Origin: Patescibacteria group bacterium
GTDB taxonomy: Bacteria; Patescibacteriota; Minisyncoccia; Moranbacterales; JAKLHP01
Direction of reading: 5' to 3'
Length of the DNA stretch: 64,000 nt
NCBI GenBank assembly: GCA_043803385.1
Contig: JAZDKA010000041.1
Location: 19,799-83,798 of the forward strand
Shown here: positions 1 to 64,000 of the stretch, piece by piece
Layout: each line of letters begins with the position of its first letter
Position numbering within the stretch: position 1 is the first letter of the stretch
The notes under the pieces: model-generated
Told to the model about the DNA's origin: nothing
Database searches by the model: none
The model's input: the letters and a program-made list of their open reading frames with translations, nothing else
Translations under genes and position numbers: made by a program

Positions 1-1231
1 GCAGCATGAAAAAGAAGCGCTTATTATTGCTAACGCCGGACAAAAAGGTTCAGTAACAATCGCAACCAATATGGCTGGCCGGGGAACCGATATTAAGCTC
101 GGAGAAGGCGTAAAAGGGCTTGAGGGGCTGTATATAATCGGTACAGAGCGCCATGAGGCCAGGCGCATTGATAATCAGCTTCGAGGACGCTCCGGACGAC
201 AGGGAGATCCGGGAGTTTCAGAATTTTATGTTTCTCTGGAAGACGAACTGATGCGAAGATTCGGCGGAGACAAAATGAAAAATATGATGGACAAGCTTGG
301 CCTTCCAGAAGACCAGCCGATTCAAAATGCTATTATTTCAAAAACGATCGAAAATGCCCAGAACAAAATAGAAGGATACAATTTTGATATCCGGAAGCAT
401 GTCTTGGATTATGATGACGTAATGAACAAGCAAAGGGAAGTTGTCTACAAAAAACGGAAAGAAATTTTGGAATCAAAAAATTTGAAAAGCGAAATCAACA
501 ATGATATTTCGGAAGAAATAGAAAGAATAGTTTCTTTTCACACGGCCGGAGATGAGTTTGATTGGAATTTTGATGATTTATTTTCCGAAGTTAATAATAT
601 TTTCCTAATTAGCGGAGATAATAAAAAACAAATCGAGCTGATAAAAAATGACAAATCAAAAAATGATATAGAGAAAAAGGGAATGCTTCATGATTACCTG
701 ATGGATTTGGCAAAAACTGCTTATGGCCAGAAGGAAAAGGAAATTGGCGAAGAAAATATGCGCCAGGTAGAAAAGATGATTACCCTTCAAACGATTGACA
801 CGCTTTGGATGAATCATTTGGAAGAAATCGATTATCTTCGGGAAGGAATCGGGCTTCGCGGATATGGGCAGAGAGACCCGCTAATTGAATACAAGCGCGA
901 AGCTTTCGATTTATTTTCCCACTTAATGGACAATGTCCGCTCAACTATTGTCCGCACGATTTTCCGGATTCAGGCCACTCCATTATCACAGGCTCAAATG
1001 GAAGATAATAAGAACCTGCAGTTCAAAGGCGCAGATGAAGGAGTGGGACAATTCTCCGCCTTCGCCGGAGCTTCGGCGGACAAGGGCGCCGCCAAACAAA
1101 TGCAATCTTCCGGCGGAGAAAAAAGCGAAGAAGTTAAGCAAAAACCGATAATCAATGCCAACAAAATCGGCCGAAATGACCCTTGCCCATGCGGAAGCGG
1201 GAAAAAATATAAAAAATGTTGCGGGAAATAA
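1..1231 (+). CDS. secA: Preprotein translocase SecA, C-terminal part (5' end lies outside the window)
   Basis: Frame-2 translation from nt 2 gives ...[17 protein letters not shown]...[15 protein letters not shown]... ending in the SEC-C zinc motif [15 protein letters not shown]. No start codon is present, so the gene is truncated by the window edge. Confidence 0.9.
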
Positions 1232-1240
1232 GAATATCAA

Positions 1241-1720
1241 ATGGTTAAAATAGTAAAAAATAGTAAGATGAAAGCAAAAAACAATTTTGTTAAAATTAAG
1301 AAAGCCGGTAAAAAGGGTATTGGATTATTTGCGGGAAAAAATTTCAAAAAAGGAGAAGCCGTATATTCTTTTCCAAGAGGCAAGATAATAAAGAAATCAG
1401 AAATAAAGAAATTAATTTCGAAGGAGAAAAAATATCTGGATTACTATAGGAAAGGCGAGTATGAAATCATGGAGCCACCGGCGCGATGTGTTAATCATTC
1501 ATGTGATCCCAATATTATCGAAAGAAATCGAATTGCCTATACTATAAAACCGATAAAAAAAGGAGATGAAATTACAATTGATTATCGTCCAATTGGCTAC
1601 AGGGAAAAACCATTTAAGTGTTATTGCGGGTCAAAAAAATGCGTGAAACTTATCATGGGCAATGATAATTTATGCTATTGTGAAAGCGGGAAAAAATACG
1701 AAAAATGTTGTGGAAAATAA
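1241..1720 (+). CDS. SET-domain protein (putative lysine methyltransferase) with post-SET Cys cluster and C-terminal SEC-C zinc motif
   Basis: Carries NHSCDPN and EITIDY SET motifs, a CYCGSKKC post-SET cluster, and a C-terminus CYCESGKKYEKCCGK nearly identical to the SecA tail. It starts 10 nt after the secA stop. Confidence 0.7.
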   Translation: MVKIVKNSKMKAKNNFVKIKKAGKKGIGLFAGKNFKKGEAVYSFPRGKIIKKSEIKKLISKEKKYLDYYRKGEYEIMEPPARCVNHSCDPNIIERNRIAYTIKPIKKGDEITIDYRPIGYREKPFKCYCGSKKCVKLIMGNDNLCYCESGKKYEKCCGK

Positions 1721-1726
1721 TTGTAA

Positions 1727-1850
1727 ATTAATTGCTACTACACAACTACATATAGTAGTAATAAAAAAATATTATACACATTACTCCGACTGCAGGAATG
1801 TGTATAAAAATTATATAACACTTAACTCCGATCGGACGTAAGTGTTATAT
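1727..1850 (+). repeat. Family H structured intergenic element (three hairpins), copy 1
   Basis: ~120-nt element repeated at 3576-3700. It contains hairpins tactac/gtagta, tatacacatt-N14-aatgtgtata and tataacactta...taagtgttata with an inner ccgatcgg palindrome. Confidence 0.7.
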
Positions 1851-2441
1851 AGCAAAAATATGACGGAAGTTGTTGTTTTAATTGATGGATATTTCAAGAA
1901 TTTATCGAAAACGAGATGTATTGCTGGACCAACCATTACCTTGATAAAGGATGAAGAAAGGAATATCTTAGTTGACACTGGCAATCCCAAAGATAAGGAA
2001 AAAATATTGAAAGCTTTGGCGAAGCATAATTTAGAACCTAAGGATATTGACATTGTAATTAATACCCATTTTCACCCGGATCATACGGGGTGCAATTATC
2101 TATTCAATAAATCTCGTTTTTTGACTCATGGGGTAGCTTTTTGGAATGATATTTTCGATCGGAGCAAAAAACTTCAGGAAATATCAAATAATGTGAAAAT
2201 AATTCCAACACCGGGACATTCTGAAGGCAGCATCACTATTTTAGTGAAAAAGGACAAAAAAATAATTGCAATAGTTGGCGATTTATTTTGGTCAGAGAAA
2301 GATGTTAAGATAGGATTATTGAAAGAAGATTGTACTGATAAAAAACTATTTGGCAAAAATCGTAATAAAATTTTGAAAATAGCAGAGTGGATCATTCCGG
2401 GTCATGGAAAAATGTTTAAAGTGAAAAAATATATAACATAA
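1842..2441 (+). CDS. Metallo-beta-lactamase fold hydrolase
   Basis: Has the HFHPDHTG (HxHxDH) zinc motif and a later TPGHSEGS motif. Length 199 aa. Confidence 0.75.
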   Translation: MLYSKNMTEVVVLIDGYFKNLSKTRCIAGPTITLIKDEERNILVDTGNPKDKEKILKALAKHNLEPKDIDIVINTHFHPDHTGCNYLFNKSRFLTHGVAFWNDIFDRSKKLQEISNNVKIIPTPGHSEGSITILVKKDKKIIAIVGDLFWSEKDVKIGLLKEDCTDKKLFGKNRNKILKIAEWIIPGHGKMFKVKKYIT

Positions 2442-2463
2442 TTCGTCGGTCGACAGAAAAATT

Positions 2464-3552
2464 ATGAAACAATTAAAGAAAATTGAATATAAAAAAATAA
2501 ATAGCCCGTCATTTTTTATTGGTAAGGGAAATAATGATTTGATTTCATTTGGTTCGGGGCAGCCCGATTTGCCGCCACCGCCAGAGATTTTTCACATTCT
2601 GCCAAATTACCGTGATTTCAAATATGGTTTAGTTCAAGGACAGGAAAATTTGCGCCAGGCATTAGCGAAGCAGTATGAAGATGCCAGCGCCGAAAGCTTT
2701 GTAATTACAAATGGTGCATCCGAGGCGCTAGATTTGGTTTTGCGGGCTTTATATGAACCGGGTGCAAAAATTCTTTTGCCTCGGCCTTATTATTATTCCT
2801 ATCCCCACAATGTCCAGCTGGCATTTATGAAACCAGTTTATTATAATTTGGTGCGGGGAAAAATTGATTTTGAAAATTTTTCTAAGCAAATTCAAGGTTG
2901 CCGAGCTGTTTTAATCAATTCTCCGGCCAATCCGACCGGCAGCATCCAGGATCTGGATGTCTTGAAAAAGATTGAAAAATTGGCGCACGACCTCAGCATT
3001 TACATAATTTCTGACGAGGTTTATAAAGACCTTATTTATGAGCGGGAAAATTATCTGTTCAAAGGCAAGAAAATAATCACTCTTAATTCTTTTTCCAAAA
3101 CCTTTGCTATGTGCGGTTTCAGGGTAGGCTATGTATACGCGCGGGAAAAATGGATTATTGAAAAAATTGTGGAGATGAAAACGCATACTTCCATGAACAC
3201 TAATATTTTAGGGCAGGAAATGGCTTTTGAAGCCATAAAAGTGCCGCGAAGTTATGTTGATGCGCAGGTCAAAACTTGGAAGGAGAGGCGAGATTTGATT
3301 TATCACGGCTTGCTGGATTTGGGGCTGGATTTATGGAAACCCGAAGGTGCTTTTTATGTTTTTCCCAGATTCAAAAATCCAAATAAAGTTGTAAATGATT
3401 TATACTATAAGTATAAGATGATTACTTACGACGGGACTTGGTTTGGCGATCCGGCCAGAGTCCGCTTTTCCTATGCACTGGATATTGAAAAAATTCAGGA
3501 GGGATTAAGAAGATTAAAAAAATATCTAAGCAAAGAATACAAAGAAAATTAA
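2464..3552 (+). CDS. PLP-dependent aminotransferase class I/II (aspartate aminotransferase family)
   Basis: Has NSPANPTG and the SFSKTFAMCGFRVGY lysine-region motif typical of fold-type I aminotransferases. Confidence 0.8.
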   Translation: MKQLKKIEYKKINSPSFFIGKGNNDLISFGSGQPDLPPPPEIFHILPNYRDFKYGLVQGQENLRQALAKQYEDASAESFVITNGASEALDLVLRALYEPGAKILLPRPYYYSYPHNVQLAFMKPVYYNLVRGKIDFENFSKQIQGCRAVLINSPANPTGSIQDLDVLKKIEKLAHDLSIYIISDEVYKDLIYERENYLFKGKKIITLNSFSKTFAMCGFRVGYVYAREKWIIEKIVEMKTHTSMNTNILGQEMAFEAIKVPRSYVDAQVKTWKERRDLIYHGLLDLGLDLWKPEGAFYVFPRFKNPNKVVNDLYYKYKMITYDGTWFGDPARVRFSYALDIEKIQEGLRRLKKYLSKEYKEN

Positions 3553-3575
3553 AAAATATTGCAGGAAATACCGGA

Positions 3576-3700
3576 AATTAATTGCTACTACACAATTACA
3601 TATAGTAGTAATAAAAAACATTCTACACATTACTCCGACTGCAGGATTGTGTAGAAAAATTCTACAACACTTAACTCCGGCCGGACGTAAGTGTTATATA
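3576..3700 (+). repeat. Family H structured intergenic element, copy 2
   Basis: Same three-hairpin architecture as 1727-1850. Stem substitutions are compensatory (tata..tata -> tcta..taga; ccgatcgg -> ccggccgg). Confidence 0.7.
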
Positions 3701-3721
3701 AAAATATTTAAAATGTAATTT

Positions 3722-4555
3722 ATGGCAAATAAAGCTAAAAGAAAATATTCGATTGGAGTTTTTGATTCAGGTTTTGGCGGGCTTCAGATTTTGAAACATA
3801 TTGTCAAGGAGCTTCCTGAATATAATTATATTTATCTCGGAGATACAGCCAGAATTCCATATGGAAGCCGATCTCAAGAAAGTATCCTTAATTTTGCCAC
3901 TCAAGCTGTGGATTTTCTTTTCAAAAAAGATTGCAAGCTAATAATTTTCGCCTGTAATACTGTCTCGGCAAAGGCTCTTCGTAAAATTCAGAGGGAATAT
4001 TTACCGAGACATTATCCTGATAGAAAAGTTTTGGGAGTAATTATTCCAGCCGTTGAGGAAGTGACCAGCAAGGGCCACAACGCAATCGGGATTATTGCTA
4101 CGCAAGGCAGCGTTTCTTCCAATGCATTTGTCGAAGAAATAAAGAAAATTAATCCCAATGCTAAAGTTTTTCAACAAGCTTGTCCGCTGCTGGTTCCAAT
4201 TGTGGAAGCAGGCGAGGAAAAATCAAAAGCAACAGGCATAATACTTGAAAAATATCTCAAGTCATTGCTCAAAAATAACATAGATGCTTTGATTTTGGGC
4301 TGCACGCATTACGGTTTTTTAGAGAATAAAATTAAAAAAATAATAGGAAAAAACATTGAAGTTATTAGCGAGGGGAAAATAGCAGCTAAGAAATTAAGAG
4401 AATATTTGTTAAAACATCCTGAAATAGAAAAAGCACTTGGTCAAAGTTCAAAAATAAATTTTTTTACAACTGATTTAACTGAAGAGTTTGAAATTATGGG
4501 AAGCAAATTTTTTGGCAAAAAAATTGTTCCACAGAAAGCAAAAATAGATAAATAA
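3722..4555 (+). CDS. murI: Glutamate racemase
   Basis: Has VFDSGFGGL, FACNTVSA and LGCTHY catalytic-cysteine motifs. Length 277 aa. Confidence 0.85.
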   Translation: MANKAKRKYSIGVFDSGFGGLQILKHIVKELPEYNYIYLGDTARIPYGSRSQESILNFATQAVDFLFKKDCKLIIFACNTVSAKALRKIQREYLPRHYPDRKVLGVIIPAVEEVTSKGHNAIGIIATQGSVSSNAFVEEIKKINPNAKVFQQACPLLVPIVEAGEEKSKATGIILEKYLKSLLKNNIDALILGCTHYGFLENKIKKIIGKNIEVISEGKIAAKKLREYLLKHPEIEKALGQSSKINFFTTDLTEEFEIMGSKFFGKKIVPQKAKIDK

Positions 4556-4629
4556 AAAATTATGTCTTGGAAAAAAATTTCTTCAAAGCAAATTTATAAA
4601 AATAATCAAAATATTTTGAATTTATTAAA

Positions 4630-4836
4630 ATGAAACTAGGAATTTATCAGCATTATAAGGGAAAGTTTTATAAAGTTATTGGTGTAGCAACCCATAGTGA
4701 AACTTTGGAAAAGCTAGTAATTTATCAAGCGATGTATGGAAAGAAAAAACTATGGGTAAGACCGCTAGGTATGTTTATGGAAAAAATAAAAATAAACGGA
4801 AAATTAGAAAAAAGATTTAAATATATTAAAAAATAA
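4630..4836 (+). CDS. DUF1653 family small protein
   Basis: A 68-aa protein with the YQHYKG...LVIYQAMYG...LWVRP pattern typical of DUF1653. Confidence 0.55.
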   Translation: MKLGIYQHYKGKFYKVIGVATHSETLEKLVIYQAMYGKKKLWVRPLGMFMEKIKINGKLEKRFKYIKK

Positions 4837-4841
4837 AAAGG

Positions 4842-4868
4842 ATCAGATTTTAACCTGATCCTGTGGCT
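4842..4868 (-). terminator. Rho-independent terminator for the 4850-5287 gene
   Basis: ggatcag/ctgatcc stem followed, on the minus strand, by a T-run (aaaaataaaaa on the plus strand). Confidence 0.5.
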
Positions 4869-5287
4869 ATAGATCCGAAAAATTTCGTGTAATAATCTCC
4901 ATATAGCCGTATAATGTTTTCGTCTAAGCCCAATCCCTTTCCATATTTCATAAAATCTTCTAATGAAGGAAAGTGGCTGAGATCAAGTTCCGAAAGAACA
5001 ACGGAGAACTCTACAAAACAATTTTGGCAGCTTCTGTATGTTCTCTTGAGTTCTGACTCAAAATTCTCGTGCCGATACTCGTAATCTATCGGCGATCTCT
5101 CCAGCGAATAAATTTCCGCTCCGTTTTTTATGAACCAGACCCTTTTCCAAAAACACATACCAGTTCTCCAGATTTCAATGGAAACTCCATGCCAGTTGCA
5201 ATCGTATAATTTTTGGGGAGTATCAGCTGCAAGCTTATTTGTTTCCTCTAAAGTTTTATGCATTTCTTCTATGACTCTGATATCCAT
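4850..5287 (-). CDS. Hypothetical protein, foreign-looking (strong SD, higher GC)
   Basis: A 145-aa ORF preceded by GAGGAGGTAAAA-ATG, whereas neighbouring genes lack SD. No recognisable domain. Confidence 0.5.
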   Translation of the reverse strand: MDIRVIEEMHKTLEETNKLAADTPQKLYDCNWHGVSIEIWRTGMCFWKRVWFIKNGAEIYSLERSPIDYEYRHENFESELKRTYRSCQNCFVEFSVVLSELDLSHFPSLEDFMKYGKGLGLDENIIRLYGDYYTKFFGSIATGSG

Positions 5288-5561
5288 TTTTACCTCCTCG
5301 AAATATTATATAATGAGTTTAACCTGAATAATTAATTGCTGTCAAGAAAGCTACAAAACTAAAAATAATTATTTTGATAACTTATAGAAATGAAAAAGAT
5401 TCAGACGCTTTGCATTGTTCATTTTGAATGCCATTATTTTTAAAAAATAAAAAGTTTAAAGGAAAATTTATTTTTGAAGGGATGAATAAAATTATTGATT
5501 ATAGTTTAAAAGAAATATAAAAAATACTTAATACAAAATACTTTATACTAGATACTAGTCT

Positions 5562-6017
5562 ATGATCGCATTTGAAAAATCAGTCGGAGCGGTGATTTTT
5601 AGGAGAGAAAATAATAAAATTTATTATCTCCTGCTTAAATATAGGAACGGTCATTGGGATTTTCCAAAAGGGCACGTAGAAAATGATGAAGTAGAGGAAG
5701 AAACAATGGCAAGAGAAGTCAAGGAAGAAACGGGAATTAATGATTTAAAAATAATTCCTGGATTTTCTGAAAAAATTCGTTTTTTTTATAGAGCTAAAGG
5801 TAATGAACGCGAAAGAAGAAAAGCAGAGAATAGAAAAACTATGATAACAAAAAGGGTCATATTTTATTTGGCCGAAACTTTTCAAAAAGAAATAAAATTG
5901 TCTATTGAGCAAACGGATTATATCTGGCTTGAATTCGATAAAGCTCTGGATAAAATTACCTACGAAAAACCCAAAAAAGTCCTTAAAAAAGCCAATAAAT
6001 TTCTTGAAAAATCTTAA
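5562..6017 (+). CDS. Nudix hydrolase
   Basis: Nudix box GHWDFPKGHVENDEVEEETMAREVKEETGI (GX5EX7REUXEEXGU). Confidence 0.8.
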   Translation: MIAFEKSVGAVIFRRENNKIYYLLLKYRNGHWDFPKGHVENDEVEEETMAREVKEETGINDLKIIPGFSEKIRFFYRAKGNERERRKAENRKTMITKRVIFYLAETFQKEIKLSIEQTDYIWLEFDKALDKITYEKPKKVLKKANKFLEKS

Positions 6018-6126
6018 AAATGGCTATTTTGACCTTAAGCTGATTTTAAGGTATTATTAACAGCATACAAATACAAAAATAAAATAGGGGTTTTTATAAA
6101 CCGTAATACGCTAGGTTAGTTTTTTT

Positions 6127-7209
6127 ATGTTTAAAAAATTTGAAAATTTTTCTAAAATGATAGGAGGATTATTCGGTAAAGTTTCCCAGGATATCGGAAT
6201 CGATCTTGGAACAGCCAACACTTTGGTATACGTTAAAGGAAAAGGGATTATGATCAATGAACCTTCTGTTGTAGCCGTTAACAAAAAAACCGGACAAATT
6301 TTAGCTATCGGGAAAGATGCCAAAAGAATGGTTGGAAAAACCCCGAGTCATATTGTGGCAACCAGGCCATTAGTTGACGGGGTAGTGAGCGACTTTGAAA
6401 TTACTGAACAAATGCTCCGCCATTTTATTAATAAAGTCGGAAAGCAATCCTTTTCTCTTATTCCTCGCCCAAGAGTGCTCATTGGAATTCCTTCAGGAAT
6501 AACAGAAGTCGAAAAGAAAGCAGTTGTTGATGCCGCAACCAATGCGGGAGCAAGAGAAGCTTTTCTTATTGATGAACCGATGGCGGCGGCAATTGGAGCG
6601 CGCCTTCCAGTAACGGAAGCAGCGGGGAATATGGTGGTAGATATCGGCGGAGGAACTTCAGAAATCGCGGTAATATCTCTGGGCGGAGTGGTAGTTTCAA
6701 GAAGTTTGCGTGTAGCCGGAGATGAAATGAATGAAGATATCGTGAGATATTGCCGGGACGAATTCAATCTGCTGATTGGAGAGAAAACAGCTGAGGATGT
6801 AAAAATAGCCATCGGAAGCGCTTATCCGATGAAAGAAAGCATGACTCTTCCTGTTCGAGGAAGAGATCTTATCAGCGGGCTTCCAAAAGAAGTTATCGCC
6901 AATGACGAGCAAATCAGGCAGGCATTATCAAGGTCAATCAGGATCATTGTTAATAATATCAAATCGGTAGTAGAAGATACTCCGCCGGAACTTTTGGCCG
7001 ATGTGATGCAAAGGGGGATAATATTGGCCGGGGGTGGAAGTTTGATCCGCGGAATGGATAAATTAGTTGCCAACCAAACTGAGATGCCGGTTAGAATGAT
7101 GGAAGATCCTTTGACAGCCGTAGTTCGCGGAACTGGAATAGTGCTTGAAGATCTTGAAAATCTTAAGGACGTCTTGGTTGAAAGCGAATACGGAAAATCC
7201 CTTATTTAA
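6127..7209 (+). CDS. mreB: Rod shape-determining protein MreB
   Basis: Has GIDLGTANT, EPSVVA and DIGGGTSE actin-fold motifs. Length 360 aa. Confidence 0.9.
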   Translation: MFKKFENFSKMIGGLFGKVSQDIGIDLGTANTLVYVKGKGIMINEPSVVAVNKKTGQILAIGKDAKRMVGKTPSHIVATRPLVDGVVSDFEITEQMLRHFINKVGKQSFSLIPRPRVLIGIPSGITEVEKKAVVDAATNAGAREAFLIDEPMAAAIGARLPVTEAAGNMVVDIGGGTSEIAVISLGGVVVSRSLRVAGDEMNEDIVRYCRDEFNLLIGEKTAEDVKIAIGSAYPMKESMTLPVRGRDLISGLPKEVIANDEQIRQALSRSIRIIVNNIKSVVEDTPPELLADVMQRGIILAGGGSLIRGMDKLVANQTEMPVRMMEDPLTAVVRGTGIVLEDLENLKDVLVESEYGKSLI

Positions 7210-7302
7210 CTACGAATTACGAATTTTATACAAATATACGAATGTACTAATATTTTTTAATTCGTATATTGGTATATTTGTACTTGATTAGTAATTCGTA
7301 GT
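7210..7302 (+). repeat. Family A MITE-like palindromic element (ctacgaattac...gtaattcgtag)
   Basis: Terminal inverted repeats ctacgaattac/gtaattcgtag with a nested inner palindrome tacaaatatacgaat/attcgtatatttgta. A near-identical reverse-complement copy is at 31114-31206. Confidence 0.8.
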
Positions 7303-7308
7303 CTATTT

Positions 7309-8121
7309 ATGTCTTTTAACTTTTTTCAAACAAAACTTTTCAAGGTGATTGCCGTATCTTCAATAGCATTTTTTTTCATAATTATAAATCCCTACAAGAT
7401 TTTTAATCCAGTTCGCTCGGTATTTTTAGTGATTTTTTCTCCAATTCAGAAAGTAGCTTATGGGCTGTCTTTTGAAATTAAACAAGTCAAAAATTTTCTT
7501 TCTTCCATAGGCCAGCTAAAAAACGAAAATGAAAAGCTTATAAAAGAAAACAGGGAACTTTTGTCTTTGAAAATAAGCCTTGAAGAAGCAGGAAGGGAAA
7601 ATGAAATTTTGCGCCGGGAACTAAAACTGCTTCCAATGGATAAATTTAATCTTGAAGGAGCTTCACTGGTAGGGAAAGATCCTCATGGAAAAGGCGATTG
7701 GATTGAGATTGACAAAGGGGGAAAGGATGGAATTGGCGAGGAAATGCCGGTTGTTGTCGGTTCAGGAATTTTAATAGGGAAAGTAAGCGAAGTTTTTCCG
7801 ACGACTTCGAAAATCGTCCTGCTTAGCAATCCAGGGAGCGCCATAAATGCCGTAGATTCGAAAACCGGTTCCAAGGGAGTAGTTCGAGGAGAATATGGCC
7901 TGGGAATAATAATGGATATGGTTCTCCAAAGCGAAGCCTTGAATCAAGGCGATGATGTGATTACTTCCGGAATAGGCAAGGAATTTCCCAGAGGACTCCT
8001 GATAGGAAAAGTGTCCGCGGTAAATCCTTCAGAAGATAGGCTTTTTCAAAAAGCGATAATTTCTTCTCCAGTGGATTTTAATAACTTGCAGTTCGTTTTT
8101 GTCGTTAAAAAAGGCATTTGA
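7309..8121 (+). CDS. mreC: Rod shape-determining protein MreC
   Basis: N-terminal TM segment, a coiled-coil region (ENEKLIKENRELLSLK), and a C-terminal beta domain. It sits between mreB and mreD. Confidence 0.75.
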   Translation: MSFNFFQTKLFKVIAVSSIAFFFIIINPYKIFNPVRSVFLVIFSPIQKVAYGLSFEIKQVKNFLSSIGQLKNENEKLIKENRELLSLKISLEEAGRENEILRRELKLLPMDKFNLEGASLVGKDPHGKGDWIEIDKGGKDGIGEEMPVVVGSGILIGKVSEVFPTTSKIVLLSNPGSAINAVDSKTGSKGVVRGEYGLGIIMDMVLQSEALNQGDDVITSGIGKEFPRGLLIGKVSAVNPSEDRLFQKAIISSPVDFNNLQFVFVVKKGI

Positions 8122-8130
8122 TAAAAAATA

Positions 8131-8682
8131 TTGCGGATGAGAAAAAAATTATTCATTTTTTTGGTTATCTTTTTAGCGGTTATTTTTCAAATAAGCGTTT
8201 TTCCGCTTTTCTTTTCAAGGAACAATATTCCCGATTTAGCACTGATTATCCTTGTTTCTTCTGTTGCCGTTCTCGGGTTTCAGCAGGTTTTGGTCTGGGC
8301 GGTAATTTCCGGATTTATTTTTGATATTTTTTCTTTTAGCAGGATAGGCGTGAACATTTTTTCTTTTGTACTGTTTTCTTACGCCATAAGTTTTTTTTCC
8401 CGAAGGATGATTTTGGGAGAAAAATCAGGGGGAATCCTTATGGGAGCCATCTTTGTTTCTTTCATGACTTTTTTCTACAGGCTATGGGCCATCTTTAATG
8501 AGTTAGGCCTTAATTTCCAAGAAATTTGGAAAATGAAAACAGAATTTTTGGAAGGAATGGGATGGAAAATTATTTTTAATCTCATCTTGTTTTTCCTTTC
8601 AATTTTATTTTTAAAAAGAATAAGGAACAAAATTTCTCCTAAAAATAATATTTACCCCTACACCAAAATTCCACCGTTATGA
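8131..8682 (+). CDS. mreD: Rod shape-determining protein MreD (polytopic membrane protein)
   Basis: A 183-aa multi-TM protein directly downstream of mreC. Its last ~10 codons are supplied by repeat family C. Confidence 0.6.
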   Translation: MRMRKKLFIFLVIFLAVIFQISVFPLFFSRNNIPDLALIILVSSVAVLGFQQVLVWAVISGFIFDIFSFSRIGVNIFSFVLFSYAISFFSRRMILGEKSGGILMGAIFVSFMTFFYRLWAIFNELGLNFQEIWKMKTEFLEGMGWKIIFNLILFFLSILFLKRIRNKISPKNNIYPYTKIPPL

Positions 8683-8757
8683 ATGCGTGGATGAATAAAT
8701 AGATGACACTGAATGTATTAATCCGATATCATGGCATAAGCCATTGGTGTGGGGTTA
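8652..8757 (+). repeat. Family C palindromic element copy C1 (acccctacacc ... ggtgtggggtt)
   Basis: Inverted repeats flank ~80 nt. The element spans the mreD 3' end and the mreD-mrdA spacer. Confidence 0.7.
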
Positions 8758-8771
8758 AACTGGCAAAATAA

Positions 8772-10658
8772 ATGTTCAAGAATAGCAAAACTAAAGCAAG
8801 GGCATCCAGAGGGATAGAGCTTGAAGACTATCTTTTTTCCGTTTCAAAAGAAGAATCGGCCAGGATTGAATTCCCGCTGGAAAAAAAGAAATTAGGAATA
8901 TTCTGGGCTATTATCGTAATATTCCTGGCAATTTTGGGAGGAAGAATTTTTTATCTTAATATTGTTAAAGGAAATTATTACAGGGAACTTGCTAATGGAA
9001 ACAGCATCAGGTCGGTTCCGATAAAAGCGCCCAGAGGGAAGATAATGGATCGCTTCGGGAATGTTCTGGTTAATAACGTTCCCAGCGTTGACGCGGTTGC
9101 CATACCTGCCGACCTCCCCAAAAATCCCGATGATATTAAAAAAATATCAGCTGATGTTTCAAAAATACTTTCGATCAGCGAGGAAGATTTTATTTCCAAA
9201 ATTACTTCAGCAGGCATGTCATCGCTTAATCCTATTCTGATAAAAGAAAATATTTCCCAGGATGAATATCTGTCTCTTGAGGAAAGAAGGCCGGATTTTC
9301 CCGGAGTAATGACTGAAAAAACAGCTATCCGCGAATATCCGGACAGCTCGATCTTTTCTCATATTCTCGGGTATGTCGGAAAAATAGACAAAAAAGAGCT
9401 GGAGGGAAGCGGCGGATATCTGCTTACCGATTATATCGGCAAGCAGGGAGTTGAAAAAACATACGAAAAATATCTGAAAGGAAAAAATGGCGCGGTCAAG
9501 GTCGAAGTTGATTCTATGGGAAAAATGAAACAAGAACGAGGAATTATTTCTCCTGAAGCCGGAAATGATTTAGTTTTGGGAATTGACTACGAACTCCAAA
9601 AAAAGATTTATGACGATTTGACCGACATGCTTTCAAAAACAAATACCAGGACTGCCGCAGCGGTGGCAATTGATCCAAAAAATGGAGAAGTGAGAGCGCT
9701 GATAAGCCTTCCGAGCTTTGACAATAATTTGTTTTCCGGAAAAATTTCTCAAGAGGATTATTCGAGATTGATTACTGATCCTGATAAGCCGTTGTTTAAC
9801 AGGGCTATTTCAGGCGAATATCCTCCCGGTTCGACTATTAAGCCATTGATCGCGTCGGCTGCTCTTTCGGAAGGAACGATTACTTCCGATACAACGGTAA
9901 ACGATAGCTCTGGCGCAATAAATATTGGAAGTTATCGTTTTGGGGATTGGAAAATCCACGGAGTGGTGAATATTAGAAAAGCCATAGCGGAAAGTTGCGA
10001 TGTGTTCTTTTATTCGGTAGGAGGAGGTTACGGAGATATAAAAGGTTTAGGAATGGATAGGATGGCGAAATATGAAAATATGTTTGGTTTGGGAAATATT
10101 ATAGGAATTGACATTCCGAGCGAGTCTAGCGGTTTTATCCCTAATACTGCCTGGAAATTGGATAAACTTGGAGAAAAATGGTATCTGGGAGATGATTATC
10201 ATGCGGCAATCGGCCAGGGTTTTTTAACAGCCACTCCGCTTCAAATAGTCAATTATATTGCGGCTATATCCAATGGAGGAACTTTATACCAGCCGAGAGT
10301 AGTATCTAAAATTGTTGATGAGGAAGGAAAAACTATCAATAATTCATCAGTTGCAATAAGAGATAAATTTATTTCTCCCGATATTTTGAAAATTGTGCAG
10401 GAAGGAATGAGAGAAGCAGTCGTTTCCGGATCAGCAAGGTCGCTAAACGATCTTCTAGTCCACGTGGCCGGAAAAACAGGAACATCCCAGTTTGGCAGTG
10501 AAAATAAAACCCATGCCTGGTTTGTTTCCTACGCGCCTTATGAAAATCCAGAACTCGCCATGATAATCCTGGTTGAAGGTGGGGGAGAGGGAAGCTCCAG
10601 CGCCGTTCCGGTGACAAGAGATGTTTACCAATGGTATTTTGGAGAAAGGAATAAATAA
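8772..10658 (+). CDS. mrdA: Penicillin-binding protein 2 (peptidoglycan D,D-transpeptidase)
   Basis: N-terminal TM segment, then SxxK (GSTIKP), SxN-like SCD and KTG (AGKTGT) motifs. Length 628 aa, following mreBCD. Confidence 0.85.
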   Translation: MFKNSKTKARASRGIELEDYLFSVSKEESARIEFPLEKKKLGIFWAIIVIFLAILGGRIFYLNIVKGNYYRELANGNSIRSVPIKAPRGKIMDRFGNVLVNNVPSVDAVAIPADLPKNPDDIKKISADVSKILSISEEDFISKITSAGMSSLNPILIKENISQDEYLSLEERRPDFPGVMTEKTAIREYPDSSIFSHILGYVGKIDKKELEGSGGYLLTDYIGKQGVEKTYEKYLKGKNGAVKVEVDSMGKMKQERGIISPEAGNDLVLGIDYELQKKIYDDLTDMLSKTNTRTAAAVAIDPKNGEVRALISLPSFDNNLFSGKISQEDYSRLITDPDKPLFNRAISGEYPPGSTIKPLIASAALSEGTITSDTTVNDSSGAINIGSYRFGDWKIHGVVNIRKAIAESCDVFFYSVGGGYGDIKGLGMDRMAKYENMFGLGNIIGIDIPSESSGFIPNTAWKLDKLGEKWYLGDDYHAAIGQGFLTATPLQIVNYIAAISNGGTLYQPRVVSKIVDEEGKTINNSSVAIRDKFISPDILKIVQEGMREAVVSGSARSLNDLLVHVAGKTGTSQFGSENKTHAWFVSYAPYENPELAMIILVEGGGEGSSSAVPVTRDVYQWYFGERNK

Positions 10659-10661
10659 TAA

Positions 10662-10688
10662 TTAGCAATCTTGACATCCGAGTGCTAA
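10662..10688 (+). promoter_or_regulatory. CIRCE (HrcA operator) inverted repeat upstream of groES
   Basis: TTAGCAATC-N9-GAGTGCTAA has one mismatch to the consensus TTAGCACTC-N9-GAGTGCTAA. Confidence 0.8.
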
Positions 10689-10699
10689 TAAGCTAAAAT
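10671..10699 (+). promoter_or_regulatory. Sigma70-type promoter for groES (-35 TTGACA, 17-nt spacer, -10 TAAAAT)
   Basis: TTGACA at 10671-10676 and TAAAAT at 10694-10699. The promoter overlaps CIRCE. Confidence 0.65.
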
Positions 10700-10731
10700 A
10701 AAAAAGCTAATAATTAATTTTTTAGTAGAAT

Positions 10732-11007
10732 ATGAAAAAATTAACAGTAAAACCACTAGGCGAAAACGTTTTGATTAAGCCGGAAAAATCCGATAAGAAA
10801 ACTGATTCCGGAATTTTTCTTCCCGAAAACGCTTCCGAAGAAAAACCCCAGCAAGGGAAAGTAATTGAAGTAGGGGATAGCAAAGAAATTAAAGTCAAAA
10901 AGAACCAAAAAGTCATTTTCAACCGCTACAGCGGAACAGAAGTAAAGATTGAAGGAGAAGAATATTTGATTGTGAAAAATGAAGATGTCCTGGCGGTGAT
11001 TGGTTAA
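10732..11007 (+). CDS. groES: Co-chaperonin GroES
   Basis: A 91-aa protein: MKKLTVKPLGENVLIKP...GKVIEVG...EYLIVKNEDVLAVI. Confidence 0.9.
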   Translation: MKKLTVKPLGENVLIKPEKSDKKTDSGIFLPENASEEKPQQGKVIEVGDSKEIKVKKNQKVIFNRYSGTEVKIEGEEYLIVKNEDVLAVIG

Positions 11008-11025
11008 AATTTTTAAGCGTTTTTA

Positions 11026-11068
11026 AAAGCCGAGCTTTAGGATTTTCCTAAAGCTCGGCTTGGTTTAT
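11026..11068 (+). terminator. Rho-independent terminator after groES
   Basis: 15-bp stem aagccgagctttagg/cctaaagctcggctt, followed by a T-rich tract. Confidence 0.75.
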
Positions 11069-11148
11069 AATTAAAAATAAAAAAACAGGGCAACACATTT
11101 ATGTGCGCCCCTTCGAACTTTCGAAATTTTGGTCAATCTCCTATTGAC

Positions 11149-11691
11149 CTACGTTCTCATTTTTTTGATGGTAATTATCGCTTTCTTGAGATTCTCCAGG
11201 TAGAGAGGGGTATTAATAGCTGCGAGAGCATCCATCGAAATATTCACGGCTACTATGCAAATAACGTTGAGAGCTTCACACTTTGCAGAGCTTTCGCTAC
11301 ACACTTTTAGTATCGAGCAGTTTTCGCATATATCATCGAAAACTGCATCGATGCCTTCCATACCCATCTTTTCCAGAGACGATGAGGTTGCTCGCCTTTT
11401 GTGTGTAGCTGGCTTTTCTTCCGGATTCTCGGCAGCTTCCTCAATCTGCTGATTAAGATTGTCAATGGCCTGTTGCACGGTTGATTTGAGATCGGGCATT
11501 TCAGCTTCGCGGTTGATCTTGCTTATCGCGTTGCTGAAAGTTTTAATGAGTCCGAGGATATCCTCGGGCGGAACTATTCCTCCTGCGGAATACACTTCTG
11601 CCCAATGGCTCAACTTAGACACCAGAGTTAAAGATTCCGAAAGTTCTTCCATACAAATCAAATGAACCGGTCTCCACTTTTTTTCGTCCAT
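11149..11691 (-). CDS. Hypothetical Cys-rich protein, foreign-looking
   Basis: A 180-aa ORF with AAAGGAGGATTCAAA-ATG SD and higher GC and codon bias than its neighbours. C-terminal CENCSILKVCSESSAKCEALNVIC cluster. Confidence 0.5.
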   Translation of the reverse strand: MDEKKWRPVHLICMEELSESLTLVSKLSHWAEVYSAGGIVPPEDILGLIKTFSNAISKINREAEMPDLKSTVQQAIDNLNQQIEEAAENPEEKPATHKRRATSSSLEKMGMEGIDAVFDDICENCSILKVCSESSAKCEALNVICIVAVNISMDALAAINTPLYLENLKKAIITIKKMRT

Positions 11692-11761
11692 TTTGAATCC
11701 TCCTTTTTGGCTTTATTGAACAACATAATAAGATAACACTCCTAGCGCTAGCTGTCAATAT

Positions 11762-12358
11762 TCAAATTTTAATTTCAGATATCGGGACATCAATTTGTTC
11801 CTGGATCTGTTTTTCTATATTTCTGCAGGCATCTAGCAATCTTTCAAAATTCGGACGGCTGGTATATTTTGGCATTCGTTTTCTGATATCATCAAATCTG
11901 TCATTTAATGTTCCCAATCCGGAAGGCAAAACTCTCAAATCAGAATAAAGAAGTATTTTCAAATACCAGTCATTACCGCCGGCAGTTTTAATTGAATTTC
12001 CAAAAGATTTTTTTAAAATTATATCAATTATTTTTTTGTCTATTTTTATTTCAGGAAGTATCTTTTTAGTTGCCTCGTGGTCATCTGATCCATATTTCTC
12101 TATCATTTTTTTCTGCACATTTTTCCAATAGCTGACATTATCTTTTTTGGTTCCCAATAAATCAGAGTATTTATCCAAATCGAATTTAACAATATTGCCA
12201 ATGTCATGAAGAAGAGCTGATTTCTGAATAATTTCCCAATCCAACCACGGTCCCTTCCAATGGATTTTGATAAAATTTGCAACTTCAGCCACTCTCTTCA
12301 TATGCTTCTGAAGATTGGGCGGGACTGAATATTTTTCGTATATTTTCTCAATGTTCAT
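11762..12358 (-). CDS. HD-domain phosphohydrolase family protein
   Basis: Has the H...LLHDIG metal-binding motif. Length 198 aa. Confidence 0.65.
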   Translation of the reverse strand: MNIEKIYEKYSVPPNLQKHMKRVAEVANFIKIHWKGPWLDWEIIQKSALLHDIGNIVKFDLDKYSDLLGTKKDNVSYWKNVQKKMIEKYGSDDHEATKKILPEIKIDKKIIDIILKKSFGNSIKTAGGNDWYLKILLYSDLRVLPSGLGTLNDRFDDIRKRMPKYTSRPNFERLLDACRNIEKQIQEQIDVPISEIKI

Positions 12359-12406
12359 ACTTTAAATATTTGTATATTTGTAATTAATTTGTAATTCGTA
12401 GAAGTT

Positions 12407-13204
12407 TTATTTTTTCACCGGAAATCCTTTTTCTTTCCATCCTGCGAAACCGCCCTGGAGGGATTGAGAAGCGAGGAAGCCGAGGTCGTAGAGGCGGACT
12501 CCGCCCTGAAATCCCTGGGTTTCCGTGTCTCCATAAACGAATATTTCTTTTCCGTAAGGTATTTTATCCTTGGATTTTTCAAGATCGTCGGCAAATATAT
12601 TTATGGCTCCGGGAATGTGGCCGTTATCAAAAGACTGTTTTCCTCTGATGTCAATTATAAATTTTTGGTAGTTGCTATTTTCAACAATTTCCTTGAGCTT
12701 TTCCGGCTCGATATAAGTGACTTTCGACTGATCGAAGAATGAACTCGGATTTCCGATGGATATCGTGTTTCCATTTGAATTTTTCCAAGCAGGAAATCCG
12801 CCAGTCAAGACAAGAACGCTCTTAGTTTGCTTGTTTTTTAAAAGTTTTATAATTCCTGAATATTCATCGCTTTCGCTGGAATTTCCGATGATAATTATCG
12901 TTTTTTCCGGATTTATTTCATTTGCCGATTCTTCCGAATTGATATTAAGGGAATCAACGATGTGTTCTATTTTAAATTCATCCTGGCTTCTGATGTCTAT
13001 GATTTGGATGTTTTCAGAATTCTTTATTTTGCTCTTTAAATCATCAGCTGATACTTGGGCATAGCTGATAACTTCCTTCGAGGCATTACTTTTTCCGGAA
13101 TCTTGCTTTTTAAATCCTGACCTGAAAAAGGTAAAAACAAAAACGAGGGCAATTAAGAGAAGGCCTATCAGCATCACTTTATTATTTTTTTTCTCGTCGT
13201 TCAT
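12407..13204 (-). CDS. Membrane-anchored tandem rhodanese-like domain protein (active-site Cys apparently absent)
   Basis: N-terminal TM segment and two rhodanese-like modules (IIDIRSQDEF..., IIDIRGKQSFDNGHIPGAINI). The loop positions carry S/D instead of Cys. Confidence 0.6.
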   Translation of the reverse strand: MNDEKKNNKVMLIGLLLIALVFVFTFFRSGFKKQDSGKSNASKEVISYAQVSADDLKSKIKNSENIQIIDIRSQDEFKIEHIVDSLNINSEESANEINPEKTIIIIGNSSESDEYSGIIKLLKNKQTKSVLVLTGGFPAWKNSNGNTISIGNPSSFFDQSKVTYIEPEKLKEIVENSNYQKFIIDIRGKQSFDNGHIPGAINIFADDLEKSKDKIPYGKEIFVYGDTETQGFQGGVRLYDLGFLASQSLQGGFAGWKEKGFPVKK

Positions 13205-14157
13205 TTTAATTTGCTTCCAATAAAGTTAGGATATCCATTGATAAAATCTTTTATCAAAACCAGTTTTTTGCCTTCAACTTGAACTTCTTCCATAATAATA
13301 GCTCCTTTGGATGCTTTCACACCAACGCTATCATTTATTTTTATGACTTCTCCGATTTGGCAGTTATTTTCAACATCTTTTTCCCATAGCTTTATTTTAG
13401 TAAGTTTTATTCTTATTATTATTTTTTCATTTCCCCAGACAGAAAAAATTCCCGGCCAAGAATAAAAAGCCCGATATTTATTATATATATCCTGCGCTTC
13501 TGAATCCCAAAAAATATGCCCGTCTTCTCTTTCGATAAGCTGGCAATAAGTGGCTTTTGAATTGTCTTGTTTTTGAGGCTTGATTTTTTTTTCTGTCCAG
13601 AGCGGAATAGTTTCTAAAAGCAGATAAGAACTAAGTTTTGCCAATTTTTCCGAAAGAGTTTCCGTAGTATCGTCCTCACTCATTTTTATGCTTTTTTGTG
13701 CGAGAATATCGCCATGGTCCATTTTTTCATCAACGAGCATTATCGTTGTTCCCGTTTCTTTTTCTCCGGCAAGTATCGCGTTTTGAATAGGCGATGGGCC
13801 ACGGAATTCTGGAAGAAGCGAGGGGTGGACATTTATGCTTTTGAATTTAGGATATTCAATAATTTCCTTCGGGATTATTTTTCCATACGCCGCAACAATT
13901 ATAAGATCCGGATGGGATCCTTTTATTTGAGAAATTACTTTCTCCGTTAATTTTTCCGGCTGAAGAAAAGGAATTTTTTGGGCTCTAGCTATTTCTTTTA
14001 TGGGGCTGGAAATTATCTTTCTTTCTCGTCCTGATTTTTTGTCAGGCTGGGTAACAACTCCCAAAATTTTATATTTATCCTCAATTAAAGAAGCCAGAAT
14101 TTCTTTGGCAAAATAGGAAGTGCCCATAAAGAGTATTTTTATATTTTCTTTTTCCAT
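13201..14157 (-). CDS. fmt: Methionyl-tRNA formyltransferase
   Basis: MGTSYFA... HPSLLPEFRGPSPIQNAIL. Length 318 aa; overlaps def as in the canonical def-fmt operon. Confidence 0.85.
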   Translation of the reverse strand: MEKENIKILFMGTSYFAKEILASLIEDKYKILGVVTQPDKKSGRERKIISSPIKEIARAQKIPFLQPEKLTEKVISQIKGSHPDLIIVAAYGKIIPKEIIEYPKFKSINVHPSLLPEFRGPSPIQNAILAGEKETGTTIMLVDEKMDHGDILAQKSIKMSEDDTTETLSEKLAKLSSYLLLETIPLWTEKKIKPQKQDNSKATYCQLIEREDGHIFWDSEAQDIYNKYRAFYSWPGIFSVWGNEKIIIRIKLTKIKLWEKDVENNCQIGEVIKINDSVGVKASKGAIIMEEVQVEGKKLVLIKDFINGYPNFIGSKLK

Positions 14158-14591
14158 TTTTTTGCTCTTTCAATGAATAAAATCCCGTCGAGATGATCGA
14201 TTTCATGCTGGATTATCCTAGCCAAAAGGCCATCGGTTTTCAATTTTGTCTCGACTCCTTTTTCATTCAAAAATCTCACTTTAACTTTTTTTGAACGTTT
14301 GATAAGCAAAAATTTTCCTGGAAAACTCAAGCAGCCTTCCTCGCCGATTTCTTTTTCTCGTGAATAGGAAGTGATTTTGGGGTTTATCAAAGCGAAAATT
14401 TCTCCGTCGTTTTGAATGACGCAGAGCCTTAATAATTTTCCAACTTGAGGCGCGGCCAGTCCGGCTCCGTCAGCTTCTTTTAAAATAGCCATCATATTTT
14501 TAGCAAGAGCTTGTATTTCCGGATCAAGAGCCTTTTTTATCTTTTTTGCCTTTTTCTCGAGTATTTTGTTGGGGTAAGTTAATATTTTCAT
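14139..14591 (-). CDS. def: Peptide deformylase
   Basis: Has GLAAPQVG, EGCLSFPG and HEIDHLDG motifs. Confidence 0.9.
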   Translation of the reverse strand: MKILTYPNKILEKKAKKIKKALDPEIQALAKNMMAILKEADGAGLAAPQVGKLLRLCVIQNDGEIFALINPKITSYSREKEIGEEGCLSFPGKFLLIKRSKKVKVRFLNEKGVETKLKTDGLLARIIQHEIDHLDGILFIERAKKWKKKI

Positions 14592-14745
14592 TTACCCTGT
14601 TAAATAAGATTTGAGTTTGTCTCAATGAATCTCTTATTTTTATAATTACTTAATTCAATTAATTTCTTTATTCACTCCCTGTGATTAGTTCAAATCTATT
14701 TTTTAAACTTATAGAAGTTTAAAAAATTTATTTAACAGGGTGAAT

Positions 14746-16776
14746 TTATATTAGACTTATCGGATCAACGTCGATTACCCAGTCGCTCGAAAGCATTTTT
14801 AAGTGGCGCTTTAGTTCTTGGGGGACATCATTTACCCCCACACCAATATTTTTATTATTGGCTAGAGGCATTAAATTATCGACATTGGTGTGGGGGTGTA
14901 TCTTTATTATAATCTGTTTTCGGAATTTGTCCCGTACTTTTGAAAGCTGGGGAGTAAACGGTTCAAAAATTGAAATATTTTTGTCTCTCTCGGATAATTT
15001 CCTGATTCTTTCAAAAACTGCTGCACTTTCCTTTTCTATTATTTTTTTATTGGCAGTCCGCAGGATCAATTTGATAATTTTGTAAAACGGCGGATATTTA
15101 AGTGTTTTTCTTTCCTCTATAATTTTTGCGTAAAAACCTTCCAGATCATTTTGAATTACATATTTAATTACGTAATTATCCGGATTATATGCCTGAATCA
15201 CAAGCTTTCCGTTGCTTGCTTTTCCTTTGATTTGCATTAACGCCTGAAAAGCTTTTTCATCTGAATTAAAATCGGAAAAATCCAGCAAATCGTCGGCATT
15301 TATAATACCAATTAAGCCAAGATAAGGCAATTCCCAGCCCTTAAGAACCGCTTGAGTTCCGATTAGGATATCGTGTTTTTTATCCCGGATATTTTCGAAT
15401 ATTTTTTGCTGGCCATCTTTGCTTTTCAGCGATTCGAAATCAACAAGCTTTGTTTTTGCTCCCGGAAAAATTTTCTTTATTTCCCGTTCAACTGTCTGAT
15501 TTCCGGTTCCAATATTTTTAAATTCCACCCCATTGCATTTTGGACAGTAGGGGAAAATATCCGTTTTGTATGAACAGTGGAAGCAGCGATAAATCCCGCT
15601 GCTATCATAGATTAAAGCTCTCTCGCATCGGGGACAGCGGAAAACTTCTTTGCAACTTGCGCAAATCGAAAAGGAGCTCATTCCCCGGCGATTAACGAAA
15701 AGAAATACTTGCTTGCCGTATTTAAGCGTAAATCCAATTTCCGATATTAACTTTTTACTAAATATGATATTATTATTTCTTTTTCTGCTATTATTATTCC
15801 ATCCCTCATTTCTCATGTCTACAATTTCTAAATCAAAATCCTTGATTCGTGATTTATGATTCATAATTCTTTCGTGCTTATAATACGAATCGACATTCGG
15901 TGCAATCGACCATAATACTAGCTTGCTATTATAAATTTTTGCCAATTCCTCAGCTACTTTAACCGCGCTATATCTCGGGTTCATATCCCATTGCTTGTAA
16001 GAAATATCCTGCTCCTCATCAACAATTATTAATCCCAAATTTTTAAATGGCGCGAAAACCGCCTGCCGGGTGCCGATGATAATTTTCGCTTCGCCGGATT
16101 TTATTTTAGTGTAATTTTCGTATAATTCGCTGCCCTTGAGCTGGCTATGGAAAAGAGCGATTGAATTCTCATCGAAATATTCTCTTAAAATTTCCAGAAC
16201 ATGATAGGCGAGTGGAATTTCTGGAACAAGTAGTAATGTTTGTTTTTTAGCTTTTAAATTTTTCTTTATTAACTCCAGACAAATTTGAACTCCTTCACTA
16301 CCGGCAATCAATAGATATTTTGTATCTTGTATTTCGTATTTAGTATTTTTTAATATCGCAGCTACTATTTTTTTCTGTTCTGCAGCTAATACTATTTTTT
16401 TAAATTTCTTGTTCCTTGTCTCTTGCTCCTTGTCTCTTGATTTTGTCTTTTTCACCACAAAAAACTTCAATACTATACCTAGCGGACATAAGTAATATTC
16501 CGACACAAATTTAGCCAGTTCCAACTGTTTTTCGGTCAAAAATTTTTCATCCAGGATTTTATTAATTTTTTTAAGCTTGATATGCCCGAACCGGAAAAAA
16601 TCATCCCGATTATTTATCACGATTCCGTTGATATTCCTTCGAAAGAGGGGAATGGAAACGAGCGAGCCAAAAGATACAGGGCTATCATTTAAATACGAAA
16701 AACTCTGCTGTCTGGTAAGCGGCAGGCGAGTGAGCGGGATAACGTCAATAATGGTGTTTTTTTCTTCTTTTTTCAT
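14746..16776 (-). CDS. priA: Primosomal protein N' (PriA helicase), Walker A apparently degenerate
   Basis: Has the DEEQ box, the 4-Cys zinc ribbons CASCKEVFRCPRCE...CFHCSYK...CPKCNG, and a C-terminal domain. The P-loop region reads IAGSEGVQ (no GKT). The C-terminus contains the in-frame family C insertion (HPHTNVDNLMPLANNKNIGVGV). Confidence 0.8.
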   Translation of the reverse strand: MKKEEKNTIIDVIPLTRLPLTRQQSFSYLNDSPVSFGSLVSIPLFRRNINGIVINNRDDFFRFGHIKLKKINKILDEKFLTEKQLELAKFVSEYYLCPLGIVLKFFVVKKTKSRDKEQETRNKKFKKIVLAAEQKKIVAAILKNTKYEIQDTKYLLIAGSEGVQICLELIKKNLKAKKQTLLLVPEIPLAYHVLEILREYFDENSIALFHSQLKGSELYENYTKIKSGEAKIIIGTRQAVFAPFKNLGLIIVDEEQDISYKQWDMNPRYSAVKVAEELAKIYNSKLVLWSIAPNVDSYYKHERIMNHKSRIKDFDLEIVDMRNEGWNNNSRKRNNNIIFSKKLISEIGFTLKYGKQVFLFVNRRGMSSFSICASCKEVFRCPRCERALIYDSSGIYRCFHCSYKTDIFPYCPKCNGVEFKNIGTGNQTVEREIKKIFPGAKTKLVDFESLKSKDGQQKIFENIRDKKHDILIGTQAVLKGWELPYLGLIGIINADDLLDFSDFNSDEKAFQALMQIKGKASNGKLVIQAYNPDNYVIKYVIQNDLEGFYAKIIEERKTLKYPPFYKIIKLILRTANKKIIEKESAAVFERIRKLSERDKNISIFEPFTPQLSKVRDKFRKQIIIKIHPHTNVDNLMPLANNKNIGVGVNDVPQELKRHLKMLSSDWVIDVDPISLI
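14833..14897 (-). repeat. Family C palindromic element copy C2, in-frame inside priA
   Basis: acccccacaccaat...attggtgtggggg. It is ~85% identical to the copy in ligT and is read in the same frame in both genes. Confidence 0.75.
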
Positions 16777-16849
16777 ATATTTATTCTAGCATTCGTTAGA
16801 ATAAAGGCAAAGTTTGAAAAATTGCTGTATTTAAGCTAGAATTAAATAT

Positions 16850-17458
16850 ATGCAAAGGAGAATTTTTATCGGCATTAGCTTGCCAGAGGATGTTAAAAAA
16901 AGGATAAATCAAAGGATTGAGAAATGGAAGGAGTTGCCAATCTGTCCCCACACCAATAGCGGGGATAATTTATCTTCAGCCAATAGTAAAAATATTGGTG
17001 TGGGGATAACATGGTCGCTTCCGGAGAATTTTCATATCACTTTGTCTTTCTTGGGTTTTGTGGGTGATGAAAGTCTGGCTGATATTTGTTTGGCTATTAA
17101 AAAAACTGCTCAAAATTTTGAGAGTTTTGATATTGATTTTGAAGGAATAAGATTGGGACCGGATCCGGAAGATCCAAGGATGGTCTGGCTTTTTGGCGGC
17201 GCCAGTAAGGAACTTCGAAAACTACAAACTGAAATTGAAAAATCTTTGGATATTTTTGTGAGTGAAAAAAAAGAATTTAAACCGCATGTGACACTGGGGA
17301 AAATAGACAGAGGGAAATGGAAAACTCTACCGGAAAAACCGAAAATAGAAGAGCGATATAAAGTTTCTATTCCGGTTGAAAGTGTGGATATTTTTGAAAG
17401 CAAGATTGAAAAAGGAAGAACAAGATACACGGTCTTGGAATCGTGCAAATTAAAATAA
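16850..17458 (+). CDS. ligT: 2H phosphoesterase (RNA 2',3'-cyclic phosphodiesterase LigT/ThpR-like)
   Basis: Two H-x-T/S-x motifs (FHITLSFLG and PHVTLGK). An inserted peptide CPHTNSGDNLSSANSKNIGVGI near the N-terminus is encoded by the family C element. Confidence 0.7.
   Translation: MQRRIFIGISLPEDVKKRINQRIEKWKELPICPHTNSGDNLSSANSKNIGVGITWSLPENFHITLSFLGFVGDESLADICLAIKKTAQNFESFDIDFEGIRLGPDPEDPRMVWLFGGASKELRKLQTEIEKSLDIFVSEKKEFKPHVTLGKIDRGKWKTLPEKPKIEERYKVSIPVESVDIFESKIEKGRTRYTVLESCKLK
16945..17007 (+). repeat. Family C palindromic element copy C3, in-frame inside ligT
   Basis: tccccacaccaatagc...aatattggtgtgggga. Confidence 0.75.
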
Positions 17459-17530
17459 CCAAATCGCAACAAAACTTAAATTATATGCTATAGCATTAAA
17501 TTTAAGTTTTGTTGCGGAGTTAATGAATAG

Positions 17531-18349
17531 ATGGATATCCTGGGAGTTAAAGTGGATAATTTGGATAGGGGAGAGATATTAGAAAAAATATCTCGTTTTT
17601 TGAGCGAAAATAATTTTAGGCAAATTGCGACAATTAATCAGGAAATTATCTTGAAGGCGCAAGAGGACGAGGAATTTAAAAATATATTAAATAGCTGTGA
17701 TTTAAATGTGGCTGATTCGATTGGAATAAAATTTGCATTTTGGTGGCTAGGAGGAAAATTAAAATGCCGGATGACTGGAATCGATTTGATGCAGGAAATT
17801 TTGAAAATAGCCGATGAAAGGAAATTAAAAGTATTTCTAGCAGCTAATAATAGGGGATTGAGCAGTTGGGAAGAGACAAAAGACGCAATTTTGAAAATTT
17901 ATCCAAGTCTGGAAATTAGTGGGGCGAATATGGATAAAAATAAAGTCGTTGGTCATCAGTTATTGGTCATTGGCGAGAATGATATAGTTTTCTGCAATTT
18001 CGGTGCGCCGTTTCAAGAAAAGTTCCTGAATAGCTTAAAATGTGATTTACCCCCACACCTTTTTAAAGAAAATAATAATATGGTTAAAAATAACTTAGAA
18101 AATAGTAATTTAAATGAAAATTATGGTTTGCATAATAAAAGGTGTGGGGGTAAAATAAAGCTAGCCGTCGGAGTAGGGGGTAGTTTTGATTATCTGACTG
18201 GTAAACTAAAAAGAGCACCAAAATGGATGCAATTTTTTGGCGTTGAATGGTTTTGGCGATTGCTATTGCAGCCGAAAAGAATTAAAAGGATTTTTAACGC
18301 GGTGATAATCTTTCCAATTAAATTAATTTTTTATAAAAAAACATTATGA
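17531..18349 (+). CDS. WecB/TagA/CpsF family glycosyltransferase
   Basis: MDILGVKVDNL..., ...GAPFQE..., ...VGVGGSFD...RAPKW...EW.WRLLLQPKR. A ~35-aa insertion between the QE and GVGG motifs is encoded by family C copy C4. Confidence 0.75.
   Translation: MDILGVKVDNLDRGEILEKISRFLSENNFRQIATINQEIILKAQEDEEFKNILNSCDLNVADSIGIKFAFWWLGGKLKCRMTGIDLMQEILKIADERKLKVFLAANNRGLSSWEETKDAILKIYPSLEISGANMDKNKVVGHQLLVIGENDIVFCNFGAPFQEKFLNSLKCDLPPHLFKENNNMVKNNLENSNLNENYGLHNKRCGGKIKLAVGVGGSFDYLTGKLKRAPKWMQFFGVEWFWRLLLQPKRIKRIFNAVIIFPIKLIFYKKTL
18047..18153 (+). repeat. Family C palindromic element copy C4, in-frame inside the WecB/TagA gene
   Basis: tacccccacacc ... ggtgtgggggta flanks ~80 nt. Confidence 0.7.
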
Positions 18350-18771
18350 CAACAAAATCAAAAATTATCCGGACAATTTATCTGTATGTGGCGGCGCTGG
18401 TGAGTCTGATTTTCGTCGCAGTTGGGACGGGAACAATTTTAAACACGGTTCTTAAAGCATATGTTTTTCCCAAAGCAGAGAAAGGAGGATTTAGCCGCTG
18501 TAATGGCCAGCCGCCAGTTTATGCCCTGGATAAAAACGCTTTGGCTGGAGCAGCAACAACTGATCAAAAGGTCCAGCTTGATAATTTGCTTCGGGATTAT
18601 GAACAGTGGAAAAAAGACAATACGGGAGAAGAATGTTATAGCCAGGAAAGGCAGAGTAATGTCGTGGACGCCATCACTATGATTATGATAGCCCTGCCGA
18701 TCTGCTTGTTTCATTGGAGATTAATCAAAAAAGATAAAGGAGAAAAAGAAGCGGAAAGTTCAGTCGTATAA
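18346..18771 (+). CDS. Hypothetical membrane protein (2 TM)
   Basis: A 141-aa protein with N- and C-terminal hydrophobic helices. ATGA overlap with the upstream gene. Confidence 0.45.
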   Translation: MTTKSKIIRTIYLYVAALVSLIFVAVGTGTILNTVLKAYVFPKAEKGGFSRCNGQPPVYALDKNALAGAATTDQKVQLDNLLRDYEQWKKDNTGEECYSQERQSNVVDAITMIMIALPICLFHWRLIKKDKGEKEAESSVV

Positions 18772-18783
18772 AAATTTACTGGA

Positions 18784-18801
18784 TTCCCGTTTTCACGGGA
18801 A
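18784..18801 (+). terminator. Putative terminator hairpin (ttcccg/cgggaa + T-run)
   Basis: ttcccgttttcacgggaa followed by tgacatatttatttt, just before gltX. Confidence 0.4.
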
Positions 18802-18816
18802 TGACATATTTATTTT

Positions 18817-20265
18817 ATGGAAAAAGTACGCGTCAGATTTGCGCCGTCGCCGACAGGGGAGCTTCATATTGGAGGGTTGAAAACAGCTCTTACTGATTTT
18901 TTGCTGGCCAAGAAAAATAACGGAACTTTTATTTTGCGCATTGAAGACACTGACAGGAAAAGATATGTCGAAGGCGCGGCAGAAAGAATAATAAAATCCT
19001 TAGAGTGGGCGGGAATCACAATCGACGAGGGTCCCTATATTCAATCAGAAAGGCTGGATATTTATAAAAAATATGTCGATCAGCTTATGGCGAAAGGAGA
19101 AGCTTATCTTTGTTTTTGCACGCCAGAGAGGCTAGAGGAAATGAGGAATCGGCAAATGGCTGAAAAAAAAGCGCCAATGTACGACCGATGCTGCCTTAAT
19201 CTTTCCAAAGAAGAAGCAGAAGAAAAAATTAAAAATGGAATTCCATATGCCGTGAGATTAAAAATTCCCGAAGGGAAAACTGAATTCGAGGATTTAGTTT
19301 TCGGGAAAATAACAGTTGAAAATTATGTTTTGGACGACCAGGTGATACTCAAATCTGACGGATTTCCCACTTATCATCTAGCGGTCGTGGTAGATGACGC
19401 GCTGATGGAAATAACGCATGTAGTCAGGGGCGCTGAATGGCTTCCCAGCACGCCAAAACATATTTTATTGTATAAAGCACTTGGATGGGATGACAAAATT
19501 CCGAAATTCTGCCATATGCCAAATATTCTCAATAAAAATCACAAGAAACTTTCCAAGCGGGAAGGGGATGTGAGCGTAGAAGATTTTAGGAAGCAAGGAT
19601 ATTCTCCGGAAGCGATTATTAATTTCATCGCGCTTCTAGGATGGAATCCAAAGACAGAACAAGAAATTTTTACCAAGGAAGAACTCATTGAGCAATTCGA
19701 TATTTCCAAAATGAACAAAGCCGGAGGAGTTTTCGATATGGATCGGCTCAATTGGATCAGCGCCCAGCATATCAAAAAAATGAGCGATAAGGAACTATAC
19801 AAAAAAACCATTGAATTTTTGAAAGAAAAAGAATTTTTCGAAAATGCGAAACCGGAAAGAAAAACGGAAGAATACGTAAAAAAAGTTTTATCCGTTGAAA
19901 AAGAGAGGCTTAGCAAATTTACCGAAGTAGGGGAGAGCAATTGGTTCTTTTTCAAAGATGATTTTGAAATCAAGAAAGATGATTTGAGATGGAAAAAAAT
20001 GTCCGATGAAGAACTTAAAAATTCCCTTGAAGCTTCCCTGTCGGTATTAAATGGAATAGGGGAGAGTGGATGGAAAAAAGAAAATATTGAAAAAGAATTA
20101 CTTGAAGCGGCGAGGGACAAAAGAGGGGATTTACTTTTCCCGCTCCGTTGGGTTTTGACCGGACAAAAATTTTCCCCGACACCATTTGAAGTAGCCTGGG
20201 TCTTAGGGAAGGAAGAGAGCGTAAGGAGAATAAATAATGCCCTAAAATTATTTAATGAAGAATAA
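18817..20265 (+). CDS. gltX: Glutamyl-tRNA synthetase
   Basis: HIGH-type motif PTGELHIGG and the KLSKR (KMSKS) motif. Length 482 aa. Confidence 0.9.
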   Translation: MEKVRVRFAPSPTGELHIGGLKTALTDFLLAKKNNGTFILRIEDTDRKRYVEGAAERIIKSLEWAGITIDEGPYIQSERLDIYKKYVDQLMAKGEAYLCFCTPERLEEMRNRQMAEKKAPMYDRCCLNLSKEEAEEKIKNGIPYAVRLKIPEGKTEFEDLVFGKITVENYVLDDQVILKSDGFPTYHLAVVVDDALMEITHVVRGAEWLPSTPKHILLYKALGWDDKIPKFCHMPNILNKNHKKLSKREGDVSVEDFRKQGYSPEAIINFIALLGWNPKTEQEIFTKEELIEQFDISKMNKAGGVFDMDRLNWISAQHIKKMSDKELYKKTIEFLKEKEFFENAKPERKTEEYVKKVLSVEKERLSKFTEVGESNWFFFKDDFEIKKDDLRWKKMSDEELKNSLEASLSVLNGIGESGWKKENIEKELLEAARDKRGDLLFPLRWVLTGQKFSPTPFEVAWVLGKEESVRRINNALKLFNEE

Positions 20266-21616
20266 AATAAAGACAAAAACAGCTGGAAATTTACCCCCAC
20301 TGGTTTATGTTTATAAAATAAAATATTTTTTTTCCAGAGTTTTTTCCTGCTGGAAATTTTGGTGTGGGGGTAAAAAAATAATCTTTCTCGGATTATCAAT
20401 TTTTATTTTGCTTGGATTTAGTTTTTTTCAAAAGACAAGTGCTGATGATACCGCCCAAAAAATAAAAGACCTTGAAGAAAAAGCCAAGATATACCAGCAA
20501 ATAATAGATATTAAACAGAAACAGCAGGATACTCTGGAAAATCAAACAGCCCTTCTGGAAGCTGAAGCCAGCAAGATCGAAAATGAAATAGAGCTCAAGA
20601 AAAGCGAGATTGACGAGCTGAATAGTAAGATTAATAGCCTGGAACAGCAAATAGAAGATACTGAAGTTTCTATCACGCTCCAAAAAAAGATTTTAGCTGA
20701 TCTTCTGCAGGCTTATTATGAAAACAAAGACCAGAATGTTGTGACTGCTTTTCTTAGCGACAAAAATCTTTCCGCGTTTATGTCCAAAGACGACCGATTT
20801 GTGCAGGTAGAAGACAAAACAAACGAGATCCTTAAAAATATAAAATCACTTAAGGAAGGATTGGAAAGTGAGAAAAAATCAGTCGAAGACAAGAAAAAGG
20901 AAATAACTGATTTGTTTTACCAGCTTCAGGAAAAAAGTTCTGAGCTTCAAGATAAAAAAGACCAAAAAGAAGCTTTGATAACGCAGACACAAGGAGAACA
21001 AAAAAAATATGAGGGACTTCTCGAAAGAGTAGAAGAGCAAAAACAGGAACTTTTGAATATTGATGAATTAGGAGGAAATTTGTCTGCTGATTCTTATCCT
21101 AAGCCTCCTTCATCAGCTTATGCTTCTGCTAGCTGGTATTATTCCCAGAGAGATTCACGTTGGGGAAATCAAACTATCGGAAACACAAAAACTTTAATGA
21201 AGAGTTATGGTTGCGCCGTTACGGCTGTTGCGATGGCTTTCACTTATCATGGCGATTCAATTACTCCCGGGTCAATGGCCAGGAAGAAAATATTCAGCTC
21301 GGATCTTATTGTTTGGCCAGCATCCTCATTTGGTAAAAAAGTTTCTTTGAGCGGAGGATATTCTCATGGAAACATAAATTGGAAAACTGTCGACAATGAG
21401 CTTAAAAATAAAAATCCTGTCATCGTTTACATTAAAAAAACTAAAGGAAGCGGAGGGCACTATGTCGTGATTCACACAAAAATGTCCAATGGAAAATATG
21501 TGGTCCATGATCCGTATTGGGGAGCAAATATTTATTTGGACACAACGCGTGCCCTAATGGGACAAATGGCTCCGCAAAGCGGCACTCAAATCGACCAGAT
21601 GATTATTTATAAGTAG
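20255..21616 (+). CDS. Secreted coiled-coil protein with C-terminal C39-like/CHAP-like cysteine peptidase domain (the true start probably lies after the family C element, near 20375)
   Basis: Signal peptide, a long coiled coil (EnvC-like), and a C-terminal WYYSQRDSRWG...GCAVTAVAMAF...GGHYVV (Cys/His papain-like fold). Confidence 0.6.
   Translation: MKNKIKTKTAGNLPPLVYVYKIKYFFSRVFSCWKFWCGGKKIIFLGLSIFILLGFSFFQKTSADDTAQKIKDLEEKAKIYQQIIDIKQKQQDTLENQTALLEAEASKIENEIELKKSEIDELNSKINSLEQQIEDTEVSITLQKKILADLLQAYYENKDQNVVTAFLSDKNLSAFMSKDDRFVQVEDKTNEILKNIKSLKEGLESEKKSVEDKKKEITDLFYQLQEKSSELQDKKDQKEALITQTQGEQKKYEGLLERVEEQKQELLNIDELGGNLSADSYPKPPSSAYASASWYYSQRDSRWGNQTIGNTKTLMKSYGCAVTAVAMAFTYHGDSITPGSMARKKIFSSDLIVWPASSFGKKVSLSGGYSHGNINWKTVDNELKNKNPVIVYIKKTKGSGGHYVVIHTKMSNGKYVVHDPYWGANIYLDTTRALMGQMAPQSGTQIDQMIIYK
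20290..20373 (+). repeat. Family C palindromic element copy C5 at the 5' end of the peptidase gene
   Basis: tacccccactgg...ggtgtgggggta. Confidence 0.6.
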
Positions 21617-21631
21617 AAATAAAATTCTCCT

Positions 21632-22285
21632 ATGCCCAAGATAAAATGGAATCTTGAAAAAGTAAGAGAAGGATTTAAAAAGTTTCATGAAGAGTATGGC
21701 AGATATCCAACATCAAATGAGATTGATGATTTTAAACATCTTCCGTCAGCAAGACAAATACAAAGAAGTCTCGGTGGATTAGTCTCTTTGCGTAAAGAAA
21801 TCGGATTGTCTGTAGAAAATTATAGTAGTGGAGAGGAAAGATCCAAAATTTCTACAGATTTAGGAAAAAGAGGAAAGAATTGTGAATATTTGGTTTATGA
21901 TTTTCTAAAGGGAATATTTAAAGAATCATTTGTGCATGTTGAAAGGCCTATTAGCATATGTTCTGATATGAATTCTGAAGATTGGGGTCGCAATAGATTT
22001 GATTTTTATGTTTATGCAAAACCGAACAATTTTGCTGTTGATGTTTTTGGTACGCGTGATTTCAGATGTTTTCTCAAGGTAATGAATATCAAAGAGGGTA
22101 AATATAAAATGACGAAAAAGATGAAAAGAGGGGAGTGGCTGTACTTTGTATATTTCAGCGATTTTAATTTAAAGGACAGAATAAATTTATGGCTGTCAAG
22201 AAAGAGGGAATTAATGCCAGCGAATTGGAAGATATTAAATTTTGATGAGTTTAAAGAGGAGATAAGAAGCTACAAAAGTTTTTGA
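21632..22285 (+). CDS. Hypothetical protein with N-terminal HEAR-like (homing-endonuclease-associated repeat) motif and possible nuclease-like C-terminal domain
   Basis: The N-terminus WNLEKVREGFKKFHEEYGRYPTSNEIDD...LPSARQIQRSLGGLVSLRKEIGL resembles the HEAR pattern. This is a free-standing gene with its own terminator. Confidence 0.4.
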   Translation: MPKIKWNLEKVREGFKKFHEEYGRYPTSNEIDDFKHLPSARQIQRSLGGLVSLRKEIGLSVENYSSGEERSKISTDLGKRGKNCEYLVYDFLKGIFKESFVHVERPISICSDMNSEDWGRNRFDFYVYAKPNNFAVDVFGTRDFRCFLKVMNIKEGKYKMTKKMKRGEWLYFVYFSDFNLKDRINLWLSRKRELMPANWKILNFDEFKEEIRSYKSF

Positions 22286-22371
22286 TAGATTTTGCTAAAG
22301 CAAGCTTCACTAGTAGTTAATTAAACTTGTAGGGTCGCAAAATCTATAATGTGCGACGTTCTCGATATAAA

Positions 22372-22400
22372 GACAAAAGCCCTAAATAAGGGCTTTTGTC
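22372..22400. terminator. Bidirectional terminator hairpin between convergent genes
   Basis: gacaaaagccc-taaataa-gggcttttgtc, flanked by T/A runs. Confidence 0.6.
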
Positions 22401-22414
22401 TTTATCCTCTCTCT

Positions 22415-22828
22415 TTACAGCTCTAACCTAAATACGCCTGTATCATAAAGCTCAAATCCCAAAGATTCATATAAACTTCTCGCCTCTACTCTCTTCGGAT
22501 TGCTGGTCAGATTTATTTTTTTGATTTTTTTCTTTTTAGCAATTTTAATCAATTCTTCCATCATTTTTCTTCCATAACCTTTGCCTCTCTGGTTTTGGTC
22601 AATGATGACATCTTCTATCCTTGCAACAAATCCTTCACAAGGAATTTGATGGATTATTAATGACCCGAAACCTATAATTTTCCCATTCTCTTCCAAAACA
22701 AGGCAGTCAGCGCCCTCATCTTTGATTAAAGACTTCATATCAACCTTAACTTTTTTCCCCGTAAGCTGGATTAAAAGTTTTTCAATTTCTTTTTTATCTG
22801 TTAATTTTATTTTTCTAAATTTAAGCAT
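22415..22828 (-). CDS. GNAT family N-acetyltransferase
   Basis: Has Q/RxxGxG/A-like QNQRGKGYGRKMMEEL. The start is taken at MLKFRK (the upstream extension in the ORF track overlaps iscU). Confidence 0.7.
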   Translation of the reverse strand: MLKFRKIKLTDKKEIEKLLIQLTGKKVKVDMKSLIKDEGADCLVLEENGKIIGFGSLIIHQIPCEGFVARIEDVIIDQNQRGKGYGRKMMEELIKIAKKKKIKKINLTSNPKRVEARSLYESLGFELYDTGVFRLEL

Positions 22829-22862
22829 AATTTTAAAACCCAGTGTAATTATATGATAGTAA

Positions 22863-23255
22863 TCATTTTTCTGCGTCAGTCCGCGTCTTGTAATCTTCAA
22901 TCGCTTTTTGGAGCGCTTCGGCAGCAAGGTTTGAACAATGCATTTTGGTTGGCGGGAGGCCTTCAAGCTCGTCGGCGACATTCTGGCGGGTGATTTTTCC
23001 TGCCTCTTCCAATGTTTTTCCCTTAGCTAAATCAGTTATCATTGACGAAGTTGCGATAGCCGCTCCACAGCCTAGAGTTTCAAATTTAACGTCTTTGATG
23101 TATTCCTCGCCTTCTTTATTTTTAGAAACTTTAATGTAAAGTTTCATAATATCTCCACAAACGGGATTGCCGACGGTACCAACACCGCTGGCATTCTTAA
23201 TTATACCCTGGTTATGGGGCTTGGTAAAATACTGGATTACTTTTTTTGAATACAT
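22863..23255 (-). CDS. iscU: Fe-S cluster assembly scaffold IscU/NifU-like
   Basis: Conserved Cys in NPVCGD, LGCGAAIA and KMHCSNLAAEAL. Confidence 0.85.
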   Translation of the reverse strand: MYSKKVIQYFTKPHNQGIIKNASGVGTVGNPVCGDIMKLYIKVSKNKEGEEYIKDVKFETLGCGAAIATSSMITDLAKGKTLEEAGKITRQNVADELEGLPPTKMHCSNLAAEALQKAIEDYKTRTDAEK

Positions 23256-23351
23256 AGTAAACTCGCGAATAGAAAGCTAATATTGGCAAATGAGTGCTAA
23301 TTTTATTTAGCATTCGTGTCCATTAGCTTTTATTCGCTAATAATTAGCGAG

Positions 23352-24572
23352 TTATTTAAATTCTTTTAGTACATTTCCCGATATACTCCTTAATCTATCC
23401 GCTATTTCTTTTAACTTATCAATGGTATAATCTATTTCCTCTTTCGTTGTATCTTTGCCTAGTGTTAATCTTAAGCTTCCGTGGGCTTGTTCCGGCTTGA
23501 GCCCAAGCGCTAGAAGCACATGGGACGGTTTCAGGTCTCCCGAGGAGCAAGCCGAGCCGGTAGAAGCGGCGATTCCTTCCTGATCAAGGGCGATAACTAA
23601 ACTCTCCCCTTCTACATTATCAAATCTAAAGTTGATATTGTTCGGCGATCTTTTTTCTTTTGAACCGTTTAAATATGAATCCGGAATTTCCTTCAAAACC
23701 CTATCGATAAAATAATTTCTTAATTCCAAAATGCTTTTGACTTTTGACTTTTGACTTTTGACTTGTCGGATAGCTTCAGCTAATCCGACTATTCCCGTCA
23801 CATTATGCGTTCCAGCGCGTTTTCCGAATTCCTGGTCTCCCCCATCCTGGATTCTGGAAATCGGCGTTCCTTTTTTAATATACAATGCGCCGATTCCTTT
23901 CGGCCCATAAATTTTGTGTCCGGAAAGTGAGAGCATATCAACACCTAACTTGTCCACATTGCAGTCGAAATAATTCACTGCTTGAGTCGCATCCGAATGA
24001 AAGATAATTTTGTTATGGGTTATGGGTTGTGAGTTATGAGTTGAAGTCAGCTTGCTAATTTCTTGAATCGGCTGGACGGTTCCAATTTCATTATTGACAT
24101 ACATTACGGAAACTAGGATCGTATTCGGCTTGATAGCTTTTTTTACATCTTCAACCCCAACTATGCCGTCTTTATTTACCGGAAGATAAGTTATTTCCGC
24201 TCTTCCGGATTTTTCTATAAATTTGGCCGTGTCTGAAATACAATGGTGCTCAATGGAAGAAGTTATTATGTGGGGAATAATATTTTTGTTGCAAAATCCG
24301 TTGTCGTAGTATTTCTTTACTACTCCTTTAATCGCCAGATTATTGCTCTCGGTGGCTCCGGAAGTGAAAATTATTTCAGTTGTTTCACAATTTAAAAAAT
24401 CAGCCACTTGTTTTCTAGCTTTATCAACTGCTTCCATTGCTTCTTGTCCAAAACTATGAATGGACATCGGATTGCCAAATTTTTCGGAAAAATATGGAAG
24501 CATCGCCTTCAAAACCTCCGGATCAATGGGAGTAGTAGCGGCATTATCTAAATATACTTTTTTCATTTTCAT
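23352..24572 (-). CDS. iscS: Cysteine desulfurase (IscS/NifS)
   Basis: Has SSIEHH and the PLP-lysine region SLSGHKIYGPKGIGALY. Contains two in-frame heptanucleotide tandem-repeat inserts. Confidence 0.9.
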   Translation of the reverse strand: MKMKKVYLDNAATTPIDPEVLKAMLPYFSEKFGNPMSIHSFGQEAMEAVDKARKQVADFLNCETTEIIFTSGATESNNLAIKGVVKKYYDNGFCNKNIIPHIITSSIEHHCISDTAKFIEKSGRAEITYLPVNKDGIVGVEDVKKAIKPNTILVSVMYVNNEIGTVQPIQEISKLTSTHNSQPITHNKIIFHSDATQAVNYFDCNVDKLGVDMLSLSGHKIYGPKGIGALYIKKGTPISRIQDGGDQEFGKRAGTHNVTGIVGLAEAIRQVKSQKSKVKSILELRNYFIDRVLKEIPDSYLNGSKEKRSPNNINFRFDNVEGESLVIALDQEGIAASTGSACSSGDLKPSHVLLALGLKPEQAHGSLRLTLGKDTTKEEIDYTIDKLKEIADRLRSISGNVLKEFK

Positions 24573-24629
24573 ATTTTTAAAATTTTTAAAAACTTAAATT
24601 TTATGCCATAGCAATGAATTTAAGTTTTG

Positions 24630-25019
24630 TTATCTTGTTAAATCTTTTAATTTTATTGAATACAAAGTTTTCTTTATCTGTTCCTGAAGTTTTGTCCAGA
24701 CGATACTGGAGGCGCAAGAACATTTGGCGTCGCATTTTCCGCTGGCGCATTCCATCGGCACGATTGGTCCTTCAAGAATTTCGATAATTTCTCCAACTTT
24801 AATATTTTTCGGATTCTGGGAAAGCGTATATCCGCCCTCTCTCCCCTTCTGGCTGGATACCAGTTTATTTTTTTTCAAAGCTCTGAATAATTGTTCCAAA
24901 TACTTCAAGGATATCCCCTCTTCTTTGGAGATTTCCTGGAGACTTTTTTGATTGGGATAATTTTTCGCCAGATTAACTGTAGCGCGAAGCCCGTATCCAG
25001 CGCGGGTAGAAAAACGCAT
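24630..25019 (-). CDS. iscR: Rrf2 family transcriptional regulator (IscR-like)
   Basis: N-terminal wHTH (MRFSTRAGYGLRA...) and a C-terminal Cys cluster (CASGKCDAKCSC). It sits upstream of iscS-iscU. Confidence 0.75.
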   Translation of the reverse strand: MRFSTRAGYGLRATVNLAKNYPNQKSLQEISKEEGISLKYLEQLFRALKKNKLVSSQKGREGGYTLSQNPKNIKVGEIIEILEGPIVPMECASGKCDAKCSCASSIVWTKLQEQIKKTLYSIKLKDLTR

Positions 25020-25145
25020 AAATTAAGTCCTACCAATTTACTATGCTTTAATGATACAAAATATTTCAAAGGGTGTCAAATTTAAACAAAAAAATAAGAG
25101 GGTTAACTCTTTTCGCTCACGCGTTTTTAGAGTCAACCCTCATTT

Positions 25146-25487
25146 TCATATCCCGAGTGTTTTTTTTACTGCATCCGACAATTCATATTCCGAGCAACTA
25201 TGGGCGTTGTCTCTTACTTTTCTAAATGAGAATCCCCAGCTAGGAATATTGGTTATGCCAAAAATTGGTGTTTCTTCCTCGATTGACCTTATAAATTTCT
25301 CAATCTCAGAAAAATCGTGGGTAAGAAGTATCGCCACGGCATCGACTACTTCATTCTTAAGGATCTTTATTGCTTCCTCAATCGAATTAGACTGAAGCAG
25401 ATTTACCTCTCCAATGAATTCCAGAGCCAGTCTTCTGAGAAAACAGAGGTCCGGATGAATCAAAAGCAAGTTCTTTTCATTAGCCAT
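25146..25487 (-). CDS. Hypothetical protein (degenerate receiver-like fold?), foreign-looking with strong SD
   Basis: A 113-aa ORF preceded by AAGGAGGGACAGCA-ATG. No conserved Asp pocket is recognisable. Confidence 0.4.
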   Translation of the reverse strand: MANEKNLLLIHPDLCFLRRLALEFIGEVNLLQSNSIEEAIKILKNEVVDAVAILLTHDFSEIEKFIRSIEEETPIFGITNIPSWGFSFRKVRDNAHSCSEYELSDAVKKTLGI

Positions 25488-25613
25488 TGCTGTCCCTCCT
25501 TATTTATTTTTCATTTCATACTGCGTTGGTAGATATTATCTGATAAATCGGAAATAGTCAAGCGGCGGCTTGATACTTCATACTTTCTACTTTATACTTA
25601 AAAGTAGATACTA

Positions 25614-25784
25614 TCCCAGCACCAATTCCGAGATAGTCTTTAATAAATTTGATAGTTTATTCTTGGAATCGCCTCGCCTGAGGCAGGCTTGGCTTTAGCT
25701 GGTTATGGTATGAAATTCACATTGCGAATTAGTGCGGGATGCTCAATTTTATAGCTACTCGCTCTGCTCGCAGACAAAATTGGC
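25614..25784 (-). repeat. Family B MITE-like element copy B1, abutting the start codon of the PD-(D/E)XK nuclease gene
   Basis: TIRs atcccagcaccaattcc / gaattagtgcgggatgc and the conserved core aggcgattcc. It ends ...cgcagacaaaattggc-ATG. Confidence 0.75.
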
Positions 25785-26900
25785 ATGCGAATCTCTTATT
25801 CCGCTCTGGAAACTTACAAAACCTGTCCTCTGAAGTACAAATTTCAGGAAATTGACAGGATAAAGACTCCCAAATCCAAGGAGGCAGTTTTTGGTACGAT
25901 TTTGCATTCCACGCTTAATTTTATCCATACTCCGAGCATGCTTTCCCCCACTTTGGAGCAGGCGCTGGATTATTTTTCCCGCAATTGGAATAGTGATGTT
26001 TTTGAGAATGAATTAGAAGAAAGATCAGCATTTTCCCAAGGAGTTTCAATGATTCAGGATTATTACAAAAAAAATGATCCGACAAAAACAAATGTAGTTG
26101 ATTTAGAAAGCAGATTTACAATAGAACTAGGCGACCATATCGTTTCCGGAATTATTGACCGGATCGATAAGACCGAAGATGGCTATGAAATCGTTGACTA
26201 TAAGACGACCAAAAAAATGCCTTCTCAAAATAAGGTTGATAATGATTTGCAATTATCCATTTATCTCCAGGCGTTTCTTAAAAGATATCCTAAGGAAATC
26301 GAAAACATTGATAAAATAAAAGTAAGTTTGTATTATCTCAAGCATGGAGTGAAGCTTACTTCCACTAGAACAGTTGATCAGCTCAAAAAAATCGATGATT
26401 TATTTTTGGATGTTATCAAGCAGATCGAAGAAGGAAAATTTGACGCGCAAATTAATCCCCTTTGCGACTGGTGCGGATACCAGAATGCCTGTCCGATGTG
26501 GAAACACAAGTTCAAGGAAAAGAGAAAAATTGACACGGAAGAGGTGAATAAAATTATTGCCGAGTACATTGCCAGTAAATCCCAAATCACAACTCTCAAA
26601 TCACAACTCTTGAATCTGGAAGATAAAATCTCGGAATATATGGATCAAGAAAGCGTGGAAAGAGTTTTTGGAGAAAACGGAATTATTGCCAGGACATTGC
26701 GAAAAACTTATAAATACGATGAAAAAAAGATTAGGGAAATACTCGAACCACTCGACAAATGGGAAGATGTTTTGAAAGTCGACGGAATCGCGCTCAAAAA
26801 TATATTAGCCGTCTTGCCTTTTAACGCCAAAAAAGAAATTGAAAAAGCGAAAGTGGTGGATAAGGAAAGCAAGAGCTTTAGCGTGAAAAAATCAAGTTAA
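25785..26900 (+). CDS. PD-(D/E)XK nuclease superfamily protein (Cas4/AddB-like, C-terminal 3-4 Cys cluster)
   Basis: N-terminal SYSALETYKTCPLKYKF, ...IDRID...YEIVDYKT (D..E.K motif), and C-terminal CDWCGYQNACPMW. Confidence 0.7.
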   Translation: MRISYSALETYKTCPLKYKFQEIDRIKTPKSKEAVFGTILHSTLNFIHTPSMLSPTLEQALDYFSRNWNSDVFENELEERSAFSQGVSMIQDYYKKNDPTKTNVVDLESRFTIELGDHIVSGIIDRIDKTEDGYEIVDYKTTKKMPSQNKVDNDLQLSIYLQAFLKRYPKEIENIDKIKVSLYYLKHGVKLTSTRTVDQLKKIDDLFLDVIKQIEEGKFDAQINPLCDWCGYQNACPMWKHKFKEKRKIDTEEVNKIIAEYIASKSQITTLKSQLLNLEDKISEYMDQESVERVFGENGIIARTLRKTYKYDEKKIREILEPLDKWEDVLKVDGIALKNILAVLPFNAKKEIEKAKVVDKESKSFSVKKSS

Positions 26901-26905
26901 TGATA

Positions 26906-27016
26906 AATTACCAATTTCCAATGTCAAATCAATATCAAAAACCAAAATCCAAATTTTTTGACATTTAGTCATTTAGGCTTGATTGGAAATTTGACATTTG
27001 ATATTTGGATTTTCAG
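26906..27016 (+). repeat. Family D palindromic element copy D1
   Basis: attaccaatttccaa...ttgacatttagtcatttaggcttgattggaaatttgacatttg. A reverse-complement copy lies at 29708-29790. Confidence 0.7.
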
Positions 27017-27042
27017 GCTATTTTTTAAATAAGATATTTCTA

Positions 27043-27528
27043 ATGAAAAACAAATTTAAGAATTTAATTAAACAGTTTTTTCTCATTAACGATACTCCTC
27101 AAAAGATTTCCGGTGGCGCGGCTCTCGGAATTTTTTTGGGTATTTTTCCCGGAGAAGGAGTATTCTCTACTTTATTTTTTGCGGCTGTTTTCAGATTAAA
27201 CAAATTAGCAGCTACTGCCGGAGTGCTGGCGACCAATATGTGGATGACAGCGGTAGCGCTTCCCGCAGCTGCTTTTGTCGGCGGATTTTTATTCAATGAA
27301 AAATATTCTGACCTGATCCGTCAATTTCAGAATTACCGGCATACGGATACGATAAAAGAGGTCTTTCTTTTCAGCCTCTCTATTTTTTCCCAAACTTTTC
27401 TTCCGCTTCTGGTCGGTTTTTTTGTCGTCGCCGGAGCAATTTCACTAGGCTTTTATTTTCTTTTACTTTTTATTTTAAAGCGAAAGCATATCGAACATCT
27501 GAAAGACGCGATACGGATTAGAAAATAA
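27043..27528 (+). CDS. DUF2062 family membrane protein
   Basis: The start is taken at MKNKFKNL, because the ORF-track start lies inside repeat D1. Has the ...ISGGAALGIFLGIFPGEGVFSTLFFAAVFRLNKLAA... signature. Confidence 0.55.
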   Translation: MKNKFKNLIKQFFLINDTPQKISGGAALGIFLGIFPGEGVFSTLFFAAVFRLNKLAATAGVLATNMWMTAVALPAAAFVGGFLFNEKYSDLIRQFQNYRHTDTIKEVFLFSLSIFSQTFLPLLVGFFVVAGAISLGFYFLLLFILKRKHIEHLKDAIRIRK

Positions 27529-27624
27529 GCATTACCATAATGCTTGAAATTCCGTCACTCGTCTTAAATAAAAGCAAGCTTTTATTTATAAACTCGCTAG
27601 GAATTATAAAAAATCCGGATAGCT

Positions 27625-27652
27625 CTCTCAAGAACTATCCGGTTTATTTCTC
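27625..27652 (+). terminator. Rho-independent terminator
   Basis: ccggatag-ctctctcaagaa-ctatccgg followed by tttatttct. Confidence 0.6.
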
Positions 27653-27669
27653 GTTGTCCCCCCTTCCCG

Positions 27670-28779
27670 TTAGGTGTTGAATTCCAGGAGTATTTTCTCC
27701 CACCTCTCTGGAAATAAATCGGGACCCGTGCATGAGGTAACTGTATCAGCTCCCATATCGAGGGATTCCGTGACATCATCCTTATCCATTATCCCACCAC
27801 CTTTGATTAGCCAAAGGTTTACTTTTTTTCTCAACCCAGAAAAATAATCGTTACCCAACTTCTTAATTATCTTTCCAGAAACCGCTCCACCTCCGACTTT
27901 TTGCAATGGCGATCTTTGGCTATCTCCATATACAATCGAGAATGGGACAGCATTAATAGCATGAATAGCTTTCACGCCAATAAGCTCCGCTTCCTGGCAA
28001 AAATCATAAGTGTGCAGAAAACCGACTTTTGCTATAATATCCACGCCCTTTCGTTTGGCATTGGGGGCTATTAACCGTAAAAACATCAGAGATTTTTCCA
28101 TGGCCTTGTCTATGTCCTTATTCGTGTCTTCCTGCCTATTCGGGCAATACATAGCCAGTTCTATTTTACTGAATTTTCCCCCCATCGTCAGCTTTAGCTG
28201 ATTGATGACATCGGTGAATTGCAGAACAAGAACGTAAATGTTTTTAGAAAGATCGGGAAAAAAGTTGGGAATAGCCCAAATACCTTTTTTTGAGGATTTT
28301 CCGATTCTTTCGATGCTCTTTTTTGCTCCAGGACCAGTGTGATTATAGGAGTTTAATAATCCCATTTTGTTTCTTGTTCCAAAAAACTTCCAGAATTCAT
28401 ACGGGCTTATTATTTCTCCATTTTTGTGGATTCTCTGGATATACTTCCATGTCCACGGCCACCATATGTGAAAGTTTCCGTTCCATTTCGGGTAAGTAAA
28501 TGACTTTCCCTCAATGGGAGTCCGCGTGTCAATCGCAGTTTTGAGAAGCCCATTATACGAAGATTTCAAAATGCTGGGGAAAATTCCGTCACAATAAATC
28601 CCGAAAAGCGAATTTAAAGATATTTTTGGCATCCAATCCATTTTTTCACCTCTTTGAGTTATTTTTGAAACTTTATTCAATTCTCTTTGGAAACAATAGT
28701 TTCTCACCGTTCCAGGGATTTTTGACGATGCCATTGTTGTAGATAATATCGTCAATCTTTTCCTCCAGTTCATATCCAA
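27670..28779 (-). CDS. Dihydroorotate dehydrogenase family (FMN TIM-barrel) protein, divergent (TTG start)
   Basis: Has a YCPN active-site motif, GGGAVSGK (GGLSG-like), and LIKGGGIMDKDDVTESLDMGADTV (GGI..G.DA...GA). An unusual N-terminal insert (W-rich). Confidence 0.5.
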   Translation of the reverse strand: MDMNWRKRLTILSTTMASSKIPGTVRNYCFQRELNKVSKITQRGEKMDWMPKISLNSLFGIYCDGIFPSILKSSYNGLLKTAIDTRTPIEGKSFTYPKWNGNFHIWWPWTWKYIQRIHKNGEIISPYEFWKFFGTRNKMGLLNSYNHTGPGAKKSIERIGKSSKKGIWAIPNFFPDLSKNIYVLVLQFTDVINQLKLTMGGKFSKIELAMYCPNRQEDTNKDIDKAMEKSLMFLRLIAPNAKRKGVDIIAKVGFLHTYDFCQEAELIGVKAIHAINAVPFSIVYGDSQRSPLQKVGGGAVSGKIIKKLGNDYFSGLRKKVNLWLIKGGGIMDKDDVTESLDMGADTVTSCTGPDLFPERWEKILLEFNT

Positions 28780-28901
28780 CTGTTTTTCTGGAAATATTTA
28801 AGCCGAAGAAATCGGCTACGTTCCATGAGATAAGCTGGCAAACTTGTTCGTCCGAAATTTCAAGCTTTTTGGCAAAGTTAATTGTTAATGAACTGCCTCC
28901 A
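28676..28901 (-). pseudogene. Possible remnant of an amidohydrolase (dihydroorotase-like) C-terminus: ~75 codons, no start, +1 frame relative to the downstream gene
   Basis: Manual translation gives ...GGSSLTINFAKKLEISDEQVCQLISWNVADFFGLNISRKTVGYELEEKIDDIIYNNG..., which resembles the amidohydrolase C-terminal consensus (..ea....T.NPA...GL). There is no ATG and it overlaps the DHOD-like start. Confidence 0.3.
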
Positions 28902-28988
28902 AATTTAACTCATATTACCAATTTACAATAAATAAATCAAGTCAAAGCAAGGCTTTTGACCTTGCTTTTAAGACTGTACTAATATTGA

Positions 28989-29696
28989 TTAAAACCTCAA
29001 ATAATCTCTCCAATATCTATATAATTCTCTCGTCGCTTTGATATCACCAACATTATATTTGGCAATTTCCAGATATTTTTTTTCTTTAAATAACTTTCCA
29101 ACATCATCTCCGGTTATGCCTTCCGCTTTGGGGCTTTTGATCCCAAATGCCCGGCACCAGAGATGCAAATTTCCACGCCTTCGCATGGCGCCGTAAAAGC
29201 TTAATTGATCTAGCAAATCTATATGCTTTGAATCATATTTTTGACTGCCTATATATTTATGGGACATCAAATTCTTTGAAGGCCGAATATTGTGGATAGC
29301 CGAACGAACCATCAAGAACGGCACATCAAATCCCATTCCATTGAAACTTACAAATTCCTGATATTTTTCGCACAGCTTCCAAAATTGCTCCAGCATTTCT
29401 TTTTCTGACATCGGCTTGAGTTTTATTCCCCCTTCATCCGATTCTTCCTTTTTTTCTCCCGGTGATTGATAATAAACTCCGCCTTTGTCTTCCTCGCTGT
29501 CTAAAACTCCAATAGCAACAATTTCACCAGTTAAAGGAGAAAATCCTAATCCATTTTTCAAATCTTCCAGGGCAGTTTCATATTCTTTCTCATTCTGGGT
29601 TTCTCTTTTTATCCAGCGTGTCAAAGAATCCTTCGTTGTGCTATCTAATTTATCGTAATTTTCTCCCACTGTTTCTATATCAAAGATAAGTGCCAT
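28989..29696 (-). CDS. RNase H-fold 3'-5' exonuclease (DnaQ/PolB-exo-like)
   Basis: Exo I motif FDIET near the N-terminus, further acidic motifs (GFDVPFL), and YxxxD near the C-terminus. Confidence 0.65.
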   Translation of the reverse strand: MALIFDIETVGENYDKLDSTTKDSLTRWIKRETQNEKEYETALEDLKNGLGFSPLTGEIVAIGVLDSEEDKGGVYYQSPGEKKEESDEGGIKLKPMSEKEMLEQFWKLCEKYQEFVSFNGMGFDVPFLMVRSAIHNIRPSKNLMSHKYIGSQKYDSKHIDLLDQLSFYGAMRRRGNLHLWCRAFGIKSPKAEGITGDDVGKLFKEKKYLEIAKYNVGDIKATRELYRYWRDYLRF

Positions 29697-29707
29697 ATAG
29701 TTAGTCT

Positions 29708-29790
29708 TTAATTTCAAAATCCAAATGACAAATTTCCAATCAAGCCCAAATGACTAAATGTCAACTATTTGGAAATTGGTAATTTGAAAT
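29708..29790 (-). repeat. Family D palindromic element copy D2
   Basis: Reverse complement of D1 but lacking D1's ~35-nt internal segment. Confidence 0.7.
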
Positions 29791-30488
29791 TATTTAATGA
29801 TCGTTCCTTTAAACTTCTTCCCATCCATATAATTTCCCAGATTCATTAAATCTCGGCCGTTCATAATTGCCACCTCGATATTTTCTTCCTGGGCGATTTT
29901 GGAAGCAATTGGGTCGAAGGGCGCGTTCATCCCGGGATCCCACTTATCCCCCACTATTTTTCGGAAATCTTTCCAGGAAATTTTTTCTATTTTCTTAGCA
30001 TCGGGAAATTTTCGGGGATCCTTAGTGTAAACGTAATCAATATTGGATAGATTAACCACTCGCTTGATATCCATATATTTTGCCAGAATTACCGCGTCGT
30101 AATCAGAAGAAAAGCCCGGTCTCCAGCCAGCTCCAATTAAAATAGATTCTTTGAAGTTATAGAAATCTTCCAGATCGTGAGGATTGGTATTTATTCTTGG
30201 ATGGGCATAATTTCTGAAAATTGTTCTTAGAAAATGTCCATTCATTCTGGTCGCGTGAATTCCCAACCAATCTTTGTCATCATTGGTGACAGAGCTATCG
30301 CCTACCTTGACTGAAGCCTCGATATATTTTCTGGCTGTTTTTCCTCCTCCGGTAATTAAGATAAATTTATAACCTTTTTTGATGTAGCCAACAATTAATT
30401 TCTTGAAGTTTTTTACAAATTGAGCATCGATTTCATCGGGAACGATGAGCGATCCTCCAAGAGAGATTACGATGGTTTTTTTTGCCAT
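29790..30488 (-). CDS. pyrH: UMP kinase (amino-acid kinase family)
   Basis: Start taken at MAKKTIVISLGGSL. Has ITGGGKTARKYI and ILIGAGWRPGFSSDYDA...YTKDPRKFPDAKK. Confidence 0.75.
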   Translation of the reverse strand: MAKKTIVISLGGSLIVPDEIDAQFVKNFKKLIVGYIKKGYKFILITGGGKTARKYIEASVKVGDSSVTNDDKDWLGIHATRMNGHFLRTIFRNYAHPRINTNPHDLEDFYNFKESILIGAGWRPGFSSDYDAVILAKYMDIKRVVNLSNIDYVYTKDPRKFPDAKKIEKISWKDFRKIVGDKWDPGMNAPFDPIASKIAQEENIEVAIMNGRDLMNLGNYMDGKKFKGTIIK

Positions 30489-30655
30489 TTTTGTCTGCGA
30501 GGTACGAGCAGCTACAAAAATGAGCATCCCGCACCAATTCTATTAGTTAACTTTTTATTATTTAAAATTAAGCCGCACTTGCCTAAAGTAAGGCGATTCC
30601 GTGAATAAAACTATAAATTTACTCAAGGATATATTCGGAATTGGTGCGGGAAGGC
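30489..30655 (-). repeat. Family B MITE-like element copy B2, filling the whole HIT-pyrH spacer
   Basis: TIRs gagcatcccgcaccaattc / gaattggtgcgggaag and the core aggcgattccgtgaataaaa. It ends ...cgcagacaaaa-ATG. Confidence 0.8.
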
Positions 30656-31105
30656 TTACTTGTTTAATTTAATTATTCTAGCGATTTTTTGGAGTTCTTT
30701 TATATCGGCTTGCTGACCTAATTGAGTTGTCAAATAGCCTTGATATTTTTTCAAAAATACTTTTTCTTTTGCCCAAACTGCTTTAAATTCCGGTCCGACG
30801 CCATGAAGTGGATATAATTTTATATGCGCGTGATTAACTCCCATTCCTTCCATTACTATTGCTACCCTGTTCACTTTTAATCCTTTCTTGAGGAGCTTAG
30901 CCACTTTCTTGGCGGCCAGAAAAAAATCTTTGTAAATTTTGTCATCCATCTCAATCGCATCAGAATCGTAATGCTTTTTCAGCATCACCAGCGCCATTCC
31001 CTTGGTATTGGGAAACGCATCTAAAATGGCGAGAAAATTTTTGTCTTCCCAGATTTTTACTGATGGAATTTCTCCTTTGATAATTTTACAAAAAATACAA
31101 GACAT
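30656..31105 (-). CDS. HIT family (histidine triad) protein
   Basis: CIFCKII...; the histidine motif is GVNHAHIKLYP. Confidence 0.85.
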   Translation of the reverse strand: MSCIFCKIIKGEIPSVKIWEDKNFLAILDAFPNTKGMALVMLKKHYDSDAIEMDDKIYKDFFLAAKKVAKLLKKGLKVNRVAIVMEGMGVNHAHIKLYPLHGVGPEFKAVWAKEKVFLKKYQGYLTTQLGQQADIKELQKIARIIKLNK

Positions 31106-31113
31106 AAATACTG

Positions 31114-31206
31114 ACTACGAATTACTAATCAAGTACAAATATACCAATATACGAATTAAAAAATATTAGTACATTCGTATATTTGTATTAAATTCGTAGT
31201 TCGTAG
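31114..31206 (-). repeat. Family A MITE-like palindromic element, reverse-complement copy
   Basis: >90% identical to the reverse complement of 7210-7302. Confidence 0.8.
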
Positions 31207-31212
31207 AGAAAA

Positions 31213-31656
31213 TCATTTAAAACAACTCGCCGCTCTCTGGTATCCTTTCTTTTGCGCTTCTGCTTCGCTTCCGAAGCAAACCTTATTTTCCGGCTTTATG
31301 CGCTTGGCATATGAACAGCTGGGAGGATAATATTTGTCGGAATTTTTACTACCTACGAAAGAGCAGCTTGTTGAGGTTTTCGGGGCTTCCTCCCCTATCT
31401 TAGTAGAAACCTCGCCTAACGTCAAATTTTGCGTTTTTTGGCTGTCTTGGGGGCTACTTGGAGTATTTGCATATTGGGCTGGTTTTTCAATAATTAGGGC
31501 TGGTTTTTGCCATTTTTCACCTTTCAGGATCCCAAATTGAAAGGAAATGGCAGCTACCAAAATTAGACCGAAAAGCAGCACTATTTTTTGCTCATATTTA
31601 AGCCAAACTTGCTTGATTTTCAGAAAATGCTTATTCTTGGGTTTTTCAGTTGACAT
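31213..31656 (-). CDS. Membrane-anchored protein with C-terminal Cys-rich putative metal-binding domain
   Basis: N-terminal TM segment and C-terminal CSFVGSKNSDKYYPPSCSYAKRIKPENKVCFGSEAEAQKKGYQRAASC. Confidence 0.45.
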   Translation of the reverse strand: MSTEKPKNKHFLKIKQVWLKYEQKIVLLFGLILVAAISFQFGILKGEKWQKPALIIEKPAQYANTPSSPQDSQKTQNLTLGEVSTKIGEEAPKTSTSCSFVGSKNSDKYYPPSCSYAKRIKPENKVCFGSEAEAQKKGYQRAASCFK

Positions 31657-31687
31657 AATTGATTTTTCTCGCTATATTTATGAAGTT

Positions 31688-31734
31688 AAATCACTAATCA
31701 ACGCGAATTAACTCTCGAATGCTCACGAATAGTC
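31688..31734 (+). repeat. Family G short repeat (aaatcactaatcNacgcNaattaactNtcgaat..tcacgaata)
   Basis: A second copy is at 38688-38735. Confidence 0.55.
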
Positions 31735-31794
31735 TAAAAATTATTAGTGATAATTTGTGATTAAAATTAGAGTAGATTCGCGATTTATATCATT

Positions 31795-32067
31795 ATGGCT
31801 CACAGAAAGGCTGGTGGCTCTACAACATTAGGACGAGATTCGATTTCCAAAAGGCTGGGCGTTAAAGTTTTTGGCGATCAAAAAGTTAAAAAAGGAAATA
31901 TTATTATCCGCCAAAGAGGAACCAAATGGCATCCGGGAAAAAATGTGAAACGCGGTGAAGACGATACTTTATTCTCTCTCAAAGACGGAATCGTGAAATT
32001 CAAGACAAAAAAAGTCAAAAACTTTACCGGCAAACTGGTGCAGAGAAGATTTGTGAGCGTAGTATAG
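31795..32067 (+). CDS. rpmA: 50S ribosomal protein L27
   Basis: [23 protein letters not shown]...[16 protein letters not shown]. Confidence 0.9.
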
Positions 32068-32089
32068 ATTATCAAAAAAACTTTTATAA

Positions 32090-32114
32090 AAGAGCGACAC
32101 ACTGGCGCTCTTTT
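32090..32114. terminator. Terminator hairpin between rpmA and convergent pyrG
   Basis: aagagcg-acacactg-gcgctctt followed by a T-run. Confidence 0.6.
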
Positions 32115-32145
32115 ATTTTATCATAAATATTCTTAATTCGTAATT

Positions 32146-33780
32146 CTATTTCTCAAGCCCTGCTTTTACGAATTCCAAAAACAGCGGATGGGATTTGATT
32201 GGAGAAGATGTAAATTCCGGATGGAATTGGGTTCCCAGAAAGAATGGATGGATATTTCTCGGAAGCTCGGCGATTTCCATTAATTTTCGATTAGGAGACT
32301 TTCCGGAAAATACTAACCCGCCTTTTTCCAATTTTTCAATATATTCCGGATTCACTTCCCATCGGTGCCTGTGCCTTTCGGAAATTTTGGTTTTTCCGTA
32401 AGCGTCAAACGCGATAGTGCCTCTTTTGAGATTGGCGGGATAAGTACCAAGCCTCATCGTGGCTCCATAATTTTTGTCTTCCAGATTTTTCTTTTGTTCC
32501 GGCATAATATCGATTACCGGATTTTTTGTATCGCGGTCAACCTCGGTTGTATTAGCATCTTTTAAATCTAAAACATTTCTGGCAAATTCGATAACCGCCA
32601 ATTGCATTCCGTAGCAAAGCCCGAAATACGGAATTTTATTAACCCGGCAATATTCGATTACTTTAATTTTTCCTTCAATGCCTCTTGAACCGAATCCTCC
32701 CGGAACTAGGATACCGTTATAATCCTTGAGTATTTCTATTTTATGAGGCTCTTTTTCGAACAGCTCGCTGTTTATCCAATCGACTTCCGGTTTGGCTCCA
32801 AGCTGGTAGCAAGCGTGCTTGATGGCCTCGATAACGCTGATATAGGAATCACTTAAAATAAAATCTCCCGTTCCGAAATATTTTCCCACAATTCCAATTT
32901 TAACTTTTTCCTTGGCTGATTTTATTTTTTCAACTAGCTCGTACCATTTTTGCAGATCTGTCTTTTGGGGTTTGAGCCCTAATTTTTTAAGGATTAGCCG
33001 GCTCAAGTCATCTCTTTCAAAATTAAGCGGAACCTCGTAAATGCTATCAATGTCCGGAGCTGAAATAACATAGCGTTCGGGAATATTGCAAAACATTCCC
33101 AGTTTCTCTTTTCTTTTAGCATCAAGGAAGGTTTCACTTCTGGCGATTATAAAATCAGGCTGAATTCCAGTACCATTTAAAGTTCTTACCGCATATTGAG
33201 TCGGCTTGGTTTTCATTTCTCCTATTTTAGAAGGTACGGGCAAGTAGCTTACCATCACAAAAATAACGTCTTCAGGATTTTTTATTTTCATCATTCTGGC
33301 TGCCTCCAGGAAAAGAATATTTTGATATTCCCCGATCGTTCCGCCTATTTCAACAATAGTAATATCAGATTTAGTTTTGTTGGATGCTTTTTCTATCCTG
33401 GAGATAACTTCCAGTGGAATATGAGGAACGACTTCAACGCATTTTCCGTTATATTCAAGATTTCTTTCCTTGTGGATTACAGTTTCATAAACTCTTCCGG
33501 TGGTCATATAGTTAGTTCGGGAAAGGGTAATATCCATAAATCTTTCGTAATTTCCCATATCCTGGTCGGTTTCGTCGCCGTCATCCAAAACAAAGACTTC
33601 TCCGTGTTCAGTCGGATTCATTGTTCCAGCATCCATATTGATGTATGGATCTATTTTTAGCGCAGTAACATTGAATCCCCTGGCTTTTAGAATCGTGCCG
33701 ATTGACGAAGTAGTTATTCCTTTTCCCACTCCGCTCATTACTCCCCCTACGACGAAAATGTATTTTCTGGTCTTTTTCAT
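32146..33780 (-). CDS. pyrG: CTP synthase
   Basis: N-terminal synthetase domain (VVGGVMSGVGKG) and C-terminal glutamine amidotransferase domain (GLCYGMQ). Length 544 aa. Confidence 0.95.
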   Translation of the reverse strand: MKKTRKYIFVVGGVMSGVGKGITTSSIGTILKARGFNVTALKIDPYINMDAGTMNPTEHGEVFVLDDGDETDQDMGNYERFMDITLSRTNYMTTGRVYETVIHKERNLEYNGKCVEVVPHIPLEVISRIEKASNKTKSDITIVEIGGTIGEYQNILFLEAARMMKIKNPEDVIFVMVSYLPVPSKIGEMKTKPTQYAVRTLNGTGIQPDFIIARSETFLDAKRKEKLGMFCNIPERYVISAPDIDSIYEVPLNFERDDLSRLILKKLGLKPQKTDLQKWYELVEKIKSAKEKVKIGIVGKYFGTGDFILSDSYISVIEAIKHACYQLGAKPEVDWINSELFEKEPHKIEILKDYNGILVPGGFGSRGIEGKIKVIEYCRVNKIPYFGLCYGMQLAVIEFARNVLDLKDANTTEVDRDTKNPVIDIMPEQKKNLEDKNYGATMRLGTYPANLKRGTIAFDAYGKTKISERHRHRWEVNPEYIEKLEKGGLVFSGKSPNRKLMEIAELPRNIHPFFLGTQFHPEFTSSPIKSHPLFLEFVKAGLEK

Positions 33781-33840
33781 AAATATGATTAAAAGCCGCG
33801 CCCCCCCGCGACTTAATTAATTCCTGTGTATATTATAAAT

Positions 33841-34302
33841 TTATTTTTCCTGAATGTCCAGAGCGACCTCCGTTTTGATGTTTTTTCCAAAGTCGATGGT
33901 TATTTTTCTTTCTCCGATGCTTTTTATTGGCTCTTTTAGGATGATGTTCTTCTCGCTTATCTCAAAATCTTGATTTTTGATCTCGTTGGCAATATCTTTA
34001 GTGGTTATCGAGCCGAATAATTTTCCTTTTTCGGCTTTTGCTTTGATTATTATCTTTTTATTTTGGATGTTAAAAGCAGCTTTCATGAGTCTTTCTTCCT
34101 CGTTCTTGTTTTTCTGCTGAATTGTTTCCTGCTCTTTTTTTAGCCTCTGAATTGCTTCCGGAGTAGCGATTTCCGCCAGTTTTTTGGGAAGCAAGAAATT
34201 CATTGCATAACCTTCGGCTACGTCTTTAAGCTCCCCTTTTCTTCCCAAGTTTTTTGCGTCGCTTAACAAAATAATTTTCATAGATAATTTTTTCTTGAGC
34301 AA
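33841..34302 (-). CDS. rplI: 50S ribosomal protein L9
   Basis: MKIILLSDAKNLGRKGELKDVAEGYAMNFLLP... Confidence 0.9.
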   Translation of the reverse strand: MLKKKLSMKIILLSDAKNLGRKGELKDVAEGYAMNFLLPKKLAEIATPEAIQRLKKEQETIQQKNKNEEERLMKAAFNIQNKKIIIKAKAEKGKLFGSITTKDIANEIKNQDFEISEKNIILKEPIKSIGERKITIDFGKNIKTEVALDIQEK

Positions 34303-34976
34303 TTATACAAAAACAATGAATGGGATGCCAAAGCTTTTAGCATTTCCGGATCGTCGATTTTTTGCTGGCGGTTATTTTTTGCTATTATTATGGCTGAAAT
34401 TATTCCATCTATTTCTTTTGGAGAAGTTATAATGAAATGATAGTCGTCTTCGAAAAAACTTCTGTTGCTTTCGAAGAGATTTCTTATTATTTCTTCATTG
34501 CTTACTTTCAAAAAAACTCTTTTTTTACTTTTTACCTCGCGTCCCGTTTCTCCATTTTTTATATTTATGAACCGCACCGAGAATTTTTTTGACTTTGCCA
34601 GAATATAGATTGATTCCATTAAAATATCAAAAAATTTTCTTTCTTCCCCAGCGTTCATCTTCGGAATTTCCAGAAGATTCATTGAAACGCTTTTCATTAT
34701 GTCCAATTTCCTGTTGGTTTCTCCGATATATGAATAAGTATCAGTAAGGCTTTTCGATATTACGCTGGTTTCTTTTTGCATTTTTATCTTGTCAGCCAGA
34801 TACCTATTTGACTGCTTTTCTTCCCATCTGAAAATAATAAAGCCGGTGAGTCCCAAAAGGAAAATCAAAACTTCCTCAATCTGCTCTTCCTGTAGAAAGA
34901 AGAATTTCCGATCGTGAGTAATTATATCTGGCACCAATACTGCCAGAACGAATAACGCCAGGTATATCCAATACAT
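34278..34976 (-). CDS. Hypothetical membrane protein (2 N-terminal TM)
   Basis: A 232-aa ORF upstream of rplI. No recognisable catalytic motifs. Confidence 0.45.
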   Translation of the reverse strand: MYWIYLALFVLAVLVPDIITHDRKFFFLQEEQIEEVLIFLLGLTGFIIFRWEEKQSNRYLADKIKMQKETSVISKSLTDTYSYIGETNRKLDIMKSVSMNLLEIPKMNAGEERKFFDILMESIYILAKSKKFSVRFINIKNGETGREVKSKKRVFLKVSNEEIIRNLFESNRSFFEDDYHFIITSPKEIDGIISAIIIAKNNRQQKIDDPEMLKALASHSLFLYNCSRKNYL

Positions 34977-35846
34977 CTATTCTTTTTTACAAAGCAGCTC
35001 GTTTATATATTTCTTTAAATCTTCTCCGATATCCTTTCTTTCAAATGCGTAGGACAGCATAGCTTTCATATAGTTAAGGGGATCTCCTGTTGTGAGCCAT
35101 TCTCCGTCTTCAATTTTTTTCGCTATAAATTTTCCGCCATTTTTAACATATGTCCTAATGGCATCGACAATCCAGAGCTCGTTGCCTTTTCCCAGGGCGG
35201 TATCCTTTAAAATATTGATGAATTCCTGATCCAAAATCATTCTTCCAAAGTCAGCCAAATTAGAAGGGGCTTTTTCAATAGGGGGTTTTTCGATAATATC
35301 CTCAATTTCCATCGTTCCTTCTTTTAGCTTCACTATTCCGTATCGATTTAAGACTTCTTTTGGCATTTCCTGGACTCCAATCATAAGATTGCCATTTTTT
35401 TCATATTCATCAACCATTTGCTTAGTGAAAGAAACTTTTGATTTAACTAAATCATCGCCGAAGGCGAAAACAAAAGGCTCATCATCAACCAGGCTAGCGG
35501 CAGATAAAACCGGAGTCCCATTTCCGTAGGGTCCTTTTTGGCGAACATAAATAAAATTTGCCATATCTGCTATATTTTTTACCATGTTTGCCAACTCGGT
35601 TTTTCCGTTTTTTTCAAGATCGTCCTCCAGCGCGATACTGTGGTCAAAATGATCCTCCAATGGTTTTTTGTCCCATTTTGTAACCATTATTATATCTTCT
35701 ATCCCGGCTTCTACCATTTCTTCAACGAGTAATTGTATTATCGGTTTATCGACAATCGGAATCATTTCCTTAGGCATTGATTTGGTGGCTGGAAGAAGTC
35801 TTGTTCCTGAACCGGCGACTGCAATTACCGCTTTTTTGATCTTCAT
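34977..35846 (-). CDS. galU: UTP--glucose-1-phosphate uridylyltransferase
   Basis: AVIAVAGSGTRLLPATKSMPKEMIPIVDKPIIQ... Confidence 0.85.
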   Translation of the reverse strand: MKIKKAVIAVAGSGTRLLPATKSMPKEMIPIVDKPIIQLLVEEMVEAGIEDIIMVTKWDKKPLEDHFDHSIALEDDLEKNGKTELANMVKNIADMANFIYVRQKGPYGNGTPVLSAASLVDDEPFVFAFGDDLVKSKVSFTKQMVDEYEKNGNLMIGVQEMPKEVLNRYGIVKLKEGTMEIEDIIEKPPIEKAPSNLADFGRMILDQEFINILKDTALGKGNELWIVDAIRTYVKNGGKFIAKKIEDGEWLTTGDPLNYMKAMLSYAFERKDIGEDLKKYINELLCKKE

Positions 35847-35849
35847 AAA

Positions 35850-35941
35850 TTCTAACCGATTCGAAATTACGAAAAATTATGCGAATCTGCAAAATTTTTG
35901 TTCGTAGATTCGCATTCAATTCGTAGTTTCGCATCGGGTCT
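35850..35941. repeat. Degenerate family A-related repeat (tacgaa/ttcgtag motifs)
   Basis: cgaaattacgaa...ttcgtagattcgcat...aattcgtag. Confidence 0.45.
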
Positions 35942-36739
35942 TTATAATAATTTCTTCTTGGCTATATTTTTTAATTCCTCATTGAATTCAGCGATTGCTT
36001 TTTCAATGAGCGGATCGAATTTTTTGTAAATTTCTTTTTTCTTGACAATATTCCCCGCTTCAAGAAGCGAATCGAATGTTCCGGCATCCAGCCATTCGCC
36101 TTTCACAATGCCTACTTCCAGCTCGCCTTTTTCCAAATAATAATTATGGAGAGAGGTAATTTCTATTTCTCCCCTATCGGAAGGCTTTACTTCTTTAGCT
36201 ACTTTCAAAACCTGATTGTCATAAATATAAAGTCCGGGAATGGCATAATCACTTATCCATTCTTTTGGTTTTTCTACTATTTTAATGGCTTTATTATTTT
36301 CATCGAATTTCACAACGCCGGATCTTTCCGGATCATTCACCTTTTTGGCGAATATTTTTCCTCCAGACTTAAAATTCTTAATATCCTCGGAAAAATCATC
36401 TTCAAAAATATTATCTCCCAGGATCATTGTTACGTTGTCATTGTCAATAAAATTTTCTCCGACAATAAAAGCGTCAGCCAAACCTCTCGGAGTTTTTTGC
36501 ACTTCAAAAAACAAATCGATGCCGTAATTTTTAAAAATTGATCCCAGAAGATTAAGGAATTGCCCGCTGTGTTCCGGCGCGACAATGACTAAAATTTCTT
36601 TAATCCCGGCTTTAATTAAGGTATTCAACGGATAGAAAATCATCTGCCGATCATAAACCGGTAAAAGCTGCTTGGATGTCGTAGCGGTGAGAGGGAGTAA
36701 ACGCGTGGCTGTCCCTCCGGCGAGAATAATGCCTTTCAT
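35942..36739 (-). CDS. rmlA: Glucose-1-phosphate thymidylyltransferase-like nucleotidyltransferase
   Basis: MKGIILAGGTATRLLPLT..SKQLLPVYD..MIFYPL. Confidence 0.75.
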   Translation of the reverse strand: MKGIILAGGTATRLLPLTATTSKQLLPVYDRQMIFYPLNTLIKAGIKEILVIVAPEHSGQFLNLLGSIFKNYGIDLFFEVQKTPRGLADAFIVGENFIDNDNVTMILGDNIFEDDFSEDIKNFKSGGKIFAKKVNDPERSGVVKFDENNKAIKIVEKPKEWISDYAIPGLYIYDNQVLKVAKEVKPSDRGEIEITSLHNYYLEKGELEVGIVKGEWLDAGTFDSLLEAGNIVKKKEIYKKFDPLIEKAIAEFNEELKNIAKKKLL

Positions 36740-36912
36740 GCAATTTTTATCTGCGAGCGTAGCGAGCAGCTATAAAAATTAGCATCCCGCACCAATTCGC
36801 AGTTTATATTTTAATTTTTTTGAAATTTGAGCCGCAGCCTGCCTCAGGCGAGGCGATTCCGTGAATAAAATTATAAATTACCCGTAGCTTTATTCGGAAT
36901 TGGTGCTGGACA
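36740..36912 (-). repeat. Family B MITE-like element copy B3 (its right TIR supplies the last codons and stop of rmlD)
   Basis: ttagcatcccgcaccaattc ... gcctgcctcaggcgaggcgattccgtgaataaaa ... cggaattggtgctgg. Confidence 0.8.
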
Positions 36913-37825
36913 AGTATTCCTTTAATGCTTCTTTCCAGCTTCGAAGTGGGTTTAGTTTGGTATTTATCAAAACTGAAATTTCCGGTCTTTTGGCTGGCCT
37001 TTTGAGGTCTTTCGAAGCTATCGGAATAACTTTAGTTTTGACTTTCTTTAACTTATATAATTCTAACGCGGCTTGGTGCCATGTGCAAGCGCCGGAATTG
37101 GTAACGTGATAAATTCCAAAAGGTTTTTTGGCTTCAACTATTTCTTTAGTTTTTCGCGCCAAATCCGGCGCGTAAGTATAGCAGCTTATTTCATCGTTAA
37201 CTATTTTTACAGATTTATTTTTTCCCCCTAATTCTAGCATTACATCAAAAAAACTTTTTTTTGCTCCTTCGGCTTTGGCAGGTTTTCCGAATAATTTTGA
37301 AGTTCGGATAATATAATACTTCTTAGTGTTCTTTTGAACTTCTATTTCTCCCAAAAGTTTTGTTTTTCCGTATTTATTTATTGGTTTCGGCTTGTCGCTT
37401 TCCTTAAATCCTATTTCCGGCTGAAAATTAGCGTGAAGCATGCAGGAATGACAAGAATGAGCGCATCCCTCCGGCTCTTCTATTTTTGGCTTTCCGTCAA
37501 AAACATAATCAGTTGAATAATGAATGAACATTGCTCCGATTTTTTTGGCGATTTTAGCGAGATATCCTAGAGCCAATCCGTTTATTTTTTTGGCAATTTC
37601 AAACTCTTTTTTTTCTTCGCATTTATCCACAGCATTGTAAGCGGCGGAATTGATAATAATTTTAGGATTTATCACTTTAATTTTTTTGTGAACGGCCACT
37701 TCATTGGCAATATCCAAATCATCTTTGTCCCAAGCGATAACTTTGTAATCCTTATCAGACTTAAAGACAGAAACCAATTCCTGTCCCAGCATTCCTTTCG
37801 CGCCGATTATTAGTATCTTTGCCAT
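36890..37825 (-). CDS. rmlD: dTDP-4-dehydrorhamnose reductase
   Basis: Start taken at MAKILIIGAKGMLGQEL (Rossmann fold). Has YGKTKLLGE (YxxxK). The ORF-track N-terminal extension MVRDAH... is read-through into repeat B4. Confidence 0.75.
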   Translation of the reverse strand: MAKILIIGAKGMLGQELVSVFKSDKDYKVIAWDKDDLDIANEVAVHKKIKVINPKIIINSAAYNAVDKCEEKKEFEIAKKINGLALGYLAKIAKKIGAMFIHYSTDYVFDGKPKIEEPEGCAHSCHSCMLHANFQPEIGFKESDKPKPINKYGKTKLLGEIEVQKNTKKYYIIRTSKLFGKPAKAEGAKKSFFDVMLELGGKNKSVKIVNDEISCYTYAPDLARKTKEIVEAKKPFGIYHVTNSGACTWHQAALELYKLKKVKTKVIPIASKDLKRPAKRPEISVLINTKLNPLRSWKEALKEYLSSTNSE

Positions 37826-37984
37826 TTTTATCTTCGAGTGAAACGAGAAGCTATAAAAATGAGCATCCCGCACCAATTCTTTAAATTAAACTTTTTTATT
37901 ATTTGAGATTAAGCTGCAGGCGATTCCGCGGATATAGATTTTTAATATTGCATATATCTATATTCGGAATTTGGTGCGGGATTT
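37826..37984 (-). repeat. Family B MITE-like element copy B4
   Basis: gagcatcccgcaccaattc ... aggcgattccgcggata ... cggaatttggtgcggga. Confidence 0.8.
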
Positions 37985-37986
37985 CA

Positions 37987-38694
37987 TTATTCATTTATTA
38001 TTTTTTCTAAATATTCTTTAATTTTCAATTGCTCTTCGAATGAATTTTCCAGTTCAATGCTGATAATATCAGGCATATATTTCAGGTATTTTTTGATGTA
38101 GTTTAATTCTTTTAAATCATTCAGAGTGTGGATATCATATGATGGCTCACAATAAGTATATGGAAATAATTCTTTTGATACTCCAGATATATGGCAACAG
38201 CCAATCGGATATTTTTGTATTAGTTTCTCAAAATCAGCGTATTTTTTATTGTTCTTTTTAATTCCATTTTCCCAATGCGAGAAATCAATGCATAATCCAT
38301 TTCCCAGTGATGATATTTCATCTGAAATTGGCACAAAATCCGTATTTTCTAAATAAATTATATTTTTGTATTTAGAATAATCATAATTTACAGGAAATTC
38401 TTTGGGGGAATGAATATTGAAAACCGCTGTCTTAAATTTACTTACGAAATAATTTAATTCATCAACCGGCATATCATCTGGTCTTAAGTGCACATGCGGG
38501 ATTGATTCAATGCCGGTTTTTTCGAGTAAATTATATAGTTCTTTTCTTTCCTCGTTTTTTAAAAAAGTTGGAAAAAGAGCAAGTTCTTTAATATTAAATT
38601 TATCTATTTCTTTGATTTTTTCTCTCCAGTCCGATCCGGGAGTGGTCGTTAGCCCTAATAAAATTTTCTTTTGAGGCATAATAATATAAATCAC
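37987..38694 (-). CDS. Hypothetical protein inside the rml cluster
   Basis: A 235-aa ORF with no recognisable motif. Confidence 0.45.
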   Translation of the reverse strand: MIYIIMPQKKILLGLTTTPGSDWREKIKEIDKFNIKELALFPTFLKNEERKELYNLLEKTGIESIPHVHLRPDDMPVDELNYFVSKFKTAVFNIHSPKEFPVNYDYSKYKNIIYLENTDFVPISDEISSLGNGLCIDFSHWENGIKKNNKKYADFEKLIQKYPIGCCHISGVSKELFPYTYCEPSYDIHTLNDLKELNYIKKYLKYMPDIISIELENSFEEQLKIKEYLEKIINE

Positions 38695-38735
38695 TAATCT
38701 ACGCTAATTAACTTTCGAATTATCACGAATAATTT
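38688..38735 (+). repeat. Family G short repeat copy 2, followed by a perfect 14-bp palindrome ttattcagtatact/agtatactgaataa
   Basis: aaatcactaatctacgctaattaactttcgaattatcacgaataat. Confidence 0.55.
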
Positions 38736-38764
38736 ATTCAGTATACTAGTATACTGAATAAACA

Positions 38765-39775
38765 TTATCTGCTTACTTTTTCGTAATTCTCGACAAATCC
38801 TTTTCCGAGAAGTGGCCGCCACCAAAATTCATTATTTTTATACCATTCAACTATTTCGTCCATTCCTTTTTCAAAATCAATTTCCGGTTTCCATCCCAGT
38901 TCCTCTTGCATTTTTGTCGTATCAAGAAGATATCTCCTGTCGTGTCCCGGACGGTCTTCAATGTAAGTCTTTAGGCTTTCCGGCTTATTAAGTCTTTTCA
39001 ATACTGCTTCGGAAATTTCTTCTATGCTTTTTTCAATTCCGCTTCCAATATTATATGCCTCGCCTGCTTTTCCTTTGTGAATAATCAAATCTATCGCCCG
39101 GCAATGATCTTCCGTGTGAAGCCATTCCCTTCTGTTTAAACTGCTCTTGAATAATGGCAATTCCTTATTATCTATCGCGTTAGTAATGAAACGAGGGATT
39201 ATTTTTTCCGGAAATTGGTATGGCCCGTAATTATTTGAACAATGGCTGATAGTAACCGGAAGTTTAAATGTGTGAAAATACGCCATTACTTCGTGATTAG
39301 CTCCGGCTTTCGAAGAATTATAGGGAGTTTTTGGCATATATGGATCTGTTTCTTTAAATGCTCTGTTTTCATCCAGCGCTAAATCGCCAAAAACTTCGCA
39401 AGTGGAAATGTGATGAAATTTTTTGACTCCAACTTCTTTTGCGGCTTCAAGCAGCATTTGGGTTCCCAGCACATTTGTTTTAACAAAAATATCCGGCTCA
39501 ACCATCGCGCGGCCATTATGTGATTCAGCGGCAAAATTAACAATCACATCAATTTTTTCTTCCTTCAGTAAATTTTTATTATTTTCCAAATCTCCAATAT
39601 CCCCTTTCACGAATTTATAGTTCGGATTATTCTCGATATCTCTCAAATTTTCCAAATTTCCGGCGTAGGTCAAAATGTCAAGATTAACAACTTGGTAATC
39701 AGGGTATTTCTTGAGAATGTAATGGATAAAATTACTTCCAATAAAACCTGCGCCTCCGGTTATTAATAATTTCAT
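38765..39775 (-). CDS. rmlB: dTDP-glucose 4,6-dehydratase
   Basis: MKLLITGGAGFIGSNF and the YNSSKAGANHEV (YxxxK) motif. Confidence 0.85.
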   Translation of the reverse strand: MKLLITGGAGFIGSNFIHYILKKYPDYQVVNLDILTYAGNLENLRDIENNPNYKFVKGDIGDLENNKNLLKEEKIDVIVNFAAESHNGRAMVEPDIFVKTNVLGTQMLLEAAKEVGVKKFHHISTCEVFGDLALDENRAFKETDPYMPKTPYNSSKAGANHEVMAYFHTFKLPVTISHCSNNYGPYQFPEKIIPRFITNAIDNKELPLFKSSLNRREWLHTEDHCRAIDLIIHKGKAGEAYNIGSGIEKSIEEISEAVLKRLNKPESLKTYIEDRPGHDRRYLLDTTKMQEELGWKPEIDFEKGMDEIVEWYKNNEFWWRPLLGKGFVENYEKVSR

Positions 39776-39834
39776 GAAGCATGGAACATAGAGCATGGAA
39801 CATTTTTATTTTGTTTCATGTTTTATGCTATGTG

Positions 39835-40284
39835 TTATATAATTTTGAATGGCGAATTAGGATCTTTTTCCCATCTGATTTCATCCACTTCTTCTTTTTT
39901 GCTCCTGCCTTTGTATAATTTGTCAGGAAAATTGACGCAATAGCCGGGAGTTTCGGAAACGCATTTGTAGCCGTGGACAACTCCGGGCGGAACAATAGCC
40001 AGAGTAGGATTATTTTCTCCCACTTCTATTTTCACATATTCTCCTTTAGTCGGGCTATTTTCGCGGTTATCCCAAAGATGAAGTTCGAAATTTCCCGGTC
40101 CGGCAAAAGCGAAACAATCGGATTGCTTTTTGTGTTCGTGCGGCCCGCGATACATTCCCGGATTAGTCATGCTCACATAACTCATTACGGGTGCATATTC
40201 CGCTTCATCGCTTCGAAAAATTTCCGAAAGCCAGCCTCTCTTATCTTCGAATTTTGTTAATTTTTTTATTATTAGTCCTTTCAT
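39835..40284 (-). CDS. rmlC: dTDP-4-dehydrorhamnose 3,5-epimerase-like cupin
   Basis: FEDKRGWLSEIFR... and a conserved His/Tyr region HGYKCVSETP. Length 149 aa. Confidence 0.65.
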   Translation of the reverse strand: MKGLIIKKLTKFEDKRGWLSEIFRSDEAEYAPVMSYVSMTNPGMYRGPHEHKKQSDCFAFAGPGNFELHLWDNRENSPTKGEYVKIEVGENNPTLAIVPPGVVHGYKCVSETPGYCVNFPDKLYKGRSKKEEVDEIRWEKDPNSPFKII

Positions 40285-40499
40285 ATTGGCATGGTTAGCA
40301 TAATTATACAGTAATGTTAATATAATTTAGCCAAAAAGGCAAAATTTAAGAAAATTAAACAAAAAATTAATAGTGAACATTTATTGCGTACGCAATAAAA
40401 ATACGGTATCTTATAAAATATGTGTAGGATAAAAAAAGTGGGCAGGTTCGAGTTAGTTTTCGAAACTGTCCGCATTTTCTCCCTTTTTCGAGTATCTTA

Positions 40500-40862
40500 T
40501 CACGGAATATGGACAAACTGAATGTGATAAGCGTATTCTTTGTCTCCTTTTCGGATGATGGTCAGATCTTTTTGCCTGGATAGTAACTCGATATTATAAC
40601 GAGGATCACTATGCCCCACGAGAAAAATGTACTCCTCATCTACAAAATCAACCATCATGAACAGCCTTTTGGGATGAAGCTTTATTAAATCTCCTCTCGA
40701 GAGCTGTTTTAGCGTATTTGCCAGTTGAGTTGCTTGAGTTTTTTCTTCTGCAGTCGCCTTTTCTTTCCAATTTGGAATAGTGAACTGTAAGACTACAATA
40801 CCAACCAAAAGAATACCAAGAATTACTAAAAGAACAGTAGACATTACTTTCTTTGTGTTCAT
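40500..40862 (-). CDS. Hypothetical membrane-anchored small protein
   Basis: A 120-aa protein with a single N-terminal TM segment. Confidence 0.45.
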   Translation of the reverse strand: MNTKKVMSTVLLVILGILLVGIVVLQFTIPNWKEKATAEEKTQATQLANTLKQLSRGDLIKLHPKRLFMMVDFVDEEYIFLVGHSDPRYNIELLSRQKDLTIIRKGDKEYAYHIQFVHIP

Positions 40863-40930
40863 ACTAAACCTCCTCGCATTGTATTTTTTATTTTATTTCA
40901 CCTGAAACTATATCTAAAATCATTATAAAT

Positions 40931-41926
40931 CTATAATTCACCTTTTAAAAGCTGATTTAATCTTTTCTTTAATTCCTCCTGTGTCGGTTCACGGTGAAAA
41001 TTAACAGATTCTTTCTTGCTTGCCGCAGTTTGTTTTTCGGGCTTTATTTCTTCTTTAATTTCTCGTTGTTCAGCAATACTTTCCTTAACAGGCTTTGCGT
41101 TTTTAATTATGTTATTTCTAAAATATTCTTCATCAATAAAGGGCAAGTTTCCCGGAACATTGGAAACTCCCGGAAGATTTTCTGGCGCGGAAGAAATTTT
41201 GGCCGGAATTTTAGGTTTTGTTTCTTCCGGCTTTTTTTCTTGAGTTTCAGGAAGTTTTTCAAGCTCTTTGAAATAGTTTTCTTCCACCGGAATTTCTATT
41301 TTCGGCTTTTTCCCAAAATCAAATTTAGGAAAACTAATTTTTATTTCCCGGCTTTTTTGCAGGAAATAGCTTGAGATAAAACCTAAAATAAAAGAAATCC
41401 CGGTTCCGATGGCAAGGCTTATTAAAATTGCCAAAACCCAGTTATCAAATGCCGGCCGGACAGCCGGCTCTTCAATTATTCGAAGGTCAACATCATTTTT
41501 AATGTCATAATAAAAACTCACAACGCTGAAAAGCGTAGAAACAGTTGCGTTGGAAATTAATTTAGCCTCGCCGGGACTCTGGGAAACGGCGGTTATTTTT
41601 ACTATCGAACTTTTCTTTTCCTTTTTGGCTTTAATCATTTCGTCCCATAACTTTTTTCTTTTATTATCAGAAAGGCCGGAAAATTTGTCCTCCAGTTTGT
41701 TATCCTTTATCAGTTTTTCATAGAAAGACAGCTTTGTCGGGAAAACTTCCAAATTTCCAATTATATTTCCCGAATCTGAAGCAGCCTTTTCGCTTTTAGG
41801 AATGAAAATAATTGAAATTTCCGATTCATAATTCCGGTAATTTCCCAGAATAAAAAGAAAGGCAACCGCTGAAAGTATCAAGGATATCAGTATTAATGAT
41901 AATTTATTTCTAAACATAAGATTCAA
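40931..41926 (-). CDS. Wzz-like polysaccharide co-polymerase (chain-length determinant) with Lys/Pro/Glu-rich C-terminal tail
   Basis: Two TM segments flank a soluble domain. Has the EPAVRPAFDNW...AILISLAIGTGISF proline/glycine motif before TM2. Confidence 0.5.
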   Translation of the reverse strand: MNLMFRNKLSLILISLILSAVAFLFILGNYRNYESEISIIFIPKSEKAASDSGNIIGNLEVFPTKLSFYEKLIKDNKLEDKFSGLSDNKRKKLWDEMIKAKKEKKSSIVKITAVSQSPGEAKLISNATVSTLFSVVSFYYDIKNDVDLRIIEEPAVRPAFDNWVLAILISLAIGTGISFILGFISSYFLQKSREIKISFPKFDFGKKPKIEIPVEENYFKELEKLPETQEKKPEETKPKIPAKISSAPENLPGVSNVPGNLPFIDEEYFRNNIIKNAKPVKESIAEQREIKEEIKPEKQTAASKKESVNFHREPTQEELKKRLNQLLKGEL

Positions 41927-43088
41927 CTTTTTTACTTAATGCATTTAATTTTTTCTTTTCTTTGCTTTCCGCTGCCAGTTCGTATATCCGGAGAGTTTTT
42001 CTGGTAATTGAATCCCAGCTGAATTGCTTTTGGATTCTTTCCCTGGCCATTCTTCCCATTTTTTGGGTCTCAAGAGGCTTGTTTAAAATATATGACATTA
42101 CTTCTTTGGTATTTTCGAGGCTGCTGGAATTAAAAACGAATCCGCATTTTCCAACAGTTTCCAGATTGCTATGGCTTCCGCAAACCAATGGCGCCGTTTT
42201 CGAGTTCATTGCTTCGATAAGCCTCATAGGAATTTCCTCGCTGCTGGAAGGCTGGATGAAAAGATAGGCATGGGACAGAAGCTGTTCTGCTGAAGAGCGG
42301 TTTTGTTTTTCGGTAAAAATAATGCTATTTCTTCCCTTGATTATTTTTTTGATAAAAGTTTTTTGTTTGCTGTTTAGAAGCGCGTCCCCCAAAAGCAAAA
42401 GCTTGAATCCGTTGGCAATTTTACTGGTGTCTTCTATTTTCTTGAAAGCGCTGATTATCTTTTCTACTGCTTCGCTGACTTCCGGCTTTATTTCCATCAC
42501 TATATATTTTTTCTCCTTGAGTTCCCAGCGTTCCAGCGACTTTGTTCCGGCGTCATATTTCAAAGATGGTCCGGTTGGGATATGGATGATGTTTCTTCTG
42601 TATTGGCTAAGCGCGTATCTTTTCAAAACTTTACTAGTAGTGATGATCCTTTCTGAAATGTCAAAAAATATTTTTTCCGATAACTTGATAATTTTTTTCT
42701 CAAGCCGCCCCCTATTTTCCTGGAGATAATTCCGGCTGTGAAAAGTCGAAATGAAAGCTGTTTTTCTTTTTAGCAGTTTTAGGATAATTCCAAAAAAAGA
42801 AGATTCAATTCCCTGAAAATGGATAACATCGTATTTTTTGAAAATAATTTTGAAAGTAGTGAACAGAAAATGGCTGGCTCTTTTCATTTTTCTTGATCCA
42901 AATCCGGAAACGCGGACGAACTTTACTCCTTCTGATTCAAAAAAATCTTTGCCATTGTGGCATTTTTCGACATAGGAAAAAACGTCGTGTCCCCTTTCGG
43001 CGAGGCGAATCGCCAGTTCTTCAATATATCTGTCGATTTCCCGGCTAGTGGCGGGAAATTCCTTTTGTCCGATAAAGGCAATGCGCAT
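41910..43088 (-). CDS. Glycosyltransferase family 4 (GT1 fold)
   Basis: MRIAFIGQKEFPATSREIDRYIEELAIRLAERGHDV (GT4 N-terminus) and a C-terminal E..E motif region. Confidence 0.75.
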   Translation of the reverse strand: MRIAFIGQKEFPATSREIDRYIEELAIRLAERGHDVFSYVEKCHNGKDFFESEGVKFVRVSGFGSRKMKRASHFLFTTFKIIFKKYDVIHFQGIESSFFGIILKLLKRKTAFISTFHSRNYLQENRGRLEKKIIKLSEKIFFDISERIITTSKVLKRYALSQYRRNIIHIPTGPSLKYDAGTKSLERWELKEKKYIVMEIKPEVSEAVEKIISAFKKIEDTSKIANGFKLLLLGDALLNSKQKTFIKKIIKGRNSIIFTEKQNRSSAEQLLSHAYLFIQPSSSEEIPMRLIEAMNSKTAPLVCGSHSNLETVGKCGFVFNSSSLENTKEVMSYILNKPLETQKMGRMARERIQKQFSWDSITRKTLRIYELAAESKEKKKLNALSKKVESYV

Positions 43089-43239
43089 AAAACCGATGCG
43101 AATCTACGAATTAAATGCGAATCTACGAAATGTATGAATCGCGAAGTTGACTTAGTAATCTAGCAAAGATGAGTTATATTGTCAATGTTTTTAGGCTTCA
43201 ATAATATTCGGATAGTTTTAATTTATAAATTTCATAAAT

Positions 43240-43284
43240 CAGACAATTACTTTGATACTTTCGAGTATCAAAGTAATTGTCTGA
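43240..43284. repeat. Perfect 20-bp-stem hairpin (cagacaattactttgatact-ttcg-agtatcaaagtaattgtctg)
   Basis: Seen directly in sequence. Tetraloop ttcg. Confidence 0.8.
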
Positions 43285-43625
43285 TAGTGATAAAATAGAT
43301 TTGAAAGGTTAGCTTAGGATAAATTAAAATTTCGTGGAGTATGCATAAATTAAAAGCGGGTAGTGCTCGATGGCTCTACCCGCGGTATTTCTATGACTTT
43401 CACCTCTCGTTTGAAAGGATTTTTTTCGAGTTTAAGTTTTGAATCTTTGAATTTTGATAAAAATCTAAACTAACTGCAATACTTTCTGCCCACGGATGTG
43501 GAATAGATTGTATATCAGACCTCCTAAGGGAGAATCTAGTGCATGCTTGAAAACTCCAAGGAGTATTTCAAGATATCACCTACCAAGGTAGAGTGATATT
43601 AAGCTAGAAGAACTTAAGATATTGG

Positions 43626-43660
43626 GGAATCCAGACTGTTTTCAATCTGGACTCCCCCTT
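43626..43660. terminator. Hairpin ggggaatccagact...atctggactcccc + T-run, at the junction with the foreign-like island
   Basis: On the plus strand it is followed by tttctgttt. It lies immediately 3' of the minus-strand gene 43666-44664. Confidence 0.5.
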
Positions 43661-43665
43661 TCTGT

Positions 43666-44664
43666 TTAACCGATGATCTGAACTTCCGCATCATGACCGC
43701 CTGCCAGATGTGAGAAAAGTGCCTGTTGCTGACGGGAATGCAGGTCTGCCTTGCCCTCATATTCACCCATGAGGAACTTCATGGCAGTGGTTCTGCAATC
43801 GTTGTACGCCTTTGTGAAATTGTCCGTATGCTTCCGTTCTATTTCCGACGGAAACGGAACTTCGGCAATACCTTCACTGGGCACATAGGTTGTGATGTAA
43901 TATCCGTCTATAATGCGTGGCCGTACAATTGCTGTGCGACCATTGTAGCTTACCCTTACCGTAAGCGGTTTGAGTCTTTTTACTTCCTCTGCCGTTTTTG
44001 ACGGCAGCGTATTCACGGTATAAATTGTTTCGGCATGATTCTGAGCGATTTGTTCGCCCAGTCCGGTAATCGCGGTCTGGATTTCTCCCAAATTACGATT
44101 AGTCGCTTGCTGTCGTCTTTCCCCGTCCTGCCTGCGTCTTTCGTCCTGGCGCCGGTTATAAAGAATATATGCGCCGAGACCAAGGAAGCCGAAGATCAAA
44201 ATTGCTGCCATTATCCGGAAGTTTTTGACAATCATGTCGGATACGTTTCCGAGTCTTTCGTAGAGCCAATCAATGTTGCTCGCATTGACTCTATTGGCTT
44301 CCGTATTTTTGATAACAGCGTCTGCGAGCTTATCCACTGATTTCATCGCAGACTTGTGTACCTCCAGGGCAGCTGCATTCGCTCCTTCGACGGCAACTTT
44401 TATTTTTTTGTCGAGAGCATTAAACGCTCCCTCAACCTTGCCGTCCTTGCTTCCGAGGAGTTTCTTCTCGAGACCGTAGACGCTCCCGACTTTCTTCTGG
44501 ACCGCTTTCGCAATCCCCTCCTCGGTAATCTGAGCCGGCTGAGCCGACTGTCCGGCAACGGACGTGTTGCTGTCAACCTGCGGTACTTTAATTTCCGCTT
44601 GTGCCGTGAAAGACACAAGCACCAATGTCAAGATGGCCATAATGGCCAGAATTTTTGTTCTCAT
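43666..44664 (-). CDS. Hypothetical secreted/membrane protein, foreign-looking (GC ~50%, strong SD)
   Basis: Signal peptide, a central TM segment, and an RRQDERRRQDGERRQ stretch. Preceded by AAGGAGGCATCG-ATG. Confidence 0.55.
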   Translation of the reverse strand: MRTKILAIMAILTLVLVSFTAQAEIKVPQVDSNTSVAGQSAQPAQITEEGIAKAVQKKVGSVYGLEKKLLGSKDGKVEGAFNALDKKIKVAVEGANAAALEVHKSAMKSVDKLADAVIKNTEANRVNASNIDWLYERLGNVSDMIVKNFRIMAAILIFGFLGLGAYILYNRRQDERRRQDGERRQQATNRNLGEIQTAITGLGEQIAQNHAETIYTVNTLPSKTAEEVKRLKPLTVRVSYNGRTAIVRPRIIDGYYITTYVPSEGIAEVPFPSEIERKHTDNFTKAYNDCRTTAMKFLMGEYEGKADLHSRQQQALFSHLAGGHDAEVQIIG

Positions 44665-44674
44665 CGATGCCTCC

Positions 44675-46087
44675 TTATCGTTTGAGTTCTTCGTATTTAT
44701 CAGGAATAGAATCTAGCTTCTTCTCCTGCCCGTGCCTTATCGCTATCTCTTTCCCTTTGAGTTCGAGAATGGCCAAAGCCCAGTTGTAGCGGACCTTGTA
44801 AATGACATTCTGCGCCCCACTCAGGGTTGAGGTTTTGATGTGCTTCTTGGTTTTGGGGTCTTTCTTTGACTCATGGCCATTATTGAAATCCCGTTCGGCA
44901 ATCTCATACTGTTTGATTGCTTTTTCAAGAAGCTCCTTGTTGGTTCTGCCAGTGCAGAAATACCAATCAAGGTAAGCATCTCCGTATTCCTTCCGGAGCC
45001 GTTCGTTGTTATAGGAAGGTGTATCGCAGAATAGCGTACCTTCCTCCATTTCCTTGATCTTTTCGATATAAATTGATGGATTGCAGACTGGCTTCGGTGG
45101 CTCGACTTTCGGTGGCGGACATGGTTCCGGCTTTTTTTCCACAATCACTACTTTAGTTTTTGGTGGAGGAGGCGGACTGCAAATATCCACACCGTTTGGC
45201 GGCGTAGTCGGTCCATCATTAAGAGCTAGAACCATCCAGTCATATGCCGTATCGACATATGCTTCGGTCGTTCCGATTAATCCGCCGAGTGACATAGCTA
45301 CTGCCGTGTCGTCCGGCGAACCAAACAGTTTTGCTCCGGCTGCTCCAGATCCAATTGAGAACCCGGAATTTTTCGGGTCTCTGCGCATCCTGTAGAATGC
45401 AAAGACCCGGCTGGTATTGGTCGTCGCCTTAGCTTCCGCCAAGCAACGTCCCAATGCCGCTCCTTTCGGCCACCCATAGTAACCCTCGCATTCGAACTCA
45501 CCTAAGAGTTGGTCACTCGGATAAATCATAGATGAATCCCAATTCAGGATCACCACAGGTTTGTTATCCGAGTTTCCATTGAATGGCACATGAATAACTT
45601 TTTTCACTTCACCTGAAAAGAGCTTGTGAAAAAATCCGCCTTTCCGGTCCGAGAACGAACCGGAACTTCCTGTGTTGCTAAGTCGCTCTTTGGTATAAAT
45701 CCGATAGAGCGGCTGGCATAAGAAAGGTTTCCAACCGTCAACAGTCGGAAAGAGTGGAGCTCCGACGAAACTTCCTACGGGACCAGGTAACGCAGTGATA
45801 TGTTCCCGCTTATCTTCACTGACATATGTGTTAGTCAGCGAATTATCTGCGGAAGAATTTCCGCTGGTGGCATTTGCGTTGCCACCCTTTCCACCAATAC
45901 CAATAGCAGTCTGTTTCTGCTGTTGGTCTTGATTTTGCTTTTGATTCTGATCCTGCGTGGCGTTTCCGCCGGTTGATGTCGCAGTATTCGAGTTTGAATT
46001 ATCAACATTCGTGCTGACGTCTGCCAACACTGGTCCTGTAAAAATCAGGACCGCCAATGCCATAAATACTACAAAAACTGTCTTCAT
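44675..46087 (-). CDS. Hypothetical secreted protein, foreign-looking. Its N-terminal module matches that of the LPXTG protein at 47450-47995.
   Basis: Signal peptide. ADVSTNVDNSNSNTATSTGGNATQ matches ADVNVSVKNTNKNTATATGGTATQ. A proline-rich PPPPKTKVV...PEPCPPPKVEPPKP segment. Preceded by GGAGGTGCAAT-ATG. Confidence 0.55.
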   Translation of the reverse strand: MKTVFVVFMALAVLIFTGPVLADVSTNVDNSNSNTATSTGGNATQDQNQKQNQDQQQKQTAIGIGGKGGNANATSGNSSADNSLTNTYVSEDKREHITALPGPVGSFVGAPLFPTVDGWKPFLCQPLYRIYTKERLSNTGSSGSFSDRKGGFFHKLFSGEVKKVIHVPFNGNSDNKPVVILNWDSSMIYPSDQLLGEFECEGYYGWPKGAALGRCLAEAKATTNTSRVFAFYRMRRDPKNSGFSIGSGAAGAKLFGSPDDTAVAMSLGGLIGTTEAYVDTAYDWMVLALNDGPTTPPNGVDICSPPPPPKTKVVIVEKKPEPCPPPKVEPPKPVCNPSIYIEKIKEMEEGTLFCDTPSYNNERLRKEYGDAYLDWYFCTGRTNKELLEKAIKQYEIAERDFNNGHESKKDPKTKKHIKTSTLSGAQNVIYKVRYNWALAILELKGKEIAIRHGQEKKLDSIPDKYEELKR

Positions 46088-46283
46088 ATTGCACCTCCGT
46101 GCTGTATTTTTTGATTCTTTTTCCCTATATGAAACCGACTAGGTCGGTTATCTAAATTGTTAAAAAACATTCTTATCTATATTTTTATCCTCCTCCCATT
46201 TTAAGCAAAGTGTTAAGTAAACTATTACTTAAAACGGCAGAGGGACAATGGAATCAATCAGCGCCAGGCGCTGAACATGATTT

Positions 46284-46433
46284 TTATTGAGCCTCTAAAC
46301 TTAGAATATTTTCCTCTAATCTTTTTATCTCATTTTCAGCTAAATCAGCCTCTTTCCAATCCCCATTAAGGAACTGATTGGCTTGAAAAGCTATAAGATA
46401 TTCCAGTTTTTTCAGTAATTCAAATTTAGACAT
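46284..46433 (-). CDS. Possible small protein (49 aa) MSKFELLKKLEYLIAFQANQFLNGDWKEADLAENEIKRLEENILSLEAQ
   Basis: An ATG-initiated ORF below the ORF-track size cutoff, with host-like composition. Confidence 0.25.
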   Translation of the reverse strand: MSKFELLKKLEYLIAFQANQFLNGDWKEADLAENEIKRLEENILSLEAQ

Positions 46434-46492
46434 ATATTTAGGGTTAATTTTTATGGTATTTTCAGAACCTCGTATTCTAGCAGATAACTACA

Positions 46493-46575
46493 GTTCTGTC
46501 AACCCCGCACTAACTTTTTGCTGGCGTAGCCGATTTAGCGCTTTGCGCTTGCAAAAAGTTAGTGCGGGGCAAGTC
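46493..46575. repeat. Family E long-stem hairpin repeat (tgtcaaCCCCGCACTAACTTT...AAAGTTAGTGCGGGGcaag), copy 1; likely bidirectional terminator
   Basis: A 19-bp stem, T-rich on both sides. It is 3' of the sortase gene. Copy 2 is at 55381-55466. Confidence 0.75.
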
Positions 46576-46578
46576 TTT

Positions 46579-47433
46579 TTATTTCACCATTTCTGCTTTG
46601 ACGACAATCCTCCGAAGAGCTGTTCCTAGCGGCCAGCAAGTGGATAATGTTAGCGTCGGTTCGGATGTTTCGGCAAATATTCTTTCATCATCCGGAGCAT
46701 CAATATATTTTCCGGAAACTTTGTACTGGTAAATGACAACTGCTCCATTGTATTGGATAGTTTTTACGGAAATCAGATCTCCGGCTTCAAGATTATTCAA
46801 ATCTTTGAAGATATAATTATAATCTCCCTTCACCCAAACGTAATTGCTTGAATGTCCGGAAATTACCATATTTCCATTCTGTCCGGGCGAAGCAGTTTTT
46901 GGATAATGGGCAATCCCGCTTTTCAAATCTTCCAGCATATTTTTTTCATCTTCGCTCACTGACCAAATCATTGGAGCATTCACCGATATTTTTTCTATAG
47001 ACAGTTCCACTTTCATTTTTCTGTCTCCCGGAAAACTTGGGTCGTAGCCGTTAGCTATTTCATTCTTGTCAGAATATCCGTCTCCGTCCGTGTCGGCTTT
47101 TCGCGGATCAGTCCCGTGGACATATTCCAAAAAATTAGGAAGCCCGTCTCCATCCGGATCGCCGTCATATTTTTCGCTTCCTGCGCCCAAATTATGCTGT
47201 TCCGCCCATCCGTCATAATCCAGGGAAGCAATAGAACTCGAACCCATTCTTTTTTTGAGTTCCTGGTTGCTATTGTCGCTGGAAACGTTTAAAGAAGCGG
47301 GTAATTTTTGGTTGCTCGGTTTGATGTCCAAATTGGACAGATAAAAAAGAATAAAAAATATGGCCAATAAAAAACAGCTGAAAAGAATAGAATTAATCCA
47401 ACTGCCTCTTATTTTTCGCCAAAAATTGTTCAT
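46579..47433 (-). CDS. Sortase family transpeptidase with thrombospondin-type-3-like Ca-binding repeats
   Basis: Has the TLSTCWP catalytic motif (TLxTC) and DPDGDGLPN / DTDGDGYSD repeats. N-terminal TM segment. Confidence 0.75.
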   Translation of the reverse strand: MNNFWRKIRGSWINSILFSCFLLAIFFILFYLSNLDIKPSNQKLPASLNVSSDNSNQELKKRMGSSSIASLDYDGWAEQHNLGAGSEKYDGDPDGDGLPNFLEYVHGTDPRKADTDGDGYSDKNEIANGYDPSFPGDRKMKVELSIEKISVNAPMIWSVSEDEKNMLEDLKSGIAHYPKTASPGQNGNMVISGHSSNYVWVKGDYNYIFKDLNNLEAGDLISVKTIQYNGAVVIYQYKVSGKYIDAPDDERIFAETSEPTLTLSTCWPLGTALRRIVVKAEMVK

Positions 47434-47449
47434 GATTTTAATTCAAAAA

Positions 47450-47995
47450 CTATTTTGCGTATCTTTTGTAAGTTTTTACAGAACCTGCAGCTACTAATCC
47501 TGAAGCGGCTAAAATTCCAAGCAGTCCCGGAATTCCTGCTCCCGTAGCTGGCAATACTTTCTTGGTTATATAAACTTTTTTTCCGTCTTTATTATGAGTG
47601 TAATAAACCTTCTTTCCGTTTTTGTATTCGTAATGATCATTATTATGATCCTTATTTCCGTTATCTTTATCAACGTCTACCTCCACCTTTGTTTTTGAAG
47701 TTTGGCTAACAGAAGCGCTACCGCCAGTAGTTGACCGCGACTGGCTTTGAGATTGCGACTGTGATTGCGATTGTGATGATTGCGCAAGCTGTGAAGACGA
47801 AGATTGTTTCTGGCCTTGAGATTGCGACTGTGATTGTGATTGCGTTGCAGTTCCTCCTGTCGCAGTTGCCGTGTTTTTGTTAGTATTTTTCACGCTAACG
47901 TTTACGTCAGCGAATGCCAAATTTACAGCCAAAAAACACAAGGCTACGGCTGAAATAGCAAGCATTGACGCATAGATTATTCCCCTTTTTGCCAT
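47450..47995 (-). CDS. LPXTG-motif cell-surface protein (sortase substrate) with Ser-Gln repeats
   Basis: Signal peptide, (SQ)n low complexity, and a C-terminal LPATGAG + hydrophobic stretch + KTYKRYAK sorting signal. Confidence 0.65.
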   Translation of the reverse strand: MAKRGIIYASMLAISAVALCFLAVNLAFADVNVSVKNTNKNTATATGGTATQSQSQSQSQGQKQSSSSQLAQSSQSQSQSQSQSQSRSTTGGSASVSQTSKTKVEVDVDKDNGNKDHNNDHYEYKNGKKVYYTHNKDGKKVYITKKVLPATGAGIPGLLGILAASGLVAAGSVKTYKRYAK

Positions 47996-48122
47996 ATTGA
48001 TTAAGTATATTAATAATTATTACCCGATAAGGGATTTTGTAGGCTAACAGATATCCGGTTTTTTGTCAAGTAAAAATGCCGACAGTTAGCCGGCAAGTAT
48101 AAATCTTTTTAAATATGATTTT

Positions 48123-49298
48123 TTATAACTGCACTTTCACTTTCATCTCTTGCCCGTCTCTAATTACGGTAAGTTCAATGGAATCCCCCTTTTTATATTG
48201 GCTCAAAAGATTAGATAATGGATTATCGAGATTAACTTCCTTATCGCCCACTGAAATTATAATGTCGTTTATTTTTAGCCCTGCTTTTTCCGCCGGAGAT
48301 CCGGAAAGTATAGCCAGTCCTTGCTTTCCAGATGAGGAATAAATTAGCGCGCCCTTATCGCGATTCAAATTATTAGCAATCGCATAAGCTTTGCTTATGG
48401 GCAAATAATAAATTCCAAGATACGGCCTTTTGCTGAATTCATTTCCAGTTGCCAAATTCATTGAGTTCTTGACTATATTGGAAGGAATTTCGAAAAATTT
48501 TTCTTGGTTATCGGTAGTGAGCGATCCGATAATTCCAACTAGCTCGCCGTTATAATTAATAATTGGTCCGCCTAAGTAATCTTTTTTGTCCAAAAAATCC
48601 GTTTCAAAAACTCCTTCCATTTTTTCCGAAGAAGAAAGAGTTTTTCCGGAAATATTGAAAGTTTTGTCGATATTACTCAAAAGTCCCGAAGAATATCTGT
48701 TTTGATAATCCTCAAATGAATTTCCGATAGCGATAAGTTTTTTTCCCGGATAGAAATCATCTGAATTTGAAAACGGGATAGGAGAAAAGTTTCCCGCCTC
48801 GATTTTTAAAAATGCAAGATTGGTAAATTCATCTATTCCGACCAATTTCGCTTCATGCGAAGAACCGTTGAAGGGCAAAATTTGGTATCTGGCATCGCTT
48901 TCGGTTATAGCGGTTCGATATGTTGCAATAAGCCCGTCTGAAGTTATGATCACTCCAGTCCCATTTCTGATTCCTCCTAGCGGATTTAAAGCAGTTTTAT
49001 CTTTGTCTGAAATTGAAATTATGTTTACTACGGAAGCTCCGGCCTGTGAGGCAATCTTATTCACTGAATCTTCTTCTTTGATGGTTACTTGCTCGGTTTT
49101 GCTTATGATGGTCGTGTTTTCGATAGCTTTTTTAAATAATTTTAATTTTGATAATGTCGGAGAACTGCTGGCTTTTGGCAAAATATACGCATTGAAAACG
49201 ACGGATCCGAATCCACCGACTATGAACATAAACAATGCTAACAATAATATCCTGGTAAACTTCCTCATCTTATTTTTTATTATACCGCCAATTGCCAC
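48123..49298 (-). CDS. HtrA/DegP-like trypsin-fold + PDZ protein with all three catalytic residues substituted (pseudo-protease)
   Basis: Alignment to the neighbouring htrA shows His->Thr (LIATYRTAI vs LVATNKHVV), Asp->Asn (NLAFLKIE vs DIAIIKVE) and Ser->Leu (DYLGGP vs GNSGGP). The PDZ region is retained. Confidence 0.7.
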   Translation of the reverse strand: MAIGGIIKNKMRKFTRILLLALFMFIVGGFGSVVFNAYILPKASSSPTLSKLKLFKKAIENTTIISKTEQVTIKEEDSVNKIASQAGASVVNIISISDKDKTALNPLGGIRNGTGVIITSDGLIATYRTAITESDARYQILPFNGSSHEAKLVGIDEFTNLAFLKIEAGNFSPIPFSNSDDFYPGKKLIAIGNSFEDYQNRYSSGLLSNIDKTFNISGKTLSSSEKMEGVFETDFLDKKDYLGGPIINYNGELVGIIGSLTTDNQEKFFEIPSNIVKNSMNLATGNEFSKRPYLGIYYLPISKAYAIANNLNRDKGALIYSSSGKQGLAILSGSPAEKAGLKINDIIISVGDKEVNLDNPLSNLLSQYKKGDSIELTVIRDGQEMKVKVQL

Positions 49299-50017
49299 CT
49301 TGAGCTGGTTAATATCAGCCCGATTATTATGCTGAATACGATTAAATTTACAATTATCCTTTTTTTGGAAAGCTTTCTTGAAAAGTAGCTGTTAGCCATA
49401 TCCCAAAACACATAATAGAAAATAAGGGCTATTACTCCGGTTGTCAAGTATCCGAACGGCCAGAAATTTATTACCCATGAAAGTTCCGCCATAGCCATGG
49501 AGAGTATCAAACTATAATTCAGGATTTTCTTTTTGTCTTTGGAAATAACGCTGAAATAATGATAGCTTAAAATAAAAGTAATAGCCAGAAAAGCAAACAT
49601 CAGTATAGTTAGCGGAATGGAAAAATTTATGTAAATTCCGTAAAATCCGGCATAGAAAAAGAAAGCCGATGCCATTATCGCTCCCGCGTAAACTCCGGCA
49701 GCTGTCTGATCTTTGGAATAATTTTTGAGCCGATATATTCCAAGAAGAATAAAATAGAATACAGTAGAAGAAAAAATAATAAATATCTGTTTTTCTAATG
49801 GAAAGTCTATAAGATAAAATAGAACTATCGATGACAGGGAAAATAGCATCGGAATAACGGAAAAAGAATATTTTTCCCCCAGCCTTTTTCCCGCAAAGAA
49901 TGAAAAAAACAAAAAAAATGCCGCCAAAAACCAAACGAGATTTTCATTGAGATAAATAAGTTCAAAAGCAGATAAAAACAATACGGAATAAAATAGAGAT
50001 TTAAGGTGAAAAAACAT
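49280..50017 (-). CDS. Hypothetical polytopic membrane protein
   Basis: A 245-aa protein with ~7 predicted TM helices. Confidence 0.45.
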   Translation of the reverse strand: MFFHLKSLFYSVLFLSAFELIYLNENLVWFLAAFFLFFSFFAGKRLGEKYSFSVIPMLFSLSSIVLFYLIDFPLEKQIFIIFSSTVFYFILLGIYRLKNYSKDQTAAGVYAGAIMASAFFFYAGFYGIYINFSIPLTILMFAFLAITFILSYHYFSVISKDKKKILNYSLILSMAMAELSWVINFWPFGYLTTGVIALIFYYVFWDMANSYFSRKLSKKRIIVNLIVFSIIIGLILTSSRWQLAV

Positions 50018-50137
50018 ATACCGGAAATTACTAATTTCTAATTATTCTAATTTCTAATCAAATCCCAATTACTAAATTTTCTAATTTAAAAAATTAGAAA
50101 TTAGGTTAATTAGGTCAATTAGAAATTTTATTTTATT

Positions 50138-51364
50138 TTATTTTATTTCCTCCAACGTGGCTTTTACGTCATTCGTACTTCCTTTATGCCAGACTTTTAA
50201 CGTTATTGTGTCTCCGACATTGTAATTAGCAATAAGATCGCTAAGCTGGTTGCTGTCATTTACTTTGGTTCCATTTACTTCCAGTATTATATCATTTTCA
50301 ACTATTCCGGCTTTGTCAGCTGGAGAATTGGGCATTACTGCCAGATCTGTCGGCTTTGATCCCCTCAAGACAAGTGCGCCGTAGCCAAAAGGAAGATTAT
50401 TGTCGGACTGAATCTGCTTGTCTATAATAACGCTTCTTACTCCCAGATAAGGAGTTGATATTTTTCCCGTAGCATTCACTTGGTCCACTATTTTTTTTAT
50501 CTGGTTGGAAGGAATCGCGAATCCTATATTTTGAGCGCCTTGAGCTATGGCTACGTTTATGCCTATAACATTACCGCTGATGTCCAAAAGCGGACCGCCT
50601 GAATTTCCGGGATTTATGGCGGCATCCGTCTGAATTATATTGGAAAGCTGCTCGGTTTGTCCAAGGCCTGATCCGGCAGTCAGATTCCGGCTTAGGCCGG
50701 AGATAATGCCCTTGCTCACTGTATTATAAAACTCTCCTAAAGAATTTCCAATGGCGATAACAGTTTGTCCCACTTTCAAATTGTTCGAATCCCCAAAACT
50801 CAAAGTGGGAAAATTATTTCCTTCGACTTTGATTATTGCGATATCCTTAACTGGATCTCTGGCTAGAACTTTGGCTGGATATTCTTTTCCGTCATTTGCT
50901 ATAACGGTGTAATCAGCGTTTGCGTCGCTTACCACATGCTTATTGGTTGCTACTAATCCATTTTGATTTACCAGAAATCCTGATCCGGCGCCCACTGTTT
51001 GCTTCTCGGTGCCGCTACTTTGATTTTCTTCGAGGTCATTGAAAAACCCGAAAGGATCTTGGAAAAAGCTCCTGTATTTTGGCACATCCTTTGAAATAAC
51101 GATGCTAACAACTGCCGGAGTAGATTTGTTTACTGTTTCTATCACAGTCGATTCTTCCTCGGTGATATTTTGATTTACTGCTTGATTCGATTGGTCCGTT
51201 TTCTTTCCTATGGAAATTTTTCCACCCATAAATCCAAATACTGCTCCAAAAAAAGATGAAAGCAGGATCGAAAGTATGATTGCTGTTGTGAATATTGATT
51301 TTGAAGCACTCTTGACGCTATCTTGTTTTGGAATTTCTTGTTCTCGATTAGTTATATTTTCCAT
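50138..51364 (-). CDS. htrA: Serine protease HtrA/DegP (active triad) with PDZ domain
   Basis: Has TNKHVV (His), DIAIIKV (Asp) and GNSGGPLLD (Ser), plus a C-terminal PDZ domain. ATG start chosen at MENITNREQ; the ORF track used an upstream TTG. Confidence 0.85.
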   Translation of the reverse strand: MENITNREQEIPKQDSVKSASKSIFTTAIILSILLSSFFGAVFGFMGGKISIGKKTDQSNQAVNQNITEEESTVIETVNKSTPAVVSIVISKDVPKYRSFFQDPFGFFNDLEENQSSGTEKQTVGAGSGFLVNQNGLVATNKHVVSDANADYTVIANDGKEYPAKVLARDPVKDIAIIKVEGNNFPTLSFGDSNNLKVGQTVIAIGNSLGEFYNTVSKGIISGLSRNLTAGSGLGQTEQLSNIIQTDAAINPGNSGGPLLDISGNVIGINVAIAQGAQNIGFAIPSNQIKKIVDQVNATGKISTPYLGVRSVIIDKQIQSDNNLPFGYGALVLRGSKPTDLAVMPNSPADKAGIVENDIILEVNGTKVNDSNQLSDLIANYNVGDTITLKVWHKGSTNDVKATLEEIK

Positions 51365-51574
51365 ATTGGGAATAGATTTTAATTTTGGTTTTATATTTAA
51401 GACTTGCGCATTTGCCTCTGTCAAAGCCGTAGCTCCGGCGCGATGACGGACAATTTTGTAATCGCGCCTCCGAAAACGGCTTGTCATAGTCAAATACGCA
51501 AGCTTCGCTTTTTTTATCAAATTATTGCTTAAATGTCCGCATTAGTCTGCGTTAAGTCCGCGTAGGTCGGCGGA

Positions 51575-51757
51575 CTATTCTTCCATTGAAACAGCACTTA
51601 CTGGACAGCTGTTAATAACTTCTTCGCAGTTGCATTCCCCGCATTCGTCTGCGATCACTTTTGATTTCCCATTTTCAACTTTAAAAACATCGGGGCATGT
51701 TGACTCGCATGTTCCGCATCCAATGCAAGTATCCTCATCTACTTTTGGTTTTGGCAT
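51575..51757 (-). CDS. 4Fe-4S ferredoxin
   Basis: CIGCGTCESTCP and CGECNCEEVINSCP cysteine motifs. Length 60 aa. Confidence 0.8.
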   Translation of the reverse strand: MPKPKVDEDTCIGCGTCESTCPDVFKVENGKSKVIADECGECNCEEVINSCPVSAVSMEE

Positions 51758-51765
51758 AAAAAATT

Positions 51766-52810
51766 TTAAAATAATACTGATGCATCTCCCTGGGAGTTGT
51801 TTATTATTTCCTTTTCGAAATTTTTCATTGGTTCATCTTTGAAATCAACGGTTTCTTCTTCTTTGTTCCAGGAATAATCTTTGGAAAATACCATGATTTT
51901 CATTTTTTTCATTTCTTCGTAAAGAAATTCTCCGAAAGTTTTTTTGGGCAGAAAAATCTGCCTTATTCTTATAAGTTCGGAATCATTTTCTGTTTTTTTG
52001 TCTTCCACTTCAATAATATGGAATCCAAGGGAGCTTTCAATAATGTCGCTTATTTTCCCCTTGTCTGAAGCAAAGACTGCCTTCGATACTTCTTCAATGA
52101 GCTGGTCTTTTTTGAACCACCCAAGCTCTCCCCCATCTTGGGCAGTTGATCCTTTTGAATATTCCATGGCGACATCGGCAAAAACTTTCTTCTTATTGAG
52201 TTCGGCTTTTGCTTTTTCTATTTGTTCTTTTCCTTTCTTGACCGAACTATCTCTGGATGCAAATATTTTTTCAAGCTCCTGGCGGTATAGATCCGGTTTC
52301 ACGACTTTTTCCTTAAAATCATCAATTGACCAGCCGTATAGTTTTTCCAGGTTATTATTCAAATTATCTCCCGTTCCGTATTCTTCCATTTTTCTGCTTA
52401 AATTTTGGCTGACCATCGCATCCGTTATCTTCATACCTTCTTTTCGGGCTAAAATTTCAATCGCTTTGTCTTCGATCATTCTTTCGAGTACTTCTTTCTC
52501 TTTCATCTTCAGCCTTTTTTTTCCATTTTCAGTGGAAAAATCCACCCGCAAATCAACTTTCGAAAAATCCTGGTTTTCATAAAATTTCTTCACTGATTCA
52601 AGATTGTTATTGAGATTTTTAAATGTGATAAAATTATAATTATTCAAAACCGCAACCGGATATGGGATTATTTTTTCCATTTTTTTAACAGCCTTATAAT
52701 CTTTTCCAAATCCGTAAATAAGAATGCCAAAAACAACGATAATAGCTACAGCTACTATCAAACTAGAGTAAACAATAGTTGATATTTTTACTTCATTATC
52801 TTTTGCCATA
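51766..52810 (-). CDS. PpiC-type (parvulin) peptidyl-prolyl cis-trans isomerase, SurA/PrsA-like
   Basis: Start taken at MAKDNEV. N-terminal TM segment. The parvulin domain carries GGELGWFKKDQL...GFHIIEV. Confidence 0.75.
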
Positions 52811-52952
52811 ATTGTCTTTGAGCGTAGCGAGAAGCTACAATTATGAGCATCCCGCATCAATTTTTTAACTGATATTTATATTTATCCAGGTAAGCCGTAG
52901 GCGATTCCGTGGATAAAACTAGCTTTTGTTTTAAATTTTATTCGAAATTGAT
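52811..52952 (-). repeat. Family B MITE-like element copy B5
   Basis: gagcatcccgcatcaattt ... aggcgattccgtggataaaa ... gaaattgattgcggga. The TIRs show co-varying substitutions. Confidence 0.75.
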
Positions 52953-52971
52953 TGCGGGATTATACATATTT

Positions 52972-53361
52972 TTAATATCTAAAGAAATAATCCCACCATC
53001 TCACATAATTGGGCCGGCTGTCAGTTTCCGCGACAACATTTTTTGTTTCCTGGCTTTCGGCATTTCCTCCCCTCAAGACCGGGCTGGGTTTTATTACTGC
53101 CACATTTTCATTTTCTTTCTGGAGATTGAGTTTTTCTTTGGCAATCCGTTCTTGGAATTCCGGAGTTTCAAAATAGGTTATTTTTTCCTTCATATCGCCG
53201 TTGTTCTGGCGAAGCTTATCTGCTTCCTGGCGCAGAGAACTTATCTCATTTTCAATTTGCTTGTTTCTTCGGTTTTCTTTAAAAGCAAAATAGGAAATCC
53301 ATCCGGCAATAATAATTCCGAAAATTATGAAAATTATTGAAAAAAATGATCTTTTCCCCAT
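52972..53361 (-). CDS. ftsB: Septum formation initiator family protein (FtsB/DivIC-like)
   Basis: N-terminal TM segment and a coiled coil (EISSLRQEADKLRQNNGDMKEKI). Length 129 aa. Confidence 0.6.
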   Translation of the reverse strand: MGKRSFFSIIFIIFGIIIAGWISYFAFKENRRNKQIENEISSLRQEADKLRQNNGDMKEKITYFETPEFQERIAKEKLNLQKENENVAVIKPSPVLRGGNAESQETKNVVAETDSRPNYVRWWDYFFRY

Positions 53362-53363
53362 TT

Positions 53364-53477
53364 TTATTGGGTTCTGATTAGAGGAGCCAATTCAAAAGCA
53401 ATCATAGAAATTACTCCCAAAAGAGTAATTACTATCCAAATAACGCGCAACTTCTTTTTTCTTCGATTATTATGCAT
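53364..53477 (-). CDS. Possible 37-aa small membrane protein MHNNRRKKKLRVIWIVITLLGVISMIAFELAPLIRTQ
   Basis: An ATG-initiated ORF whose stop lies 2 nt before the ftsB start. Basic N-terminus plus one TM segment (FtsL-like layout). Confidence 0.3.
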   Translation of the reverse strand: MHNNRRKKKLRVIWIVITLLGVISMIAFELAPLIRTQ

Positions 53478-53687
53478 GATAATAAAATCAAAAATCAAAA
53501 TTATTTAATTTTATCCTTATTATATCCTATTTTTTTAGACCTGACAAATGCAATAAAAAAAACCGCCATTGGGCCATGAATTAAAGAAAAATGGCAATAA
53601 TATCAATGAGAGAGCAAAGATACTTCTTGCCAATTATATTTTCTTTAAATTCACAGCCCGCTAGCGGCTTAGATTTGCGATTTACCC

Positions 53688-53765
53688 CATTTAAATCCAC
53701 AAACAATTTCTGAATTTGAATCGGAAGGGAAATAAAATTGGTGTTGCAACTACTTCCCTGAAAAA
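53688..53765. repeat. Family F element copy 1 (cccatttaaatccacaaacaatttctgaatttgaatcggaagggaa...gttgcaac...ttccc)
   Basis: ~85% identical over ~50 nt to 54305-54392. It lies 3' of the gene 53886-54248. Confidence 0.65.
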
Positions 53766-53885
53766 GAACTTGGGTTCGGATTTGTAGTCATCATATCCGC
53801 AACTTCGCATATTCACTTTAGGACAATATGCTATCCCATGTATCTAGTTTAGGATGATACGTTATCCTTTATCATAAATATAAAT

Positions 53886-54248
53886 CTATAAAATTTTTTC
53901 GATTGTTTCATCAAGGAAATGATCCCAATCCGGCGCATGTCCGTTTGATTTTGCAGATTGCAAAACCTCAATCGATTTGTCTTTTTCAAGCCTCGTGGCT
54001 TTATCCATTGCGAACTCATCGTTAGTTCTGAATGGAATCTGCCAGATCGTAAAATCTTCTTTCATCCAGTACTCGCCAGCTACTCTCCCATATCTGCCAG
54101 TATACTGGTAAAGAGAAACGAATTTCTCTTTAGTGTGATACGTAGTTGTTCTTTTTGACCAGACATAATCTTTAGGTTGTCCACCTTCGATTATGCCTCC
54201 TTCAAAAATTGTAGACCTACTCCAAGGCATTTCTTTAAAAAATTTCAT
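53886..54248 (-). CDS. Hypothetical protein, foreign-looking (strong SD), cassette-like
   Basis: A 120-aa ORF preceded by AAAGGAGGATGT-ATG and followed by the family F element. Confidence 0.5.
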   Translation of the reverse strand: MKFFKEMPWSRSTIFEGGIIEGGQPKDYVWSKRTTTYHTKEKFVSLYQYTGRYGRVAGEYWMKEDFTIWQIPFRTNDEFAMDKATRLEKDKSIEVLQSAKSNGHAPDWDHFLDETIEKIL

Positions 54249-54304
54249 ACATCCTCCTTTGCGTTTTAAGCCCGCATGGCTTTAAGTTTTTTGAAACGAA
54301 CTAT

Positions 54305-54392
54305 GGGATTTTTCCCATTCAAACCCACAAAATAATTTATGAATTTGAATGGAGAGGGAATACTTGCGATGTTGCGTTGCAAGCATTCCCCG
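54305..54392. repeat. Family F element copy 2, contains hairpin gggaatacttgc/gcaagcattccc
   Basis: It lies 3' of the gene 54399-54941. Confidence 0.65.
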
Positions 54393-54398
54393 AAATTT

Positions 54399-54941
54399 CT
54401 ACTCCTCATGGATAAATTTCAGTAGCTTAATAACTGCTGGAATATCCTTGGGATGCTTGCGCAGGTTGTCTTCAACTCTCCTGCGGGCCTTCGCCAGTTC
54501 TTCTTCTGTCGGAAGAGCCTTGGCAAGTTCCCAATCTCTGACCAGCTCTAACTCAGCTTCTTCAAGTTTTTTCAGAAGCTCATTCCGAAGAGCCATGACA
54601 ACCTCCTTGGCCGTTGCTGGCCTAGAAAAAGAGTCTTTTTCTATTTCGCAATCCGAATCGCACTCCTCAGTATGCTCATGAGGCATCAACCAGCATACTT
54701 CAATGTCAAACCAACCCCCCGTGTGCTTATTTTTTCCCTCAAAGTAATAGCTCTGTATACTTACCCTGAGGATCTCCCCTTCTCTTAGGGGGAAATGATC
54801 AACTTTCATAAGGCTTTCATGGGTGAGTCCTAGAGATGCCAGTCTCTGGGCAAACTCATTTCTTGCTTCAACTTGACCCGCAAGCGAAGCGTCAAGAAGC
54901 GCCTTAATTTCCGCTAAATCTTTTTCTAATAAATCTTTCAT
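54399..54941 (-). CDS. Hypothetical protein, foreign-looking (strong SD, GC ~48%), cassette-like
   Basis: A 180-aa ORF preceded by AAAGGAGAAAAG-ATG. Acidic Cys/His patch HEHTEECDSDCE. Confidence 0.5.
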   Translation of the reverse strand: MKDLLEKDLAEIKALLDASLAGQVEARNEFAQRLASLGLTHESLMKVDHFPLREGEILRVSIQSYYFEGKNKHTGGWFDIEVCWLMPHEHTEECDSDCEIEKDSFSRPATAKEVVMALRNELLKKLEEAELELVRDWELAKALPTEEELAKARRRVEDNLRKHPKDIPAVIKLLKFIHEE

Positions 54942-55380
54942 CTTTTCTCCTTTGCTTCCAGGACTGAGCCCTAGAGCCTTGGATCACTTATATCTGTTTC
55001 TCTGCCATTACTGGTTCAGAGTGCCTAAAGCGAGGGATCTCGGTTTTCGCCGCCCGATTTCGATTTCAAATCGGGAAATATTTATTTTTTAAAACGAAAT
55101 TTCTCTTCTTTGCGAAGAGAGTGATGAAAAAGAATTTTTTTGATGGAAGTTTTGAAGGTTATATAATTGTTTAAAGCCTTAAACTATCCACCCCTCCTTT
55201 TCATCACTTTTTCCACAAAAATAAAAGCGACTAAGAAATTTTTCCGAAAAATTATTCGAGGAAGATTTCTCAATCGCTTTGGTAAATTTTTGAGTCTCTC
55301 TCCTCAATAATTTTTTTGAATTTTGATGAACTGTCATCTGATTTCAGCGTAACGGTCAAGCATATCATACAAAAAAGAAC

Positions 55381-55466
55381 CTGTCAACCCCGCACTAACT
55401 TTATACTGATTATTACAGGCTTTTAGCACCAAAGGTGCTGGTATAAAGTTAGTGCGGGGTCAAGCA
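55381..55466. repeat. Family E long-stem hairpin repeat copy 2 (3' of lepA)
   Basis: ctgtcaaccccgcactaacttt...aaagttagtgcggggtcaag, with a nested inner hairpin agcacc-aaa-ggtgct. Confidence 0.75.
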
Positions 55467-55504
55467 CAGATTCCTATTTTAGGCTTAGATAAAGGATAAT
55501 ATTT

Positions 55505-57304
55505 CTATTTCTTGAGAACCGCCAAGAAGGCTTCGGAAGGGATTTCTACTTTTCCGATGTTTCGCATTTTTTTCTTGCCTTTTTTCTGTTTTTCCAGCAG
55601 TTTTTTCTTGCGGGAAACGTCCCCGCCGTATAATTTTGCAATAACATCTTTACGGAAAGCTTTGATAGTTTCCCTGGCAATCACTTTAGCTCCGATTGCC
55701 GCTTGAAGCGCTACGGAAAAATTTTGCCGGGGAATAGATTCTTTTAATTTTTCAACAGTAGCCTTTCCTTCGCTGAAAGCTTTTTCTTTGGGAACGATCC
55801 GGGAAAAAGCTTCCACTTTTTCTCCAGCGACCAAAATATCAAGCCTTATTAAATCATAAGGCCGGTATCCGATCAGTTCATAACTCATCGAGGCAAAACC
55901 GGAAGTGGCGCTTTTAAGATTGTCATGGAAATTTATAATAACGTCGGCTAGCGGAGCTTCAAAGGCCAGAAGTACTCGTTCTTCGTCAAGGTATTCCGTA
56001 TTTTTATAAATTGAGCGGATAGTTCCCACGAGTTCCATTATTTGCCCGAGATAAGCCGATGGAGTGATAATATCCAGTTTTACGAATGGTTCAGAAATTT
56101 CTTCAATTACGGAAGGATCGGGCATGTCGGATGCCGAGTAAATATTTTCTATCTTGCCGGTATTTTGTATCTTTACTTCATAAACAACGCTCGGAGTAGT
56201 GATGGTCGGAAAAATATTGAATTCTCTTTTTAATCTTTCATGGATAATTTCCAGATGAAGCAATCCCAAAAATCCGCAGCGGAATCCTCTTCCCAGCGCT
56301 TTATTGCTTTCCGGCTCAAAAACAAAAGCGGCGTCATTAAGTTTAAGCTTATCCAAAGCGTCCCGCATAAAATTATAATTATCTCCTTCAATCGGATAGA
56401 AGCTGGCATAAACCATAGGTTTCACTTCTTTGTATCCGGGAAGGCTTGAGACTTGCCCTTTGAATTTCGTCAAAGTTATGGTATCTCCCACTCTTGAGTG
56501 CTCTACACTTTTGAATCCGGTGGCAATATATCCGATATCGCCAGCCTTTAAAATTTCAGAAGTTTCAAATTGCGGCTTGAAATATCCGACTTCAATTACC
56601 GTGCTTTCGTTTTTATTTTCAGTCATAAATATCTCGTTGTCTCTTTTGACTTTTCCGTCGACAATTCGAACATAAGCCACAACGCCTTTATAGGAATCAT
56701 ATTTGGAATCAAAAATAAGCGCCCGGAGCGGTTTTTCTTCATCGCCTGCCGGAGCTGGTATTTTTTCTATTATAGCTTCCAGTATTTTTTCCACGCCTTC
56801 ACCGGTTTTTCCGGAAGCCAGAAGGATTTCCTCTTCCTTGCATCCCAGAATATGAATTATTTCTTTTTTAGTTTTGGAAACATCGGCATTGGCAAGATCA
56901 ATCTTATTCACCACCGGAATTATTTCCAGCCCTTGCTCGATGGCAAGATATAAATTAGATAAAGTTTGCGCTTGGACGCCTTTGGTGGCGTCAACCAGAA
57001 GAATTGCGCCTTCAACCGCTGCCAGCGACCGCGAAACTTCATAATTAAAATCAACATGGCCGGGAGTGTCAATTAGATTCAGAATGTACTCCGCGTTAGT
57101 CCGCGATCGGTAGATGATTCTGACCGGCTGCAATTTAATGGTGATTCCTCTTTCTCTCTCTAAGTCCATCTGATCCAAAATCTGGTCTTTCATTTTCCTC
57201 TTTTCAATAGTATTGGTAAATTCCAAAAGCCGGTCGGCCAAAGTCGACTTCCCGTGATCAATATGGGCGATTATTACGAAATTTCGAACATTATTTTGAG
57301 CCAT
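55505..57304 (-). CDS. lepA: Elongation factor 4 (LepA)
   Basis: G-domain motifs AHIDHGKST, DTPGHVDF and NKID, plus the LepA C-terminal domain. Length 599 aa. Confidence 0.95.
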   Translation of the reverse strand: MAQNNVRNFVIIAHIDHGKSTLADRLLEFTNTIEKRKMKDQILDQMDLERERGITIKLQPVRIIYRSRTNAEYILNLIDTPGHVDFNYEVSRSLAAVEGAILLVDATKGVQAQTLSNLYLAIEQGLEIIPVVNKIDLANADVSKTKKEIIHILGCKEEEILLASGKTGEGVEKILEAIIEKIPAPAGDEEKPLRALIFDSKYDSYKGVVAYVRIVDGKVKRDNEIFMTENKNESTVIEVGYFKPQFETSEILKAGDIGYIATGFKSVEHSRVGDTITLTKFKGQVSSLPGYKEVKPMVYASFYPIEGDNYNFMRDALDKLKLNDAAFVFEPESNKALGRGFRCGFLGLLHLEIIHERLKREFNIFPTITTPSVVYEVKIQNTGKIENIYSASDMPDPSVIEEISEPFVKLDIITPSAYLGQIMELVGTIRSIYKNTEYLDEERVLLAFEAPLADVIINFHDNLKSATSGFASMSYELIGYRPYDLIRLDILVAGEKVEAFSRIVPKEKAFSEGKATVEKLKESIPRQNFSVALQAAIGAKVIARETIKAFRKDVIAKLYGGDVSRKKKLLEKQKKGKKKMRNIGKVEIPSEAFLAVLKK

Positions 57305-57366
57305 ATGTTCCTTATTCTATATTAAAAAAAGCCTTTTTTCAATAGGCATGGAATTTTATAAAAAAA

Positions 57367-57398
57367 TCGCCGTGGGTTCCAGTATGGGTCCCACGGCG
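57367..57398 (-). terminator. Rho-independent terminator after the purE-purC gene
   Basis: gccgtggg-ttccagtatgggt-cccacggc followed, on the minus strand, by a T-run. Confidence 0.65.
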
Positions 57399-57425
57399 GT
57401 GGTGTAAACTTATGCTTTTGTAGTG

Positions 57426-58988
57426 CTACTTTATGCTGTTACCGGTGAGTATCGTGAATATCTTCCGGTATCTATACGCCGTTTGTTCTGACACAAATGT
57501 GGGCAACTCCGGTCCTGGATAGGTTTTATCCCAGCTTAGAGTTTCGAGGTAGTCGCGGACAGGTTGCTTGTCAAGGCTATCCTGTCCTCTTCCCACTTCG
57601 TATTTTTCCATAGACCAGAACCGGGATGAATCGGGCGTAAGCATTTCATCTATGACTATGATCTCATTATTGAGCATTCCGAACTCAAGCTTTGTGTCGG
57701 CGACGATAATTCCCCTTTCCTCGGCAAACTTCGAAGCCTCGATGTATATCTTTAAGCTCAATTCCCTTATCCTTCGCGATGTCTCGGGACATATAAGCTC
57801 GCAGAGTTCAGAAAAGGTTTTGCTTTCATCATGACCTTCTTCTACTTTCGTCGTAGGAGTAAAAATCGGCTTCGAAAGCTTTTGGGATTCTTGCAATCCT
57901 GCGGGTAATTGTATTCCGCATATCATTCCAGTCTCCTGGTAGTCCTTCCATCCGGAGCCCGCCAAATATCCACGCACGACACATTCGGCGAGAATAGGCT
58001 TTGCTTTCCATACCAGCATACTACGACCTCTTAATATATCTCGATATGAATCGCAAATCTCAGGATATTTAAAAACATCCATGGAGATAAGGTGACTGCG
58101 GATGAGATCCCTGAAAAACCAGAACCAGAAGCCCGACAACTGATTCAGGACTTTCCCTTTACTCACAATTCCTGTCGGCAATACGACATCAAATGCCGAC
58201 AGGCGATCGGTGACAACTATAAGTAACTTGTCACCGAGGTCGTAAACATCCCGCACCTTTCCTCTTTTGGGAATCCCGATATCTGTGAAATTCGTTTCTC
58301 TTAATATCTCTTCTTGTATCATATCACGCCTCCTCGCGTTTTGTTGTACATATCTGTTTTCGAGAAAGTTCGTTAGTCCTTTCTTCCTGGCTATTTCAAT
58401 GGCCATTGCCAGTGCGTCCGGAAACTTCAAGCGCATTTGGGGCTTGATTGGTTTAAGTTCAATTACCGGAAGATCTTCTTCTCTATCGTTTACAGCGTGT
58501 ATGCATGCCCGAAGAAAACCCTCAGCACCAACGTAATCCCTGAAAATAACTCTGGTTCCGGGAACGTGAATTATGCTACTGATTGCCGCTTTCGTCTTTT
58601 CAGGATCCTCATCCTCAAAAGCCACTGCATAAACTCTGATATGTGAATCTTGCAGGACGTTCCGAAGAAATGCATCATCACAGCCCGAAAGATGATTCGC
58701 CCAACCTGCGCCGACGATGAGTCTGTCAACATTAGGCACAGAAGGACGATTCTGATTTCCATTGCCGCGACCAAAAATCCTGCCACAATAGCTTCTTAGG
58801 CGATGCTGCACAGCAAGTGTATGTCTATGCTGGCTGTTTATATCGAACCACCTAAGGGATATGGAGCCTTCCATTTCTTTACTGGTTAGATAATCCAGAC
58901 CCCAAATGCATTGCGGCAAATCAGAGTCCGAACCTGTCGCCGCACCGATCCGTAATTTTTGAGGTGCTAATTGCAAGTTTGTCGCCAT
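57426..58988 (-). CDS. purEC: Fusion protein: N5-CAIR mutase (PurE-like) N-terminal domain + SAICAR synthetase (PurC) C-terminal domain
   Basis: N-terminus has GAATGSDSDLP, SQHRH and LIVGAGWANHLSG (PurE signatures). C-terminal half has GKVRDVYDLGDKLLIVVTDRLSAFD (PurC signature). GC ~50%; preceded by GGAAGAGGAGAGATC-ATG. Confidence 0.7.
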   Translation of the reverse strand: MATNLQLAPQKLRIGAATGSDSDLPQCIWGLDYLTSKEMEGSISLRWFDINSQHRHTLAVQHRLRSYCGRIFGRGNGNQNRPSVPNVDRLIVGAGWANHLSGCDDAFLRNVLQDSHIRVYAVAFEDEDPEKTKAAISSIIHVPGTRVIFRDYVGAEGFLRACIHAVNDREEDLPVIELKPIKPQMRLKFPDALAMAIEIARKKGLTNFLENRYVQQNARRRDMIQEEILRETNFTDIGIPKRGKVRDVYDLGDKLLIVVTDRLSAFDVVLPTGIVSKGKVLNQLSGFWFWFFRDLIRSHLISMDVFKYPEICDSYRDILRGRSMLVWKAKPILAECVVRGYLAGSGWKDYQETGMICGIQLPAGLQESQKLSKPIFTPTTKVEEGHDESKTFSELCELICPETSRRIRELSLKIYIEASKFAEERGIIVADTKLEFGMLNNEIIVIDEMLTPDSSRFWSMEKYEVGRGQDSLDKQPVRDYLETLSWDKTYPGPELPTFVSEQTAYRYRKIFTILTGNSIK

Positions 58989-59036
58989 GATCTCTCCTCT
59001 TCCTTTTATAGTTTATTTTCGGCTTCGCGCCGAGTT

Positions 59037-60368
59037 TTATGCGACCTTGTTAAATCTTTCGAATATTTCGTCCACATACTTCAGATTCATCTCCGGATTA
59101 AAACATTCTTCGATTTCTGTGGTTGACAGCAGATTGGAGATTTCAGGGTGACTTTTGACCAGATCGCGGAAACTTTCGTCCTTAGCATTAACAAAGATTC
59201 CGCGCTGGACTGATTTTGCCAGTCCCTCCAGCAGATCATAAGCTATATCCCTGGGCATTGCCTTTTTGGTAAGAGCGATCATAAGTTGCTGGGCAAAAAC
59301 AATGCCGCCGGTTTTCCAAAGATTTCTATTCATTTGTTCAGGAAAGACCTCTAGTTTTTCCATAACAGTTGAAAAACGATCAAGCATGAAATCCAGCAGA
59401 GTTGTAGAATCCGGAATAAAGATTCTTTCCAGAGCGGAATTATCCAAAGATCTTTCGCACCAGAGATTTTCATCCTCGTTTGCCATAACGAGATAACCTC
59501 TCATTGCTTTAGCTAGTCCGCAAGTATTCTCGCTCTTAATGGGATTACGGAGAAAACTTTTTCCAGGCATGGCTGAAGAACCCTTAGCTGTATCCTTTTT
59601 ATATTCGGCAACTTCGCTTAAATCCGTTCCAGCCAAATGTCTTATTTCTGTGGCGAATCTATCCAACGAATTGGAAACACCGACCAGGCAGCTTATATAT
59701 CTGACCAGTAGATCGCGGCTTATAACTTGGTTGGAAATTTTGGCTGGTTTCAATCCGAGGAGTTTGCAAGCAATCCTTTCAATCTCGGGATTTAATGAAT
59801 ATTTTCCTACGGCTCCGGAAATCTTGCCAACTCTGATTTCTTCTCTGGCTGATCGCATTCTAGCCAGATGACGGTCCAATACATCAACCCAGTTGATTAG
59901 CTTTAAACCGAAGGTGATTGGCTCGGCATGGATAAAATGTGTCCGGCCTATCATAATTGTGTGCTTGTGCTCAAGTGCTCGGTGAAATACGACGGTCCGG
60001 AGTCTTTTGACTTGTTCGATCAGTATATCCATAGCCTCGACTAGAAGCATGGCCAATGCCGTGTCTTCAATGTCAAAAGAAGTAACTCCAGTGTGGTAAT
60101 AGATTTTGGTCGATTCATCCAGCAGTTCGGAAACTGCAAGTATAAAGGCGATCATGTCGTGGTCGCCCAATGCCTCGAGTTCATCTGCTCGCTGTAAGAT
60201 TTCCGAAGTGATGACTATTCTTTGTGCGTTTTTATAAACTATCGCGGGTATATTTTCACGCCGTGTCCTAGCCATGAGAATAGCAACCTCAACATTATGC
60301 CAGTAAGTTTTCTTTTTTAACTCTTCCCAAAGTTCCCCCATCGGTTTTCTAGTGTATCTTTCAATCAT
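59037..60368 (-). CDS. purB: Adenylosuccinate lyase
   Basis: A 443-aa fumarase/aspartase-fold protein; the conserved region includes ...GSSAMPGK... Strong SD (AAGGAGGTTATT-ATG). Confidence 0.85.
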   Translation of the reverse strand: MIERYTRKPMGELWEELKKKTYWHNVEVAILMARTRRENIPAIVYKNAQRIVITSEILQRADELEALGDHDMIAFILAVSELLDESTKIYYHTGVTSFDIEDTALAMLLVEAMDILIEQVKRLRTVVFHRALEHKHTIMIGRTHFIHAEPITFGLKLINWVDVLDRHLARMRSAREEIRVGKISGAVGKYSLNPEIERIACKLLGLKPAKISNQVISRDLLVRYISCLVGVSNSLDRFATEIRHLAGTDLSEVAEYKKDTAKGSSAMPGKSFLRNPIKSENTCGLAKAMRGYLVMANEDENLWCERSLDNSALERIFIPDSTTLLDFMLDRFSTVMEKLEVFPEQMNRNLWKTGGIVFAQQLMIALTKKAMPRDIAYDLLEGLAKSVQRGIFVNAKDESFRDLVKSHPEISNLLSTTEIEECFNPEMNLKYVDEIFERFNKVA

Positions 60369-60530
60369 AATAACCTCCTTATGTCCTTAAGATTAAAGGC
60401 CGAAAAGCCTTTTTGAAACAAATCTATATTGTCAAAGGACCAAAAAACCAAGCAAAAACTTGGTCCTCCTCGATAATTTAAAGATAGCAAATGTTGATAA
60501 AAAAGCAAGGAATTTTTATAGCTGTATCGT

Positions 60531-60564
60531 ATAACATATTCCGTCGGTTGACGGAATATGTTAT
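60531..60564. promoter_or_regulatory. 15-bp-stem perfect palindrome ataacatattccgtc-ggtt-gacggaatatgttat upstream of purB (candidate operator)
   Basis: Seen in sequence. No adjacent T-run, so it is not a canonical terminator. Confidence 0.35.
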
Positions 60565-60650
60565 AAAAAAATCTTTACTTATTGCTAATCGGCATTAAAT
60601 GAAGAATAAAATATTTAGATAATTTTGATTTTTGCACTTTGCATTTTCTA

Positions 60651-62294
60651 TTACATTCCGTCCGTTTCCTCGGTGATTTCAGAGATCGGCTCCTTAACTC
60701 TGAAAAGTTTTCTGGAAATTGAGTTTTTGAAGTGGAAAAATTCTTCGACTTTAAAAACCCAGCTCATAAAAAGAAATACGATAATTCCCATTCCTCCGGA
60801 AATGACAAGTTGTGAAAAAATTCCGATAAAGGTGTCGATGTTGGCAACTCTATTTATCGCGTATTTTAGCATCTGGGTAATAAATCCGGCAATAATCGCA
60901 GCCAAAAGTATTCTCGAGATTGAATTCAAGATATGTTTTTCATCCAAATTACCTATCTTTTTTCGAAGTATCGCAAAAAGGAGCGCCATATTAATTATGC
61001 TGGCTGCTGAAAAAGCAATTGCCAGTCCTGATACGGCGTAATTCTTTATTAAGATTATCACTAAAATAATATTTACCGCTTCGCTGGCGAGCGCTACATA
61101 AAAAGGAGTTTTGGTATTATGAATAGCATAAAAAGCTCTGGCCAGAAGCGGGATGAGGCACTGGGCAAACAAGCTCGCGGTGAGGAATCCCAAAGTTTCA
61201 AAAGTAAGTACTGTATCTTCCCAATTAAATTGTCCTGCTCCCAAAATAACACGCACAAGCTGGGCTCTTAGCAACAGCATCAGGATGCTTAATGGAATAA
61301 TAAAAAACAATATCCTTCGAAAAACTTTGGAAAAATTTTGTATGAATTCATCATTCATTCCTTTTGCATAAGCGGCGCTTAGGGTCGGAAAAACCGCTAC
61401 GGCAAAAGAAACTCCAAAAAGGCCCAGCGGGAAGCTCTGGATATTATTGGCAAAATTAAAAATCGCCAGGCTTCCTGAAGCCAAAGTGGAAGCAAAAATA
61501 GTTATCACCAGAAAATTTACCTGGCTTACCGCGATTCCCATCGTCCTGGGAATCATTAATCGCGCTATTCTTCTGATATTTTCATTTCTGAAAACTCCGA
61601 AGAGAACGGGCTTGAATTTAAAACCGGAGAATTTGACTGCCGGATACTGGATAAGCATATGCATAAAAGCTCCGAGAACTACTCCGACAGCCAGTCCTGC
61701 GGGTCCCATAAGCTTTACAAAAAACAGAGCCCCGATAATTATTCCGACATTATACATTATCGGCGCGATGGAATAGATGAGAAAATTTTTGAGTGAAACT
61801 AAAACCCCGCCAAAAATAGCGCTGATTCCCAAAAATACGGGACTTAGAAACATTATCCGCGTAAGCGTTATTGCCAAATCTATTTTTTCCCCTGAAAATC
61901 CGGGAGTAATAAGGTGCATAATAAAAGGAGCAAATATCGCCAAGATTCCCGCTACGATAATCAAAGCAAGAATGATAATATTCATCATTCCGGAAACTAG
62001 CTCCCATGCCTCATCTTTTTTTTCATTAGAAACAAGACTAGTAAAAACAGGAATAAAAGCGGCGCTTAAAGCCCCGAGGATTAATAAGTTATATAATAGA
62101 TCCGGAATTCTGAATGCGGCATAATAAGCATCAAGAGTATCTCCGGCTCCAAACTGGGAAGCTAAAATTCTGTCTCGGAATAATCCCAAGAATCGGCTGG
62201 CAAAACCAGAAACGGCAATAATAAAAGCCGCAGCGGTAATTGACTCCGTGGGTTTGCCGTTGAATATTTTGTTATTAGTTAGTTTTTGTATCAT
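60651..62294 (-). CDS. murJ: Lipid II flippase MurJ/MviN
   Basis: A 547-aa protein with ~14 TM helices. N-terminus ...GFASRFLGLFRDRILASQFGAGDTLDAYYAAFRIPD is typical of MurJ. Confidence 0.85.
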   Translation of the reverse strand: MIQKLTNNKIFNGKPTESITAAAFIIAVSGFASRFLGLFRDRILASQFGAGDTLDAYYAAFRIPDLLYNLLILGALSAAFIPVFTSLVSNEKKDEAWELVSGMMNIIILALIIVAGILAIFAPFIMHLITPGFSGEKIDLAITLTRIMFLSPVFLGISAIFGGVLVSLKNFLIYSIAPIMYNVGIIIGALFFVKLMGPAGLAVGVVLGAFMHMLIQYPAVKFSGFKFKPVLFGVFRNENIRRIARLMIPRTMGIAVSQVNFLVITIFASTLASGSLAIFNFANNIQSFPLGLFGVSFAVAVFPTLSAAYAKGMNDEFIQNFSKVFRRILFFIIPLSILMLLLRAQLVRVILGAGQFNWEDTVLTFETLGFLTASLFAQCLIPLLARAFYAIHNTKTPFYVALASEAVNIILVIILIKNYAVSGLAIAFSAASIINMALLFAILRKKIGNLDEKHILNSISRILLAAIIAGFITQMLKYAINRVANIDTFIGIFSQLVISGGMGIIVFLFMSWVFKVEEFFHFKNSISRKLFRVKEPISEITEETDGM

Positions 62295-62338
62295 CTCTAC
62301 GAATTACGAATCTGTACAAATATACGAATGTACGAATT
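62295..62338. repeat. Partial family A repeat (tctacgaattacgaatctgtacaaatatacgaatgtacgaatt)
   Basis: Matches the left half of 7210-7302. Confidence 0.6.
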
Positions 62339-64000
62339 TTAGTTGTTTATTATCACATTACTTTTCGTAAAAACCAATCCAATAAATCTGTCTACATCTA
62401 ACTTTGTCTCTAGTCTCAAACTGCTATCTCCTTTCTCAATATTATTTTCCGGATAATTCCAGATATCTTTATAATTTTTTGGAAATTTTATGTCCGAGAT
62501 AAAATTGCTTCCAATACTTCCTGACTGTTTTTGAACAAGCAAAGAATAAGAATCAGCTTCAGTTTTTTCGCTGTTCAAATTTATTTTGAAAGGAAGGAGA
62601 TATTTATACCTTAAAACCATTGTTTCTTTAGGACTCACATAGGTCCAGTTGGCAAAAACTGTTTTTCCCGAATCTTCATAAATTCTTGTTCCTGAATTTT
62701 CATCAATTAGCACATTTCCTTCTTCTTTTTGCACCAGGGGATCTTTTTTGAATCCCAGGCTATCATAATCAAGCGGAGGATTGACTGTCTCTCTGGTTTG
62801 CCCTTCTGCTTCAAGGAGTTTTGCGCCAAGCGGCACATAAACTCTCATATAATCAGCGTTCACCTTATTCCACCATTCATAATCAGTGTCGCCTCCATTA
62901 TGATGCCGTGTAATCGTTACTGTGTCAATGATTGTTCCGTCGTTTTGAATCTCCGCTATGTGTTCTATTTTTTCATCTATCACCCCGTCAGTTTTAAAAC
63001 CGTTAATGTTAGTATTTATTACGCTCAAATAATCTTTTTGCGTGTCTAAAATTTCTCCCGACCATCCTTTTTCTGAAATTATTTTTTGGAGATCTTCGTT
63101 TTGGGAATAAAAAAGGACGTGCTTTTGTGCTAGCCCTTCAGAAAAAGCCTCAAAAATGCCTGCTATGCTTTTTGCATCGCGGGCGTTGAAAATTCTGTCC
63201 AAAATAATTGGAGCAAGGTCTGATAATATTTTTTTCGGCTTATTCTCTTCTTTGTCATAATCAACTTCTACTTCGTACTGCGTTTTTTCAATGAAATTTT
63301 CGGAATCGATGGTAACATCATAATCTTTCATTTCGATTGGTCCGGTTATTTTTAGAAGTTCCTGCATTATTGTCGGAGTGAGGGTTATTACTCCGTCTGC
63401 TGTTGGTCCGCCTGTTTTTTCGTAAAAATCCATTGCCTTTTTAGCTGAAGTTGGGAAGTCGGGAAACCAGTTGCTGTCATGAAGGCTCCAAGCCGCGCTG
63501 ATTTTTTGGATTGGTTTTGGAGGAACTATTTTTTCCTGGAGCTGCCCATCGGGATTAAAAATTCCGTCAATGAAAAAATTACGGATTCTTCCTTCCGAAA
63601 TATCCATAATCCCGTAGCTTCCGATAAATCCTCCGGTAGCTCTCATTTCCTGATTGTTCTGAAAGAGAAAAAGATATTTTCTCGGCCCGTTTCCTCCCAG
63701 AAGATCGGAAAATATTTCGCTATTGCCCAGAAAATTTTTGACAAACTGCCTGATCGAGGGCAGTTTTTCTTTTATAGCTGAAAATTGTTCGCGCTTGTCT
63801 TCAGGAAGGTCGTCAACATTTATTTTATCGATATTTTCTTGGATCTGGTCTAATTCCGCACTCACTATTTTAATGTCTTTTTCCGAGGACTTGAAAATTT
63901 CAAGGAAAGAAATATTATTGTTGCCTTTTTCGCCGAGCGGATTTTGAAGATAACTCACTTTTTTTATTATTTCATTCAGCGATTGTCCAGCAATAGCAAT
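62339..64000 (-). CDS. DUF4012 domain protein (5' end outside the window)
   Basis: YLFLFQNNQEMRATGGFIGSYG signature. The reading frame stays open upstream of the GTG chosen by the ORF track, all the way to the window edge. Confidence 0.6.
   Translation of the reverse strand: MAIAGQSLNEIIKKVSYLQNPLGEKGNNNISFLEIFKSSEKDIKIVSAELDQIQENIDKINVDDLPEDKREQFSAIKEKLPSIRQFVKNFLGNSEIFSDLLGGNGPRKYLFLFQNNQEMRATGGFIGSYGIMDISEGRIRNFFIDGIFNPDGQLQEKIVPPKPIQKISAAWSLHDSNWFPDFPTSAKKAMDFYEKTGGPTADGVITLTPTIMQELLKITGPIEMKDYDVTIDSENFIEKTQYEVEVDYDKEENKPKKILSDLAPIILDRIFNARDAKSIAGIFEAFSEGLAQKHVLFYSQNEDLQKIISEKGWSGEILDTQKDYLSVINTNINGFKTDGVIDEKIEHIAEIQNDGTIIDTVTITRHHNGGDTDYEWWNKVNADYMRVYVPLGAKLLEAEGQTRETVNPPLDYDSLGFKKDPLVQKEEGNVLIDENSGTRIYEDSGKTVFANWTYVSPKETMVLRYKYLLPFKINLNSEKTEADSYSLLVQKQSGSIGSNFISDIKFPKNYKDIWNYPENNIEKGDSSLRLETKLDVDRFIGLVFTKSNVIINN

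Follow-up and report, generated by a model that had tools for sequence, protein, structure and literature searches.

We describe an HtrA homologue, encoded in a 64,000-nucleotide stretch of Patescibacteria DNA (hereafter the window), that has lost all three residues of its catalytic triad, is under purifying selection and has as its tightest conserved link a DUF5656 membrane protein, not the active HtrA encoded nearby. Because this pseudo-HtrA is strongly conserved and is almost always encoded directly after DUF5656, we regard it as probably a repurposed, non-catalytic partner of DUF5656 and not a decaying gene. HtrA pseudoproteases as such are not new, MamO and plant Deg proteins being examples, and have so far been studied in only a few special systems, magnetosomes and plant organelles; what appears to be new here, as read from sequence, is a large Patescibacteria clade of them with a new and seemingly obligate partner.

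An HtrA fold without its catalytic residues

The pseudo-HtrA open reading frame occupies positions 48123–49298 on the (−) strand, to which all features given below also belong, and encodes 391 residues if read from the GTG at 49298; the likely start is instead the ATG at 49268, which yields 381 residues as in most homologues. In the protein, an N-in membrane anchor leads into a triad-less trypsin-like domain and a single PDZ domain. The transmembrane anchor, predicted from sequence at about residues 16–40 (49179–49253), lies behind a basic MRKFTR segment and corresponds to a helix at residues 3–45 in the AF2 model; the residue after it, Pro41, reaches 94% conservation, a feature confined to the dead clade. 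The catalytically dead Trypsin_2 domain spans residues 113–256 (48531–48962), as delimited by Pfam, profile alignment and Foldseek, and the PDZ domain covers about residues 290–391 (48126–48431), as delimited by Pfam and conservation.

Retention of the trypsin fold and PDZ domain, which the first-pass annotation had claimed, is borne out by concordant matches from Pfam (Trypsin_2 over its full length, E = 2.9e-15; PDZ_2, E = 2.8e-13; PDZ_6, E = 1.4e-7), from profile searches of the PDB (DegP, DegQ and HtrA1, with E values down to 3.6e-36) and from Foldseek (DegP, DegQ and HtrA2 at E ~1e-19 to 1e-20, with DegS also matched). The AF2 model is mediocre (pLDDT 71.5), and residues 56–77 and 197–236 are poorly modelled although both segments are highly conserved. 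The PDZ domain retains its YLGI carboxylate-binding loop, and its groove residues are conserved equally in the dead and active sets. Of the features that define HtrA/DegP proteins (MEROPS S1C), the two-barrel trypsin-like domain and the C-terminal PDZ domain are thus present and the His-Asp-Ser triad is absent. Pseudo-HtrA scores below the curated cut-offs of the named NCBIfam HtrA/DegP/DegQ/DegS models (best NF047968, 149.6 versus 470 bits), and so does its active neighbour (300.5 versus 416.2 bits).

That neighbour (50138–51364, from the ATG at 51364) carries an N-terminal transmembrane anchor, Trypsin_2 (E = 9.7e-37) and PDZ, with His143, Asp174 and Ser255 in place. BLASTP aligned the two proteins (48123–49298 against 50138–51520) at 32% identity over 279 residues (E = 8e-48), which upholds their earlier description as paralogues; they are not strictly in tandem, as the DUF5656 gene lies between them. 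In this alignment the catalytic His column holds Thr129 (codon 48912–48914; ATYRTAI opposite ATNKHVV), the Asp column Asn160 (48819–48821; FTNLAFLK opposite VKDIAIIK) and the Ser column Leu242 (48573–48575; KDYLGGP opposite PGNSGGP, with the GGP of loop L1 kept). When a family profile is compared with solved DegP-like chains, these columns again fall at the positions of the catalytic His, Asp and Ser (or of a Ser-to-Ala mutant residue), so that both methods confirm the substitutions read from the sequence in the first pass.

An alternative triad was ruled out, with neither the structure-profile alignment nor family-wide conservation offering a His, Ser or Cys candidate: pseudo-HtrA has a single, non-conserved histidine (H148) and no cysteine, and the pseudoprotease assignment stands. 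It is therefore very improbable that the protein remains a hydrolase acting through non-canonical catalytic residues. It does keep the Gly-Gly-Pro of L1, in the oxyanion-hole region, and the general architecture of its cleft, but the family has no invariant histidine and no cysteine, the triad columns vary widely across the dead clade (T/S/N/D/G/K/E, N/D/G/E/R and L/I/V/A/S), and the only residues conserved throughout the deep dead set are Gly and Asp of the fold and residues of the PDZ domain.

A deep lineage under purifying selection

Pseudo-HtrA falls in a deep lineage of HtrA homologues from Patescibacteria. Among its 120 closest database homologues (55–77% identity), the catalytic His is absent in all 120 and the Ser in 119; in a profile search, the triad is absent from 49 of the 50 best matches among 50%-identity cluster representatives, and from 65 of 141 near-full-length sequences, a set made up of 139 of the top 150 profile matches and both window proteins. 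In a midpoint-rooted neighbour-joining tree, the dead sequences do not form one all-dead clade; viewed unrooted, the same tree gathers the sequences with an intact triad (HDS) into one cluster, with a few partial-loss sequences alongside. Judged by sequence divergence alone, the dead lineage appears to extend beyond Moranbacteria and Paceibacteria.

The gene is under purifying selection, with dN/dS of 0.04–0.09 at dS of 0.3–1.2, compared with 0.07–0.17 for the active paralogue. Its divergence is only about 14% faster than that of the active paralogue, and mean pairwise identity falls from 0.56 for active HtrA and 0.52 for dead HtrA to 0.44 for DUF5656 and 0.42 for PrsA. The open reading frame, already noted as unbroken in the window, is likewise uninterrupted in 68 or more species-level genomes and in metagenome clusters numbering in the hundreds. 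There is thus next to no chance that pseudo-HtrA lost its activity recently and is on its way to disappearing, a reading that has nothing in its favour except the missing triad: the gene is whole across these species, the dN/dS values indicate constraint, and both PrsA and DUF5656 evolve faster than the protein does. Recent pseudogenization was rejected on these dN/dS and rate comparisons.

Pairing with DUF5656

The gene directly upstream (49280–50017) encodes a 245-residue membrane protein of the DUF5656 family (PF18900), with nine predicted transmembrane helices, N-in and C-out. It passes the Pfam gathering score (34.4 versus 23.3 bits), and the 120 listed homologues all carry the PF18900 annotation. 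Its stop codon lies 11 nt before the ATG at 49268 of pseudo-HtrA, or overlaps the alternative GTG start at 49298 by 19 nt. The arrangement is conserved: in 61 of 63 GTDB species loci the DUF5656 gene immediately precedes the dead HtrA gene in the same orientation, as it does in six of seven divergent members sampled (P0150, P0181, P0228, P0140, P0198 and P0127), the contig of the seventh being too short to show the upstream gene. One genome (L060) has a dead HtrA gene without an adjoining DUF5656.

Since the pairing also occurs with a triad-intact HtrA, it seems to predate triad loss. This order of events rests on one DUF5656-linked HtrA with intact His-Asp-Ser (P0151, locus L079), together with two partial-loss cases: L077, with an EDS triad and DUF5656 confirmed upstream, and L080, with an HDT triad, where just a 49-residue fragment without a Pfam call is visible upstream. 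When P0151 was used as the seed of a metagenome scan, the 80 HtrAs retrieved were all generic and active, and no DUF5656 gene preceded any of them.

The DUF5656 model is confident (pLDDT 90.6, nine helices) and has no relative among solved structures and no fold relative of known function, so any pathway assignment rests on gene neighbourhood alone. Our literature search on DUF5656 found no paper. From the distribution of Lys and Arg, a loop with the conserved sequence NFWPFGYLTTG and the C-terminus are both predicted to be extracytoplasmic. In the Moranbacteria-level clade the tail always stops four residues past an invariant Trp, with Val or Ile as the last residue of 113 of the 119 sequences. 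HtrA PDZ domains bind hydrophobic C-terminal ligands, and such a tail fits. In deeper lineages the tails end in Y, S or G, so a contact between PDZ domain and tail would not be universal. Tail class and PDZ helix residues co-vary, but they do so along clades and hence provide no independent evidence.

The architecture of pseudo-HtrA, with an N-terminal anchor, protease domain and single PDZ domain, recalls DegS, and one could picture a non-proteolytic envelope-stress sensor whose PDZ domain detects the C-termini that secreted proteins expose on misfolding, as in DegS, and relays a conformational signal to DUF5656, with a tie to the heat-shock gene clpB, often found just ahead of the pair. The order clpB–DUF5656–dead HtrA recurs in distant lineages, and DUF5656 has a conserved cytoplasmic loop, YRLxxYxKDQTARG. 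We nevertheless consider a sensor quite unlikely, as DUF5656 has no recognizable signalling or DNA-binding domain, no sigma or anti-sigma gene is linked in the conserved neighbourhood, and ClpB is missing from this window.

Active HtrA and the wider neighbourhood

In the window, pseudo-HtrA is surrounded by cell-envelope and housekeeping genes. Conserved upstream neighbours are a small 4Fe-4S ferredoxin (51575–51757) and a PrsA/SurA-like PPIase (51766–52860), and the recurrent gene order is divIC-prsA-fdx-htrA-(clpB)-DUF5656-pseudoHtrA. It was earlier suggested that pseudo-HtrA regulates the active HtrA across the intervening membrane protein; that suggestion fared poorly, as the near-invariant partner is the membrane protein itself, whereas only 30 of the 50 loci for which 6.5 kb or more of upstream sequence is available have an active HtrA no further than 8 kb away.

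One alternative follows the MamO/MamE type: dead HtrA would act mainly on active HtrA, through mixed oligomers or through allosteric activation or restraint, and DUF5656 would be a mere membrane platform. The two paralogues are 840 nt apart in the window, the same gene order occurs in L003, L005–L007 and other loci, and selection on paired active and inactive HtrAs has a precedent (PMC4794232). After removal of the PrsA and active-HtrA signal, evolutionary distances of dead HtrA and DUF5656 correlate at r = 0.51, with partial correlations of 0.46 for dead and active HtrA and −0.07 for active HtrA and DUF5656, all of them computed on non-independent pairs. Shared fold constraints alone can, however, give correlated rates between paralogues; the remaining 20 of the 50 loci have no active HtrA nearby, clpB separates the two HtrA genes in many loci, and the linkage to DUF5656 is far tighter. 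Action mainly on active HtrA therefore strikes us as unlikely.

Comparison with known systems

In magnetotactic bacteria, MamO and inactive MamE2 copies have an HtrA/trypsin-2 fold with a degenerate triad and are kept by selection; in the magnetosome system, too, duplication with subsequent loss of the triad has happened repeatedly (PMC4794232). Pseudo-HtrA resembles MamO in its degenerate triad within an HtrA fold and in being encoded near an active HtrA. The two differ in most other respects: MamO is about 650 residues long, ends in a transporter-like domain, carries a di-His metal site on its surface and is encoded in the magnetosome island, whereas pseudo-HtrA has 381–391 residues, a PDZ domain, one non-conserved His, a DUF5656 partner and a Patescibacteria host. 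It has neither the di-histidine motif nor a magnetosome island context, and the 44 bits that it scores with the NCBIfam MamO model NF040961, against a cut-off of 800, place it outside the MamO family.

Inactive protease domains also occur in Deg/HtrA proteins of plants and algae, among them AtDeg16 and the second domain of AtDeg7 (PMC3473262, PMC3194040). Here too, a degenerate HtrA domain is kept for protein–protein interaction or oligomerization instead of catalysis. In DEG7, unlike pseudo-HtrA, one polypeptide carries both the dead domain and an active one, and the plant cases are eukaryotic and organellar, with no DUF5656-like partner described.

With DegS and the membrane-anchored HtrAs of Gram-positive bacteria (S1C), pseudo-HtrA shares an anchor, one trypsin-like domain, one PDZ domain and an extracytoplasmic location, and its gene is likewise associated with those for PrsA, Sec and sortase functions; unlike those proteins, pseudo-HtrA lacks the catalytic triad. 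PDZ-activated cleavage of an anti-sigma factor, as in DegS, is not expected of a protein that has no catalytic residues and whose conserved neighbourhood holds no sigma or anti-sigma gene. Compared with orthologues of the active paralogue, the dead family has no LA-like loop insertion ahead of the first barrel, is one residue longer in a conserved segment of the LD region and carries a clade-specific conserved N-terminal segment, ENVTIINKTEQVT, which those orthologues lack; compared with a solved DegP-like chain, its LD region has an insertion of about eight residues. Our literature searches for inactive HtrA in Patescibacteria found nothing relevant.

A possible role in envelope quality control

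With slightly better than even confidence, we propose that pseudo-HtrA, dead, PDZ-competent and membrane-tethered, partners DUF5656 in envelope protein quality control. The N-terminal helix would tether it to the outer face of the cytoplasmic membrane, where it would present a trypsin-like fold and a peptide-binding-competent PDZ domain, with no nucleophile, general base or catalytic Asp. The NFWPFGYLTTG loop and the fixed-length C-terminal tail of DUF5656 are predicted to lie on the same side. We infer that the two proteins form a complex, possibly through PDZ-mediated binding, in which pseudo-HtrA would supply non-catalytic binding of peptides or unfolded proteins as a holdase, adaptor or scaffold; the chaperone or trap role put forward in the first pass is plausible. 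Such a complex would act beside PrsA, active HtrA, ClpB and the Sec/sortase machinery, and pseudo-HtrA may pass clients to active HtrA or modulate it.

A bolder version is that of an undescribed membrane complex, widespread among Patescibacteria, in which the PDZ domain clamps the extracytoplasmic Trp-x-x-x-Val/Ile tail of DUF5656, with its fixed length, and the dead protease domain forms a catalysis-free client chamber by Sec, PrsA and sortase. We doubt that all of it holds; if it did, it would represent a holdase evolved from a protease, in organisms without most periplasmic chaperones.

A whole deep CPR clade of HtrA homologues thus appears to be dead, selected as strongly as the active enzyme and locked to DUF5656. 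Dead homologues are annotated in databases as 'S1C family serine protease' or 'serine protease Do', which misleads metabolic and proteostasis inference for CPR genomes. The gene pair would also provide a first functional setting for DUF5656, in envelope protein quality control, and the sequences with intact (HDS), partly lost (EDS, HDT) and fully lost triads offer a natural series for the repurposing of a protease scaffold.

The DUF5656 and pseudo-HtrA genes would be co-transcribed and are probably translationally coupled. A promoter-like site (TTGGGA-16-AATAAT, 50041–50068), a consensus match in the 120-nt AT-rich spacer upstream of DUF5656, is a possible separate start for this bicistron, and a terminator-like GC hairpin with a T-run (48077–48095), likewise a consensus match, lies 28 nt past the pseudo-HtrA stop and is likely to mark the end of the transcription unit.

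Triad loss in the second HtrA

The 48.1–52.9 kb segment of the window encodes on the minus strand, in transcription order, a PrsA/SurA-like PPIase (51766–52860), a small ferredoxin (51575–51757), an active HtrA (50138–51364 from its ATG), the 245-residue polytopic membrane protein DUF5656 (49280–50017) and, last, a second HtrA-like ORF (48123–49298), here called the dead copy. The first-pass annotation had described this ORF as a paralogue without triad residues that keeps the fold and the PDZ domain, a description confirmed by BLASTP, Pfam, a structural profile and Foldseek. The two HtrAs share 32% identity across 279 residues (BLASTP, E = 8e-48), and Thr129, Asn160 and Leu242 of the dead copy stand opposite the His, Asp and Ser of its upstream neighbour; Pfam returns a full-model Trypsin_2 match (E = 2.9e-15) and a PDZ domain (E = 2.8e-13). 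When a profile built from 33 family members is aligned with solved DegP-like structures, the three columns fall on the catalytic residues, and a Foldseek search with the AF2 model matches DegP, DegQ, HtrA2 and DegS. The only His of the dead copy is not conserved, Cys is absent from it, and no invariant His was found in the family alignment, which together with the profile and Foldseek results confirms triad loss and disposes of an alternative triad elsewhere in the sequence. Homologues are labelled ‘S1C family serine protease’ or ‘serine protease Do’, and the dead copy carries no S1C peptidase triad; the clade is mis-annotated in databases.

Dead protease paralogues are a familiar general phenomenon. 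HtrA-fold pseudoproteases are already established in MamO and inactive MamE copies (PMC4794232), and plant Deg proteins carry degenerate domains, with trimerization through the dead domain in DEG7 (PMC3473262, PMC3194040). Identity with MamO was rejected: the dead copy scores 44 bits against a model cut-off of 800, has a different architecture and, unlike MamO, has no di-His motif. What is new here is a large clade of dead HtrAs in Patescibacteria, set apart by a seemingly obligate DUF5656 partner.

Age and selection

Among the 120 closest database proteins (55–77% identity, from Patescibacteria and Moranbacteria metagenome-assembled genomes), His is absent in all 120 and Ser in 119. In a profile search against 1.84 billion cluster representatives, P0151 is the one exception among the top 50 clusters at 50% identity, the other 49 having non-catalytic triad columns; of 141 near-full-length sequences (139 of the top 150 hits plus the two window proteins), 65 have such columns. 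The former triad columns are hypervariable (T/S/N/D/G/K/E; N/D/G/E; L/I/V/A) and the neighbouring fold residues fixed.

In 36 genomes with the four genes complete, the dead HtrA has a mean pairwise identity of 0.52, between the active HtrA at 0.56 and DUF5656 and PrsA at 0.44 and 0.42. For close pairs with unsaturated dS (0.3–1.2), Nei–Gojobori dN/dS is 0.04–0.09 for the dead gene versus 0.07–0.17 for the active one. These rates run against the recent decay that the first-pass annotation had allowed for; decay of the dead gene is effectively excluded, and the sequence comparisons indicate an old family under selection. The clade is well supported.

DUF5656 as the conserved partner

Scanning a single genome for each GTDB species gave 68 loci. 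All of them are of Moranbacteria or Patescibacteria type, although some record titles read ‘Bdellovibrionales’. Many GTDB representatives titled ‘uncultured Bdellovibrionales bacterium’ (L005, L008, L011, L012, L016–L018 and others) carry this typically Patescibacteria/Moranbacteria locus at 45–71% identity, and their titles look taxonomically mislabelled. Genes are commonly arranged as divIC-prsA-(fdx)-active htrA-X-DUF5656-dead htrA, where X is a stretch of about 2.7 kb that contains clpB wherever genes have been called. Upstream sequence is long enough at 63 loci, and 61 of these have a DUF5656 gene next to dead htrA on its 5′ side, on the same strand; L042 has a gap there of some 660 nt, and aspS takes the place of DUF5656 in L060.

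Seven much more divergent members were inspected individually. Six (P0150, P0181, P0228, P0140, P0127 and P0198) have a DUF5656 or DUF5656-like gene (247–263 aa) immediately 5′, with clpB frequently ahead of it and secY in one case; the seventh, P0164, is on a 1.6-kb contig with no neighbouring gene and is uninformative for linkage. Linkage to DUF5656 extends to P0151, which scores highest among homologues that keep His-Asp-Ser intact, and to the partial-loss form P0198 (Glu-Asp-Ser); upstream of a second such form, P0235 (His-Asp-Thr), only a 49-residue fragment is visible. Given these three proteins, the partnership appears to predate catalytic loss, the basis being one intact example, P0151; a follow-up metagenome scan for more DUF5656-linked intact HtrAs found generic HtrAs only.

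A MamO/MamE-like modulator acting on the active HtrA is a rival reading. Just 30 of 50 loci have an active-type HtrA inside their 8-kb flank. With the signals of PrsA and of the third protein removed, partial distance-matrix correlations are 0.51 for dead/DUF5656, 0.46 for dead/active and −0.07 for active/DUF5656, weak evidence from non-independent pairs that is consistent with a functional tie of DUF5656 to the dead protein rather than to the active HtrA. As judged from gene neighbourhoods, the true conserved partner of the dead HtrA is DUF5656.

clpB (about 870 aa) stands directly 5′ of DUF5656 in L001, L074, L075, L078, the P0140 contig and many of L009–L069, an adjacency that reaches very divergent lineages; it is missing from the 64-kb window, where no ORF is of that size. 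In a metagenome locus retrieved with an active-HtrA query (L086), a DUF5656 fragment (6792–7166) begins about 2.6 kb 3′ of active htrA, a spacing that fits the htrA-clpB-DUF5656 order in yet another lineage. L077 and L079, the P0198 and P0151 loci whose linked HtrA retains part or all of the triad, share a DUF5679 gene (49–52 aa) ahead of DUF5656 (L077 271–429; L079 1894–2043) and a Wzz/GNVR-like gene 3′ of HtrA.

Anatomy and possible function

The dead HtrA opens with a basic stretch, an N-in transmembrane helix and Pro41, whose conservation is limited to the dead clade, followed at the Moranbacteria level by a conserved dead-specific segment, ENVTIINKTEQVTxxEDD, and then the protease domain. 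The LA-like loop insertion of active-paralogue orthologues is missing from this domain, which is one residue longer than theirs in the conserved GKTxSSSEKLEG segment, an LD region that shows an insertion of about eight residues against a solved DegP-like chain; its L1 loop is YxGGP. In the AF2 model (mean pLDDT 71.5), the low-confidence stretches 56–77 and 197–236 coincide exactly with the two dead-specific conserved segments, which may become ordered only inside a complex. Across the deep dead set, conservation is confined to fold-determining Gly/Asp and PDZ residues, and a search there for a new catalytic-looking site found none; residual non-canonical catalysis is effectively excluded.

The PDZ domain retains the YLGI carboxylate-binding loop, and its groove (G295, Y298, G316, A317, S334, A336, G340, D345 and R380) is conserved as in active HtrAs. 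In the Moranbacteria-level clade, DUF5656 ends four residues past an invariant Trp in 119 of 119 proteins, with Val or Ile last in 113. As hydrophobic C-termini are characteristic ligands of HtrA PDZ domains, contact between the PDZ domain and this tail is an attractive hypothesis. Deeper lineages end in Y, S, G or I, and the apparent co-variation between tail and PDZ helix follows clades.

In the best-supported reading, the dead HtrA would be a membrane-tethered, non-catalytic scaffold, partnered by DUF5656 on the membrane's outer face; its most plausible part in envelope proteostasis would be that of a holdase or adaptor that binds peptides or unfolded proteins. Genes that recur nearby, namely prsA, active htrA, clpB, secY/secDF and sortase with its LPATG substrate, point the same way. 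A rival that shares the DUF5656 partner is a non-proteolytic stress sensor whose signal would pass through it.

Gene starts, spacers and downstream genes

Since homologues are mostly 381–389 aa long, the dead HtrA probably starts at ATG 49268 (MRKFTR...) rather than GTG 49298; the DUF5656 stop (49280–49282) lies 11 nt ahead of this ATG and is overlapped by the GTG-initiated ORF. Consensus matches alone mark a terminator-like hairpin 3′ of the gene (48095–48077) and a promoter-like site in the very AT-rich, 120-nt spacer between active htrA and DUF5656 (50018–50137). This spacer consists of repeated and inverted AATTTCTAATT/TTAGAAATTAG copies and might serve as a regulatory operator or act as a weak terminator; clpB is inserted at this point in many relatives. 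The active HtrA ORF extends 52 codons beyond its ATG, up to TTG 51520, with no overlap with other genes; a start at ATG 51364, one of the possible sites, would give the protein the usual short cytoplasmic N-terminus and transmembrane segment. Further upstream, two minus-strand ORFs of 120 and 180 aa (53886–54248 and 54399–54941), with no Pfam match, break the divIC-lepA adjacency seen in L003.

Downstream on the minus strand, in a group that also takes in 43666–44664, two secreted or anchored proteins of 470 aa (44675–46087) and 181 aa (47450–47995) have an N-terminal motif in common. It reads ADV..V.N.N.NTAT.TGG.ATQ, comes after the signal peptide and leads into a low-complexity stretch rich in Q, N and S. 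The two are candidate sortase substrates or pilin-like surface proteins. The 470-aa protein, without a Pfam hit, has a poly-Pro stretch and sits in a locally GC-rich segment (0.48 versus about 0.37); the C-terminus of the 181-aa protein carries an LPATG sortase signal together with a transmembrane segment and a basic tail. A sortase with an N-terminal transmembrane segment and a bacterial TSP3 (calcium-binding) repeat (46579–47433, minus strand) lies immediately 3′ of the region holding the dead HtrA and the LPATG protein, and in many related loci a sortase again occurs 1–3 kb 3′ of the dead HtrA.

Follow-up and report, generated by a model that had tools for sequence, protein, structure and literature searches.

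Organization of the islet

The DNA analysed here, referred to as the window, is a 64-kb stretch of a metagenome-assembled Patescibacteria genome (MAG). Between lepA and the next operon lies a 2-kb islet with two small open reading frames (ORFs), gene 1 and gene 2, which match NCBI proteins, and two copies of a structured element that we call F. Along the minus strand, which is the sense strand of both genes, the lepA stop (55505) is followed by hairpin T, a promoter-like site, a leader, gene 2 and F2, and then by gene 1, a 120-nt spacer, F1, a T8 run and the next promoter-like site (Table 1). An initial annotation of this DNA had described the two genes as having the same orientation and strong Shine-Dalgarno (SD) sites, and both statements are borne out, the sites being AAAGGAGGATGTATG and AAAGGAGAAAAGATG. 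Direct repeats flanking the whole islet were not found, and a tRNA/tmRNA search of the whole window gave no matches.

Table 1. Features of the islet, in the order in which they are read on the minus strand.
Feature	Position	Strand	Description
Hairpin T	55387-55460	minus	Perfect 20-bp stem ACCCCGCACTAACTTTATAC ... GTATAAAGTTAGTGCGGGGT, a short way past the lepA stop
Promoter-like site	55359-55387	minus	TTGACA-17-TATGCT, TG before the second hexamer, 10/12
First AGTT box	55311-55334	minus	ACAGTTCATCAAAATTCAAAAAAA, compared across contigs
Gene 2 5' leader	54942-55310	minus	~400 nt, structured
Gene 2	54399-54941	minus	180 aa, V1804_03955
F2	54293-54391	minus	86 bits
F2 hairpin A	54355-54391	minus	13 bp, loop AACGCAACATC
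F2 hairpin B	54314-54353	minus	18 bp, three U.G pairs
F2 mini-hairpin	54303-54318	minus	ATGGGA-AAAA-TCCCAT
F2 AGTT box	54293-54302	minus	AGTTCGTTTC
Gene 1 short leader	54262-54292	minus	A-run, small hairpin AAGCCATGCGGGCTT (54268-54282), SD AAAGGAGG
Gene 1	53886-54248	minus	120 aa, V1804_03950
Spacer X, gene 1 to F1	53760-53885	minus	
F1	53669-53759	minus	64 bits
F1 hairpin A	53726-53759	minus	GCAAC in loop
F1 hairpin B	53685-53725	minus	One C.A mismatch, one unpaired base
F1 tail		minus	GGGGTAAATCGCAAATCT, without AGTT box
End of unit	53553-53668	minus	Small hairpin AGCCGCTAGCGGGCT (53655-53669), weak hairpins, T8 run (53555-53562)
Next promoter-like site	53519-53547		TTGTCA-17-TATAAT

Hairpin T forms the upstream edge of the islet, and its stem sequence recurs at window positions 46503-46569 as well as inside E2, a junction element of other contigs that is described below. 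The promoter-like site next to it is the sole plausible promoter for the unit gene 2–F2–gene 1–F1: a scan of the minus strand from 55310 to 53547 gave no sigma-70-like site, and no promoter-like site precedes gene 1. Because gene 2 has such a site and gene 1 has none, we infer that one transcription unit covers the whole islet. F2 and F1 would then lie inside the transcript, and gene 1 would be co-transcribed through F2. The weak hairpins and the T8 run at the far end are taken as a putative terminator by eye; the terminator scan did not flag them.

The leader of gene 2 begins beside an AGTT box, ACAGTTCATCAAAATTCAAAAAAA, which is of the same sequence type as the boxes that follow F copies and resembles those that start the leaders of other gene-2-type units. 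Structure further down the leader includes a long hairpin with arms at 55109-55133 and 55195-55219, then hairpin C (55053-55075), after which comes CGGCGAAAACCGAGATCCCTCG, and finally a hairpin of 6 bp that shows covariation and lies right before the SD site (about 54957-54975). Alignment shows that this leader is kept upstream of gene 2 homologues in other contigs, and its 5' module also precedes an unrelated gene, gene B of contig L010. In spacer X, between gene 1 and F1, a 21-nt sequence with a GGATA..TCC dyad is present as two direct repeats (about 53815-53867). The last bases of the spacer are AAATCCGAACCCAAGTTCTTTTT, an AGTT box located 1 nt from hairpin A of F1. We considered whether spacer X could be a degenerate F copy and rejected this, as its similarity to F does not exceed that of shuffled controls.

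Both genes had been described as lacking recognisable homologues, which is correct for gene 1, whose sole match among 5.8 billion proteins is itself, but not for gene 2, which belongs to a small family (9 proteins in a profile search, about 20 representatives in 1.84 billion). Likewise, a higher GC content had been ascribed to both genes and applies only to gene 2 (0.453); gene 1 (0.383) is average for the window, in which the mean over ORFs is 0.381 (sd 0.040) and 3 of 45 ORFs lie above gene 2. Gene 2 has no Pfam or PADLOC match, and its AF2 model (mean pLDDT 70), in which helices, a 4-stranded sheet and further helices follow one another, has no fold match in the PDB. Pfam and PADLOC searches with 11 cassette proteins gave nothing above threshold.

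Anatomy of element F

F occurs only twice in the 64 kb, both times on the minus strand, and the two copies are 76% identical when aligned. Both had been noticed in the initial annotation and are indeed present, and the consensus string given there, cccattNaaaNccacaaaNNaatttNtgaatttgaat, is correct on the plus strand apart from a 1-nt indel. For the exact-pattern search, 0.00 matches are expected by chance. A covariance model of the F core, run over the whole window, recovers only F2 and F1 (E-values of 8e-23 and 3e-16, respectively; scores in Table 1); the next best sense-strand match reaches 17 bits, and the antisense strand scores far lower.

The element is longer than originally described and consists of hairpin A, hairpin B and a tail. 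Hairpin A, the faster-evolving part, has about 13 bp and a GCAAC-containing loop. Conserved hairpin B follows 0-2 nt downstream, with a stem CCAUUCAAAUUC...GGGUUUGAAUGG that forms a duplex of 17-19 bp in all F copies. The tail comprises a mini-hairpin of the form GGGA-NAAA-UYCC and an AGTTnTTT box, which is absent from F1. A hairpin containing GTTGC(A/G)...GCAAC had been proposed; the GCAAC is there, but it is the loop of hairpin A and not a stem. Since the ORFs and the F elements are all on the minus strand, each F is 3' of its ORF, as had been claimed, although F1 does not follow directly but after the 120-nt spacer.

Searches against Rfam returned no matches at gathering thresholds for the whole window and only chance-level matches for positions 53300-55600 with E up to 10. 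A small peptide encoded across F was also considered and rejected: indels between the copies put the F-spanning ORFs out of frame with each other, which indicates that F is non-coding. The ends of F1 and F2 carry neither terminal inverted repeats nor target duplications.

Comparison of F with integron attC sites

The alternation of ORFs and F elements had been likened to an array of integron cassettes. An attC site is a single imperfect hairpin of the bottom strand in which R and L boxes (RYYYAAC/GTTRRRY) pair with each other and the spacer does not pair; it also has extrahelical bases and a terminal structure that varies (PMC5027507). In a regex scan, neither RYYYAAC nor GTTRRRY occurs on either strand of 53600-54460, and nowhere in the window are the two paired 40-160 nt apart. 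F carries only a bare AAC in the loop of hairpin A and a bare GTT in the AGTT box. All F copies fold as separate adjacent hairpins, A, B and the mini-hairpin, and pairing of the outer ends is not conserved. Thus, F is not attC-like in its cores, in its structure of two or three separate hairpins instead of one with R and L boxes, or in its wobble pairs, which favour the sense strand and not the bottom strand.

The layout itself is real and it recurs. As in attC arrays, VCR arrays and CALINs, a structured element of ~100 nt follows each small, mostly ORFan gene, the genes run in one orientation downstream of one promoter, and gene content varies between strains with breakpoints beside a conserved GTT. 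Position after each ORF, single orientation and variable arrays are seen in the window, in L010 and in L009/L011. As in CALINs, there is no integrase nearby. A complete integron would have the tyrosine recombinase IntI, with attI and Pc, beside the array; in agreement with the initial annotation, no tyrosine recombinase was recognised among window ORFs of at least 170 aa, and a Pfam scan of the unknown ORFs gave none. F arrays differ from integron arrays in having 2-3 genes only, and an F-type junction, unlike attC, can be the same in two strains that have different genes to either side of it. F therefore fails the definition of attC, whereas the cassette-like layout and behaviour stand. The suggestion, made in passing in the same annotation, that the element could be a small RNA or a terminator repeat comes closer, in that F probably lies inside an operon, is very likely transcribed and has a tail that is weakly terminator-like.

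F elements and gene 2 relatives in other contigs

Beyond the two copies in the window, real F copies are found in four metagenome contigs only (L003, L009, L010 and L011). There, F is always sense-oriented and stands between unrelated small ORFan genes; copies in other orientations relative to the genes, which would have spoken against a cassette-like arrangement, do not occur. The pattern scan of metagenome contigs gave 8 loci, of which 3 are real (L009, L010 and L011) and 5 are chance matches. Altogether we have six independent F copies, all from short metagenome contigs. Among 185,579 species-representative genomes, the strict F pattern has 0 matches and the loose pattern 64, all of them due to chance (at most 22 bits with the model). 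In viral contigs, the F pattern has chance matches within coding sequence only, and the leader motif has chance matches in a topoisomerase-like gene. With only chance matches in the representative genomes and viral contigs, the F family is rare and narrow. No description of such an element, or of integron-like arrays in Patescibacteria, was found in the literature searched.

In L010 (Ga0172379), one F copy separates gene A (120 aa) from gene B (224 aa) and another separates gene B from gene C, all on a single strand; none of the three genes has a family match. In L003, a homologue of gene 2 is followed by a clear F copy, and in L002 by a divergent version recognised by eye. The five other gene 2 homologues for which DNA is available (L001, L082, L083, L084 and L085) have no F. 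In L001, the homologue is followed by a second small gene and then by a terminator-like hairpin. The remaining four are stand-alone units, each consisting of a promoter, a leader, the gene and an ordinary terminator. AGTT-type boxes start the leaders in most of the promoter-driven gene 2 units (window, L002, L003, L083 and L085). In L083, 42 nt of the 3' flank of tRNA-His are found as a direct repeat on either side of the gene 2 unit. A Y1 (IS200-like) transposase gene is located 4.5 kb from the gene 2 homologue of L082.

Gene replacement between conserved junctions

Two of the F-bearing contigs, L009 and L011, come from one metagenome (Ga0233425) and represent the same locus in two strains. 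Their first 154 nt, F included, are 99% identical. After F, the sequences are unrelated, with 1525 nt and two genes in L009 and 448 nt and one zinc-ribbon gene in L011. Identity then returns in E2, a second junction element of 181 nt that is 99% identical in the two strains, and is lost again after it, where L009 has two genes and L011 a single gene of 550 aa. Beyond these genes, both contigs share a terminator hairpin and then the end of a convergent tsaE-like gene. In other words, the conserved pieces (F, E2 and the terminal hairpin) are 92-99% identical, whereas both gene slots are unrelated. This comparison of strains agrees with the expectation from the cassette-like layout that gene content should differ between conserved junctions.

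At both left junctions, identity ends a few bases past AGTT (CAACAGTTCTTT| and AAAGTTCTTTGA|, the bar marking the end), and it restarts at the foot of a hairpin. E2 resembles F in its architecture, with a stem CTCCACAATCCTGC...GCAGAATTGTGGAG followed by AAATTCACAAAAGTT, and its interior carries the hairpin sequence found downstream of lepA in the window. AG|TT ends every junction, after promoters as well as after F, and so has the look of a site-specific core. Taken together, the gene swaps between conserved junctions, the AGTT-led units and the repeat in L083 show the gene units of this lineage behaving as separate modules that can be exchanged, with F marking the junctions.

Strand bias and conservation of the hairpins

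In RNA folding, F2 reaches -41.1 kcal/mol on the sense strand vs -32.8 kcal/mol on the antisense strand (z -7.2 vs -4.9), and F1 reaches -22.1 vs -14.6 kcal/mol. With DNA parameters, the two strands of F2 are almost equal (-21.7 vs -19.4), which leaves room for a role at the DNA level.

The two main hairpins have been conserved to different degrees, with a mean identity of 63% for hairpin A vs 79% for hairpin B. A fold of hairpin A is obtained for each of the six independent copies (13-17 pairs, z -2.2 to -7.1); the folds are given copy by copy, since the MAFFT alignment does not bring the copies into register. Of the cells of hairpin B, 97.5% are paired, and the non-Watson-Crick cells comprise 18 G.U cells on the sense strand vs 2 that would be wobble pairs on the antisense strand. 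Statistically, hairpin B shows weak covariation, since 9 of its 17 pairs are invariant, one shows a double change, and 71 of 500 shuffles are as good. Much of the signal from hairpin B is thus explained by conservation of sequence, which would also fit a DNA site bound by protein.

Hairpin A occupies the position that the terminator (a hairpin plus U-tract) has in the stand-alone units L082, L083, L084 and L085, but in F it is followed by UCUCCAUUC and not by a U-tract. The mini-hairpin of F2 together with AGUUCGUUUC passes a simple terminator scan; its stem has 6 bp only and competes with hairpin B.

A possible function as a transcribed junction module

We propose that F is the junction module of a small orphan-gene array specific to a narrow lineage of Patescibacteria. 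The explanation that we favour, tentatively and at somewhat less than an even chance, is that F is a transcribed stem-loop module that acts on the mRNA and whose conservation also allows gene units to be exchanged. Action on RNA is favoured by the presumed place of F in an operon, by the excess of G.U pairs on the sense strand, by the fold of hairpin A, retained in spite of its faster divergence, by the location of hairpin A where stand-alone units have their terminator, though without a U-tract, and by the terminator-like tail. The weak covariation of hairpin B, the similar folding of both strands under DNA parameters and the fixed AG|TT junction speak against it. Within the mRNA, F could provide for read-through between gene units in combination with processing, stability or attenuation. 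Hairpin A would cap the 3' end of the upstream cistron and, being without a U-tract, would let transcription read through. The conserved, A/U-rich duplex of hairpin B may be the target of a double-strand RNase (of the RNase III type, which cleaves duplexes of about two helical turns within a transcript) or of a specific RNA-binding protein, whose recognition of it would separate the cistrons or stabilise them differentially. The mini-hairpin and the U-rich AGUUnUUU box could form a weak attenuator, and the box would mark the start of a 5' leader, as it seems to do in promoter-driven units.

The junction modules are near-identical while the genes between them differ, and we therefore propose that the modules supply the homology or the breakpoints for exchange of gene units between strains, probably through homologous recombination. 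Such exchange does not account for the origin of the arrangement, in which identical junctions enclose unrelated genes.

Alternative explanations

Several observations raise the possibility that F, like the related E2, serves as a recombination site in a cassette system that is not an integron and is new to science, in which a recombinase would cut the conserved AG|TT core. AG|TT after the array promoter would then be attI-like and AG|TT after every F would be in attC-like position, and gene units, promoterless or self-contained, would be inserted, excised and swapped as cassettes. (i) The ORFan genes of the window and of L010 are in one orientation with F after each. (ii) Two adjacent slots hold unrelated genes between junctions that are 99% identical in two strains. 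(iii) Identity stops 6-8 nt past AG|TT, as would be expected for the G|TT of integrons. (iv) An AGTTnTTT box is found just downstream of most stand-alone promoters (window, L002, L003, L083 and L085). (v) AAC in the loop of hairpin A in all copies could pair with GTT in the box; however, this complementarity extends over 3-5 bp only and forms no conserved helix. (vi) The AGTT box of spacer X abuts hairpin A of F1, like a cassette with no ORF. (vii) The F-bearing contigs L003, L009 and L011 break at or near F, which fits heterogeneity in the population. (viii) The unit of gene 2 in L083 is bracketed by its 42-nt direct repeat beside tRNA-His. However, no recombinase is seen in the 64-kb window or beside any F copy, the canonical features of attC are absent, the favoured strand is the opposite of that in attC, and the arrays are tiny (2-3 genes). 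Moreover, E2 is identical in the two strains though the genes upstream and downstream both differ, so the junction is not travelling with a cassette as attC does. Site-specific recombination is the strongest of the alternatives; it appears rather unlikely, though far from negligible. A shade less probable is the fuller form of this idea, namely a system of gene-cassette capture in this Patescibacteria lineage that is distinct from integrons, with the AG|TT of F and E2 as the sites of a putative recombinase that would insert and swap self-contained ORFan units between housekeeping genes.

Two further explanations are each improbable in our view, and to a similar degree. F might be a small selfish intergenic repeat of the REP/BIME, Correia, ERIC or MITE type that inserted by chance at the feet of terminator hairpins and has no dedicated function. 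It is palindromic, measures about 100 nt and takes up intergenic, probably co-transcribed positions like those families (PMC2229807), and hairpin B plus tail fills precisely the interval from a terminator-like hairpin to a T-rich tract; in L010, the stem of hairpin A (AAGGCGAG/CTCGCCT) is that of the terminator of the L084 unit. A selfish repeat should be dispersed, however, and F has only the two copies of the islet in 64 kb, a constant orientation relative to the genes, ends without terminal inverted repeats or target duplications, and no real copies in the 185,579 species-representative genomes or in viral contigs. The Y1 (IS200-like) transposase gene 4.5 kb from the gene 2 homologue of L082 would fit a selfish repeat, but L082 itself is without F. 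The other possibility is a regulatory region at the DNA level, in which the dyad CCATTCAAA-N20-TTTGAATGG would serve as the operator of a dimeric or tetrameric regulator, or F as an unusual internal promoter for the downstream gene. F does occupy the place that the promoter has in stand-alone units, from the terminator hairpin to the AGTT leader start, and the dyad hardly varies over its outer 9 bp. By eye, the 3' half (TTTTGTGGGTTTGAATGG) is loosely like the extended -10 of the unit promoters (TTTTTGGGTGTATAATGG), yet neither F2 nor F1 contains a sigma-70-like site, and the hexamers TTCAAA/TTGAAT have a spacing of 20-21 bp and no A at the key position -11. Nor would the strong G.U bias of the sense strand be expected of a double-stranded operator, and the inner stem and hairpin A stay paired while their sequence changes.

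Relation to known systems and significance

For a transcribed junction module acting on mRNA, the closest known analogues at the RNA level are the Correia/NEMIS elements of Neisseria and the ERIC elements of enterobacteria. Both are families of palindromic repeats, about 100-150 nt long, that lie between genes, are co-transcribed with them and form RNA stem-loops; they are reported to work through RNase III or mRNA stability and so provide a precedent (PMC2229807). They differ from F in being dispersed, with tens to hundreds of copies, and in having terminal inverted repeats and target duplications; F, with its two copies per 64 kb, is confined to ORFan arrays, keeps a fixed orientation and lacks terminal repeats.

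A second parallel is with phages. In the early mRNA of phage T7, conserved RNase III processing hairpins lie between the cistrons of a polycistronic transcript, and the upstream product ends in a protective stem. F is similar in that it consists of conserved intercistronic hairpins, with cleavage being our proposal and the transcript our inference. Hairpin B differs from the T7 sites in being a near-perfect duplex without the typical internal loop, and its host is a bacterium, not a phage. In the put antitermination RNA of phage HK022, two adjoining stem-loops are formed in the nascent transcript upstream of terminators. F has no sequence or model match to put, which provides only a lead on how read-through might be promoted. 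In their gene content, F arrays are reminiscent of phage morons and of the minimal mobile elements of Neisseria, which are self-contained units between conserved neighbours whose contents are exchanged by recombination in the flanks. Like these, F arrays have alternative gene units at the same site between conserved flanks; unlike them, the flanks are short structured intergenic modules within the array and not core genes.

The genomes of Patescibacteria are tiny, and for most strain-specific genes in them neither a function nor a route of acquisition is known. F provides a defined, recognisable marker for the places at which such genes join and are swapped, and its covariance model, together with the AGTT box, is a handle for finding arrays and variable genes in metagenomes. 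If F acts on RNA, it would be a new family of structured RNAs that organises the expression of accessory genes; if it is a recombination site, it would represent a second, independent invention of the integron idea.

Leader of the gene 2 family

Homologues of gene 2, a rare family, have kept a 5' leader, parts of which are better conserved than the protein itself. Its elements follow in the order hairpin (CCGATTTG..AAATCGG), CGGCGAAAACCGAGATCCCTCG, a 6-bp hairpin and GAAGCAAAGGAGA. The 6-bp hairpin, immediately 5' of GAAGCAAAGGAGA, shows several compensatory changes, with pairs such as TAGGGC/GTCCTG, TGAGAC/GTCTCA and CCAGGC/GTCTGG. The leader, which has no match in Rfam, is a candidate for a novel cis-regulatory RNA. 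The 5' module of this leader is also found upstream of an unrelated gene, gene B of L010 (560-620), a contig in which copies of the junction element F separate three genes.

A long hairpin with 25-nt arms (AGAGTGATGAAAAG.../...CTTTTTCATCACTCT) that encloses the SD-like AAGGAGGGG is found in the leaders of the window and of L003, a contig with a clear F; it is missing in the other homologues, whose leaders are shorter.

Coordinates of leader, hairpin, repeat and transposase features
Feature	Location	Strand	Remark
Gene 2 family leader	window 54942-55110	minus	conserved
Gene 2 family leader	L001 2725-2888; L003 262-427; L082 9835-10004; L084 1245-1416; L085 1715-1898; L002 1185-1329		other contigs
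Long leader hairpin	window 55109-55219	minus
Long leader hairpin	L003 about 165-255
Two adjoining 21-nt direct repeats	window 53815-53867	minus	spacer after gene 1
~76-nt repeats, five copies	window 25713-25787, 30479-30554, 36737-36812, 37818-37893, 52802-52877	both
AT-rich repeat families	window 7194-7326, 12366-12415, 31090-31220, 62313-62361
42-nt direct repeat	L083 2354-2395, 3325-3366		brackets gene 2 unit
IS200-like Y1 transposase	L082 4900-5493		197 aa; PF01797, 30.7 bits
Common hairpin stem	window 55387-55460, 46503-46569; L011 625-690; L009 5840-5905
Common 8-bp stem	L010 456-485; L084 1988-2015

Repeats and insertion signatures

The direct repeats in the spacer after the orphan gene 1, AGGATAACGTATCATCCTAAA and GGGATAGCATATTGTCCTAAA, each contain a GGATA..TCC dyad and look like operator sites, with no evident regulator. 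Two further kinds of repeat occur in the window. The ~76-nt family, which contains ...GCATCCCGCACCAATTC... and is not related to F, is probably located in 5' regions of genes, since several copies overlap annotated starts of ORFs beginning M(V/M)RDAH... The AT-rich repeats are built of TACGAAT/TATACAAATA units and include a 122-nt inverted pair (7205-7326 and 31090-31211), 24 kb apart and 89% complementary.

In L083, two copies of CAGCTATATAAAAATACGCTTATTTAA(G/C)CGTATTTTTTTGA flank a gene 2 unit that is about 970 nt long, and the first copy begins directly after tRNA-His (2281-2353). Judged by this arrangement, the repeats look like an insertion signature. The island downstream carries genes with Fic, HEPN and SLFN/AlbA domains. 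In L082, which has no F copy, the Y1 transposase is 4.5 kb from the gene 2 homologue.

Terminator-like stems and the F element

The stem ACCCCGCACTAAC(T)TT...AAAGTTAGTGCGGGGT is present downstream of lepA, at a second site in the window and, in another organism, within E2, the junction element common to L009 and L011. It looks like a conserved family of terminator-like hairpins that different genomes have in common.

In L010, the first F copy has a hairpin A whose 8-bp stem, AAGGCGAG/CTCGCCT, recurs in L084, a stand-alone unit, as the stem of the gene 2 homologue's intrinsic terminator. This stem is followed by a T-run in L084 but by the F core, the conserved part of F, in L010. The core may therefore lie with a terminator stem on one side and, on the other, the U-tract that once belonged to that stem.
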